A stretch of 48,502 bases of DNA from Reclinomonas americana ATCC 50394 (taxonomy: Eukaryota): positions 1 through 48,502 of the forward strand of contig PS015240.1 of assembly GCA_048213135.1 (NCBI GenBank), read 5' to 3'. Under the pieces are notes generated by a model. It was not told where the DNA came from, made no database searches, and saw nothing but the letters and a program-made list of their open reading frames with translations. A program made the translations under genes and the position numbers. Position 1 is the first letter of the stretch. Every line of letters begins with the position of its first letter. Shown piece after piece: positions 1-48,502 of the stretch.

Positions 1-161
1 TCGTGCTCACTCACTGAGTCATTCGATCACTCTTTAACCATCGATCTGTCTACTCAGAATATCACGTGGTGCACAGAGCCCACTGCTGCAACGAATGACG
101 ACTACAATCTCTCCGTCAACCCTCCACCCTCTCTCATCGCCCCCCTTTCCCCCTCTTGCAC

Positions 162-2479
162 TCACCCCCTGAACACCAACTCGCCCATCGTCTCAAACCG
201 CTTGCCTAGCACCTTCCTCTCCGCCTCCATTGCCTCCTCCAGCGCATCACTGCTGTCCCCATCGTCACCCCTCTCGGGAATCTCCACCACTCCCGTGTAG
301 TAGCGCGCGGTGGCCAGCAGATCCATGTTGGTCGCCGACCACGCCTCGGGGGGCGATCGCAAGAACTTGCCCGAGGCGGTGGTGGCCCACGCGGTCAGCG
401 CCTGCCACACAATAAAGGAGTCGCGTCCCTGCATCTCCTGAATCATGGCGCGCACAGTCTCCATGTGATCCTCCTCCTCTTCGTCGTCGTCGTCCTTTTC
501 ACCATCATCATCTTCATCCTCGTCATCTTCGTCCTCCTCCTCCTCATCGTCATACGACTCTTCATCCTCACCCTCGTCGTCGTGGCGCGCCTCCACCACC
601 TTTTCTTCTTGTTCTTCTTCCACCACTTCGCGCACGTGTGACGACACGCGGCTGCTCTGATCGTCCACGACTGGGGGTGGTGGTGGTATCGGCGCGGTCT
701 GCGCAGCGTAGGTAAATATGCGCGGAGCTCCCGGTGAAGGATCTGCAAGGCAAACGTGGTCAGCGAAAAATAAAGAAGGGATGTGGAGGGGAGTTGATCA
801 CGCACCAATGGTGGGATCCAGCGACGCCACCAGCACAGACGTGGGCTCGGGGTGCGACGGAGGAACCACAAAGGCGGTGGCGGGGGGAGCAGGAGGAGAT
901 GCAGGCACAGCGGGTGTGCGCAGCATTTGGGCCACCGGGAAGCGATGGCGCAGTGACTCCAGCTCGCGTCGCCGACGCGAACGCGGCGACAGCTCCTCCT
1001 CACTCACTGGCGGAGGCGGTGGCGATGACTCGCTGGGCCGACCAATGAGACGGGACACCAGCGGCGAGGGAGTGTAGGTTGGTGACGGTGTGGACGATGA
1101 GGAAGACGATGAAGATGGTGGTGGTGGTGGTGGTGTGGGCGTTGATGGAGGCTCGGGAGCCGCCGACTCAGCAGCGGCTGTGGCGACGGTGGTGGTGGTG
1201 GTGGTGGTGGACGTGACTTCCACAGGCGCAGGTTGCACCACATCTGCTGGCGGTGCCTCTGTGCCGTCGTCGCGCTGCAAAAAGGCCAACATGGCGGCCT
1301 CGGGATCGCCGACCTGCAACACTTGTTGGTGAGAAGCGACTTCAACGCACCGGAAGGAGAAGAGTGGATGGATACACACCGTCACAGCCTCACGCTTTGT
1401 CGCAGGACCAGGGAGCGTGCGGCGGAATACAACGTATGGCAAATGCTGTTGGGACTGTTGCGGCTGCGGTGGTGGTGGTGGCGCGCTCGCGGATGATGAT
1501 GATGCACCACTGCCGGACGCAGAGGCTTCACCCGCGAGTGGAGGAGAGGGAGGCGGCGGCGGATCCTCAAAGCGTACACGGCGGCCACGAGTGGGCCCCT
1601 GCGGAACCACCTCCTCGTGAATGGTGACGGTCGCCGGCGGGGGTGGTGGCGGGGATACCGCGGTCGTGTCGCGCTCCACAACGTCTCCTGTGGCCGAAAT
1701 GAGTAAGAATGAGGAATGTAGAGAGAGGGAGAATAGACGCACCGAGCAGTCGCTGTGCCTTGCTGGCGTCCGAGGAAGACGACGAAGACGGTGTTGGCTT
1801 CTTGCCGGCTCCATGCTTCTTCGGTGCGGGCTTGGGTGGGGGCGCGGATGCGGGCTCTGAACTCGATGGGCCCGCAGCGGCGGCAGCGGAAGCTGCAGCT
1901 GTGGCCGCCAGCGAATCGGCGGCCGCCGTCATCTCTGCATCGCGCCGGCGTCGTGCCGCGTCGAGGATCTCGTCGAACAGGAACAGCGAGTCTTTCACGT
2001 CGTGCACCAGCGGATCGGAGAGGAACTGCTCAATAAATCTGTGCGCGATCGTGAGCAGGGAGGTGTGGGAGAGAAAGGCACGCGCAGCCGCAACTCCATG
2101 AGTGTCTCGGGCGACATGATGGCGCGCTTCGGGTTGTGCAGGCAGGCCTGGCTGAACACGGCGCTGGCCTCGCGGCATCGTCGGGAGCAGAAGGGGAAGT
2201 CGGGGTCGACGGGGGTGGGCTTGTGCTATAGAGGGAAAGGGAGGGGTGAGGGAGAAGGGAAGGGAGGGCAAAGGGGGGGAGGGNNNNNNNNNNNNNNNNN
2301 NNNNNNNNNNNNNNNNNNNNNNNNNNNNNNNNNNNNNNNNNNNNNNNNNNNNNNNNNNNNNNNNNNNNNNNNNNNNNNNNNNNNNNNNNNNNNNNNNNNN
2401 NNNNNNNNNNNNNNNNNNNNNNNNNNNNNNNNNNNNNNNNNNNNNNNNNNNNNNNNNNNNNNNNNNNNNNNNNNNNNNA

Positions 2480-2510
<31 letters not shown>

Positions 2511-3419
2511 GTCCTCCCCCTCCTCGCTCTCTTCTCTTTCCTACGTTGTTGTCACCTCTCTCTCTCTCTCTCTCACACACACACAGTCCCTTTCCCTCTC
2601 GCTCTCTTCTTTCTCCACGTTGTTGCGCCTCCCAGCTCCCACGTCAACAGTGTGTGTATGCGAGTGTATGCGTTTGTGTCTATGTCTCTCGCTTGTTTCC
2701 TTGCCTCTCTCCATCCCCGTGTCGCTTGTTAGTGTGTCAGAGTGAATGTGCAAGCGATGCGATACGAAAGAAATCAGACAAAGAGAGAAAGGTGAGTGAG
2801 GAAGATTCCTGTGCCTCTGAGGAGAGAAATGCATTGAATGCATTATAGCTGAATGGTGGAGACATGCAGAGACAGTCGCAGATGCAAGACCGATCGTTGA
2901 CTCACAGGGGAAGGCAGACGACAGAGGAGAAACTCACTCTTTCTTCTTCTTCTCCTTCCACTCCTCCTCCTCCTCGTCCTCCTCCCTCCTTCTCCTTCCT
3001 CAACTTCTCCTTCTTCTTGTTCTTGTTCTTCTCTTTCGCATTCTCCTTCTCAGTGTTCTCCCAGTTCTTCTCCGTCTTCTTGTTCTTGATCTTGTTCTTC
3101 TCCTATTCTTTCTCCTTCATCTCCTTCTTCTTCTTCTTCTTCTCCTCCTCCACTTCCTCTTCTTCTTCTCTCTCTCTCTGCACACACACACGCTCAATCT
3201 CTTCCACACTGTCTTCAATCTCCTCGACCAGCCATTCATACTGCACACAAACGATAGCTCTTTCCTTCTCCGTCCCTCTGCTTTGTCTCAATCACTCACC
3301 GGCTTTGGTACGATCTCCTCGTCAAGCAAACGTTCGCAGCACGGAAATCCACACCGTTTCATCACCATGGAGCGCTCCTCGAGAATCTCGGCGTACAGGT
3401 CCGCAGTCAGTGCCGGGCT
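162..3419 (-). CDS. RPAP2: RNA polymerase II-associated protein 2 / Rtr1 CTD phosphatase homolog (multi-exon, 5' end in N gap, 3' end uncertain)
   Basis: Exons 3419-3300 (LTADLYAEILEERSMVMKRCGFPCC), 3240-~3190, 2225-2095 (FPFCSRRCREASAVF), 2038-1743, 1687-806 (possible in-frame intron 1379-1314) and 742-~162 (SFIVWQALTAWATTASGKFL), bounded by GT-AG. ERS..CG(F/Y)PxC plus FCSxxCxxAS is the RTR1-type Zn finger, and the W..L..W.T....FL motif matches the RPAP2 C-terminal part. Confidence 0.8.
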
Positions 3420-4299
3420 CTGTGTCACATGGGGCGAGTGAGTAAATGCAGAGCGCGATGAAATTCCGAGAGTTGTTGTGTTGAGACAGAGAGTGCAAGA
3501 GCGCATGAGACAGAGAGTGCAAGAGCACAGGAGTACGCAAGTATTAGAGCGATGTCTCAGTGCTGNNNNNNNNNNNNNNNNNNNNNNNNNNNNNNNNNNN
3601 NNNNNNNNNNNNNNNNNNNNNNNNNNNNNNNNNNNNNNNNNNNNNNNNNNNNNNNNNNNNNNNNNNNNNNNNNNNNNNNNNNNNNNNNNNNNNNNNNNNN
3701 NNNNNNNNNNNNNNNNNNNNNNNNNNNNNNNNNNNNNNNNNNNNNNNNNNNNNNNNNNNNNNNNNNNNNNNNNNNNNNNNNNNNNNNNNNNNNNNNNNNN
3801 NNNNNNNNNNNNNNNNNNNNNNNNNNNNNNNNNNNNNNNNNNNNNNNNNNNNNNNNNNNNNNNNNNNNNNNNNNNNNNNNNNNNNNNNNNNNNNNNNNNN
3901 NNNNNNNNNNNNNNNNNNNNNNNNNNNNNNNNNNNNNNNNNNNNNNNNNNNNNNNNNNNNNNNNNNNNNNNNNNNNNNNNNNNNNNNNNNNNNNNNNNNN
4001 NNNNNNNNNNNNNNNNNNNNNNNNNNNNNNNNNNNNNNNNNNNNNNNNNNNNNNNNNNNNNNNNNNNNNNNNNNNNNNNNNNNNNNNNNNNNNNNNNNNN
4101 NNNNNNNNNNNNNNNNNNNNNNNNNNNNNNNNNNNNGTCACACACATTCACTCACTATCTCATTTTCCCTCACTATCTCTCCCCATCACACGCAACACAC
4201 GCTTCCAAAAACTGCCACGGCGTACTCGCTCGCGTAAACAGCACTTGCTGCAAGAGCAAAATGTGACCTCGTGCGCGCTCCATCCCAACCTCGACCAAA

Positions 4300-4790
4300 G
4301 TAAAATGGACAAACAGAGGATGACGTCACTTTCACCGCGCAACAGAGGGGCTTTGCACGAGGCGGAAAAACAAAGTGAACAAGCGCAGCTTCTTTCCGCA
4401 GACAGAACGTGCTTCAGAAGGAAACACAAATGCAAATCTCCTCGTCTCGTGGACAGTCGTGGACAGATCATGATGATCACTTTCACCACACTGATTCTTG
4501 GGATGCACCACACAACGCCTTTCGCATACTATTGCACTCCCTTCGTAGACTGCATGCGCTGCAAAAAGCAGAGAGTGCAAATTTTTCCTTGCTCGTGGAC
4601 AATCGCGGACAGATGACGTCACTTCACCCGCTTTGTGTTTTTACCTGTGATGCACCACACTGCAACGCCTTTCGCATGCTTTTGCACTCTTCTCACAGAT
4701 AGCACACGCTGCAAATAAAACACAGTGCAAGTCTTCTCCATGTTTCGTGGACAGTCATGGACAGATGACGTCACTTTCGCGCCACCACGC
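4300..4790. repeat. Degenerate ~150-bp tandem repeat in the RPAP2/RAD51D divergent intergenic region
   Basis: Unit contains (c)gtggacagtcrtggacagaTGACGTCActt. TGACGTCA at 4321, 4614 and 4766, with a degenerate copy near 4474. Confidence 0.75.
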
Positions 4791-4804
4791 ACTTGCAAAC
4801 CCGC

Positions 4805-7224
4805 ATGTCGATTGGAGAGGAGGAGGAGAGCTTTCGGAGAGAGCAGCTGGAGGAGCACGGGTTGGGCAGAGGTTTGTGAGATTCGGCGCTTTGTGTGTCC
4901 TCTCTTCTTTTTTTCTCATTGTGTTGTTTTATTTTTTGCAGATGCCGCTCTTCTTCTCTTTGATGAGCGACGGAGCAGCGATGCGCCAGTGATGCGCGTG
5001 TTTTCACCAAGTGTTGCGTTTTTCTTCACTCACTCTCTCTCTCTCTCACACACACACACAGACGCACAAGTTGTCAGTGATTCGCTCAATCTCTCACTGA
5101 CTGACTCTCTCTTCTCTCCTCCTCCTTTCCACTCACCTTTTGCTGTTTACTTCCCCCTCCCTCACGCTCTCCCTGCCTCAATCACTCTGCTCTTTACTTG
5201 CCATCTCACTCTCTCTCTCACTCGCCCTCTTCCCCCTTCCTTCTCCGTTCCTGCTCCACCCTTTCCCCTCCTTCACTCATTGCACTCACACCTGCACTCT
5301 CTCTCCCTTCTCCCCGTTCTCCCTCCCCTTCCCTTCTCCCTCCTTCTCCCTCTCCTCACAAACTCACAAACTCACTCCGTCCCTTGCTCTTCTCTCTCCC
5401 CTTCGCACCCTTCTCCCTCCCTCCCCTTCCCTTCTCCATCCCTTCTCCCTCCTTCTCCCTCTCCTCACAAACTCACAAACTCACTCCGTCCCTTGCTCTT
5501 CTCTCTCCCCTTCGCACCCTTCTCCCTCCCTCCCCTTCCCTTCTCCATCCCTTCTCCCTCCTTCTCCCTCTCCTCACAAACTCACAAACTCACAAACTCA
5601 CTCCGTCCCTTCCCCTTCTCTCTCCCCTTCGCACCCTTCTCCCTCCCCTTCCCTTCTCCATCCCTTCCCTCTCCCTCTAACCCACAGGAGCTCCGCTCAT
5701 ACCGACTGGCCGCTGCGGAGCGCTTGGCGCCACCGCGCGTCTCCGTGCAAGACATGTTGCGGAGAATGAGTGTGCCGACGCGGTTGACGCACCTGGCCAC
5801 CGGTGTTGCCACGTTGCGTTGCCTGCTGATGCTGCCTCGTTCTCTTCCTCTTTCACCTTCATTCTCTTCCCCTTCGTCTTCTTCTTCGTTCATCGTCTTT
5901 CTCGTCTTCTTCTTCTTCTACTTCTCTCAATCCTCGTTCCTTGTCTTTCTTTTCTCCTCCCCCTCCGTCTTCTTGTTGTTCTTGGTTCTTGCTGTTGTTT
6001 GTTGTTCTTGTTCTTCTTCTCCTCCTCCCTCCTCCTCCTCCTCCTCCTCCTCCTTGCCCTCATCCCCCCTCCCCCCTTTCTCCCCCTTCCCCCTTCTCCT
6101 GCCCCCCTTCCCCCCTTCCCCTTCCCTCCCTCACCCTCCTCCCCCCACCCAGCATCGACGACCTCCTGGGCGGCGGCATTGCCGTGGGCGAGGTCACCGA
6201 GATTGTAGGTCCCACCGCCAGCGGAAAGACGCAGGTATTTTTTAAAGGAACCTCAACTTTCCCTTTCCCTGATCTCTCTCTCTCTCTCTCTCTCTCTCTC
6301 ATGGCTCACTCCCAGCTGATGCACCACCTCACCGCCACCACCCTCCTCCTCCCGCTGCGTCCCACCGTCGTCTACGTCGACACCTCCAACTCGTTCTCCC
6401 CGGACCGCCTGCTGGCGTTCCTCCAAACTCTCGCCGCACCCGAGGTCGCCGACAATGAGGAGTTTCTGCGCGACGCCATGTCGCGGACTCGCTGCGTGCG
6501 ACTGTACTCGCTGGTCGAGCTCACGCGGCGACTGGCCTCGTTTGTGCATCAGTGGCCCTCGCAGCAGCAGCAGGGAGCAGTTGAGTAGGAGTGCAAAAGT
6601 CCGTGTGTGGCGATTCACAAGCTCAATGCCTCGCCCTGACAGTGCTACCCGCTGCTGATTGTCGACTCGCCCGGTGCCTGCCTGGCAGTGGAGATTGGTG
6701 GCGAGAAGCTCGCGGGCCATCAACAAATGGTGAACATTACGCGCTCCGTGAAGCAGCTGGCGGTGGAGCGGGGAGTGGCCGTGTGTCTGGTGAACCACAC
6801 CGTCGGAAGCAATAGCGTGATGGATGAGTCGGTGGCGGCGACCGACGAAGGTGCGTGTGTGTACATAACCGCTCGTGGTTACAGGAGTGGCCTCACACTC
6901 AGATCGACAGTGATTGTCAAGGCTGCGTTGGGCGACTCGTGGGCCGCCGGCTCGCACACACAGTTGGTGTTGTTTCACGGCGAGGGTGTTCGTCGCACGG
7001 GCGGCGGTGGCGGTGGCGGTGGTGGTGGTCATACGCACCGTCGCGCCACCATTGCTCGCAGCTCGGTGGAGCCCCCACCACAGGCAGGTGGCTCGCAACC
7101 GTGCTGCGTGTCATTTTCCATTGCCGACGACGCCTTGCTGTCGGTGTCTGCCGAGGCCGAGGCGACAGGCAGTGGTGCAGTGCATGCGGTCGCGCACCGC
7201 CAGGAAGCAATGATGGCAACGTAG
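4805..7224 (+). CDS. RAD51D: RAD51 paralog, most similar to RAD51D
   Basis: Exons ~4805-4871, ~4942-4997, 5688-5812, 6153-6234, 6316-6579, 6643-6850, 6911-7224. Motifs: LATGVATIDDLLGGGIAVGEVTEIVGPTASGKTQ (Walker A), VVYVDTSNSFSPDRL, LLIVDS (Walker B), AVCLVNH, KAALGDSW. The first two exons are less certain. Confidence 0.82.
5335..5675. repeat. Intronic pyrimidine-rich ~109-bp tandem repeat (about 3 copies)
   Basis: tccttctccctctcctcacaaactcacaaactcac recurs at about 5341, 5450 and 5559. Confidence 0.75.
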
Positions 7225-7907
7225 CATGAACGAGGAGTACGCCGCCCGTGGTTCCGCGATGCCGAGGACGAAGGGAGCTCTCGGTTGATGTGCACGTCAA
7301 AAGCAGACTTGCATTAGTGCTCGGACAAACTCAACAGATAATGAAACGAAGGGGTTTTCAGCGTTTCTTCATGCAAACAAAACACTTCATTCACCACATT
7401 CCAACAATATACAAAACACATAGTTACTCTTCTCCAACAGTCATCTTTCCTTTCAGGAGGCTTGGCCTCAAAAAGGATAGCGGCCTACGTACGCGCTGCA
7501 GTTGTTGAAGCTGGGTGCTGCAGTTGCGTCTCGATGGTAACAACAAATTCATTCACCAACAAACAAGCAACAGCTGTCTTGATGACCAAGTTCAACCGTA
7601 TCCAAAACATCAGCACAGACACCAATCTTGAGGCAGCAGCAGGTAATATAATAGAACTTCACTGAGACATACAAAACAATGAGCGTCTACCAGTGATCGC
7701 CAACAAGTCTCGCGTGCTTTCCTTCTACAACTAAAACTAAGTGTGTTGTCGATGTTGAGAATAAAGACCTATTCAGGACCAGGCCATTCTATTTGGTCTG
7801 AGACTGGTGCGAGACAAGTTGCTTGGTTCTGACTTTGAGCCGGCTTGCAAAACAGCTGCTGCTGCTCGTTGGTGATCAGGAATGAAAAGCTGTTGCCATC
7901 CAATCCC

Positions 7908-8993
7908 CTACAGTCCAAGGCCACCGTCAGAGAAGGACCGATAGGCGACAACCTCAGCCTCCTCCACCAAGAAGCACCGCAGCACGATCTCCACCAGGCA
8001 TCGCGGGTCACCCTCTTCGTCGCCCTCACACTGCATCTCCTGCACTGCGCGCATGGCCGAGCGCGCACAGCCGAGCTCCAGGCGAGCGAGGCCGCACGGC
8101 GTCGACCACACTCTCACCGTCTTGTCCGCACTCCCGCTCACGACATGCTGACTGCAGGGAGTGACGGCAACACTACGCACCCACCCACTGTGTCCCGTCA
8201 GCCGCCGCACCTCCTTTCCACTCGCCAACGACCACACTCGCACTGTGTGGTCGTAACTCCCACTCACTGCGTGCTGACCATCGGCAGTGACAACGACAGC
8301 GTAAACCAAAGACGCGTGTCCATCCATTCGTCGCACCTCCTTGCCACTCGCCAGCAACCACACTCGCACTGTCGTGTCATCGCCCCCGCTCACCACGTGC
8401 AGACCGTCGCAAGTGATGGCGACACAAAACACCACACAACAATATGCATTCCACAGTCGCACTTCTTCCCCAGTCGCAAGAGACCACACTCGCACAGTAG
8501 TATCATCACCCCCGCTCACCACGTGCAGACCATCGGGAGTGACGGCCACAGACATCACCCTTCCCGCGTGTCCCTCCATCCGTTTCACTTGCTCTCCACT
8601 TGCCACAGACCACACTCGCACGCTCTTGTCCTTGCTCCCGCTAACAATGTGCTGCCCGTCGGGAGTGACGGCAACAGAGAGCACGTCTGCAGTATGTCCC
8701 TCCAACTGATACACTTGCTCACCACTCGCCAGTGACCACACTCGCACAGTGCTATCCGCACTTCCGTTCACAATGTGTCGCCCGTCGGGAGTGATGGCGA
8801 GAGACGTCACCCAGTTGGTCTGTCCCTCCAGTCGTTGCGCTTTCTCTCCACTGGCAAGTGGCCACACACGGATTGTCTCGTCAAAGCCGCCACTCACAAC
8901 GTGCTGCCCGTCGGGAGTGATGGCGACAGACCACAGCTTGTCAAGGTGGCCACGCAGGCACTTGTGTGGGAGAGACGGGGGAGGTGAGGACAT
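7908..8993 (-). CDS. WD40 array gene A1: 7-blade WD40 + conserved C-terminal tail
   Basis: Intronless ORF MSSPPPSLPHKCLRGH, 7 GH..V.SVAVTPDG.HVVSG..D.TVRVW repeats, tail STPCGLARLEL...RCLVEIVLRCFLVEE...DGGLGL*. Start chosen by alignment to paralogues. Confidence 0.9.
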   Translation of the reverse strand: MSSPPPSLPHKCLRGHLDKLWSVAITPDGQHVVSGGFDETIRVWPLASGEKAQRLEGQTNWVTSLAITPDGRHIVNGSADSTVRVWSLASGEQVYQLEGHTADVLSVAVTPDGQHIVSGSKDKSVRVWSVASGEQVKRMEGHAGRVMSVAVTPDGLHVVSGGDDTTVRVWSLATGEEVRLWNAYCCVVFCVAITCDGLHVVSGGDDTTVRVWLLASGKEVRRMDGHASLVYAVVVTADGQHAVSGSYDHTVRVWSLASGKEVRRLTGHSGWVRSVAVTPCSQHVVSGSADKTVRVWSTPCGLARLELGCARSAMRAVQEMQCEGDEEGDPRCLVEIVLRCFLVEEAEVVAYRSFSDGGLGL

Positions 8994-9207
8994 GGTGAGA
9001 CAGGGCAAAGGATCGGGCAAAGAGTGTGCGTATTTGACGGAGTTGTCATTTGGAGTGAGGACATGGATAGACTTCGTGTTGTTTATTGAGAGACAAAGCA
9101 ATGCAGAAGCAGGAGGAGAACGAGGGGAAGAAAACAGTAACAGAAAAAACAAAAAGAGTGAAACAAACAGAAGAGGAAAGAGAACAGCGATCAATGCAAA
9201 CAGTAAA

Positions 9208-9238
<31 letters not shown>

Positions 9239-9268
9239 CTTCGTCTTCTTCTTTTCTCTCTCCACGAT

Positions 9269-10348
9269 TCACAGCCCGAGCCCCCCGGCAGAGAATGACC
9301 GATGGACGACAACCTCCGCCTCCTCCACCAAGAAGCACCGCAGCACGATCTCCGCCAGGCATCGAGAATCATCCTCTTCGTCGCCCTCCCCCTGCATTTC
9401 TTGCACGGCACACAACGCCGAACGTACCGCATCGAGCTCTTGCCGAGCCAGGCCGCACGGCGTCAACCACACACGTATCGTCTTGTCCGTACCCCCGCTC
9501 ACGATATGCTGACCGCAGGGAGTGACGGCGACAGACATCACCCAGTGGGTGTGTCTCTCCAATCGTCGCACCTCCTCGCCACTCGTTAACGCCCACACTC
9601 GCACTGTTTGGTCATAACTCCCACTCACCACGTGTTGGCCATTGGGAGTGACGGCGACAGAGGTCACCTTGTCCATGTGCCCCACCAGTCGTCGCACCTC
9701 CTCCTCACTTGCCATGCACCACTCTCGTACAGTGTTGTCCCCACTCCCACTCACAACGAACTGACCGTCGGGTGTGACGGCGACACTGTACACCACACTG
9801 CGATGACCACTCCACCGTCGCACCTCCTCGCCACTCGCCAGCGACCACAGGCGCACTGTGTTATCCCCACTCCCACTCACAAGGTGCTGCCCGTCGGGAG
9901 TGACGGCGACTGCCGACACGGAGCCAATGTGCCCCTCCATTCGTCGCGTCTCTTCACCACTCGCCAGTGACCACACTCGCACTCTCCCGTCTGTATACCC
10001 GCAGATAACACCATCGTGGGTGACGGCAACAGAGAGCACCCAGCTCGCGTGTCCCTCCAACCGTCGCACTTCTGCTCCACTCGCCATTGACCACACTCGC
10101 ACAGTGTTGTCTCCACCGGCACTCACAATGTGCTGACCATCGGGAGTGATGGCGATACTCCTAACCCAGCGTGTGTGCCCCTCCAGCCGACGCACCTCCT
10201 TGCCAGTCACCAGTGACCACACTTGCACTGTCACGTCATTACTCGCAGAAACAATGTGCTGACCATCTGGGGAGGTGGCGAGTGCGGTCACACATTTGGA
10301 GTGCCCGCGCAGGCACTTGTGTGGGAGAGATGAAGGAGTCGAGGCCAT
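9269..10348 (-). CDS. WD40 array gene A2
   Basis: Intronless MASTPSSLPHKCLRGH, 7 WD40 repeats, same tail. Confidence 0.9.
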   Translation of the reverse strand: MASTPSSLPHKCLRGHSKCVTALATSPDGQHIVSASNDVTVQVWSLVTGKEVRRLEGHTRWVRSIAITPDGQHIVSAGGDNTVRVWSMASGAEVRRLEGHASWVLSVAVTHDGVICGYTDGRVRVWSLASGEETRRMEGHIGSVSAVAVTPDGQHLVSGSGDNTVRLWSLASGEEVRRWSGHRSVVYSVAVTPDGQFVVSGSGDNTVREWCMASEEEVRRLVGHMDKVTSVAVTPNGQHVVSGSYDQTVRVWALTSGEEVRRLERHTHWVMSVAVTPCGQHIVSGGTDKTIRVWLTPCGLARQELDAVRSALCAVQEMQGEGDEEDDSRCLAEIVLRCFLVEEAEVVVHRSFSAGGLGL

Positions 10349-10609
10349 GGTGCGTGACTGAGAGCAGAGAGATAAATTGATGCACTGTGTGCGAGTCACG
10401 ATGTGGAATGAGTTGTCCTTCAAACGAAGGACTTACTTCTCAACAAGGACGTCGCTCGTCAACGTTAACTGTATTATTACAACCAAGAGAGACAGAGCCT
10501 GGCAGAGGCGCGGATGCGGCATCAGAAAGCAACGTAGAGGCAAATTTACGACATGAGAGAGAGAGAGAGAGACGGACAGCAAGCACAACCACCTCCTTCT
10601 CTTGGGACA

Positions 10610-11701
10610 TCACAGTCGGAGACTGCCGTCTGCGAAGCATCTGTGCACAATGCTCTCTGCATCCTCGACGATGAAACACCGCAACACAATCTCCACCAAG
10701 CAGCGCCGATCCACTTCTTCTTCGCCTTCTCCCTCACGTTGCATCTCCTGCACAGCGCGCATCGCTGAACGTGCCGCGTCGAGCTCCTGTCGAGCGAAAC
10801 CGCACGGCGTCGACCACACTCGCACTGTGCCATCGTCATTTCCACTCACGACATGCTGACCGTCGGGAGTGAAGGCGACAGCGTGCACGTAACTGGCGTG
10901 CCCCTGCAGTCGTTGCACTTCACTGCCTGTGGCCAGCGACCACACTCGCACCGTCCGGTCCCAGCTCCCGCTGACGACATGCTGACCATCGGGGGTCACG
11001 GCGACTACTGACACCGGATAGGTGTGACCCTCCATCCGTCTCACTTCGTTCCCGCTCGCCAGCGACCACACGCGCACGGTCATATCATTGCTGCCACTGA
11101 CTACGTGCTGGCTATCGGGAGTGACGACGACTGCAGACACCGAGTCCGTATGCCCCTCCATCCGTCTCACCTCCTCCCCGCTCGCCAGTGACCACACATG
11201 TACAATCTTGTCACGACTCCCACTCACCACGTGCTGACCATCGAGAGTGACGGCGACAGACCACACCACACTGATGTGCCCCTCCAAGCGTCGCACCTCC
11301 TCGCCACTCGCCACTGACCACACACGGACTGTGTAGTCATCACTTGCACTCACCACGTGATGTCCATCGGGGGTGACGGCGACAGACAACACCGTACTGA
11401 TGTGCCCCTCCAAGCGTCGCACCTCCTCGCCACTCGCCAGTGACCACACTCGCACAGTGAAGTCCTGGCTCCCACTGACGATATGTTGACCATCGAGAGT
11501 CACCGCGACGGAGAACACGATGCCGGTGTGTCCCACCAGCCGACGCACCTCCTTGCCACTTGTAAGTGACCACACACGCACAGTCTTGTCTCTTCCACCG
11601 CTCACTACATGCTGACCATCGCGGTTGATGGTGATGGAACGCACTTGTAGAGTATGTCCCTCCAAGCACATGCTCAGGAGGAAGCGAGGGGCTGAGGACA
11701 T
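10610..11701 (-). CDS. WD40 array gene A3
   Basis: Intronless MSSAPRFLLSMCLEGH, 7 WD40 repeats, same tail. Confidence 0.9.
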   Translation of the reverse strand: MSSAPRFLLSMCLEGHTLQVRSITINRDGQHVVSGGRDKTVRVWSLTSGKEVRRLVGHTGIVFSVAVTLDGQHIVSGSQDFTVRVWSLASGEEVRRLEGHISTVLSVAVTPDGHHVVSASDDYTVRVWSVASGEEVRRLEGHISVVWSVAVTLDGQHVVSGSRDKIVHVWSLASGEEVRRMEGHTDSVSAVVVTPDSQHVVSGSNDMTVRVWSLASGNEVRRMEGHTYPVSVVAVTPDGQHVVSGSWDRTVRVWSLATGSEVQRLQGHASYVHAVAFTPDGQHVVSGNDDGTVRVWSTPCGFARQELDAARSAMRAVQEMQREGEGEEEVDRRCLVEIVLRCFIVEDAESIVHRCFADGSLRL

Positions 11702-11904
11702 GATGTGTGTGTGTGTGCCGACGGGCAGAGTGCGTGTGTGTGTGATTTGTTGGTGAATGAATGTGTCCTCCCCTTTGCGGACGGGGGGACGTCACGTCGT
11801 CGCCATTGTTGCATGCTTGCTGCTCGACGATTTACTATACAGACAAGGCGGACGAGCACTTGATGACGCGGACACACCGGAAACCCTCTCTCCCTCTCCA
11901 CTGG

Positions 11905-12984
11905 TCACAGTCGAAGACTCTCGTCGGTGAGGCAACGATGGATGACAACCTCCGCCTCCTCCACGATGAAACACCGCAACACAATCTCTGGCAAGCACCG
12001 TGAATCCACCTCCTCTTCCTCCTCACCCTCCCTGTGCTGCATCTCCTGCACCGCCCGCATCGCTGAACGTGCCGCATCCAGTTCCGGCCGAGCCAGGCCG
12101 TACGGCGTTGACCACACTCGCACAGAGCCATCCCCACCTCCACTCACCACGTGCTGTCCATCCGGCGCGACGGCCACACAGCGCACCGAGAAACCCTCCA
12201 ATCTTTGCACTTCTCGGCCTGTCTCCACGGACCATACTCGCATCGTTTGGTCCTTGCTCCCGCTCACAACGTGGCGACCATCCGGAGTGACGGCGACGGA
12301 CCATACCCGCTCAGTGTGTCCCTCCAGACGCCACACTTGTTCGCCAGTCACCAGTGACCACACGCACACTGTCTTGTCCGCACTTCCACCCACTACATGC
12401 CGACCGTCGGGCGTCATGGCGAGACTCCCTGCGCCTCCCTTCATCCGTCGCACCTCTTCTCCGCTCGCCAGCGACCACACACGCACAGTGCTGTCGTTGC
12501 TGCCACTCACCACATGCTGTCCGTCGCGTGTAATGGCCACAGCGAGCACTAATCTCGTGTGTCCCTTCAGCACTCTGACTTGTTCTCCACTCGCCAGAGA
12601 CCACACTCGAATGGTAGTGTCCCAGCTGCCACTTACTGCATGGCGACCGTCGGGAGTGACGGCGACAGACTCAAGCCAGTCAGTGTGACCCTTCAATCGG
12701 CGCACTTCTTTACCGCTCGCCAGTGACCAGACTCGCACAGTCCTGTCCAGACCCCCACTGACAGCGTACTCGCTGTCGGGAGAAACAGCGACAGAGCACA
12801 CATAGTTGGTGTGTCCCTCCAATCGCCGCACTTCCTTCCCACTCGCCAGCGACCACACTCGCACAGTGAAGTCATCACTTCCACTGACGATGTGCTGGCC
12901 ATCGGGAGTGACGGCGACGGACTTGACTTTGCTGGAATGTCCATCCAAGCACTTGCATATGAGAAGAGGAGGAGAGGAAGACAT
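11905..12984 (-). CDS. WD40 array gene A4
   Basis: Intronless MSSSPPLLICKCLDGH, 7 WD40 repeats, tail variant RCLPEIVLRCFIV. Confidence 0.9.
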   Translation of the reverse strand: MSSSPPLLICKCLDGHSSKVKSVAVTPDGQHIVSGSDDFTVRVWSLASGKEVRRLEGHTNYVCSVAVSPDSEYAVSGGLDRTVRVWSLASGKEVRRLKGHTDWLESVAVTPDGRHAVSGSWDTTIRVWSLASGEQVRVLKGHTRLVLAVAITRDGQHVVSGSNDSTVRVWSLASGEEVRRMKGGAGSLAMTPDGRHVVGGSADKTVCVWSLVTGEQVWRLEGHTERVWSVAVTPDGRHVVSGSKDQTMRVWSVETGREVQRLEGFSVRCVAVAPDGQHVVSGGGDGSVRVWSTPYGLARPELDAARSAMRAVQEMQHREGEEEEEVDSRCLPEIVLRCFIVEEAEVVIHRCLTDESLRL

Positions 12985-13248
12985 GCGTTCGGGAGTGGAT
13001 TTCGTTGATTTTTCCGTGTCCTCATTGGAGGGGACGAAACGTGATCGGTCGTCGATGCTCGGTGTTGCTGACCCTGCATGATAGTTTATTATGTGGTGCG
13101 ATAGACAGAGACATAGGTTGCCGAAGAAGCACAACATGAACAATTTGGCGACGAAAGAGTCAAGAAACACAACAGAGACAATACAGAAAGCGAGAGCGAA
13201 GAGGGCGAAGATAGAGAGCAGGGCCTTCTCACTCCTTTCCAACACAAG

Positions 13249-14316
13249 TCACAGTCGAAGGCTGTCGTCCGTGAAGCACCGATGAACGATAACCTCCGCC
13301 TCCTCGACCAAGAAGCACCGCAGAGCAAGCTCTGGAAGGCAGCGCGAATCCACTTCCTCTTCCTCCCCCTGCATCTCCTGCACCGCCCGCATCGCTGAAC
13401 GTGCCGCATCAAGTTCCGGCCGAGCGAGACCACACGGCGTCGACCACACTCGCACAGAGCCGTCCTCACCTCCACTCACCACGTGCTGCCCATCGGCAGT
13501 GACAGCCACACAGCGCACCGAGAAACCCTCCAACCTTTGCACTTCTCGGCCTGTCTCCACGGACCATACTCGCATCGTTTGGTCTCTGCTCCCGCTCACA
13601 ATGTGGCGACCATCCGGAGTGACAGCGACGGACCATACCCGCCCAGTGTGTCCCTCCAGACGCCACACTTGTTCGCCAGTCACCAGTGACCACACGCACA
13701 CTGTCTTGTCCGCACTTCCACCCACTACATGCCGACCGTCGGGCGTGATGGCGAGACTCCCTGCGCGTCCCTTCATCCGTCGCACTTCTTCTCCGCTCGC
13801 CAGCGACCATACACGCACAGTGCCGTCACCGCCGGCACTCACCACATGCTGTCCGTCGGGTGTGATGGCCACAGCGAGCACAAATGTCGTGTGCCCCTTC
13901 ATCACTCTCACCTCTTCACCACTCGCCAGCGACCACACTCGAATGGTGGTGTCCCAACTGCCACTCACTACGTGGCGACCATCGGGAGTGACAGCAACAG
14001 CGTGCACAACTTGAGTGTGACCCTCCAATCGTCGATCTTCTCCGCCACTCGCCAGTGACCAGACTCTCACAGTCCTATCAAGACTCCCACTGACAGCGTA
14101 CTCGCTGTCGGTAGTAACGGCGACAGAGCTCACATAGTTGGTGTGACCCTCCAACCGCCGCACTTCCTTCCCAATCGCCAGCGACCACACTCGCACAGTG
14201 AAGTCCTCACTTCCACTGACGATGTGCTGGCCATCGGGAGTGACGGCGACGGACTTGACTTTGCTGGAATGTGCACCCAAGCACTTGCATATGAGAAGAG
14301 GAGGAGAGATAGACAT
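13249..14316 (-). CDS. WD40 array gene A5 (recent duplicate of A4)
   Basis: Intronless MSISPPLLICKCLGAH. Shares the shortened blades (G.AGSLA, GFSVRCV) with A4. Confidence 0.9.
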   Translation of the reverse strand: MSISPPLLICKCLGAHSSKVKSVAVTPDGQHIVSGSEDFTVRVWSLAIGKEVRRLEGHTNYVSSVAVTTDSEYAVSGSLDRTVRVWSLASGGEDRRLEGHTQVVHAVAVTPDGRHVVSGSWDTTIRVWSLASGEEVRVMKGHTTFVLAVAITPDGQHVVSAGGDGTVRVWSLASGEEVRRMKGRAGSLAITPDGRHVVGGSADKTVCVWSLVTGEQVWRLEGHTGRVWSVAVTPDGRHIVSGSRDQTMRVWSVETGREVQRLEGFSVRCVAVTADGQHVVSGGEDGSVRVWSTPCGLARPELDAARSAMRAVQEMQGEEEEVDSRCLPELALRCFLVEEAEVIVHRCFTDDSLRL

Positions 14317-14559
14317 GCGTTTGAGACTGATTTTTCCATGTCCTCTTTGGAGGGGACGAAACGTGAACGGCCGTCGATGCTCGGTGTAGTTTATTATGTG
14401 GTGCAATACACAGAGACATAGGCTGCTGAGCAGAACAACAATTTGGCGACGTCGTACATGCACATGACGAAGAAACGTCGATAAAGAAACACAAGACAAC
14501 ACAGAAAGGGAGAGAGAGAGAGAGAGCACAGGGCTTTCTCACTCCTTCTCCAACACAAG

Positions 14560-15639
14560 TCACAGTCCCATGCCCCCGTCAGAGACGGACCGATGAACGA
14601 CAACCTCCGCCTCCTCCACCAGGAAGCAGCGAAGGACGATCTCCACCAAGCAACGCGGATCCTCTTCGCCCTCATCCTGCATTTCCTGTGCGGCATGCAT
14701 GGCCGAGCGTGCTGCATCGAGCTCCTGCCGAGCGAGACCGTACAGCGTGGACCAAACTTGCAATGTCTTGTCAAGACAGCCGCTCACAATTTGTTGGCCG
14801 TCAGGAGTGACGGCGACACACTTCACACCTGCAGTGTGCCCCTCCAACCGCCGCACCTCTTCTCCACTCGCCAGCGACCACATACGCACTGTCTTGTCTC
14901 CACTCCCACTCACCACATGGCGGCCGTCGGCTGTGACGGCGACAGACTTCACACCTCCAGTGTGTCCCTCCATTCGACGCACCTCCTCGCCGCTTGCCAT
15001 GCACCACATGCGCACTGTTCCGTCGTCACTGCCACGCACCACGTATTGGGAGTCGGGAGTGACGGCGACAGACAGCACTTTTTCCCGGGCAGTCGCAAAC
15101 AGTCGCACCTCCTTCCCACTCGCCAACGACCACATTCGCACGGTTTCATCCCGACTCCCACTCACTATGTGCTGACCGTCAGGAGCGACGGCAACACACA
15201 GCACCCGGCTCCTGTGTCCCTTCAACAGTCGCACGTGCTTACCAGTCGCCAGCGACCACACTCGCACTGTGCAGTCCTCACCCCCACTGACGGCATGCTG
15301 GCTGTCGGGAATGACGGCCACGGTCCACACTGTACCAATGTGCCCCGCCAAGCGTCGCACCACCGTGCCACTGGCGAGGGACCACACTCGCACAGAAAAG
15401 TCCTCACTCCCACTCACGATGTGCTGGCCATCGGGAGTCACTGCCACAGAGTTCACCCGTCCAGTGTGTCCCTCCAGCCGTTGCACCTCCTGTCCACTCG
15501 CGAGTGACCACACTCGCACAGTGCGGTCACTGCTGCCACTCACAACAAATTGGCCATCGCGAGTGATGGCGACAGAGTGCACCACTGCCGTGTGCCCACG
15601 CAGGTACTTGCAATGGAGGGATGGGGGAGCCGAGGACAT
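14560..15639 (-). CDS. WD40 array gene A6
   Basis: Intronless MSSAPPSLHCKYLRGH, 7 WD40 repeats, same tail. Confidence 0.9.
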   Translation of the reverse strand: MSSAPPSLHCKYLRGHTAVVHSVAITRDGQFVVSGSSDRTVRVWSLASGQEVQRLEGHTGRVNSVAVTPDGQHIVSGSEDFSVRVWSLASGTVVRRLAGHIGTVWTVAVIPDSQHAVSGGEDCTVRVWSLATGKHVRLLKGHRSRVLCVAVAPDGQHIVSGSRDETVRMWSLASGKEVRLFATAREKVLSVAVTPDSQYVVRGSDDGTVRMWCMASGEEVRRMEGHTGGVKSVAVTADGRHVVSGSGDKTVRMWSLASGEEVRRLEGHTAGVKCVAVTPDGQQIVSGCLDKTLQVWSTLYGLARQELDAARSAMHAAQEMQDEGEEDPRCLVEIVLRCFLVEEAEVVVHRSVSDGGMGL

Positions 15640-15726
15640 GGTGCGAGAGAGCGTATAAAGAGAGAAAAGAAGGCAACGAGAGTGTGAATGCGCGCGTTCG
15701 TGTCTGGTGGAGGGATGTGCCGGCGT

Positions 15727-15746
15727 TGTCCTTCACTCAAAGGACA
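15727..15746. promoter_or_regulatory. Representative GTCC-N10-GGAC inverted repeat found upstream of every WD40 array gene
   Basis: TGTCC-ttcactcaaa-GGACA. Equivalents start at 9044, 10414, 11764, 13017, 14339, 16690, 33178, 34601 and 35934 (all N10), and at 31831 (N5). Confidence 0.75.
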
Positions 15747-15963
15747 CTCCTTTCCTTGAACTTCGTTCTTGTCGCCGTGCAACATGCGCGTCGCTCGTCA
15801 ACGCGGAGAATAGTTTATTATGTGCAAGGCAAAAAAATGAATGGCGAAAGTTGGCAACAATGGCAGCACAAACACACACACACAAGTGCAGAATTGTACA
15901 ATGATAGAGAGAGAGAGAGAGAGAGAGAGAGCTCCAAGCATTTCTCTTGAAACAGAAAGAGAA

Positions 15964-16623
15964 TCACAGTCCCATGCCCCCGTCAGAGACGGATCGATGC
16001 ACCACGACAGCTGCGTCCTCCACCAGGAAGCATCGCAGCACGAACTCCACCAAGCAACGCGGGTCACCCTCTTCGTCGTCCTTCCCCTGCATCCCCTGCA
16101 CCGCGCGCATCGCCGAACCCGCGAGATCAAGCTCCAGGCGAGCGAGGCCGCACGGCGTCGACCACACTCTCACCAACGAGTCGTCACACGCAGTTACGAT
16201 GTGCTGACCATCAGGAGAGACAGCGATACAATTCGTCCCTACGAAGTTCTCGCTCATCCGCCACACCTCTCGTCCGCTCTTCATCGACCAAACTCGTACG
16301 GTGGAGTCGAACATGTAACTCCCACTAATCACATGCTGAGCATCGGGAGTGACGGCGACAGCCAACACTGCATCGGCATGACCCTCCAGCCGTCGCACCA
16401 CGCTTCCACTTGTCAGCGAATGAACAAGCAGGGTGCCATCATGGTCCCCACTCACAACGTGCTGACCATCGAGAGNNNNNNNNNNNNNNNNNNNNNNNNN
16501 NNNNNNNNNNNNNNNNNNNNNNNNNNNNNNNNNNNNNNNNNNNNNNNNNNNNNNNNNNNNNNNNNNNNNNNNNNNNNNNNNNNNNNNNNNNNNNNNNNNN
16601 NNNNNNNNNNNNNAGGAGGACAT
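15964..16623 (-). CDS. WD40 array gene A7 (interrupted by N gap; blade number unknown)
   Basis: MSS start, gap 16476-16613, then about 3 visible WD40 repeats and the conserved tail. Confidence 0.8.
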   Translation of the reverse strand: MSSXXXXXXXXXXXXXXXXXXXXXXXXXXXXXXXXXXXXXXXXXXXXXXXLDGQHVVSGDHDGTLLVHSLTSGSVVRRLEGHADAVLAVAVTPDAQHVISGSYMFDSTVRVWSMKSGREVWRMSENFVGTNCIAVSPDGQHIVTACDDSLVRVWSTPCGLARLELDLAGSAMRAVQGMQGKDDEEGDPRCLVEFVLRCFLVEDAAVVVHRSVSDGGMGL

Positions 16624-16750
16624 TGTGCGAAAGAGAGGCGAGAGAGAGAGCGATGAGAGTGTGAATGCGCTGCGTGCGTGTGCTTGTAATGTCCTTCACA
16701 TGGAGGACACGGCTTGAACTTCCGGGCAACAAAGGGTTTACTCAACTTCA

Positions 16751-17875
16751 TCATCTCCCCACCACCGCCCTCACCGCCCGCGCCGCCCTCTTCACCCGAT
16801 CGCACACGCTCCTCGTGAACCCCGTCACGCACCACCACAACACGCCGGCGCTCACCAGCACCAAACCCGGCAGCCACTTGTGCAGATTGCGCGGGCAGCT
16901 GCCGACCACCCGCCCTTTCGCCGACGCGTCGACCACCACCGGGTACTGCGTGCCGCCGGCATCCGCCAAATGGCCCACATACACCGGCACGTAGGCCACC
17001 GCACGCAAACGGCGCTCACGAAGTCGCGGCGCGACACTACAATCCATGCTGACCACTGTCGACTTGGCGCCATCGCCAAACACCATGCTCGTGGCATGCT
17101 GTCGACAGGCATTCTCCCACAGCTCCTTCTCCACTCGCCGCTGCAGCACATCCGCATACACCACATCGACTGGTGCACTGGCCACCACCGGCACCGCATC
17201 ATCACCATCGCCCACCATTGGCACAAACTCCTCGTGCAGCTGCGCCACCATGGTCGACGCCACATTGACCGGATACAGCGACTCCACCAGCTCGCGGTGT
17301 CGCCGCTCCGGCAGCGCAAATGCACAGCAGTGCGCATGTACAAGCAACTCCACGTGTTGATTGCGAACCGGAAGGCGGACAGTTGGCGGCTGTTGTTGCT
17401 GCTGTTGTTGCTCTGCGCCCGAGACAGCAACGTCCAGCGACGCCGCGTATGTGCCATCGAGCTTGCACTGCGAGATAGATAGAGAGGAGTGAGAGAGATA
17501 GCTGGGGGGAAAGTGAAGAGAGAGAGAGAGAGAGACTGACCTCGAACACATAGAGCGGGACGTATTTCAATGACAACTCGGCGTCGGCCATCAACTCCGC
17601 AGTTTCTGCTCATGCGATCAATCACTCAGTCACACACACACACACATGCCCTCACACAGAGAGCAGACGAACCAGCAGCTCGAAACCACGTGCCATCTGT
17701 TTGTCAGTTCGCGCATGTGTGAGAGAAAAGTCAGTGACACGTGTTGATACTCTCCCTCTCTTCCTCTCTCTCACACACCGACCCATCGCCGGAGTTTCTC
17801 TCGGGCTTGATCGGGCGTGTGTGCGCTGGGAAGGTACCACACTGTGGTGGCGGGTTGATCGTGGTCGTCGTCCAT
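16751..17875 (-). CDS. Uncharacterised protein with C-terminal transmembrane helix
   Basis: Exons 17875-17779, 17696-17673, 17605-17541, 17467-16751 splice in phase. Motifs AREKLRRWVDGTWF, YVPLYVF, AYVPVYVG...YPVVVDASAKGRVVGSCP, then hydrophobic WLPGLVLVSAGVLWWCV. Confidence 0.65.
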
Positions 17876-17991
17876 TGTGCGCAAGAGAAGACGAATGAGT
17901 TTGATTTGAGGACGACGACAGGACGATAGCAGAGTTCACTTCTTGTTGATCACCGGTGACCTCTTCTTCTCTGTGCGAGCTTGTGTGACTC

Positions 17992-19617
17992 TCAAGGGAA
18001 TCGTGGGAACATGCCGCCGGTGCCGAGAACGTCGCCACCTCCGCGGTGGCTGTTGAAGGGATCCATGCCGCCGCCGCCGGTGCCGCTGCTGCCTTCGCCT
18101 TGCTTGCTCTTTGGCTTCTTCTGCGGGGGGGATGAGAAGGAGAAGAAGTGAGGTGAGGGCGAGGGGAGGGGAAAGGGGGGAAGGGGGAAGGGGAAGGNNN
18201 NNNNNNNNNNNNNNNNNGTCGATACCCACGGTCGCCGCCATGTCGGAGATGGACAGGGTGAGGTAGGTGTGCGTGAGGCGGCGAATGTGGTGCCGCTTGA
18301 TGGCGCCAATCGCTTGCCTCACCAGACCCATGTTGGAGTCCTGCAGCACCCAACATCAGTGACTTCTCCTTCCCCTCCTCTCCTTCTGCGTCACCACACC
18401 TTGGCGTACTGCTCGACATTCTTCTGCAACACAGCCTCGACGGCGGCGCGATCAAATTTGGACACGGCCTCGGCCAACTCCAAATAATCCTCCGCCCCCG
18501 CCTTCAGGTCGCGCAATTGCACCGCCTGCACGCCGCGCGGCTGCAGCACACGGCCGTCGCTAATCAACGACACCAAGATGAACTTGCGATACGCATCGAG
18601 CGCAATGGCGCTGAGGGTGGCGCACGGGTGTTGCAGGGCGGCGGTGAAGGCCGCCAGCGCCTGCTTCCAGCTCTTGATGGCGGCGAATGCCACACCCGCG
18701 TACTGGAAGTAGCGCAGCACATCCGAGGCGGTGATGCCGCTCTCCGAGCTCAAATCAAACACCGGTCGCTCGGCCGCAAAGCGCGCGGCCTCGGCAAACT
18801 TTTGCTGGCGCAACAGCAGCATCAAAATGTCGGCGTGCGGTCCCGTCAGCTGCTCACCGTTGCTGGTCAGCTTGGCGGCGGCCAGTTGCAGATGCTGCAC
18901 GCCGCGCGAGGCCATCTCCACGGGGATGGTGGTGGCGTATTGTCGGCACAGGAAGCTGACTGTGAAGGGAGAGAGAAGGGGGGTGAGGGAAGGACGGTGG
19001 GGAAGGGGGTAAAATGCGGGACGACGCAACATCGGTCACCCGCCAGCCTCAGCTGCCTCTCACTGCCCTGCTCAATCACGGTCTCCACCTGTCGCCACAG
19101 AGTCGGGTAGTCCACTGGGAAGTGTCCGTGTGCGGCGCCGCCGCCAGCCGCGCCGGGGAGGTTGGCGGCTTGGATTTTCGCGAACCTGGAGGTGGGGGAA
19201 GGGCGTAAGGGAAAGGGGGAAGGAGGTGGGGAAGGGGGGCAACGGGAAGAACACAGGGAGAGAGGAAAACAAGAACAGCACGAATACTGTGTCTTTTCTG
19301 CAACTGCTGAGACCATTCTCTATCGTGGCTATCACTCAGAAGAGGTGAGGAGACGACTGAAGATGTTGACAATAAAAGAACAGGTTGAAGTAAGTGATGG
19401 CCATACGAAGTACAAGAGGAAAGGGGGAGATTAGCACACGGAGCCACGCGACAGGGTGCACAGAAACGTTACACATGAAGAATCGAACTGTTGTGTTGAT
19501 CTGCGAGTTGGGGAGAGGCAGACGTCGTGGAGAGAAAGGAGAGGAAATGATACGACAATGACTTGAGTTGCGGAAGCTACACGCAGAGAGAAGAACAGAC
19601 TGACATCCCACTTACTC

Positions 19618-19650
<33 letters not shown>

Positions 19651-20355
19651 TCACACACGCACACACACACACACACACGCACACACACTCACACAATGCA
19701 AACTACACAAGTTGTCTCTCACTCTCGTCAGACTCATTCTCTTCTGCTCTCTCTCTCTCTCTCACTCACTCANNNNNNNNNNNNNNNNNNNNNNNNNNNN
19801 NNNNNNNNNNNNNNNNNNNNNNNNNNNNNNNNNNNNNNNNNNNNNNNNNNNNNNNNNNNNNNNNNNNNNNNNNNNNNNNNNNNNNNNNNNNNNNNNNNNN
19901 NNNNNNNNNNNNNNNNNNNNNNNNNNNNNNNNNNNNNNNNNNNNNNNNNNNNNNNNNNNNNNNNNNNNNNNNNNNNNNNNNNNNNNNNNNNNNNNNNNNN
20001 NNNNNNNNNNNNNNNNNNNNNNNNNNNNNNNNNNNNNNNNNNNNNNNNNNNNNNNNNNNNNNNNNNNNNNNNNNNNNNNNNNNNNNNNNNNNNNNNNNNN
20101 NNNNNNNNNNNNNNNNNNNNNNNNNNNNNNNNNNNNNNNNNNNNNNNNNNNNNNNNNNNNNNNNNNNNNNNNNNNNNNNNNNNNNNNNNNNNNNNNNNNN
20201 NNNNNNNNNNNNNNNNNNNNNNNNNNNNNNNNNNNNNNNNNNNNNNNNNNNNNNNNNNNNNNNNNNNNNNNNNNNNNNNNNNNNNNNNNNNNNNNNNNNN
20301 NNNNNNNNNNNNNNNNNNNNNNNNNNNNNNNNNNNNNNNNNNCTCCTTCTCTTCT

Positions 20356-20393
<38 letters not shown>

Positions 20394-20508
20394 ACACTCA
20401 CTCACAAACTCTCTCTCACACACACACTCACACAATGCAAACTACACAAGGTGCTCCCACACTTGTCTCCAATCCATGCAGCACTCTCGTCAGACTCATT
20501 CTCTTCTG

Positions 20509-20544
<36 letters not shown>

Positions 20545-20882
20545 CTCACAAGCCTCTCTCTGCGCGTGTGACTTTCACACGGACATGACCATCTCTTCCC
20601 CCCTTCTATTCTTATCTCTCTCCTTTTCTCCCGCCACCTGTTACGCAACAGCAGATACACAATGCCCGCTGTATGCTGATCCGCGCGCAAGGTGCCGACT
20701 GCGCTGTCCACATCGGCCGCCTGTTGCACCATGGCCGCGGCCATCTTGTCCAGCGCACCCCGCAACTGTTTCAAGTGCTTCCGCTCGCCTCCTGTGGCTG
20801 CTGCTCCTGGTGCAGCAGCCGCAGCAGTGGAGGAGGAAGAGGGATTGCTCTTGCTGATGATCTCGTGGATGATGTAGTCCAT
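17992..20882 (-). CDS. CSN3: COP9 signalosome subunit 3 (PCI domain; part hidden in gap 18198-18217)
   Basis: Exons 20882-20650, 19185-19031, 18959-18400, 18340-gap, ~18120-17992. Motifs EQLTGPHAD, LRYFQYAG, LSAIALDAYRKFILVSLI, DSNMGLVRQ...IRRLTHTYLTLSISDMA match CSN3/COPS3. Confidence 0.9.
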
Positions 20883-20974
20883 TCTCGCGACGTGAAAGTG
20901 GAGAGCAATGGGACAGTGGGACGATGCATTCCCTCAATGGCTGCCTTGTGTTGAGGGCGTAGGCCGGAGAGGAG

Positions 20975-21605
20975 AGGGTGCTCTTGCTTGTGATCTCAGC
21001 GCCGTCGATTTTCCACCTCAGGATCGCCTTGTAATGAAGTCGGACGATGAACGCTCAGAGGACAATGCGTCTTTTTCAACATGCAGAACTCGGTTTCCTC
21101 ATCGCGACGGCCCAAGCGGGAGTGGAGGCAGTGCTCTTGCTTGTATTTCGATTGCCGTTGATTCCACGCCTCAGGACCGTCTTGCAGCGAAGTGGGAAGG
21201 GAATTTCGCGCGGGCGCGTTTCTCAACGCGCAGAACTTAGTTTTCTCAGCGCGATGGTCCTAGCGGGAAGGGAGGCGATGTCCCTGCTTGTTATCCAAGC
21301 GCCGTCGATTTTCCATCTCAGGATCGCCTTGTGATGCAGTCGGACGAGGGACGAGCAGAGGACGATGCATTCCTCAACATGCAGAACTTGGTTTTTCCCT
21401 CGCGATTGCTAAAGCAAGAGATGAGGAGGTGCTCCTGCTTGTGCTTTGATCGCCGTTGGTTTTGCTCGTCAGGATCGGCCTGTGAAGTCGGACGACAGTC
21501 GAGTAAAGGACGACGCCTTCCGCCACCTACGGCCGCTACTGTTCTGATTGCGACCGTGGAGTCTGTAGCGGAGATTGTGCTCTTACTTTGCATCCAAGCG
21601 TCGGT
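20975..21605. repeat. Degenerate ~150-bp tandem repeat (4 copies plus a partial one) in the CSN3/PEN-2 divergent intergenic region
   Basis: gtgctcytgcttgt...gccgtygatt...tcaggaycg...gaagtcggacga...caacatgcagaact starts at about 20979, 21131, 21280, 21429 and 21577. Confidence 0.8.
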
Positions 21606-21828
21606 GCTTGCACGCATCGAGATCAGCTTCCAGCGAAACCGGATGCGAGACGTCGTGTGGAGGACGATGCATTCAGCCACCTTACAGCCGCTCCTGTTCC
21701 AACTGCATCGGCGTAGTCTATAGCAGAGACGGTACTCTTACTTATCACCCAATCGCCGGTGCTTGGACGCATCGGGAACAGCTTGCCAAAGCAGCAGGAC
21801 GCACACAGGACCCTTCATTTTCAATCAA

Positions 21829-22297
21829 ATGAGTCGCGTGGGAGACGGCGAAGACGAGCGCGAGGCCGGCGAGTCACTGCTGGCAAGCGACGCACTGGAG
21901 GAGGTAACCACAATGCAAGCAATAAGGAAACAACGAAACACTCGTCTCACCCACACTCTCTCATGTGCAGGATGATGGTGTCACCTCGCCTTCTCTTGCC
22001 CTCGACGCGCCTTCCTCTTCCTCTGCTGCTGCTGCTGCTGTTGTAGCAGCAGCTGCGCCTGTGTCGTCTTCTGTTGATCCAATGTCTGTGTTGGATTTGG
22101 CGGAGGATGAGGAGGATGATGATGAGGAGGAGGATCCTGAGTTTACTCTGGAGGCCAAGGAGAAGGTGGCCAGGAAATATACGTATGAGGGGGGAAAGGG
22201 AGGAGGGAGGGAGGGAGGGAGGGAGGGAGGGAGGGAGGGAGGGAGGGAGGGAGAGGAGAAGGGAAAGAGTGAGAGAGAGGGAGTGTGTGTGAGAGAC

Positions 22298-22328
<31 letters not shown>

Positions 22329-22395
22329 AGGAAGAGAGAGAAGAGAGAGGAGAGAGAGGAGGAGTGAGAGAGAGAGACGAGAGAGAGAGAGAGAG

Positions 22396-22452
<57 letters not shown>

Positions 22453-23018
22453 TGAGAGACAGAGACAGTGCTGGTGAACTCTGCGACAAGAGGCAGTCGG
22501 TGATACGAAGCGAGTCTCGCTCTTCTTTCAGCTGCAGACCTCCGACTTCTGTTTCCCTTCTCCCTCTCCCCACCTCGTCTCTCGTTTCTCTCTTTCTCTC
22601 GCGCTGTCTCCTCATTCACGCTGAGTGTGGCGACGCTTTCCCTGGGGCACTGCTTGAGATGATCGCCGAGTAGTTGTCCCTTCTTGTGTGATCCTCACCG
22701 CTGACTTTTCGTGTCTCTGCACATTTTCTCGCCGGGTTCCTGCTCCTCCCATGGATGTGGGCCGTGGCGGTGCTCATGATCGGCCAGTGGAAGAAGAAGG
22801 CCGCTGGCATCACGCCCAAGCTGGAGTGGTGTTGCGTCATCATCATCGTCTTTCATCGCCTCCCTGCTTCTCATGTCTCACCGCGCCCGCCAGACTCGCG
22901 CACGTGCGCCATCCTCTTCTTCTCCTCCATCGGCGCCTTTGTCATGTGGATCGTCAGCTACTACTACCTCAGCGGTTCCACTCTCTTCGACATGAATCTA
23001 TCCGTGCAATACATTTGA
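21829..23018 (+). CDS. PSENEN: Gamma-secretase subunit PEN-2 homolog with acidic N-terminal extension
   Basis: Exons 21829-21903, 21971-22178, 22723-22830, 22894-23018 (516 nt) give ...EAKEKVARKYFLAGFLLLPWMWAV...KLEWYSRTCAILFFSSIGAFVMWIVSYY..., matching PEN-2 [24 protein letters not shown]. Intron 2 must be AT-AC. Confidence 0.82.
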
Positions 23019-23045
23019 GCTGCAATGTACGACGCGGCAATGCAA

Positions 23046-24705
23046 TCATTGACTGGCCGCCGCCGCAGCAGCAGCAGCAGGAGCGTCTCCCGCTGCTGGC
23101 TTGTCCTTCATGAGCTCCGGCACAATCTGGTGCAGGTCGATTGGCTCACTCAGTGTGACGTACACCTGCGGTGGAGGGAAGACAAAGAGGGTGTGAGTGG
23201 GCGTCGGGGAGGGTGGTTTGGAGAGGGGACAGCGTCTATCTTGGAACACAGTCACAGCAGCTGCAGATAGGAAAGATGTACACGAAGAAAGAGAATAGTG
23301 AAACAGAACACTCGAGTCTCCTGGACAAGCCAACTGAGGTAATACTGCGCAGCTATAATATCTCCCACGTTCTCCCCTCTGCCTCTCTAAAACACACTGC
23401 GTGCATTCTCCAATTAACGCAAGCGCGCAACATGCAAGAACTCAACGACGAGAGCTCCTTTCACTCTCTTTTGTCTTTACTTCTTCTCTCTCATTCTCTC
23501 AAAGTACTGTGTGTAATGCAAGACTTGCTCTCTCTCTCTCTCTCTGCGAGTGCGCGTGTACTCTCTTTCTGCGTGAAACGAAGTGTGCATTCTCTGAAAA
23601 GTAACGCATGAATGACCTGTTGTTGGCGTTCCTCCTCAAAAAGGTGCACGACCTCCCCTTGATCCCTTCTCTTTGTCTCTCTCACACACACAACACGCAC
23701 ACACTCTCTCTCTCCCTTGCTGCTCCTCCTCCACATCATGCGAATGCTCACTCTCTCACACGCAATGTGCATTCTCCGTATCGTAACGCAGAGCGCAACG
23801 CCGCCTCGTTGTTCTCTCCTCAACAACGTGCGAGCAACGCATCCCTCTCCCTTCTCCCCCTCCCTCCCTCGCTGCACGCAGTGAGCATCCTCTGTAGCAT
23901 AATTCACGAAAGGCCTGCTGTTGCTGCTCCTCCTCCTCAACAACGTGCGGACGACTCGTTCTCTCCTCTCTCTCTCCCTCGCTTTCTCTCTCTCTCTCTC
24001 TGTCCAAGGAAGTGCGCATTCTCTGCACGGTAAATACAACGCCGCCTCTTTGCTTTCCTTGTCAACAACGTGCGAACGGCCCGCATCTCCGTCTCTCTCT
24101 CTCTCTCTCTCTCTCTCTCTNNNNNNNNNNNNNNNNNNNNNNNNNNNNNNNNNNNNNNNNNNNNNNNNNNNNNNNNNNNNNNNNNNNNNNNNNNNNNNNN
24201 NNNNNNNNNNNNNNNNNNNNNNNNNNNNNNNNNNNNNNNNNNNNNNNNNNNNNNNNNNNNNNNNNNNNNNNNNNNNNNNNNNNNNNNNNNNNNNNNNNNN
24301 NNNNNNNNNNNNNNNNNNNNNNNNNNNNNNNNNNNNNNNNNNNNNNNNNNNNNNNNNNNNNNNNNNNNNNNNNNNNTCCCTTTCTTTCCTCCCTCCCCTC
24401 TCACCCTTTCTCTCTCTCTCTCTCCCCTTATCCCCTTCCCTCCCACCCACCTTCTTCCAATCGGGCTTCTTATACACCCTCCCCGCACGCCGCTTCTCCC
24501 GCTTCAGCTCGCCTCGTCGATTCACCGTGTGCACCTTGGTGATGCCCGGCAGGCGATACACATCCTGCAACACCGCCAGGATCTCCGGCTTGCTCAGGTG
24601 ATTAGGTGCGCGGAAGGCGACCTCCTTGGAGCCATGCTCCAGCGAGGAGACCAGCAGGCGCAGAGAGTGAGAGGGGAAGCGGATGTAGCGGTGGATGCGA
24701 GTGGC
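23046..24705 (-). CDS. MRPL23: Mitochondrial (bacterial-type) ribosomal protein uL23; first exon not located
   Basis: Exons 24705-24451 and 23165-23046: VAFRAPNHLSKPEILAVLQDVY..ITKVHTVNRRG...KKPDWKK|VYVTL is the uL23 signature. Confidence 0.82.
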
Positions 24706-24896
24706 CTGTGGGAGGGGGAGAAGGGAGAGAGAGAGAAGGAGAAGGAGGGAAAGGGTGAGAGAGAGAGGGAGGGAGAGAAGAAGGGAGATGAGTGGGGGAG
24801 TGGGGGCGAGGGAGAGAGGGAGTGTGTGTGTGAGAGAGTGAGTGAGAGAGCGTGTGGGTGAATGAAGTGAGAGAGTGTCAGGTGTAGTGCCAGTTG

Positions 24897-25988
<1,092 letters not shown>

Positions 25989-26635
25989 GATGCATTCTCT
26001 TCCTCACAAGAGTGTAATTGAGAGAGTGAGAGTGTGCGTGTGTGCTAAGTCGTCAGTTGCATCACTTTCTCTCTCTCACACACAGTATTCTCTTCGTGAA
26101 CCCACCGCCGCGCTCATGTTGCGTGTTGCGTGTTTTGCGATTCCATCGTCCATTGCAACGCACTGAATCGTTGTGTAAACACTCAAACCATGACTTTTTC
26201 CTTCGTACATTACAAGCAGCAGTTTTCGTTGTTGCGTGTGGCTTCCTTCTTTTCTTTCTTGTCGAGAGGTTGTCTCTTTTCGCGCATACAGCCAGCCAGC
26301 CAGCCACACACAAGTTTTCTTTTTGCAAGCACAATCACACAGGCACACACACACACACATGAGAAAAAAGTATATAGAGGGACAGGGAGAAAAGCGCAAC
26401 ACAGACACACACAAATAGACATCAAAAGCAAGGGTCTTTCTCTTTTTTCTTGCCAAATTGCTCGTCCATAGAGATAACATGAAGAATGCGAAACACACAC
26501 AAACACTGGGTGGTAAACTGAGGGGGGAGGAGGAGGTTGTGACACAGCTGTGTAATGCGACAGTGAGTGCGACATTCGTCTGTGCTTGTCGCGCACCAAC
26601 ATGTCAACACTAACCGGACTCTTTTCCACCATCGC

Positions 26636-29089
26636 TCACATGACAGGCGCGTTGGGGAGCGAGGGCATGGGTGGCGACGGCGCTGTGGGAAGGCTGGCAG
26701 TGGTGGAAGCGGAACCGGGGGGTGGCGCTGCGGATTCGGAAATGGCCTTTAGCCACTCAATCGGTGACGGGTAGGTGCGGCCCTTGTAGCGCACGCCAGT
26801 GGCCACGCCATTGTCCTCCACCTCGGCAATGTAGGTGCGGCCGTTGAGCACGTAGGTGACGCGGCCGAGCTTGTTGGCGAGTGAGGTGCGGCGGTCGATG
26901 GTGTAGCCTCGGGAGCGGCCGCCAACGCCTGAGGAGGACGAAAAGGGAGATGAGGGTTGAGAGACAAACAAAAACAATCAAATAGATGCAGCAAGTATCT
27001 TTCAAGTCTATCTCATTCGCTTTCTCACGCTCTCTCTCTCTCTGTGCTCTGCTATTGTCCCAACACGTTGCCAGCGTACTGCACAGCGAGTCTTGCTGCG
27101 GGGCACTGGCTGGATGTGGCTCACGACAAGGTAGGTCAACTCACGTCTCTCATCTTCGTGAAGCACAGCTCTCTCGGCCCAACATGTCTACACCCACCGC
27201 ACGGTGATTCTCACTGTTTCGGCTCACGAAACGCATCTCAACCCATGCATCTCTCATCGTATTGAAGAACCGCTCCGGCCACATCATGGTGCAAGCCGAC
27301 CGCACAGCACAAGCAACGAAACTCACGTCTCTCTCACCTTCATAAAGCACAGCTCTCGCCACATTATATCGCACCGTAAATCTCAAAGTTGACATGAAGA
27401 AGAAAGGCTCGCTGTGACCCGTGACAATATAGCTCCTGTCCTTTCAACGTCTTCACGCACGCTTCACGCCCCAGCATGTCTACACCCACCGCACGGTGAT
27501 TCTCACTGTTTCGGCTCACGAAAACGCATCTCAACTTATGTCTCTCTCATCTTGTTGAAGAACGGCTCTGGCCACATCACGATGCAAACTGACCGCAATA
27601 GTAATTCCCACTCCTATCTCAACTCATCTTCTTGAGGCACAGCTCTCGTCGCACCGCACATCTCAAGGATGACACGAACAAGAGAGGCTCTGTGACTCGC
27701 GACAATGAAACTCCTATCCGACTCAACCTCTTGACGCACACTACCGGTATTGTGATTCTCGCTGTTGCGGCTCACGACAATGCAGCTCATCCTGTCACGC
27801 TAGCTACAATTCGTCGGCAAGTGACCCAAACACCATCGCAGCTTAATGTAACCACCGAGAACTAAGGCTCGCAACACTGCCAACTCATCACCTATCTCAC
27901 TCGTTGAGGAGCTCAAGACACCACGATTCTGTCGGCTATGCCACCGCATCTCATCACGTCATCCCACTGTGCTTCTCAGACTCCTTATCTCGCACTCTCA
28001 CAGCCTCCACATGCAAGCCCGCTCCTTGCCTCCCCCCTCCCCTTCCTCTCCTTTTCCACTCACCATCAAAACCCCCACGCCCCGAATTCGACCTCTGTTG
28101 CCTTGCGTTGGCGGCCAGATTGGAGAGACGAGCCGACGTCACGGTCTGCTCGTACGAGTTGCCAGAGTAGTCCACGGTGGTGATGTTGGTGTTCTTGGCC
28201 AGCGCCATGGCGATCGCCTTGGCACCGCTCTGCCCTATTCTGGGGTTCTGGGCCAGCGACACCGTTCGCAGCGACTTGCTCTTCCAGATGCACTCGGAGA
28301 GGATTTCGGCGCCTTGGTCGCCGATTTCATTGCGCGAGAGGTCCTGCGGGATGGGGGGAGGAAGGGGGGAGGGGAGGGAGTGAGGAGAGGAGAGGAGAGG
28401 AGAGGAGAGGAGAGGAGAGGAGAGGAGAGGAGAGGAGAGAGAGAGAGAGCCAACAGAACACGACATGACTAACGATGGACGTCAAGAGACAATCAGACAG
28501 AAGAAATGAAGAGGCCATATGACACGTCAAGAGCCACGTGAACGCGATCAGCGCAATACAGAACGCGAAGCACGAAAGATAATCGCACCAGCTGACAACA
28601 GAGCAGCAAGAGAGAATAGACCGAGGCCACATGACGAGAGACATTCAAACACGATCAGCTCATGGAAGATCCAATCGAAGAAAAGAATGAAGACGGCTGC
28701 GGCCATTCGACAAGGCGATGTGGAATCGCAAGCACTCTCCGAACGGATCAGAACGCGACGCAAAAACCGGGAGGGAGGGAGGGAGAGAGAGAGAGATAGA
28801 GAGAGAGAGAGCCACGTCTTTTTCTTCCCTTCAAATCACCATGTCTCTCACAAACAGCGACGGCGAGGGGAAAATGCGCGATCGAACGTGACAACTTCTT
28901 CCTCAACAAGGAACAACAACAGCGATCACACGACGACAGAAGGAACGAACGGTGCAATCGCCACAACTTCCTCTCACAAGCACACGCGAACAAGCGCGAG
29001 AAGCAACAATCGCTCAAACGACAACGAGACACTTGCGTTCCTCTCTCTCTCTCTNNNNNNNNNNNNNNNNNNNNNNNNNNNNNNNNNNN

Positions 29090-29170
<81 letters not shown>

Positions 29171-29238
29171 CCTCCCTCTTCGTGCGAACGACTGTGCGAG
29201 AAATCGCGAACTGCCAACTGCGAAGATCGATCACTCGA

Positions 29239-29272
<34 letters not shown>

Positions 29273-29916
29273 CTCCCTCCCACTCTCCCTTCTCCCCTTC
29301 CCCTCTGTGCCTCTGTCTACAAGTCACTGACTCACCAACAAGTGCAACCTCCCACACTTATTCAACACTCCATTCAACGTATCCGCGCCATCATCGCCAA
29401 TCTGATTCCCACCAAGCTTCAACTCCTCCACCTACGCGCAACACACACACAAAAACACAAAAAAAGTGTGTGTTTGAGCAAAAAAGTGAGCGCGCCATTT
29501 CGCACACATGAACACACAAGAAACAAAAAAAGTGTGTGCGTTGTGTGTGTGTGGTGGTGGAGTGTGTGAGTGAGAAGGGGGGAGAGTGTGTGTGAGAGTG
29601 TGTGAGAGTGTGTGAGAGTGAGTGTGGGGGGCGCAACAAAAGCATGTGCTTGCTTGATCGCGTCTGCGACCGCACGCACGCCCACATCGTCGACACTGTG
29701 ATCGGAGAGATCCCACGTGGTTGCCTCGCCGTCCATGAACGCTGCGCATGTGGCTTTGATCACGGAAATTGCGTCTTCCACATGAGGATGTCTACTTGGC
29801 GATGCTGATGAGGCGGCGGCGGAGGATGATAATGATGTGTCGTCGTCGTCGTCGTCGTCGGCCAGGCGGAGTTGAGCGGCGTGATCGCTCAGCTCGCTGA
29901 TCTGTGCGTCGGTCAT
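26636..29916 (-). CDS. RNI-like leucine-rich repeat protein with C-terminal RAMA-like domain
   Basis: Exons 29916-29638, 29431-29336, 28343-28064, 26928-26636 in phase. LRRs: WDLSDHSVDDVGVRAVADAI, LKLGGNQIGDDGA, LDLSRNEIGDQGA, VSLAQNPRIGQSGA. Last exon encodes VTYVLNGRTYIAEVEDNG..GVRYKGRTYPSPIEWLKAI. Confidence 0.78.
27120..27920. repeat. Intronic degenerate ~290-bp repeat with internal ~80-100-bp subrepeats
   Basis: catgtctacacccaccgcacggtgattctcactgtttcggctcacgaaa at about 27183 and 27476, degenerate near 27750. Subrepeat ctcatctt...gaagcacagctctc occurs several times. Confidence 0.75.
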
Positions 29917-30704
29917 TTCGTCGTCGAAGTGAATGATGTAGGATCGAGCGTCTGTTGGGTCCGTCGGTAGCGAATATTCTCTCTCGGGACAAAAAGCATA
30001 ACTTCACTTTGCCGGCTTCCTGGATGAGTGGGAAAAGCGATTCGCTGAGCTGGCGGTTCCNNNNNNNNNNNNNNNNNNNNCCAGACGCAAAGCGTTTTCT
30101 GCGATCGTACACGGCACGTCCAATTCGGGAAAAGGCCATAAGCCAGGCAAACAAAGCAAAGCCGGGTCCGGATCCGTGAAGCAGGCAAAGCAAAAGCAGT
30201 GGTGGTGTGGCGTGGTTGAAACACAAGAGAGCTTGTCATGTTGTTGGTGAGGCTCATATTGGTGGTGGCTGGTGGTGGGCGCAGTTGTTGTTGTTGTTGT
30301 TGTTGTTGTCATTGTTGTCGCATCAGTGATTTCAAACACTGTGACAGCCACTGACCGGTGGCCGCACAGTGAGAAACAAGAGATCGAGGGCTCAGGGTTG
30401 AAGACGACGTTGACCACAGACACAATGTTGTTGTTGTTGTCGTTGTCGTCATTATGTACAGCGATGGCGGTGGAGGGGAAGAACGTGCAAGACTTGCTGG
30501 TTGCATAAAAGCAAGGCCAGTGTCAGCAGTTATTAGTACTCCCGTGCGCGAACACAGGCAGCCACGTGTGCCGCCCAAATGACATGATCGTGTCGGGCGA
30601 CAAACGCACAGCACCACCAACAATATACAAGACACATAAATACTCTACTCCAGCAGTCGACACATCCCGCCGTCGATTGTCAGAAAGAACCCCCCTCCCC
30701 TTCG

Positions 30705-31802
30705 TTATCCCCCCTCGGGCCTCCATCGACGCACCACCATCTCCGCCTCCACCACCAGACACCGCCGCAACACCACCTCCACCAAACACCTTCCCTCCAC
30801 GAGCTCCCTCACCTCCCCACCCTCCTCCTGCAGCTGCACGGCACGCACGGCGGAGCGCACACCATCCAACTCCCACTGCGCGCACCCGCACGGTGTCGAC
30901 CACACGAGCAGCGGCTCGTCGCTGCAGGCGCACACAATGTGCTGGCCATCGCGAGAGACAGCAAGCGAGGTCAGATACTCGCTGCCGCCACGCAAACATT
31001 GCACGGCGTCGCCAGTCGCCAGCGACCACAGACGCACCGTCAGGTCCACGCTGCCACTGACAATGTAGCGGTCGTCGGGGGTGACGGCCACGGCGAGCAC
31101 CTCGTCCGTGTGGCCCTCCAGCCGTCGCACTTCGCGACCGCTCGCCAGCGACCACACGCGCACCGTGCAATCGTCACTGCCGCTCACCACATGCCGCCCG
31201 TCAGCGGCCACAGCAATCGAGGTCACCGCATTGCTGTGCCCCGTCAATCTTCGCAGCTCGTGACCAGTCGCCAGCGTCCACACACGCACCGTCCCATCAT
31301 CGCTCCCGCTCACCACATGCAGCCCGTCGGTAGTGAAGCAAACAGCGCGCACAGACGCTGTGTGTCCTTCCAGCAACCTCCGTACCCGACAGCTCTCCAC
31401 CATCGACAGCACTCGCACCACGCAGTCGCTGCATCCACTCACCACTGCACGCCCGTCGGGGCTGACTGCGACGCACCACACGCGACTCGCGTGATTTTCC
31501 CACTCGCGCACCATCTCCCCACTCGCCAACGACCACAATCGCACGAGTCCACCGCTGCACGCACTGACCACATGCTCCCCATCAGGCGTGACAGCGACTG
31601 CGTCGACCTCACCGTCGTGTGTCTCCGCCATGCGCAGCAAATGCGCATGCTCATGGTCGTCATGCGTCAGTGATCGCACACGCACCACACCCTCACTGCT
31701 TCCCGTCACCACGTGGCGACTGTCGGCCGTGGTGGCGACACACAGCACTCGCTCACCGCAGCTGCGCATGCACTTGTGGAAGAAGCGAAGAGCTGCGCAC
31801 AT
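30705..31802 (-). CDS. WD40 array gene B0 (most divergent member)
   Basis: Intronless MCAALRFFHKCMRS, 7 WD40 repeats, tail STPCGCAQWELDGVRSAVRAVQ...GRCLVEVVLRRCLVVEAE. Confidence 0.88.
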   Translation of the reverse strand: MCAALRFFHKCMRSCGERVLCVATTADSRHVVTGSSEGVVRVRSLTHDDHEHAHLLRMAETHDGEVDAVAVTPDGEHVVSACSGGLVRLWSLASGEMVREWENHASRVWCVAVSPDGRAVVSGCSDCVVRVLSMVESCRVRRLLEGHTASVRAVCFTTDGLHVVSGSDDGTVRVWTLATGHELRRLTGHSNAVTSIAVAADGRHVVSGSDDCTVRVWSLASGREVRRLEGHTDEVLAVAVTPDDRYIVSGSVDLTVRLWSLATGDAVQCLRGGSEYLTSLAVSRDGQHIVCACSDEPLLVWSTPCGCAQWELDGVRSAVRAVQLQEEGGEVRELVEGRCLVEVVLRRCLVVEAEMVVRRWRPEGG

Positions 31803-31868
31803 GGATGGAGACAACGAAAGACGGGGGGTGTGTCCCAAAAGGACACATTCTCTTTCGCACACGAACGC

Positions 31869-32957
31869 ATGACTTCTGCGCCTCCCTCCCTCCCATGCTC
31901 ACGCACACTTCGTCACGCCCGCGCTGTATTCACTGTCGCCATCACTCCCGATGGCCGTCACATTGTCAGCGGCAACAAAGACACGACTGTGCGCGTGTGG
32001 TCCATGAAGAGTGGGGAGCAAGTGTTGTGCTTGGGGGGGCATACAGCCACGCCGTGCGCTGTCGCCGTCACTCCTGATGGCCAGCACGTGGTGAGTGGGA
32101 GCTTGGACAAAACACTGCGTGTGTGGTCGCTGGCGAGTGGGGAGGAGGTGCGTCAATTTCAGGATGGGTGCTTGCACGCAGTGTTGTCAGTGGCCATCAC
32201 TCCCGATAGCCAGTACGCGGTGAGTGGAAGCGTCGATGACACATTGCGAGTGTGGTCACTGGTGACTGGGGAGCTTGTGCGAAGCATCACCGGGCACGCT
32301 GGGTGTGTGTGGTCTGTTGCCATCACCCCCGACAGTGAGCATGTTGTGAGTGGGAGTCTGGATAGGACTGTGCGTGTGTGGTCGCTGGTGAGTGGAAAAC
32401 TAGTGCGACGGCTTGAGGGGCACACTGGTTCAGTGTTCTGTGTTGCTGTCACTCCCGACGGGAAGTTTATTGTGAGTTGTTCTCACGACAAGACTGTGCG
32501 TGTTTGGTCGCTGGCAAGTGGAGACGAGGTGCGACGGTTGGAGGGACACACTGCTCTGGTGTGGAGTGTCGCGATCACTCCCGATGGTCAGCACGTTGTC
32601 AGTGGCAGCAGGGACACCACCGTGCGAGTGTGGTCGCTGGTGAGTGGCGAAGAAGTGCGACGAATGGAGCGACACACTTCCGTTGTGCGATCGGTCGTCG
32701 TCGCTCCCGATGGGCAGCACATCGTGAGCGGCGGTGATGACGAGACAGTGCGGGTGTGGGCGACGCCGTGCGGACTCGCTCGACAGGAGCTCGACCTCGC
32801 TCGAAAGGCTATGCAGTCGGTGCAGGAGATGCAGAACGTAGAAGAGGAGGGATTGGATCGGCGCTGTCTGGTGGAGATCGTCCTTCGCTGCTTCCTTGTT
32901 GAGGATGCAGAGGTCATTCTTCATCGGTGCTCTGTCGATGGCATACTGCGGTTGTAG
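31869..32957 (+). CDS. WD40 array gene B1
   Basis: Intronless MTSAPPSLPCSRTLRH, 7 WD40 repeats, tail. Head-to-head with B0. Confidence 0.9.
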   Translation: MTSAPPSLPCSRTLRHARAVFTVAITPDGRHIVSGNKDTTVRVWSMKSGEQVLCLGGHTATPCAVAVTPDGQHVVSGSLDKTLRVWSLASGEEVRQFQDGCLHAVLSVAITPDSQYAVSGSVDDTLRVWSLVTGELVRSITGHAGCVWSVAITPDSEHVVSGSLDRTVRVWSLVSGKLVRRLEGHTGSVFCVAVTPDGKFIVSCSHDKTVRVWSLASGDEVRRLEGHTALVWSVAITPDGQHVVSGSRDTTVRVWSLVSGEEVRRMERHTSVVRSVVVAPDGQHIVSGGDDETVRVWATPCGLARQELDLARKAMQSVQEMQNVEEEGLDRRCLVEIVLRCFLVEDAEVILHRCSVDGILRL

Positions 32958-32992
32958 GAGAAGCGGCGACAGAGGCAAGCGTTTTGCGAAGG

Positions 32993-33027
<35 letters not shown>

Positions 33028-33263
33028 CGTTTTCTGATTCATTGGTTGTTTGTTATCGCGCCTTGACGACCGACAGTTTGTTGTCGCCTCCGCTTCTAGT
33101 GCCTGGTTCTTTGAGTCACCCTAGTGCAGTAAACGCGGCTTGCTGAAGGCAGCGCTAGTGGAAGTCAATCAAATGTTGGTCCTCGCTCCTAAGGACACAT
33201 CGCACACACATCAAATCGCGCAAGCGCACGCACACACCCTCCGTTTCCGTCCCCTTTCCAAAC

Positions 33264-34411
33264 ATGACCTCGTCTCCCCTCTCTCTCCTGTGCATGCGTG
33301 TCTGGGAGCACCGTGCCGCCGTGTCGTCTGTCGCCGTCACCGTTGATGGCCAGTATGTTGTGAGCGGTTGTGTGGACAAGACAGTGCGTGTGTGGTCGCT
33401 GGCGAGTGGAAAAGAGGTGCGACAGTTGAAGGGACACGCCGATTCCGTGTTCTCTGTCGCCGTTACTCCGGATGGTCAGCACATTGTGAGTGGAGCTGAT
33501 GACGGTGACAAAACAGTGCGTGTGTGGTCGACGAAGAGTGGAGAGGAAGTGCGACGATTGGAGGGACACACCGGAGCAGTGATGTCTGTCGCCGTCTCTC
33601 CCGACAGCCAGCGCATTGTGAGCGGAAGCCGTGACAAGACAGTGCGTGTGTGGTCGTTGGCGAGCGGAGAAGAGTTNNNNNNNNNNNNNNNNNNNNNNNN
33701 NNNNNNGCGACGACTGGAGGGTCACACTGAAATGGTGAGGTCTGTTGTCGTTACTCCTGATGGTCAGCACGTTGTGAGTGGAGGCGGTGCCGACAAGTCA
33801 GTGCGTGTGTGGTCACTGGTGAGCGGTGAAGAGGTGCGACGGCTGGAGGGCCACACTGGTTCGGTGATCTGTGCCACTGTCACTCCCGATGGTCAGTTCG
33901 TTGTGAGTGGCGGTTTCGACCTGAGTATGCGCGTGTGGTCACTGGCGAGCGGCGAGGAGGTGCGCCGGTTGGAGGGACACGAGGCAGGNNNNNNNNNNNN
34001 NNNNNNNNAGTACTGTCTGTCGCCCTCACTGCTGATGGTGAGCGCATTGTCAGTGGGGGCGATGACAACACCGTGCGAGTGTGGTCAATGGCGAGCGGCG
34101 AAGAAGTTCGACGGGTGGAAGAGCATGCGTGGGGGGTGTGGTCTGTTGTCATCACTCCCGACGGGCAACACATTGTGAGTGGCAGTGAGGACGAGACAGT
34201 GCGGGTGTGGTCAACGCCGTGCGGCCTTGCTCGACAGGAGCTCGACTGTTGTCGCTCGGCCATGCAGTCGGTGCAGGAGATGCAGCCGGAGGACGAAGAG
34301 GAGGCAGGTGATCCGCGCTGTCTTGTGGAGATTGTCTTGCGCTGCTTTCTGGTCGAGGATGCCGCAGTCATTCTTCATCGGTGCTCTGTCGATGGCAGTC
34401 TGCGATTGTAG
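33264..34411 (+). CDS. WD40 array gene B2 (two N gaps; frame offset at the second gap)
   Basis: MTSSPLSLLCMRVWEH, WD40 repeats, tail ...HRCSVDGSLRL*. The frame change coincides with the N run at about 33989-34008. Confidence 0.85.
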
Positions 34412-34676
34412 GAGAAGCGGCGACAGAAGCGGCGTCGTGTTGCAAAGGAGTGTCTCTTTCTCGTGTGTTTCTTGTGTATTTGCTAATCTTGATGCAACTA
34501 TACTGCGTTCTCTGTTAATTGCTGGTTCATGTAGTCTTTGTCTTTTCTCTTCTGTGTAGTAAACGCGAGTGCTGAAGGTAGTGGAAGTAAATCAAATATT
34601 GGTCCTCGGTGCTGAGGACACGGAAATCTAACACGACGACCGGCGGTGCGCGCAAACACACCCGCCCTTTCCCAAC

Positions 34677-35777
34677 ATGACCTCATCGCCTCCGTCTCTC
34701 TCGTGCAAGTGCTTCCAGGGACACACTGGCCATGTGCTCTGTGTTACCGTCACTCCCAATAGTCAGCACGTGGTGAGTGGCAGTGCGGACAGCTCTGTGC
34801 GGGTGTGGTCGCTGGCGACTCGGGAGGAGGTGCAGCAGTTCGAGGGACACACTGGCGTCGTGTGGTGTGTCACCGTCACTCCCGACGGTCAGCACATTGT
34901 GAGTGGAGACAGCGACAATATGATCCGAGTGTGGTCGCTGGCGAGTGGTAATGAGGTGCAACAACTGCACGGTCACACTGGTCCGGTGGACTCAGTTGCC
35001 GTCGTTCCCGATGGTCAACACGTCGTGAGTGGGAGTACTGACAGAACCGCGCGCGTGTGGTCATTGGTGAGTGGTGCACAATTGCGGCGATTAGAGGGAC
35101 ACACTGAAGGGGTGTCTTCCGTCGCCATTGCTCCCGATGGGAAACACGTTGTGAGCGGGGGTGATGACAACATTGTGCGTGTGTGGTCATTGGCGACTGG
35201 AGAGGAAGTGCGCCGATTCGAGGGACACACGTTTTGCGCATGTTCTGTCGCATTCACTCCCGATGGTCAGTTCGTGGTGAGTGGTGGCGACCGAACTGTG
35301 CGCGTGTGGTCGCTGGCGAGCGGCGAGGAAGTGCGACGGTTTGAGAGCCACACGGCAGGAGTACTGACTGTCGCCGTCACTCCCGACGGTCAGCACGTTG
35401 TTAGCGGAAGTGGTGACAAAACAGTACGAGTTTGGTCATTGGTGAGTGGCAAGGAGGTGCGACGACTGGTGGAGCACGCATACGAGGTGCGATCTGTTGC
35501 AGTGACTCCCGACGGTCAGCACATTTTGTGTTGTGGCTTCTCCTTTGTCAGCGACTGGCCGATTCGCATATGGTCAACACCGTGCGGCCTCGCTCGACAG
35601 GAGCTCGACCGCGCTCGTGCGGCCATGCAGTCGGTGCAGGAGATGCAGCCGGAGGACGAGGAAGAGGAGGCAGGTGATCCGCGCTGTCTGGTGGAGATCG
35701 TCTTGCGCTGCTTTCTGGTCGAGGATGCCGCAGTCATTCTTCATCGGTGTTTCGCTGATGGCAGTCTGCGACTGTAA
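34677..35777 (+). CDS. WD40 array gene B3
   Basis: Intronless MTSSPPSLSCKCFQGH, 7 WD40 repeats, tail. Confidence 0.9.
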   Translation: MTSSPPSLSCKCFQGHTGHVLCVTVTPNSQHVVSGSADSSVRVWSLATREEVQQFEGHTGVVWCVTVTPDGQHIVSGDSDNMIRVWSLASGNEVQQLHGHTGPVDSVAVVPDGQHVVSGSTDRTARVWSLVSGAQLRRLEGHTEGVSSVAIAPDGKHVVSGGDDNIVRVWSLATGEEVRRFEGHTFCACSVAFTPDGQFVVSGGDRTVRVWSLASGEEVRRFESHTAGVLTVAVTPDGQHVVSGSGDKTVRVWSLVSGKEVRRLVEHAYEVRSVAVTPDGQHILCCGFSFVSDWPIRIWSTPCGLARQELDRARAAMQSVQEMQPEDEEEEAGDPRCLVEIVLRCFLVEDAAVILHRCFADGSLRL

Positions 35778-35995
35778 ACGTCTCTCTCTCTCTCATTTAT
35801 TGATTGTTTGCTTATTATCTCTGCATTTCGCGAGTCTGTGAATCCTATTGCCGTTGTTGATCCTTCGTTGTCTCTTCCCCTCCTGCACAACAAAGTAAAC
35901 GTGCGTGCTGAAGGCAGTCGCATCATGGAAAAATGTCCCCTTCGCCGAGGACACGCTTTGCTGTTTTGTTCCTTTCTTCTCCCCACGCCAGCATC

Positions 35996-37081
35996 ATGTC
36001 TTCCGCGCATCCCTCCCTCCCATGCACACGCACACTCCGTCACGCCAGTGCCGTCGTCGGTATCGCCGTCACTCCCGACGGCCGTCACGTGGTCAGCACC
36101 AACAAAGACACGACAGTGCGCTTGTGGTCCATGGAGAGTGGGGAGCAAGTGTTGTGCTTGGAGGGACACACGAACACGCCGTTCACTGTCGCCGTCACTC
36201 CCGATGGTCAGCATGCTGTGAGTGGGAGTCTCGATTTCACAATGCGTGTGTGGTCGCTGGCGAGTGGTGAGGAGGTATACGAATTGCAGGATGAGCATTC
36301 GCATGCTGTGTTGTCGGTCGCCATCACTCCCGATGGCCAGTACGTGCTGAGTGGGAGCACAGATGGCGCCATGCACGTGTGGTCACTGGTAACTGGGGAG
36401 CTGACGCGAATCATTACCGGGCACGCTGGGTGGGTGTGGTCTGTTGCCATCACTCCCGATGGTCAACACGTTGTGAGTGGGAGTGCGGATAAAACGGTAC
36501 GTGTGTGGTCGTTGGTGAGTGGCGAGGAAATGCGGCGGCTAAAGAGACACTCTGGTCCGGTGCTCTGCGTTACTGTCACTCCCGACGGACAGCGTGTTGT
36601 GAGTGGCGGTTATGACCACACTGTGCGCGTGTGGTCGCTGGCGAGCGGAGAGGAAGTGCGACGGTTGGAGGGACACACTGCTCCGGTGTGGTGTGTCGCT
36701 GTCACCGCCGATGGTCAGCACGTTGTGAGTGGGAGTCAAGACACCACCGTGCGAGTGTGGTCGCTGGCGAGTGGCGAAGAAGTGCGACGAATGGAAGGCC
36801 ACACTAACGCTGTGCGGTCGGTCGTCGTCGCTCCCGGCGGGCAGCACATCATGAGTGGCAGTGAGGACGAGACTGTGCGGGTGTGGTCGACGCCGTGTGG
36901 AGTCGCTCGACAGGAGCTCGACCTCGCTCGAAAGGCTATGCAGTCGGTGCAGGAGATGCAGCCGGAGGACGAAAAGGAGGAAGGACTGGATCGGCGCTGC
37001 CTGGTGGAGATCGTCCTTCGCTGCTTCCTGGTCGAGGATGCCGCAGTCGTTCTTCATCGGGGTTTCACTGATGGCTTGTAG
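35996..37081 (+). CDS. WD40 array gene B4 (close paralogue of B1)
   Basis: Intronless MSSAHPSLPCTRTLRH, 7 WD40 repeats, tail. Confidence 0.9.
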   Translation: MSSAHPSLPCTRTLRHASAVVGIAVTPDGRHVVSTNKDTTVRLWSMESGEQVLCLEGHTNTPFTVAVTPDGQHAVSGSLDFTMRVWSLASGEEVYELQDEHSHAVLSVAITPDGQYVLSGSTDGAMHVWSLVTGELTRIITGHAGWVWSVAITPDGQHVVSGSADKTVRVWSLVSGEEMRRLKRHSGPVLCVTVTPDGQRVVSGGYDHTVRVWSLASGEEVRRLEGHTAPVWCVAVTADGQHVVSGSQDTTVRVWSLASGEEVRRMEGHTNAVRSVVVAPGGQHIMSGSEDETVRVWSTPCGVARQELDLARKAMQSVQEMQPEDEKEEGLDRRCLVEIVLRCFLVEDAAVVLHRGFTDGL

Positions 37082-37224
37082 GTCTCTCTCTCAAGCTACC
37101 AGTTAGAATCTTTTTCCTCACTCACTGTCCGCTTTTTAGATAAGCCTGCTGATGAAATATGCTCCACCACATTAGCAACACTGTACACGTTTCACTGCTG
37201 TTGTGGGAGCTTCTCTCTCTTCGC

Positions 37225-38842
37225 TCAGAAGCACTTGCGGTGCACAATGCCCGCTCCTGCCTCCTCGTACTCGGCCTTGGTCACCCACATGGTCTCGAAC
37301 GACGCCAGCGACGAGAGAATTGAGCCGCCAATCCACACCGAGTACTTGCGCTCCGCGGGCGCCACCAGCTTGACGTTCATGGCGGCCGGTGTGCGGAGGC
37401 GGAGCTCCTTTTGTAGCCGATCGGCAATGCCACCGAGCATGGTGGTGCCGCCCGACAGCACCACGTTGCTGTACAGGTCCTTGCGGATGTCAATGTCGCA
37501 GCGCTGGATCGAGTCGAACGTCATGGCATCGATGCCGTCGTGCTCCATGCCAACCAGCGACGGATTGAACAGCACCTCCGGGCAGCGGAAGCGCTCCGAC
37601 CCAATGGTGATGATGCGGCCGTCCGGCAGCTCATACGTCTTCTCGCACGCCGACGACTCGCTGGCGCTCTTCAACTCGGCGTCATAGTCGAGTGCGACGT
37701 ACGCCAGCTTCTCCTTGATGTCACGCACAATCTCGCGCTCGGCCGACGACACAAAGTTGTGACCACGCTCGGTCAGAATCTGCACGCACGCACGCATGCC
37801 GGTGGTGAGTACCAGACAGACACACGCGCACACCCTCTCCTCCCACCCGCTCTCACCTTGGCCATGTAGTCGGTGAGGTCGCGGCCCGCCAGCAACACCT
37901 TCTGAATGGCGTGCGGCAGCGCGTAGCCCTCGTAGATCGGCACGCAGTGCGTCACACCGTCGCCCGAGTCGACCACAATACCCGTGGTGCGGCCCGACGA
38001 GTACAATGACAGCACGGCCTGGATCTGCACGTGCATCGCCCGCACGTTGAACGTCTCAAACATGATGCTGGTCACTGCGTGTGGTGGAAGGGGAGTGTGT
38101 GTCAGCACCGCGGGCGAGAGATCTTCACGACTGGGTGGGAAAACGCAACTTTTCTCGCGGTTGATCTTCGGGTTCAGCGGGGCCTCGGTGAGCAGCACGC
38201 GGTGCTCCTCGGGCGCCACACGCAGCTCGTTGTAGAAGGTGTGGTGCCAGATCTTCTCCATGTCGTCCCAGTTGGTCACTACGCTGCAAGTCAGGAACAC
38301 GCGCTCACGTCGCCCGTTTCACCCGCACTCACCAATGCCATGCTCGATGGGGTACTGCAGCGCGAGGACACCTCGCTTGGCCTGCGCCTCGTCGCCCACG
38401 AACAAATCCTTGCCACTGCCACCAATGATAACGCTCTGGTGGCGCGGTCTGTTCGGAAAAAATGAGTGGGAGGGAAGTGGGAAGGAGAGGGAGGGAGCGG
38501 ACTCACCGGCCGACGATTGACGGGAACACGGCGCGTGGAGCATCCTCACCACCGTAGCCAGCCTGTACACCGACACGAGATGGATGAGTGAGCGAGTGAA
38601 GAGACAGAGAGAGGGGAGAAGAGTGGACACTCGTACCTTGCACATGCCTGCACAGAGGGAAGGAGAAAAATGGAGAGAGTGAGAAGAGAGGGAGCGCAGG
38701 GGGAGCTGCTGCAACTGTGAAACACACACACCAGAGCCATTGTCGACTGCGCGAGGCACACACACAGTGAGACAAGTGATCATGAGACAAGTTGGAGAGA
38801 GAGCGATTTTGCGCAACTGACGAGAGCCGGAACGTCACTCAT
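37225..38842 (-). CDS. ACT: Actin (divergent conventional-type), 8 exons
   Basis: [40 protein letters not shown]...[22 protein letters not shown]...[13 protein letters not shown]...DYMAK|ILTERG...IVHRKCF*. Micro-exons 38746-38732 (15 nt) and 38647-38637 (11 nt). Confidence 0.93.
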
Positions 38843-38927
38843 GATGTTGTTGATGTTGTTGAAGGTTGCCTTTGCGTTCAAAGTTGGAGGAAAAGTTGAG
38901 GTTGAGAGTGGCGGGCATCCGCCGTGC

Positions 38928-39024
38928 TTTTATAACCCATTGGCGTGTCTGGCGGGGCGGACAAGGAGGGCCCTCTGCTTTTTCCGGCTGACAGCGGCGT
39001 ACCTTATATGGCAGTTATATTTAA
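38928..39024 (-). promoter_or_regulatory. Actin upstream region: TATA, CCAAT, CArG box and MEF2-like site
   Basis: Minus-strand TATAAAA 38934-38928 and CCAAT 38943-38939, CCTTATATGG 39002-39011 (CC[A/T]6GG), TTATATTTAA 39015-39024 (YTA[A/T]4TAR). Confidence 0.55.
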
Positions 39025-39309
39025 GCGTTGATGAAGAACAATCACATCACACGCAAGTGTAAGTGCGCACGAGAGAGAGTGAGAATGAGAAAGGTGGTGA
39101 TCATGACAAGATTTGTCAGGTTGTCGTATTTCCTTTGTCAAGGGCCTGTCAAGGTGATTGTCATGGCGGCCGTGAGACCGAGGAATCTCGACAGCGAGGG
39201 GCGTCGAGACGCATGAATCGCATGCATCCCGTCGTTTGTCGCGCACACACGAATCTTCCGTCGTCCACAAATTCATCTCATTTTTTAAAACCACTTTACA
39301 GAGAAAACC

Positions 39310-39702
39310 ATGTCGAGCACACGCCAGAACCTCGGCCAGCAACAGCAGCAGCAGCCGTTGCAGCAGCCGTTGCAAACGGGCACCGGCTGCCCCGTGATCA
39401 GCCAGGTCGGACAGAGCACCGTGCTGGAGAAGACGGAGCAGCCGGTGATGTTCGAGAAGACGGTGCAGCAGCCGATGGTAATCGAGCAAAAGGTGCAGCA
39501 GCCGGCGGTAATCGAGACGCAGACGAAGCTGCAGCAGCAGCAGCCGATTGTTACAGAGGCCGTTCGCAACATTGGCAATGTTCTCGAGCAGCCCGTGCAA
39601 GTCCTGCAGGGTCAGGCGACAACTTGCGTGCCGGGCACTCAGGTGCCGCAGCAGACGCAGCTCGGCGGCACCTCGTCGCTGCGTCAGTCGGAGCGCATGT
39701 AG
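39310..39702 (+). CDS. Gln/Val/Pro-rich repeat protein, paralogue 1
   Basis: Intronless. VLEKTEQPVMFEKTVQQPMVIEQKVQQPAVIE...LEQPVQVLQG motif is shared with the next two ORFs. Confidence 0.7.
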   Translation: MSSTRQNLGQQQQQQPLQQPLQTGTGCPVISQVGQSTVLEKTEQPVMFEKTVQQPMVIEQKVQQPAVIETQTKLQQQQPIVTEAVRNIGNVLEQPVQVLQGQATTCVPGTQVPQQTQLGGTSSLRQSERM

Positions 39703-40080
39703 GAGCGAGAAAGAGTACAACGTAGAGTGCTGATAAGATCGTAAAATGAACGCAATGCACGCCGTTATCGTCACCGTCGAAGAGAGGAGCTGAAGCGCCT
39801 CCCAAAGGAACAATGTGGCATCACCGAAACCGTTCACTCAAGAGATGCGCTGCCTTGCATACAACAAGCCTCGTGGTTCATCGCACTTCAAGCTGCAGGC
39901 CTTCCCCCAAAGCCCACGCCTTACCTCAATGCAACTCACCCACCTCATCCTCCTCCAACTCCCCTCCGATACTCGATGCCACCGTCGCGACATGTGAATC
40001 CAGAATCCTCTCTCACCTGGCGATCTTCAGTCTCTTCAACCGTCCTTCATTTTCGCACAACTTGAGCACACACCGTCGCC

Positions 40081-40092
40081 ATGTCCTTCAAT

Positions 40093-40127
<35 letters not shown>

Positions 40128-40773
40128 GGGCTCCACATACTCGACTGGCTATGGCCAGCAGCAGCAGGTGCAGGTGCCAGTGCAGCAACAATTCACGACG
40201 GAACAAGTCGTGGGCGTCCAACAGCAGCCGCTCATCATGGAAAAGACAATGCAGCAGCCGGCTGTCCTCGAGCGTACGATCCAGCAGCCGGGCACGCTGT
40301 CAACCGAGCGCACCGTGTACGCACAGCAGCCGCAAGTGATTCAGTCGGCGCAGTTTGTCGGTGCGCCGCTGGAGCAGCCCACGCGCATCCTGCAAGGCGA
40401 CGTGCAGTCAGTCCCCATCCAGCAACAGCAGCAGCAGGAGGCCTGGCAGCAACAGACCTGGCAGCAGCAGCAGCCACTGCAGCAGCCGATATCGGCGACG
40501 TCCGGGGTCGGCGATGCCGTGCGTGCCACGACATTCGACGCTCAGCTGGCGCTGGAGGCCGCAGACCCGACCAAGGCCTTCCCCGGCAGCGGTCTCAACG
40601 TCACCACTCCGTTCACATACGAGGAGCGCTCCCATCTGCTGGTCGGGGAGCGGGCCCCAACGGGCACCACCACCGGCACCAAGACGACCGAGGAGCGTCA
40701 TCATCACCACCACAAGCACGACAAGAGCAAGAAGAAGTCGGACAGCGACGTGCGTGCTGAGCCGACAGTGTGA
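40081..40773 (+). CDS. Gln-rich repeat protein, paralogue 2 (His/Lys-rich tail)
   Basis: MSFNQ...EQVVGVQQQPLIMEKTMQQPAVLERTIQQPG...EQPTRILQG...HHHHHKHDKSKKK. Confidence 0.78.
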
Positions 40774-40989
40774 GGTGCGAGAGTGAGAGGGTGAAGGAGA
40801 GAGAGGTAGTGGTGGACAAAACGTGCATGCAAGTACAAGTTGATGATTCCTGCCGAATACCGCTGCGAATACTGCTGATTCTTTTCGGTCGTCTCGACAC
40901 TGGAATCAAGAATGCTCGGGCAGCAGCGACTTGCTCGACCAAGCGTACGCAGATTCCAAACCTGTAGTCCACCCGAGAGAGAGCACAAT

Positions 40990-41679
40990 ATGTCCTTCAA
41001 CCAGCCACAACAGCAGTGGTCAGGTGCTTCTGGCTTCCAGCAGCAGCAGGGCTTCCAGCAGCAGCAGGGCTTCCAGCAGCAGGGGCAGCAGCAGTTCGCT
41101 CAGGAGCAAGTTGTCGGCATTCAGCAGCAGCCAATGATGGTTGAGAAAACCATGCAGCAGCCGGCGGTGCTGGAGCAGACCGTGCGGCAGCCGGGTACGA
41201 TCACCACGGAACGCACCCTGCATCTTCAGCAGCCGCAGGTTTTCCAGTCGGCGCAGATCGTCGGTGCCGAACAGGAGCAGCCCACTCGCTTCTACCAGGG
41301 CGAGGAGCGCTCCATTCCCATCCAGCAGGGCACCGGCCTGCAAGAGCAACAAGTGTGGCAGCAGCAGCAACTTCAGCAGCAACAGCAAATTCAGCAGGAG
41401 CAACTGTGGCAGCAGCAGGCTCTCGAGCAGCAACAACTCGAGCAGCAGCAGTTCCACCAGCAAAAGTTCCAACAGCAGCAGCAGCAGCAGCAGCTTGGAG
41501 CTCAGGTTGGCAACCAGACGACCGGCATCCGAGAGTCGCGCATTGAGAAAGAGGAGGAGCACCATCACCACCATGGCCACAAGCACGACAAGGACGACAA
41601 CAGTGGCAAGAAGAAGAAGAAGATCACGGACGAGGAGAGGGCGATTGCTGCCGCGCGTGCATCGCCCATCAAGAAGTAG
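40990..41679 (+). CDS. Gln-rich repeat protein, paralogue 3 (His/Lys-rich tail)
   Basis: MSFNQ...EQVVGIQQQPMMVEKTMQQPAVLEQTVRQPG...EQPTRFYQG...HHHHHGHKHDK..KKKKK. Confidence 0.78.
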   Translation: MSFNQPQQQWSGASGFQQQQGFQQQQGFQQQGQQQFAQEQVVGIQQQPMMVEKTMQQPAVLEQTVRQPGTITTERTLHLQQPQVFQSAQIVGAEQEQPTRFYQGEERSIPIQQGTGLQEQQVWQQQQLQQQQQIQQEQLWQQQALEQQQLEQQQFHQQKFQQQQQQQQLGAQVGNQTTGIRESRIEKEEEHHHHHGHKHDKDDNSGKKKKKITDEERAIAAARASPIKK

Positions 41680-41836
41680 TGTTCTCAAGCAGACAGAGAG
41701 AGAGAGAGAGAGAGAGAAAGTGGTGTACAGCAGCTGGTGCCAGGTGCAAAAAAGAGCAATGAATAAAATGCAGACGTGGCACACTCACGGTCAGTAACTC
41801 ATTCTTCTAAACCCTCTCCGGTCGTCACTTCACTCA

Positions 41837-44800
41837 TCATCTCCTGGGCCCAACATACGTGTGGAAGCCAAACTCTGCACCCGCGTCGAACCCACCTACT
41901 TTTGCTCGGCACACCGGACACGAGTCACCACGCGCCACCAGCTGCGCTGCGCACTTGCGACACACGACCTGGTGCTGGCACGGACTTAGGCACGTGTCGC
42001 GCCATCCATCACACAGGATGCACGCTCGGCGGCACGATAGGGCCGCCAAGTCGCGCAGTTCCGCCACGAATTCATCCGCAGACGGGCGACGATCGGGTCG
42101 GTGATTGACGCACCTGCCAGCGCATTTTGTGAGCTGCACGCGAGCGCAACACGACAAGCTCGTGCACACTCATCAAACCTCACTGCGAGTCGCACGATGC
42201 GCTCACACATGGGCGCGGGCCACACGCGGCCCACTCCTTGGTCCGCCAGCTGCGCAGCCACGTCGGTAAAGGCGGCCGCCGACGCCTCGTCTTCGACAAG
42301 GTCCTCCAGTTCGTCAATCTTCTTGTGCACGCGTTCAATCGGCAGGCCACTGAAGAGCTGTAGGAGGATGAGTCCGAGGCAGAAAATGTCGGCACTGGGT
42401 CGGAGCTCGCCGCGCAGTGCTTTCGGGTCGGCGTACGAGAGGTCGCCGGCAAACGTCACGGACATGTGCGTCTGGAAAATGGGGGGGAAGTGAGGGGTGG
42501 AAGAGAAGGTTGTGTGTGTGAGGTGGACGCACTCCAGCGGTGCGGAACCAGTGCGCCACCCCCATGTCTGCCACGTGTGCCTGCCCGTACTTGTCGAAGA
42601 GGATGTTGGCGGGTTTGAGGTCGCGATGGATGACTGCGCATGTGGGGAAGGGTGGGCACACAAGAGGGAAAGGAGGGGGGAACGAGGGAGGGTAGATTGG
42701 AGTGTGACTCACCGTTCTGGCAATGTGGAGAGGAGAGGGAGGAGGGAGGAGGGAGGAGGGGGAAGGGAGGGTAAGAAAAACAAAGCAAGGGTGACGGATG
42801 ATCACGAAGAAACGCAGAAGGGAAAAAACACGATAACTTCGAGAGAAACTGCAAGAGGGTTAGCGGGAGAAGGAGAAAGGAACCAAGAAAATGAGATACA
42901 AGTTGATTACGAAGGGAGATGACAGAAACAAGAAAGAGAGGAACAAAGAGACGACAGAAAGGATATAGAGGTGAACAGGTGAGAGAGAGAGTAAGTACAA
43001 GAGAGACGCAAGATGTTAAGCGGCAGACGTGCGGAAATGCAAGTGAGAGAGAGAGAGCAAAAGCAAGTGCTGATCACGACAGAGAAAACAGAAAGAGAAG
43101 AACACGGTACACAGATGAAGTCCCTGAGAATGGCAAGACGGCAAGAGTTAGAGAAAGGAAATGGAGACGAGAGAGAGAGAGAGTGAGTGAGAGAGAGCAA
43201 AAGCAAGAGCTGATCACGACAGAGAAACAGAAAGAGAAGAAAATGTTACACAGATAAGCTTTCGTGCAGGAGAATGGCAGAGGGCAAGTTGAGAGGAGAG
43301 CACAAGAAACGAGCAAGAGAGAAAGTGAGGAACAAAGAACTGAGACACGAGCTGATCTGAAGAGAGACGACCAGGAAGAACGCGTTACACTGATGAAGCT
43401 TGCGTACAAGAGATGGCAGAGGGCATGACTGAGAGGAAGGACATGGAGAACAGTGGTAGAGGAGCGAGCACGAAAGGAAAGCATCAAACAAATGAAGTGG
43501 CAGACAGACAGACAGACAGACAGAGAGAGGGAGTGAGAGAGAGAGTGAGTGATATCATCGACGACGCACAATAACTAGCGATGTAACGGGCCGTGAAAGC
43601 CAAGCAATGAGGCGAGTGTAACATCGAGAATAAAAGAAAGCAACACGGGGAATGACACGAAAGAGTGCAGGTCCATCAACTGTGGCTTCCCCCCGCATAC
43701 GACTCACAATCCTGCGACCAGCACCAGTAAGCCACCAGCGCCAAGCACATGCTTCACCACGCAAGATGCGTTGCGCAACTTGTGTAATGCAGCCACCACC
43801 TCCGCACACCGCAGAATGCAGTTCATGCGGTCCTCTATCGTCATGACTGGCAGTCCGCGTGCCGCATGCTGGAGCAGGCGATGCTCCAGGTTGTCCGCAC
43901 TGGTCGCAAATGAGTGACAACATCTCCTCATCCTTCCCTCTGACCACGCACCTCATCGCCTCCAGCACAATGCATCGCTTGCCGTCGTCCGATTCAGCGA
44001 ATCCCAGCATGCGTACCACGCCAGGCACGGTGACGGCTTTCAGTTTCTCGAGCTACATCGCCAACACATAAATGAGCACAAGAACCTCGCTTCACCCAGA
44101 CCAAGACCACACGCACCTCGTTCGAAAACGACTCGATGCACCACGGGGCGCCGCTGTCAAACACCTTCACCGCCACATCAACACCATTCCACTGCCCGGC
44201 AAACACGTCAGCTTGACCGCCGCCACCGAGGCGACGAGAGAAACTGCTGGTGATGGCCTCCAGTCGCTCCCAGGTGAACACCGCGAGGGGCACTGCAAGT
44301 AAGAGAGGGTGCTCAGGATCGACCTCGCAAGAGTCGACTTGCGGCATAACACACAAACCTCGCAGATTCAGCTCCTGCTGCGCCGACTCAAGGTCTGCAG
44401 CCAGTCGTGCGGCGCGGGCATGTTCCTCGTGCAGTCGCTCATCCAGCGCCTCCAGTGCCTGCTGCAGCGACTCGCACTGCGCCTGCAGCATATCGGTGGC
44501 CGCCTGCTTCTCCTCCTTGGTCGCGGCCAGCTCCCGACGCAACTGCGCTGCGGTACTCTTGTAGCGCTGTGCTCGCTGCTCGGCCTCCTCTCGCTGCGCC
44601 TCCAGCTCTGCCATGGAGCTCTCGTACTCCTCCGCCTCCTGCACGGCCACCGCCTGCTGCTCCTCCAGTTCGCGACGCAGCCGCTCGGCGGTGCGCGCTT
44701 GTGTATCGGTTGCCGCACGCTGCTGCTCCATGTCACGCTGCAGTTGCGTCGTGGCGAGTCGCTGCTCGTCAAGTTCGCGCTGCTTGTCGGCGAGGGTGGT

Positions 44801-45229
44801 CTCCATGTCGCGCAGCTGGCGTGCAAGTTCAGAGGCAGCGGGTGTCATTGTCTGTAGAGGAGAAGGGGAAGGGGAAGGGGAAGGGGAAGGGGAAGGGGAA
44901 GAGAGTGAGCGAAGAGAGTGAGAGAAGCGAACTCTCTTCTCTTTGAAAAAAGACAGAGAGCGCGATGAAGGGGAAGAGAGTGAGCGTAATGGAGAAGAGA
45001 ATGGGCGATGCGAAATCGCTTCTCTTTGAAAATGGAGGAGAGCATGAAGTAGAAGAGAGTGAGCAGCAGGGTTTCGTCTGAGGCAAACCGATTCTTGTGC
45101 GGGTGGCGCTGCAGGTGGACATGTGAGTTCGAAAAAGAGACGAGGAAGGGAAGGTAGGAATCGGGTGAGACTCACCGGCGCTGGTCGGCACAGGTGGTTG
45201 GACGCTCGAGGCGGAGGAAGAGGCGCCGG
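41837..45229 (-). CDS. Coiled-coil + TKL (Pelle/IRAK/RLK-like) protein kinase + C-terminal C3HC4 RING
   Basis: Exons 45229-45176, 45108-45089, 44851-44117, 44052-43952, 43899-43780, 43711-43708, 42716-42713, 42633-42533, 42471-42179, 42113-41837. Motifs FTWERLEAITSSFSRRLGGGGQADV, VAVK, IHRDLKPANIL, DMG, GDLSYADP, DIFCLG and CILC...PCQHQVVCRKC...CPVCR. Confidence 0.85.
43040..43450. repeat. Intronic degenerate ~140-bp purine-rich repeat
   Basis: gagagagcaaaagcaag.gctgatcacgacagagaaa at about 43051 and 43191; gagaatggcaga at about 43126, 43270 and 43410. Confidence 0.65.
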
Positions 45230-46707
45230 CTGGTGAGTTGGAGGGAGGAAAGTGAGAAGAGAGAGAGAGAGAGGGGAGACAAAGGGAATGAGAAGGCGGA
45301 AGATAATGGGGGAACACGATGGGAGAAGACATGGGGAGAAGACGAAGGGGGGAAGACGATGGGGGAAAACATGGGGGAAGACATGGGGAAGACATGGGGG
45401 AAGACATNNNNNNNNNNNNNNNNNNNNNNNNNNNNNNNNNNNNNNNNNNNNNNNNNNNNNNNNNNNNNNNNNNNNNNNNNNNNNNNNNNNNNNNNNNNNN
45501 NNNNNNNNNNNNNNNNNNNNNNNNNNNNNNNNNNNNNNNNNNNNNNNNNNNNNNNNNNNNNNNNNNNNNNNNNNNNNNNNNNNNNNNNNNNNNNNNNNNN
45601 NNNNNNNNNNNNNNNNNNNNNNNNNNNNNNNNNNNNNNNNNNNNNNNNNNNNNNNNNNNNNNNNNNNNNNNNNNNNNNNNNNNNNNNNNNNNNNNNNNNN
45701 NNNNNNNNNNNNNNNNNNNNNNNNNNNNNNNNNNNNNNNNNNNNNNNNNNNNNNNNNNNNNNNNNNNNNNNNNNNNNNNNNNNNNNNNNNNNNNNNNNNN
45801 NNNNNNNNNNNNNNNNNNNNNNNNNNNNNNNNNNNNNNNNNNNNNNNNNNNNNNNNNNNNNNNNNNNNNNNNNNNNNNNNNNNNNNNNNNNNNNNNNNNN
45901 NNNNNNNNNNNNNNNNNNNNNNNNNNNNNNNNNNNNNNNNNNNNNNNNNNNNNNNNNNNNNNNNNNNNNNNNNNNNNNNNNNNNNNNNNNNNNNNNNNNN
46001 NNNNNNNNNNNNNNNNNNNNNNNNNNNNNNNNNNNNNNNNNNNNNNNNNNNNNNNNNNNNNNNNNNNNNNNNNNNNNNNNNNNNNNNNNNNNNNNNNNNN
46101 NNNNNNNNNNNNNNNNNNNNNNNNNNNNNNNNNNNNNNNNNNNNNNNNNNNNNNNNNNNNNNNNNNNNNNNNNNNNNNNNNNNNNNNNNNNNNNNNNNNN
46201 NNNNNNNNNNNNNNNNNNNNNNNNNNNNNNNNNNNNNNNNNNNNNNNNNNNNNNNNNNNNNNNNNNNNNNNNNNNNNNNNNNNNNNNNNNNNNNNNNNNN
46301 NNNNNNNNNNNNNNNNNNNNNNNNNNNNNNNNNNNNNNNNNNNNNNNNNNNNNNNNNNNNNNNNNNNNNNNNNNNNNNNNNNNNNNNCGAACGGGGAAGA
46401 GAAGGGGAAGACAAAGGGAATGAGAAGGGGGAAGACCATGGGGGAAGACCATGGGGGAAGACCAGGGGGAAGACGGCAGGGAGGAAGACGATGGGGGAAG
46501 ACGATGGGGGGAAGACATGGGGGAAGACACGGGGGAAGACATGGGGGAAGACGGAAGAGGGAAGACGGAAGAGGGAAGACGAAGCGAGAAAGAGAAGGGA
46601 GAAGAGCAGGGGAAGAGAGAAGAGGGAGAGACGAACTACAAGAATGCAAGCAACGACCACAATGCAGACGACAATAGACACAGCGATGCGAGACTGCCGC
46701 GTGTGAC

Positions 46708-48502
46708 GCACTTGATCGAGAATGATGTCGCGGGTGATGAGGAGGAGGGACACCGCTGGACGACGCAGAGAGGCCTGCACTGTGTTGTGAGCACGCTGAA
46801 TCGTGAACGTAGAATGCACGAAGTGAGTGGTGTACCTGATGCGGCGGAACGATGCCTTTCGATTTTCGATCCAGCGGCTGGCGAGCTCGGCAAGGCGGCT
46901 GCAGTGGCGTGAGTTGGATGAGTGAAGGGAGTGTGCTCTCTTAGTTAGCGAACCTGAGGCTGCTGCATTGAGAGAGTGAGTGATGATGATACGTAGACGA
47001 GCAATGTGACTGCCACACACCAGATGACTTCTCCGCCGAGGAGTTCGAGGGTGAGCTGGGCAATGCTCCTCCTGGATAAAAAGGTGAGCTGTTGCACTTC
47101 AATAATAGCTTTCATGCAGGCCAGCTAACCGGATGAAGCTGTGCAAGGAATGCCAGAAGCAGGTCAGAATCAGGTGTGTTTATGGAATGGGATACACAAG
47201 GATCAACACGGACCTGGGTAAGCACACAATGAGCTCATCAATACCACGCAAGAACGAAACAAAGGATCAACACACACGGATACCTGCAGCTTGTGAAGGC
47301 ACACTAGCGCGTCTTGGATGCAGTGATTCGTCGTCAGTGGCATTAATGGACGCACTGGATCGTCGTTGCTCCAACGAACTCGCTGCACGGCGGCACCGCA
47401 TGAGACACAACGCACATTCCACCATCACCGACAGGTCCAAACTCACCGACATCAGCAGGCCGCGCAGCCTCTTGTGGCGTGGCGCTGGCGCTGGCCATCA
47501 ATGCACTCGCCGATGGAGCGTTGGAGCCTGGTAACAGAGAGTAAGACTAAGAGGCACACATTTTCCAGAATGAGACAGTCAGCTGGCCAGCACACCTGAA
47601 AACGATCCCTCCACCACGCGTTTGCCGCCGACACCTGCGACGAGAGGAATGAGAGGAGTCGGTGCTGCGGTTGGCGATGGCTGCACAGACCGGCCACCAG
47701 CCCAGAAGGAGCGCTGGCTCCCTTGACGAGGCGCGCCGGTGGTGGTGGTCGCACGGGTGTGCTGTCAATCTCGGCGGTGACTGCAGCGGGGAAGGTGAGG
47801 GGAATGCGAGAACGACAGACGAAAAAGAGAGGGTGAGAAATGCTCACCGGTGTTCGAAGTGGCGATGCTGTGGCGTGGCTCTGCTGCACAAAGAAAGAGA
47901 AAGAGGGAGAGATGAGAATCGGGAAAGAGGAAGGGGGGAAAGGGAAACAGGAGAGGTGGCAGAGGGGTAAGATAAACACACCGGTATTCGCGGTGGTGAT
48001 GCCGTGGCGCGAGTCTGCAAAAAGAGAGAGAAGGACACGACGTGAGATGAGAAACGAGAAAGAGTGAGGGGAAAAGGAAAACAAGAGAGGAGGCAGAGAG
48101 AACATGTGGCGCATGAGAAAAACGCACCTGCATTCGCAGTGGCGATGCTGTGGCGCGGCTCTGTAGATAGATAGATAGAGAAAGAGAGAGAGAGAGGGAG
48201 AGTGAGTGAAACGGAAAGTGAAAGAGAGAGAAAGGGACAGAGAAGAGATAGACTCGTTTTTGAGATGAGGAACAGGAAAGAGAGAAAGAGGAGGCACCGA
48301 GAACTTGTGGTGGATGAGAATAACGCACCGGTGTCCACAGTGGCCATGCTATGGCGCGGCTCTGCAGGAAGAGAAAGAGACTCGTCGTGAGGTGAGTCAC
48401 GAATATCGCCGAAAAATACAAAGGTAGATACCAACCAATCGCAATTGCATCATGATCCACCACCACCTCCCTCTCTTCGCCATCATCGCCGCCCTCCAAC
48501 AC
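46708..48502 (-). CDS. Series of short phase-1 exons, probably the low-complexity N-terminus of the kinase-RING gene (5' partial)
   Basis: Many YAG...GT bounded blocks that stay open in phase 1, including four 33-nt repeats (48361-48329, 48160-48128, 48014-47982, 47880-47848). The link to the kinase across the N gap 45408-46386 is inferred. Confidence 0.55.

What the first reader, a model, noticed from the sequence alone, without database searches (positions are those of the whole stretch)
7908..8110. Unassigned conserved ~60-aa C-terminal module shared by all 12 WD40 proteins
Seen: consensus W-STPCGLARQELDxARxAMxxVQEMQ-(acidic linker)-DxRCLVEIVLRCFLVE(E/D)AxV(V/I)(V/L)HR-xxxDGxLxL, retained even in divergent B0. 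Known: WD40 + C-terminal SOCS box (WSB proteins) and repeat + C-terminal F-box-like PRANC proteins are cullin-RING ligase substrate receptors. The helix-linker-helix layout and the LPEIVL variant in A4 are reminiscent of these, but neither consensus is properly matched. Inference: a constant docking module that couples variable propellers to one shared effector such as Skp1, Elongin BC or DDB1.
Basis: partly seen in the sequence, partly recalled or inferred. Interest (0 to 1): 0.75.

Follow-up and report, generated by a model that had tools for sequence, protein, structure and literature searches.

The report
Conserved helical tail on WD40 paralogs
Twelve neighbouring genes for WD40 propeller proteins all end in the same strongly conserved two-helix tail of about 65 residues that matches no described protein family and probably serves as a shared attachment handle, though what it attaches to is still unknown.

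Summary
All 12 WD40 genes end in a 64-69 aa tail, and no further copy occurs in the window. The tail follows a complete seven-bladed propeller: 28 strands, closed by the N-terminal strand. It is predicted as helix, acidic linker, long hydrophobic helix.

It is the most constrained part of the protein. Median dN/dS is 0.17 for the tail, 0.26 for the propeller framework and about 1.0 for 42 predefined top-face codons, with synonymous sites saturated.

Among 1.84 billion proteins only three convincing relatives exist. The two full-length ones are propeller+tail proteins 23-27% identical overall, and the third is a fragment.

No tested criterion places the tail in the SOCS-box, F-box, PRANC or DWD families. 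The F-box tests lack sensitivity.

The constant-handle-on-variable-receptors reading is supported.

Best reading: a new partner-docking box, confidence about 0.4. Rivals are self-association and intramolecular packing.

The parts
7911..8108 (-). tail of gene 1 (CDS 7911-8993, stop codon 7908-7910); this is the copy named in the finding
   Evidence: E 1.2e-36
8109..8993 (-). seven-repeat WD40 propeller of gene 1
9272..9469 (-). tail of gene 2 (CDS 9272-10348)
9470..10348 (-). WD40 propeller of gene 2
   Evidence: Pfam WD40, 7 stretches, 4.7e-71
10613..10816 (-). tail of gene 3 (CDS 10613-11701)
10817..11701 (-). WD40 propeller of gene 3
   Evidence: The listed best stretches of the PDB matches end at query residue 309 or earlier.
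11908..12114 (-). tail of gene 4 (CDS 11908-12984), the LPEIVL variant
12115..12984 (-). WD40 propeller of gene 4
13252..13446 (-). tail of gene 5 (CDS 13252-14316), the LPELAL variant
13447..14316 (-). WD40 propeller of gene 5
14563..14754 (-). tail of gene 6 (CDS 14563-15639)
14755..15639 (-). WD40 propeller of gene 6
15967..16164 (-). tail of gene 7 (CDS 15967-16623, interrupted by the N run at 16476-16613)
16165..16623 (-). partial WD40 propeller of gene 7, cut by the assembly gap
30708..30902 (-). tail of gene 8 (CDS 30708-31802), the divergent copy
   Evidence: 44% identical to the first row; E 6.2e-28
30903..31802 (-). WD40 propeller of gene 8
31869..32756 (+). WD40 propeller of gene 9; this is the protein that was modelled
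   Evidence: 28 strands, block-mean pLDDT above 90 across most of the propeller. TM-score 0.98, normalised by the target's length, to 5yzv.
32757..32954 (+). tail of gene 9 (CDS 31869-32954)
   Evidence: helices at residues 300-322 and 332-356
33264..34207 (+). WD40 propeller of gene 10, interrupted by N runs at 33677-33706 and 33989-34008
34208..34408 (+). tail of gene 10
34677..35570 (+). WD40 propeller of gene 11
35571..35774 (+). tail of gene 11 (CDS 34677-35774)
35996..36883 (+). WD40 propeller of gene 12
36884..37078 (+). tail of gene 12 (CDS 35996-37078)

Best explanation
The tail is a real, separately constrained protein module with three parts:
- an amphipathic helix of about 22 residues that starts directly after the last propeller strand;
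- a variable acidic linker;
- a helix of about 25 residues whose first half (CLVEIVLRCFLV) is almost wholly hydrophobic.

It follows a propeller that is already complete. It leaves the last blade after strand c. From general WD40 topology (my recall) that exit lies on the side opposite the hypervariable top face.

I propose that it is a constant docking box. Its hydrophobic helix would be buried in one shared partner protein, so that 12 propellers with different binding faces feed into one downstream machine. This is the logic of substrate receptors of cullin-RING ligases, and an adaptor subunit of such a ligase is the most likely class of partner.

Shown: the module exists, it is under strong purifying selection, it sits behind a complete propeller, it is predicted as helices, it is retained in distant propeller relatives, and the propeller top face is variable.

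Inferred: that it docks to another protein, that the partner is shared, and what the partner is.
For: 1. Twelve of 12 WD40 genes carry the tail and no other frame in the window does.
2. Selection falls into three tiers across 45 pairs of 10 paralogs. Median dN/dS is 0.17 for the tail, 0.26 for the framework and 1.04 for 42 top-face codons chosen in advance from the repeat register. Only 29 of the 45 top-face ratios are finite. Synonymous sites are saturated (tail mean dS 1.28), so conservation is at the protein level and is not recent copying. Median terminal branch length is 0.15 for the tail and 0.43 for the propeller.
3. The variable columns are GH+1 to +3, GH+5 and the x positions of SGSxDx. 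[quoted passage not shown] That my columns are the same positions is my own comparison.
4. The AlphaFold2 model has 28 strands, that is 7 blades of 4, using N-terminal strand 10-15. The tail therefore supplies no strand. Helices are predicted at 300-322 and 332-356, and the tail-alone model agrees with helices at 6-26 and 35-60.
5. Both full-length relatives found among 1.84 billion representatives, P0002 and P0004, are propeller+tail proteins. They are 27% and 23% identical overall but 43% and 37% identical in the tail. The third relative, P0001, is a 116-aa fragment.
6. Tandemly expanded receptor families with purifying selection on the adaptor-binding box and positive selection on the substrate-binding domain are described for nematode F-box genes (PMC8120010, passages read).
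Against:
- No adaptor gene lies in the window. Pfam on 218 of the 980 six-frame segments (those of 75 aa or more, at most 20% X, outside the WD40 genes) gave hits only in eight segments: single Rad51, CSN3, LRR and kinase hits, actin in two segments, and a RING-finger segment that matched two RING models.
- No tested criterion links the tail to the F-box, SOCS box, PRANC or DWD families.
- Tail confidence in the models is low. In the full-length model pLDDT is about 70 for helix 1 and 27-51 for helix 2. The tail-alone model has mean pLDDT 63.9 and pTM 0.35. I had no coordinates or error map, so packing against the propeller cannot be excluded.
- A very hydrophobic helix fits self-association equally well.
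Confidence: 0.4

Rival explanations
1. The tail is a self-association module. The helical hairpins of two or more family members would pack into a bundle, giving homo- or hetero-oligomers of propellers with several binding faces.
For: - Helix 1 has a 3-4 spaced seam of small and hydrophobic residues (A8, L12, A15, M19, V22), read from the alignment.
- Helix 2 is hydrophobic on most of its surface.
- The tail alone is modelled as two long helices, and the best fold matches, weak as they are, are antiparallel helical hairpins.
- WD40 proteins with helical oligomerisation regions, such as coronin and LIS1, are known (recalled, not tested here).
Against: - It was not tested.
- The fold matches have E of 2.7 or worse on a low-confidence model and carry no weight.
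- The conserved charged residues E11, R44 and R57, invariant even in the distant relatives, fit a specific contact of any kind.
Confidence: 0.25
2. The tail packs back on its own propeller, on the side or bottom, as a structural clasp or as a lid that regulates access.
For: - Helix 1 starts with no spacer after the last strand (VWSTP), so it is held close to blade 7.
- The tail occurs only behind propellers, including very divergent ones.
- Helix 1 has a moderate pLDDT of about 70 in the full-length model.
Against: - The propeller is complete without the tail, with 28 strands.
- Helix 2 has pLDDT 27-51 in the full-length model, so no confident intramolecular placement is predicted. The alignment had only 10 rows, and neither coordinates nor an error map were available to me.
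- The acidic linker varies in length by up to 7 residues between copies, which is unusual for a rigid clasp.
Confidence: 0.15
3. The tail is a true but very divergent member of the F-box/PRANC or SOCS-box families, sharing ancestry with them and not merely working like them.
For: - The layout matches WD40+SOCS-box proteins and repeat proteins with a C-terminal two-helix F-box (PMC4812663 and PMC9414399, passages read).
- Four of 15 tails have LPE(I/M)(V/I)LRCF, which resembles the start of an F-box with one residue missing (the F-box pattern is recalled).
- The Cul2-box pattern phiPxxphixxxphi fits the same 4 of 15 tails.
- Pfam also misses the region of GALA3 that I recall as its F-box, so the Pfam negatives are weak.
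Against: - Pfam finds no such family for 15 of 15 tails at E<=10.
- The BC box fits 1 of 15 tails, in helix 1. LPphiP fits 0 of 15 and LPxE 0 of 15.
- hhalign gives 0.1% against one PRANC domain and 2.2% against the GALA alignment.
- The PDB gives no sequence hit at E<=10.
- Helix 2 is modelled as one 25-residue helix, not as the short helices of those boxes. Confidence is low.
Confidence: 0.1
4. The tail has no function of its own and is kept alike by gene conversion among tandem copies.
For: In the plus-strand cluster the tail of gene 11 is closer to those of genes 9 and 12 than their propellers are. Tail dS is 0.39-0.53 against about 1.0 for the propeller, and the tail tree groups 9+11+12 with support 97/98. 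Some 3' exchange has therefore happened.
Against: - Tail dS is saturated in most of the 45 pairs (mean 1.28) while dN stays at 0.22.
- The tail is retained in relatives only 23-27% identical overall.
- The flanking DNA is not conserved: median identity is 0.43 downstream and 0.44 upstream.
Confidence: 0.03

Closest known systems
WSB1/WSB2 (WD40 repeats followed by a C-terminal SOCS box; Cul5 substrate receptors)
   Same: The domain order is the same: a WD40 domain followed by a short helical box at the C-terminus. PMC4812663 (passages read) describes the SOCS box as about 40 aa.
   Different: - There is no Pfam SOCS_box match.
- The BC-box consensus fits 1 of 15 tails, in the wrong helix.
- The Cul5-box motif LPphiP fits 0 of 15.
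- The tail is longer, at 64-69 aa, and contains an acidic linker.
Ankyrin-repeat proteins with a C-terminal truncated F-box (PRANC) of poxviruses and of Wolbachia phage WO
   Same: A repeat domain carries a short C-terminal box. In poxviruses the box has only two helices yet binds Skp1 (PMC9414399, passages read). That these proteins occur as multigene families is my recall.
   Different: - There is no Pfam PRANC or F-box match.
- hhalign probability is 0.1% against the one PRANC domain I could fetch.
- LPxE fits 0 of 15 tails.
- The repeat type here is WD40, not ankyrin.
Highly regular WD40 propellers: Nostoc 2YMU, Thermomonospora PkwA 5YZV, and the fungal HET-E/HNWD NLR repeats
   Same: - The propeller's best PDB sequence match is 2ymu_A (3.1e-153).
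- Its best fold match is 5yzv (TM-score 0.98 normalised by the target's length).
- Variable residues sit at the top-face loop positions, as in HNWD repeats (PMC2873952).
   Different: Those proteins carry other domains, such as NACHT or a kinase, or carry none. The two best-covering hits checked directly, P0035 and P0039, lack the tail. Here the propeller stands alone with exactly seven blades plus the tail.
DCAF-type CUL4-DDB1 receptors (DDB2, CSA) with a helix-loop-helix or H-box beside a WD40 propeller
   Same: A helical segment next to a WD40 propeller serves as the docking element. This description is recalled; for the papers I saw only the search listing.
   Different: The helical element there is N-terminal, whereas here it is C-terminal. 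The WDxR motif is absent from 10 of 10 full-length proteins.
Coronins (propeller, C-terminal extension, coiled coil)
   Same: The layout is similar: a propeller followed by C-terminal helices that mediate assembly (recalled).
   Different: No coronin family appeared in the rows printed by the Pfam scans of the full-length proteins. Only the best 25 of 55-72 families were shown, so this was not specifically tested.

Membership tests
WD40 seven-bladed beta-propeller (N-terminal ~296 aa) | seven WD40 repeats folding into a closed propeller | tested here: met
   - Pfam WD40 gives 7 stretches with E 2.7e-55 to 2.7e-75 in 5 of 5 proteins scanned.
- The AlphaFold2 model has 28 strands and block-mean pLDDT above 90 across most of the propeller.
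- Foldseek gives TM-score 0.98, normalised by the target's length, to 5yzv.
SOCS box | match to the family profile (Pfam SOCS_box) | tested here: not met
   None of the 15 in-frame tails (12 from the window, 3 relatives) gives such a hit at E<=10. One extra query was out of frame through my slip and was repeated in frame.
SOCS box / VHL box | BC box (S,T,P)LXXX(C,S,A)XXXphi (PMC4878042) | tested here: not met
   The pattern fits 1 of 15 tails (TLYGLARQEL in gene 6). That match lies in helix 1, not in the conserved hydrophobic helix.
SOCS box | Cul5 box LPphiP (PMC4812663) | tested here: not met
   0 of 15 tails
VHL box | Cul2 box phiPXXphiXXXphi (PMC4878042) | tested here: inconclusive
   The pattern fits 4 of 15 tails, the LPE variants, and so is not a family-wide feature.
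SOCS/VHL box | binds Elongin BC | not testable with these tools
F-box / F-box-like / PRANC | match to the family profiles | tested here: not met
   - Pfam gives none for 15 of 15 tails at E<=10.
- hhalign gives 0.1% against one phage WO PRANC domain and 2.2% against a 7-row GALA3 alignment.
- Caveat: Pfam does not detect an F-box in that GALA3 region either, so sensitivity is poor and the alignment is unvalidated.
F-box | LPxE start of helix 1 (recalled pattern) | tested here: not met
   LPxE fits 0 of 15 tails. LPE, one residue shorter, fits 4 of 15.
F-box / PRANC | three helices in 40-50 aa, or the first two in the truncated form (PMC9414399) | tested here: inconclusive
   The models give one long helix over the candidate region (residues 332-356, or 35-60 in the tail alone), but with pLDDT 27-66.
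F-box / PRANC | binds Skp1 | not testable with these tools
DWD / DCAF receptors of CUL4-DDB1 | WDxR motif at the end of a WD repeat (recalled) | tested here: not met
   The motif is absent from 10 of 10 full-length proteins. The repeats contain VWS 2 to 8 times per protein and never VWD.
Any solved fold | sequence or structural match of the tail to a PDB entry | tested here: not met
   The tail profile gives 0 PDB sequences at E<=10. Foldseek with the tail model gives 6 matches, the best at E 2.7 and none at E<=0.001. The model itself is low-confidence.

The most novel reading that the evidence does not exclude
The tail is a previously undescribed adaptor-binding box that defines a new class of E3-ligase (or other effector) substrate receptors. 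It would mark a lineage-restricted, diversifying repertoire of stand-alone WD40 sensors: an NLR-like recognition system whose constant signalling part is a 65-residue helical handle in place of a nucleotide-binding domain.
Probability: 0.15. Interest if true: 0.75.

Novelty: new variant of a known kind. Interest (0 to 1): 0.45.

Why it matters
If the tail is a docking box, it names a new way of coupling a diversifying family of propeller receptors to one effector. Its partner would show what these 12 proteins do, whether protein turnover, recognition of foreign molecules or assembly of a complex.

The three tiers of selection make the family a compact natural example of a receptor built from a variable and a constant part: a free-running top face, a constrained framework and a most-constrained tail.

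In practical terms, the tail alignment is a ready seed for a new domain family. That family currently has only three convincing relatives among 1.84 billion representative proteins.

Tried and rejected
- **Kinetoplastid origin.** I first guessed this from the intronless same-strand genes and the CT/GT repeats. I rejected it because the actin-like gene at 37228-38400 (-) has at least three short introns.
- **Zinc site formed by the tail cysteines.** Rejected. C5 is Y in 2 of 12 copies and C37 is absent from P0002. Only C45 is in all 15 rows except the divergent gene 8, which has R at that column.
- **Response-regulator kinship.** The single hit in the prokaryotic genome scan (L001) is a 13-residue match produced by the search pattern itself. 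It lies at the N-terminus of what looks to me like a response-regulator receiver domain (not scanned). I judged it a chance match.
- **P0003.** This 183-aa tandem-repeat reading frame matches profile positions 34-61 and has four matched stretches. hhalign probability is only 26.7%, so I do not count it as a relative.
- **Peroxisomal or prenylation signal at the C-terminus.** The endings are LRL (6 copies), LGL or MGL (4), DGL (1) and EGG (1). They do not fit the recalled PTS1 or CaaX patterns.
- **Membrane anchor.** The hydrophobic run is only about 12 residues and is interrupted by E and R.
- **Atlas look-ups of the tail.** There was no usable hit in either of two calls (18, 63).
- **NCBIfam.** Nothing relevant.
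- **Word-indexed protein search with the tail region of gene 9.** It gave 0 hits.
- **Fold search with the tail-alone model.** It gave only generic helical hairpins at E of 2.7 or worse.
- **The listing of cluster members for P0001-P0004.** The database was switched off, so their cluster members stayed unknown. The only source label seen is 'lgn', for P0002 and P0004.

Full report
**What is there.** The window has about 58% G+C and holds 12 runs of N totalling 3,498 bases. It carries 12 paralogous WD40 genes without introns, in two clusters. Genes 1-7 lie on the minus strand between 7911 and 16623. Gene 8 lies on the minus strand at 30708-31802. It stands head to head, 66 bases apart, with genes 9-12 on the plus strand between 31869 and 37078.

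Each protein has seven WD40 repeats in about 296 residues, followed by a tail of 64-69 residues. A motif scan of all six frames finds the tail 12 times, always at the C-terminus of a WD40 frame. A profile of the tail over 980 six-frame segments finds no thirteenth copy; the next best hit has E = 0.4. The quoted span 7908-8110 is the first copy (7911-8108) plus its stop codon and two extra bases.

**It is a selected protein module.** I computed Nei-Gojobori estimates for the 45 pairs of the 10 gap-free genes.

| Region | Mean dN | Mean dS | Median dN/dS |
|---|---|---|---|
| Tail | 0.22 | 1.28 | 0.17 |
| Whole propeller | 0.33 | 1.02 | 0.33 |
| Propeller framework | 0.24 | 0.95 | 0.26 |
| 42 top-face codons | 1.65 | 1.66 | 1.04 (29 of 45 ratios finite) |

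- I chose the top-face codons in advance from the repeat register: GH+1 to +3, GH+5, and the residues either side of the Asp in SGSxDx.
- The tail is therefore the most constrained part and the top face the least.
- Synonymous saturation rules out recent homogenisation as the cause.
- The exception is the plus-strand cluster. There the tail of gene 11 is nearer to those of genes 9 and 12 (dS 0.39-0.53) than their propellers are (about 1.0), and the tail tree groups 9+11+12 with support 97/98.
- Flanking DNA is not conserved: median identity is 0.43-0.44.
[quoted passage not shown] That my variable columns are the same positions is my own comparison.

**Anatomy.**
- An AlphaFold2 model of gene 9 on the 10-row alignment has mean pLDDT 86.6 and 28 strands, that is seven blades of four. 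The first strand comes from N-terminal residues 10-15. The propeller is therefore closed without the tail.
- The tail is modelled as helix 300-322 (pLDDT about 70), a loop, and helix 332-356 (pLDDT 27-51).
- The tail alone on its 12-row alignment gives the same two helices, at 6-26 and 35-60, with mean pLDDT 63.9 and pTM 0.35.
- I had no coordinates or error map, so I cannot say whether the helices touch the propeller.
- Helix 1 starts directly after the last strand (VWSTP). The linker is acidic and varies by up to 7 residues between copies.
- The first half of helix 2 (CLVEIVLRCFLV) is almost wholly hydrophobic and its second half is amphipathic.

**Relatives.**
- An exhaustive HMMER search with the tail profile over 1,835,955,588 representatives gave four hits at E<=0.001.
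- P0001 is a 116-aa fragment of a close relative (8.8e-27).
- P0002 (394 aa) and P0004 (381 aa) are divergent propellers with the tail at their C-terminus.
- P0003 is a tandem-repeat frame that I do not accept as a relative: hhalign probability is 26.7%.
- With their tails added to the profile, P0004 and P0002 score 3e-21 and 5.4e-19, and nothing else appears.
- They align end to end with gene 3 at 27% and 23% identity, and both alignments run through the tail up to the conserved R57, nine residues before the C-terminus of gene 3. Their tails are 43% and 37% identical to that of gene 9.
- A search with full-length gene 3 gave 1,426 hits at E<=1e-10 among 8,000 scored candidates. The 120 listed cover 61-95% of the query, and those that carry names are bacterial or fungal WD40 proteins.
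- The two with 94-95% coverage lack the tail.
- The listed best stretches of the PDB sequence matches of the full-length protein end at residue 309 or earlier.

**Comparison with known boxes.**
- Pfam gives nothing relevant for 15 of 15 in-frame tails at E<=10. One query was out of frame through my slip and was repeated.
- NCBIfam, the PDB sequence profile search and two Atlas look-ups are also empty.
- The published consensus patterns (PMC4878042 and PMC4812663, passages read) fit poorly: the BC box in 1 of 15 tails (in helix 1), LPphiP in 0 of 15, and the Cul2 box in 4 of 15.
- The recalled patterns do no better: LPxE fits 0 of 15 and LPE 4 of 15. WDxR is absent from 10 of 10 full-length proteins.
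- hhalign of the tail alignment gives 0.1% against the PRANC domain of a Wolbachia phage WO ankyrin protein (Pfam PRANC, 3e-07).
- hhalign gives 2.2% over 7 irrelevant columns against a 7-row alignment of the region of Ralstonia GALA3 where I recall its F-box to be.
- Pfam does not detect an F-box in that GALA3 region either. The F-box negatives are therefore weak and that alignment is unvalidated.
- Foldseek with the full-length model finds only propellers, aligned over about 290 columns. With the tail model it finds six matches at E of 2.7 or worse.

**Interpretation.**
- Established: a constant, strongly constrained helical module sits behind a complete propeller whose ligand face evolves freely, and the pairing is old.
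- Most likely (confidence about 0.4): the hydrophobic helix is buried in a shared partner, as in substrate receptors of cullin-RING ligases.
- Tandem expansion with purifying selection on the adaptor box and positive selection on the substrate domain is described for that class (PMC8120010, passages read). C-terminal boxes of comparable size exist there too (PMC9414399 and PMC4812663).
- Membership in those families is not supported, and the partner is unknown.
- Self-association (0.25) and intramolecular packing (0.15) remain open.

**Context.**
- No adaptor gene lies nearby. I scanned 218 of the 980 six-frame segments against Pfam: those of 75 aa or more, with at most 20% X, outside the WD40 genes.
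- The hits, spread over eight segments, were a Rad51-like exon, CSN3 repeats, an LRR, actin (two segments), a RING finger (one segment, two RING models) and a kinase fragment.
- The organism has spliceosomal introns. It is not represented in the protein collections searched: no hit or 25 was marked as the window's own.

**Left unchecked.**
- The closed metagenome and viral contig collections were not searched.
- The cluster members of P0001-P0004 stayed unknown.
- No profile-profile search against full domain libraries could be made.

Noticed in passing
window 10415-10432, 11765-11782, 13018-13035, 14340-14357, 15728-15745, 16691-16708, 33179-33196, 34602-34619, 35935-35952: An 18-base palindrome-like element, GTCC-N10-GGAC, lies shortly upstream of the start codon of 9 of the 12 WD40 genes and nowhere else in the window. 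There are 9 matches against 1.22 expected, and 0 of 100 shuffles reach 9. It may be a shared promoter or 5'-UTR element. An AATAAAC/GTAAACG-like motif lies further upstream in the spacers.
   Followed up: partly
window 37228-38400 (-): An actin-like gene has at least three short introns, while all 12 WD40 genes are intronless. The named matches to the propeller in the database are bacterial or fungal WD40 proteins. An origin by gene transfer or retroposition was not examined.
   Followed up: no
window 30708-31802 (-) and 31869-32954 (+): Genes 8 and 9 stand head to head, only 66 bases apart. The spacer holds a GTGTCC...GGACAC element.
   Followed up: no
window 18394-19035 (-): A gene fragment matching the helical repeats of COP9 signalosome subunit 3 (7.8e-28) lies between the two WD40 clusters. 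CSN regulates cullin-RING ligases, but adjacency alone is not evidence.
   Followed up: no
window 41840-44848 (-): Exons of what looks like one intron-containing gene lie here: a coiled-coil region, a protein kinase fragment (42338-42859) and a C3HC4 RING finger (41840-42169).
   Followed up: no
window 5830-6585 (+): A short Rad51-family match (8.2e-06, profile positions 14-43) is probably one exon of a split gene.
   Followed up: no
window 34677-35774 versus 31869-32954 and 35996-37078: There are signs of 3'-end exchange. The tail of gene 11 has dS 0.39-0.53 to genes 12 and 9, while the propellers have about 1.0. The tail tree groups 9+11+12 with support 97/98.
   Followed up: partly
P0003 (no window coordinates): A 183-aa tandem-repeat reading frame from the representative library has four stretches matched to the tail profile, the best at positions 34-61 (3.9e-05). 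hhalign probability is 26.7%. It remains unexplained.
   Followed up: partly
L003:31830-32069 (+): Pfam finds no F-box in the N-terminal region of Ralstonia GALA3, which I recall as an F-box effector. This is a caution for all Pfam-based F-box negatives.
   Followed up: no
window 16476-16613, 33677-33706, 33989-34008: Assembly gaps (runs of N) interrupt genes 7 and 10, so their blade number and reading frame cannot be judged.
   Followed up: no

Follow-up and report, generated by a model that had tools for sequence, protein, structure and literature searches.

AT-AC II introns are rare. In the available portion of Sheth 2006 (PMC1557818) there are 24 of them in about 610,000 introns across five model genomes (15 in human, with SCN4A/SCN5A and TAF2 as examples, 6 in mouse, 3 in fly, and 0 in both C. 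elegans and Arabidopsis), and an A-C terminal pair is reported to rescue splicing in yeast and human. Their hallmark, in the accessible text of Lin 2010 (PMC2831892), is a G at +5 together with a T at +6, and their origin rests on a proposal made in the same text, according to which minor AT-AC introns underwent a C-to-G change at +5 and were then trapped. An AT-AC intron also occurs among the major-like introns of Giardia, and its classification is called unclear in the excerpt available (PMC3510501). Co-evolved U1 5' arms are described, in the portion of the preprint at hand, for Mastigamoeba balamuthi (ACGUAC) and Entamoeba, and Physarum is said to have both a standard and a modified U1 (Roy and Bowser, bioRxiv 10.1101/2022.06.08.495308).

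We analysed an intron in a PEN-2-like gene within a window of 48,502 nucleotides (the whole stretch of DNA under study), taken from contig C232 of a eukaryotic assembly of 108 Mb and 16,441 contigs. Like AT-AC II introns, it has AT-AC ends, a major-type donor (G+5, T+6), a U2-type branch site and a pyrimidine tract, and its host has minor introns. Unlike the known AT-AC II introns, it belongs to a microbial eukaryote, has a C at +4 and is known here from DNA alone, and a variant U1 fits its donor better than the canonical U1 does. It resembles the Giardia case, as far as the excerpt describes it, in being a protist AT-AC intron with major-type signals, and differs from it in that both spliceosomes and many canonical minor introns are found here side by side. 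We put the probability that the PEN-2 intron is a U2-type AT-AC (AT-AC II) intron at about 75%, and in that case it probably adds one more member to a rare type of intron that is already known. No published description of such a case was found, judging from titles and abstract openings.

The predicted gene has four exons on the forward strand (21829-21903, 21971-22178, 22723-22830 and 22894-23018) that form an open frame of 171 codons. Exon 1, the first coding exon, encodes an acidic N-terminal extension whose start codon we infer; exon 2 continues as a low-complexity extension and ends with KVARK and the first base of a Tyr codon. The predicted N-terminus (window 21829-22140) is an acidic, Ala/Ser-rich extension of roughly 80 residues. 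Two of the three introns are GT-AG: intron 1 (21904-21970, 67 nt, GTAACC...TGCAG), whose donor has canonical U1 as its best partner (-6.6 kcal/mol), and intron 3 (22831-22893, 63 nt), whose GTTGCGT-class donor pairs with the variant U1 in a register shifted by one base (-8.3 kcal/mol). Between them lies the AT-AC intron (22179-22722; 544 nt, phase 1, ATACGTATG...TCTGCAC). Exon 3 encodes a PEN-2-like hydrophobic segment, and exon 4 a second hydrophobic segment followed by the stop codon.

Searched by itself against Pfam, exon 3 gave PEN-2 (PF10251) as the top family, with 19.3-20.3 bits, below the curated cut-off of 25 bits, and with alignments to profile positions 11-31 (E 7.8e-4, 20.3 bits) and 13-32 (E 0.0015); neither exon 2 nor exon 4 matched Pfam by itself. 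Presenilin is present in the genome (PF01080 matches, E 2.5e-24, on two contigs). Elsewhere in the genome, PF10251 has one weak match (E 0.42) within an unrelated long frame, in a search that missed the PEN-2 locus too. In-frame sequence searches for relatives of the PEN-2-like protein returned no homologue, and protein-atlas matches to the gene had low scores (0.86 or lower) and pointed elsewhere. The single match from a metagenome scan lay on the opposite strand, looked bacterial and was rejected by eye. We consider the gene a probable PEN-2. Gene callers restricted to GT-AG ends or to the U12 consensus would mis-annotate it.

The donor ATACGTAT (22179-22186) conforms to the major donor consensus except at +1, with G+5, T+6 and complementarity to U1 and U6: positions +2 to +8 complement nucleotides 1-7 of the variant U1, and +5 to +8 complement the U6 box. 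The earlier note had stated that this donor lacks the U12 consensus, and indeed it differs from ATATCCTT at 4/8 positions, including +5 and +6, retaining only ATA and the T at +8. In the standard register, we counted 9 Watson-Crick pairs between the donor and the variant U1, 7 with canonical U1, 6 with U6, 4 with U6atac and 1 with U11. The variant U1 forms 7 contiguous pairs at +2 to +8 plus pairs at -2/-3, while +1 faces an A where a C would be usual, and the U6 pairing covers all of +5 to +8. The U11 count is 1 (+2 G-U), and none of the four U6atac pairs falls at +4 to +6; for comparison, a true minor donor from this genome has 6 pairs with U11 and 3-4 with U1. Duplex energies, calculated for short duplexes without modifications, were -6.9 kcal/mol for the variant U1, -2.1 for canonical U1, -2.7 for U6, 0.0 for U11 and -0.4 for U6atac. 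From the base composition of the window, the chance of ACGTAT at +3 to +8 is 1.7e-4, a post hoc figure for positions of which +5 to +8 are also selected by canonical U1 and U6.

Near the 3' end, the U2-type branch candidate that the earlier note had pointed out, GCTGAC (22700-22705), is of the CTRAC type, and its branch A (22704) lies 18 nt from the 3' end of the intron; CTGAC and CTCAC are both local branch motifs. Just upstream is a CTCAC-type candidate, TCCTCAC (22692-22698), which ends 24 nt before the intron end and has 2 mismatches to TCCTTAAC and 3 to TCCTTGAC. Its description as U12-like did not hold up: the minor branch site in this genome is TCCTTRAC, and among 260 search windows after ordinary GTTGCGT donors, CTCAC occurs in 80, TCCTCAC in 5 and TCCTTRAC in 1. 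TCCTCAC is thus an ordinary local CTCAC branch motif and does not establish U12 ancestry. A pyrimidine-rich tract (13/17) with the TGCAC acceptor completes the intron (22706-22722). The ends had also been likened to local GTACG/TGCAG sites; TGCAG is a typical acceptor here, whereas GTACG is merely a weak donor class (z 1.4; GTACGT z 2.3). The interior begins with a GGGA/GA simple-repeat tract (22187-22448), and the first 270 nt of the intron are 95% purine. A GA/TC hairpin in the intron fold was no better than in shuffled sequences (z 0.25).

The genome has what looks like a working minor system. Searching it for minor snRNAs, as the earlier note had suggested, was positive in part: U11 (51 bits, two copies) and U6atac (38 and 35 bits, on C392 and C1225) scored over the cut-off, a probable U12 scored 26.5 bits, below the cut-off, with an intact GUAAGGA branch box and a possible helix I with this U6atac, and U4atac was not found. 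Genome-wide, the pattern RTATCCTT-N25-55-TCCTYRAC had 100 matches, as compared with 14 in a reversed control; among these 100 are the copies from both haplotypes as well as 6 near-identical rows, possibly a repeat. By row count, 96 are A-type (ATATCCTT start) and 84 have a TCCTTGAC branch site. In 30/30 minor loci read, an AC or AG lies about 11-30 nt past the branch motif, scanning from the seventh nucleotide onward. The predicted minor introns adhere to the textbook consensus, and most of them are AT-AC, although a set chosen by pattern is perfect by construction and would miss degenerate minor introns. The AT-AC bias is far weaker among human minor introns, of which 169/671 are AT-AC in the available text of Sheth 2006 (PMC1557818). 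On C20, two canonical minor introns, one GT-AG and one AT-AC, lie 3 kb apart, at least one of them in what appears by eye to be a voltage-gated-channel-like gene.

The 5' splice-site box of U6atac is ACCGA instead of AAGGA, positions 13 and 14 both being C rather than the A and G of the Rfam consensus. This U6atac pairs with canonical minor donors only at +4, +5 and +8, and its positions 14-16 fit +4 to +6 of GTTTCG donors. A second, canonical U6atac was searched for in the genome and none was found. Because the sole U6atac type found fails to match canonical minor donors at +6/+7, U6atac pairing is a poor discriminator in this genome.

U12-type AT-AC introns have the same terminal dinucleotides as the PEN-2 intron, and this host has U11, U6atac and a probable U12, together with minor introns. 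However, the PEN-2 donor and branch depart from the consensus (an RTATCCTT donor and a TCCTTRAC branch) that the genome's own minor introns keep. The DNA instead has AT/AC dinucleotides, a major-type donor, and a U2-type branch site and pyrimidine tract before YAC, as in AT-AC II introns. The suggestion that this is a rare U2-type AT-AC intron is therefore supported by snRNA complementarity and by the contrast with the canonical minor introns of the same genome. The further suggestion, of an intron presently caught between U12 and U2 types, fared worse: beyond ATA and the T at +8 the donor is unlike ATATCCTT, and TCCTCAC is not the local minor branch site.

Whether an AT-AC intron is needed at all depends on the junction. 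As proposed, removal of 22179-22722 gives RKYFLAG, which is colinear with what we take to be the PEN-2 sequence RKYYLGG, and leaves the 171-codon frame open. Many genes are present in two copies in the assembly, at about 97% identity, and we read such pairs as two haplotypes; the second copy of this gene, on C280, is 97% identical and probably the other haplotype. It has both AT-AC termini, GCTGAC and TCCTCAC unchanged, the last 38 intron bases, which include the pyrimidine tract and acceptor, are the same, and the intron differs, read by eye, by a 1-nt indel, apart from the length of the repeat tract. The identical termini make a single sequencing error unlikely. Assembly gaps and noisy stretches within the intron might suggest errors at both terminal bases (true G...G), but two separately assembled copies agree at both ends, and we give this explanation almost no credence; the AT...AC ends at 22179-22722 are confirmed as real. 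Reads over 22620-23060 were found in none of 4 runs out of the 24 listed (shares of 0.12 or less, in a run search with a GA repeat in the query). AT-AC splicing would likewise be unnecessary if GT-AG splicing used an AG no earlier than 22787 (22166-22787, for example), or if the gene were broken or something other than PEN-2. We tested 236 canonical donor/acceptor pairs that keep the frame around the junction, of which 134 are open, and the 110 open GT/GC-AG pairs, together with a Pfam score under the cut-off, are what this alternative has in its favour. Yet in all 110 the acceptor lies at or beyond 22787, and the only segment that matches PEN-2 is deleted. The earlier note's argument that GT-AG fails was borne out, in that AGs in 22600-22800 end only at 22625, 22658, 22670, 22673, 22787, 22793, 22796 and 22799, with an in-frame TGA at 22689-22691; a GTATGA donor at 22183 was rejected, having no AG in its frame. 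Exons 3-4 differ between the two copies by 3 substitutions, all synonymous in this frame (read by eye), including two in the PEN-2-matching segment. With presenilin present, and with the other PF10251 match being so weak, we regard this alternative as improbable. A different AT-AC junction is also conceivable, as 23 AT-AC pairs retain the Pfam-matching segment, 4 of them with KVARK as well. Donor 22177 (ATATACGT) with acceptor 22705, or donor 22179 or 22185 with acceptor 22698, keeps the frame open and adds 5-10 residues before the hydrophobic segment, and ATATACGT is nearer the minor consensus than the donor at 22179, with 2 mismatches to ATATCCTT. These junctions disrupt the RKY-F spacing and leave the pyrimidine tract and TGCAC as exon sequence, acceptor 22705 lies merely 7 nt past TCCTCAC, and donor 22177 has just 3 pairs with U11, making them decidedly improbable.

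With the junction at 22179-22722, the intron could still be removed by the minor spliceosome, or by a hybrid route with U1-type donor recognition and U12 at TCCTCAC, which would make it a degenerate minor intron or a conversion intermediate. The minor snRNAs described above exist, minor introns here are 96% A-type, and the 24 nt from the end of TCCTCAC to the intron end falls within the range of roughly 11-30 nt of the 30 minor loci. Moreover, a one-base shift gives U11 5 scattered pairs and lets the altered U6atac pair with C+4/G+5. Against this route stand the 4/8 donor mismatches at positions that include +5 and +6, the 2-3 mismatches of TCCTCAC to the local minor branch site and its occurrence in ordinary introns, and the lack of a class of introns combining ATANGTR with a U12 branch. 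Minor or hybrid splicing is thus unlikely, and we prefer the U2-type AT-AC reading.

Under the U2-type AT-AC reading, U1 would bind donor positions +2 to +8, either as the variant U1, with its 7 contiguous pairs plus -2/-3, or as canonical U1 with fewer. U6 would then take over +5 to +8 (GTAT), and U2 would use GCTGAC (A at 22704) or the CTCAC just upstream. A-C pairing of the first and last intron bases would replace the ordinary non-Watson-Crick G-G pairing, and the near-perfect match at +5 to +8 could compensate for the lost G+1.

Two types of U1 occur in the genome: the canonical type on C343, and the variant on C429 and C479. The variant, whose 5' arm starts with AUACGUAACUUG, scored 64 bits over the whole model (cut-off 69.5). 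A CCCACAA-like element lies 62-72 nt upstream of its start, as it does at U2, U6, U11 and U6atac, and from this element alone we infer that the variant U1 is expressed. Its arm is complementary to GTTGCGT donors once the register is shifted. No other donor is linked as strongly to a downstream acceptor as GTTGCGT (125/284, z 15.7, in a 585-kb sample without bacterial-looking loci; z 5.7 for the GTGCGT class), and a G at -1 is rare at donors of its class (14/149 in a 380-kb sample). Because the variant U1 pairs with GTTGCGT one base out of register, it is explained without the AT-AC intron, and its fit to the AT donor may be incidental or may be what the intron depends on to function. We consider it possible, but less likely than not, that the variant, with an A at position 8 that makes it blind to G+1, lets the major spliceosome handle the AT-AC intron. 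If it does, a single snRNA would serve two classes of non-standard donor, each in its own register, and would open a route between minor AT-AC and major introns with the terminal bases unchanged.

Among GT-AG introns, donors of the form GTT(G/T)CG(T) make up a major class, which has CTCAC/CTCAT branch motifs and is found also in the actin gene at about 37225-38842 (reverse strand). The SmE intron after QPI, presumably a U12 intron in animals and plants, is GTTGCGT-class here. U6 is standard, with three copies sharing one core sequence, and a search of the genome for a second U6 type found none. U2 snRNA occurs as two divergent types (C14; C409 and C371), both with the standard branch box. Our literature search found no earlier description of GTTGCG donors. 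A derivation of the GTTGCG introns from minor introns by transformation, as in Physarum, was considered and rejected in view of their CTCAC/CTCAT branch motifs and the separate canonical minor introns. As far as the available part of Roy and Bowser (bioRxiv 10.1101/2022.06.08.495308) goes, the variant U1 shares with co-evolved arms the U-to-G change at position 5 that pairs with C+4, and two U1 types coexist as in Physarum. The variant differs from those arms in also having A at position 8, in its shifted register on GTTGCGT and in having no +1 partner on the AT donor.

The PEN-2 intron may descend from an old AT-AC intron of the minor type that was converted and then trapped, or from a GT-AG intron whose two terminal bases were both swapped. 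The rare pathway from U12-type to U2-type AT-AC introns set out in the available text of Lin 2010 (PMC2831892) predicts that C+5>G and T+6 would leave a donor of exactly this kind trapped, and the large A-type minor pool here favours conversion from minor to U2 type. That pathway starts from a U12 intron, and our search for orthologues that might have one at this PEN-2 position found none; the literature yielded no PSENEN minor intron, a point on which intron databases and preprint supplements may bear. The absence of any U12 relic allows a double swap, and a past U12 origin is possible. A genome with nearly all-AT-AC minor introns and two U1 types offers a natural test of the Lin 2010 proposal and of the tolerance of U1 for A+1.

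We found no genome-wide class of such introns. Short introns of the form ATACGTAT...YRCAC showed no excess over control (159 vs 185), and none of the 29 matched places inspected was convincing. ATACGT followed by a purine tract had 14 matches vs 22 in the control; 2 of these are the PEN-2 gene, and a reading of 10 of the remaining 12 revealed no convincing intron. ATACGT with a U12-like branch (1 vs 6) and ATANGTR donors with a U12 branch site (10 vs 34) were not enriched over controls either. The motif TCCTTAAC..YAS alone was uninformative (185 vs 1138), with 59 of the first 100 rows on two bacterial-looking contigs over 2 Mb. These contigs, C1 and C2, look bacterial by size and motif content and inflate genome-wide pattern counts. 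Two further genes were checked: SPC25 had no usable locus, and ARPC5 has three ordinary GT-AG introns.

The remainder of the window contains a Rad51-family paralogue (5830-7224, forward strand), COP9 subunit 3 (18391-19035, reverse strand), a divergent, intron-rich actin (37225-38842, reverse strand) and a tandem pair of similar Gln-rich open frames with His/Lys-rich tails (40066-41679, forward strand). About a dozen tandem single-exon WD40-repeat genes, which by eye have a common C-terminal tail, occupy about 7900-16700 (reverse strand) and 30700-37100.
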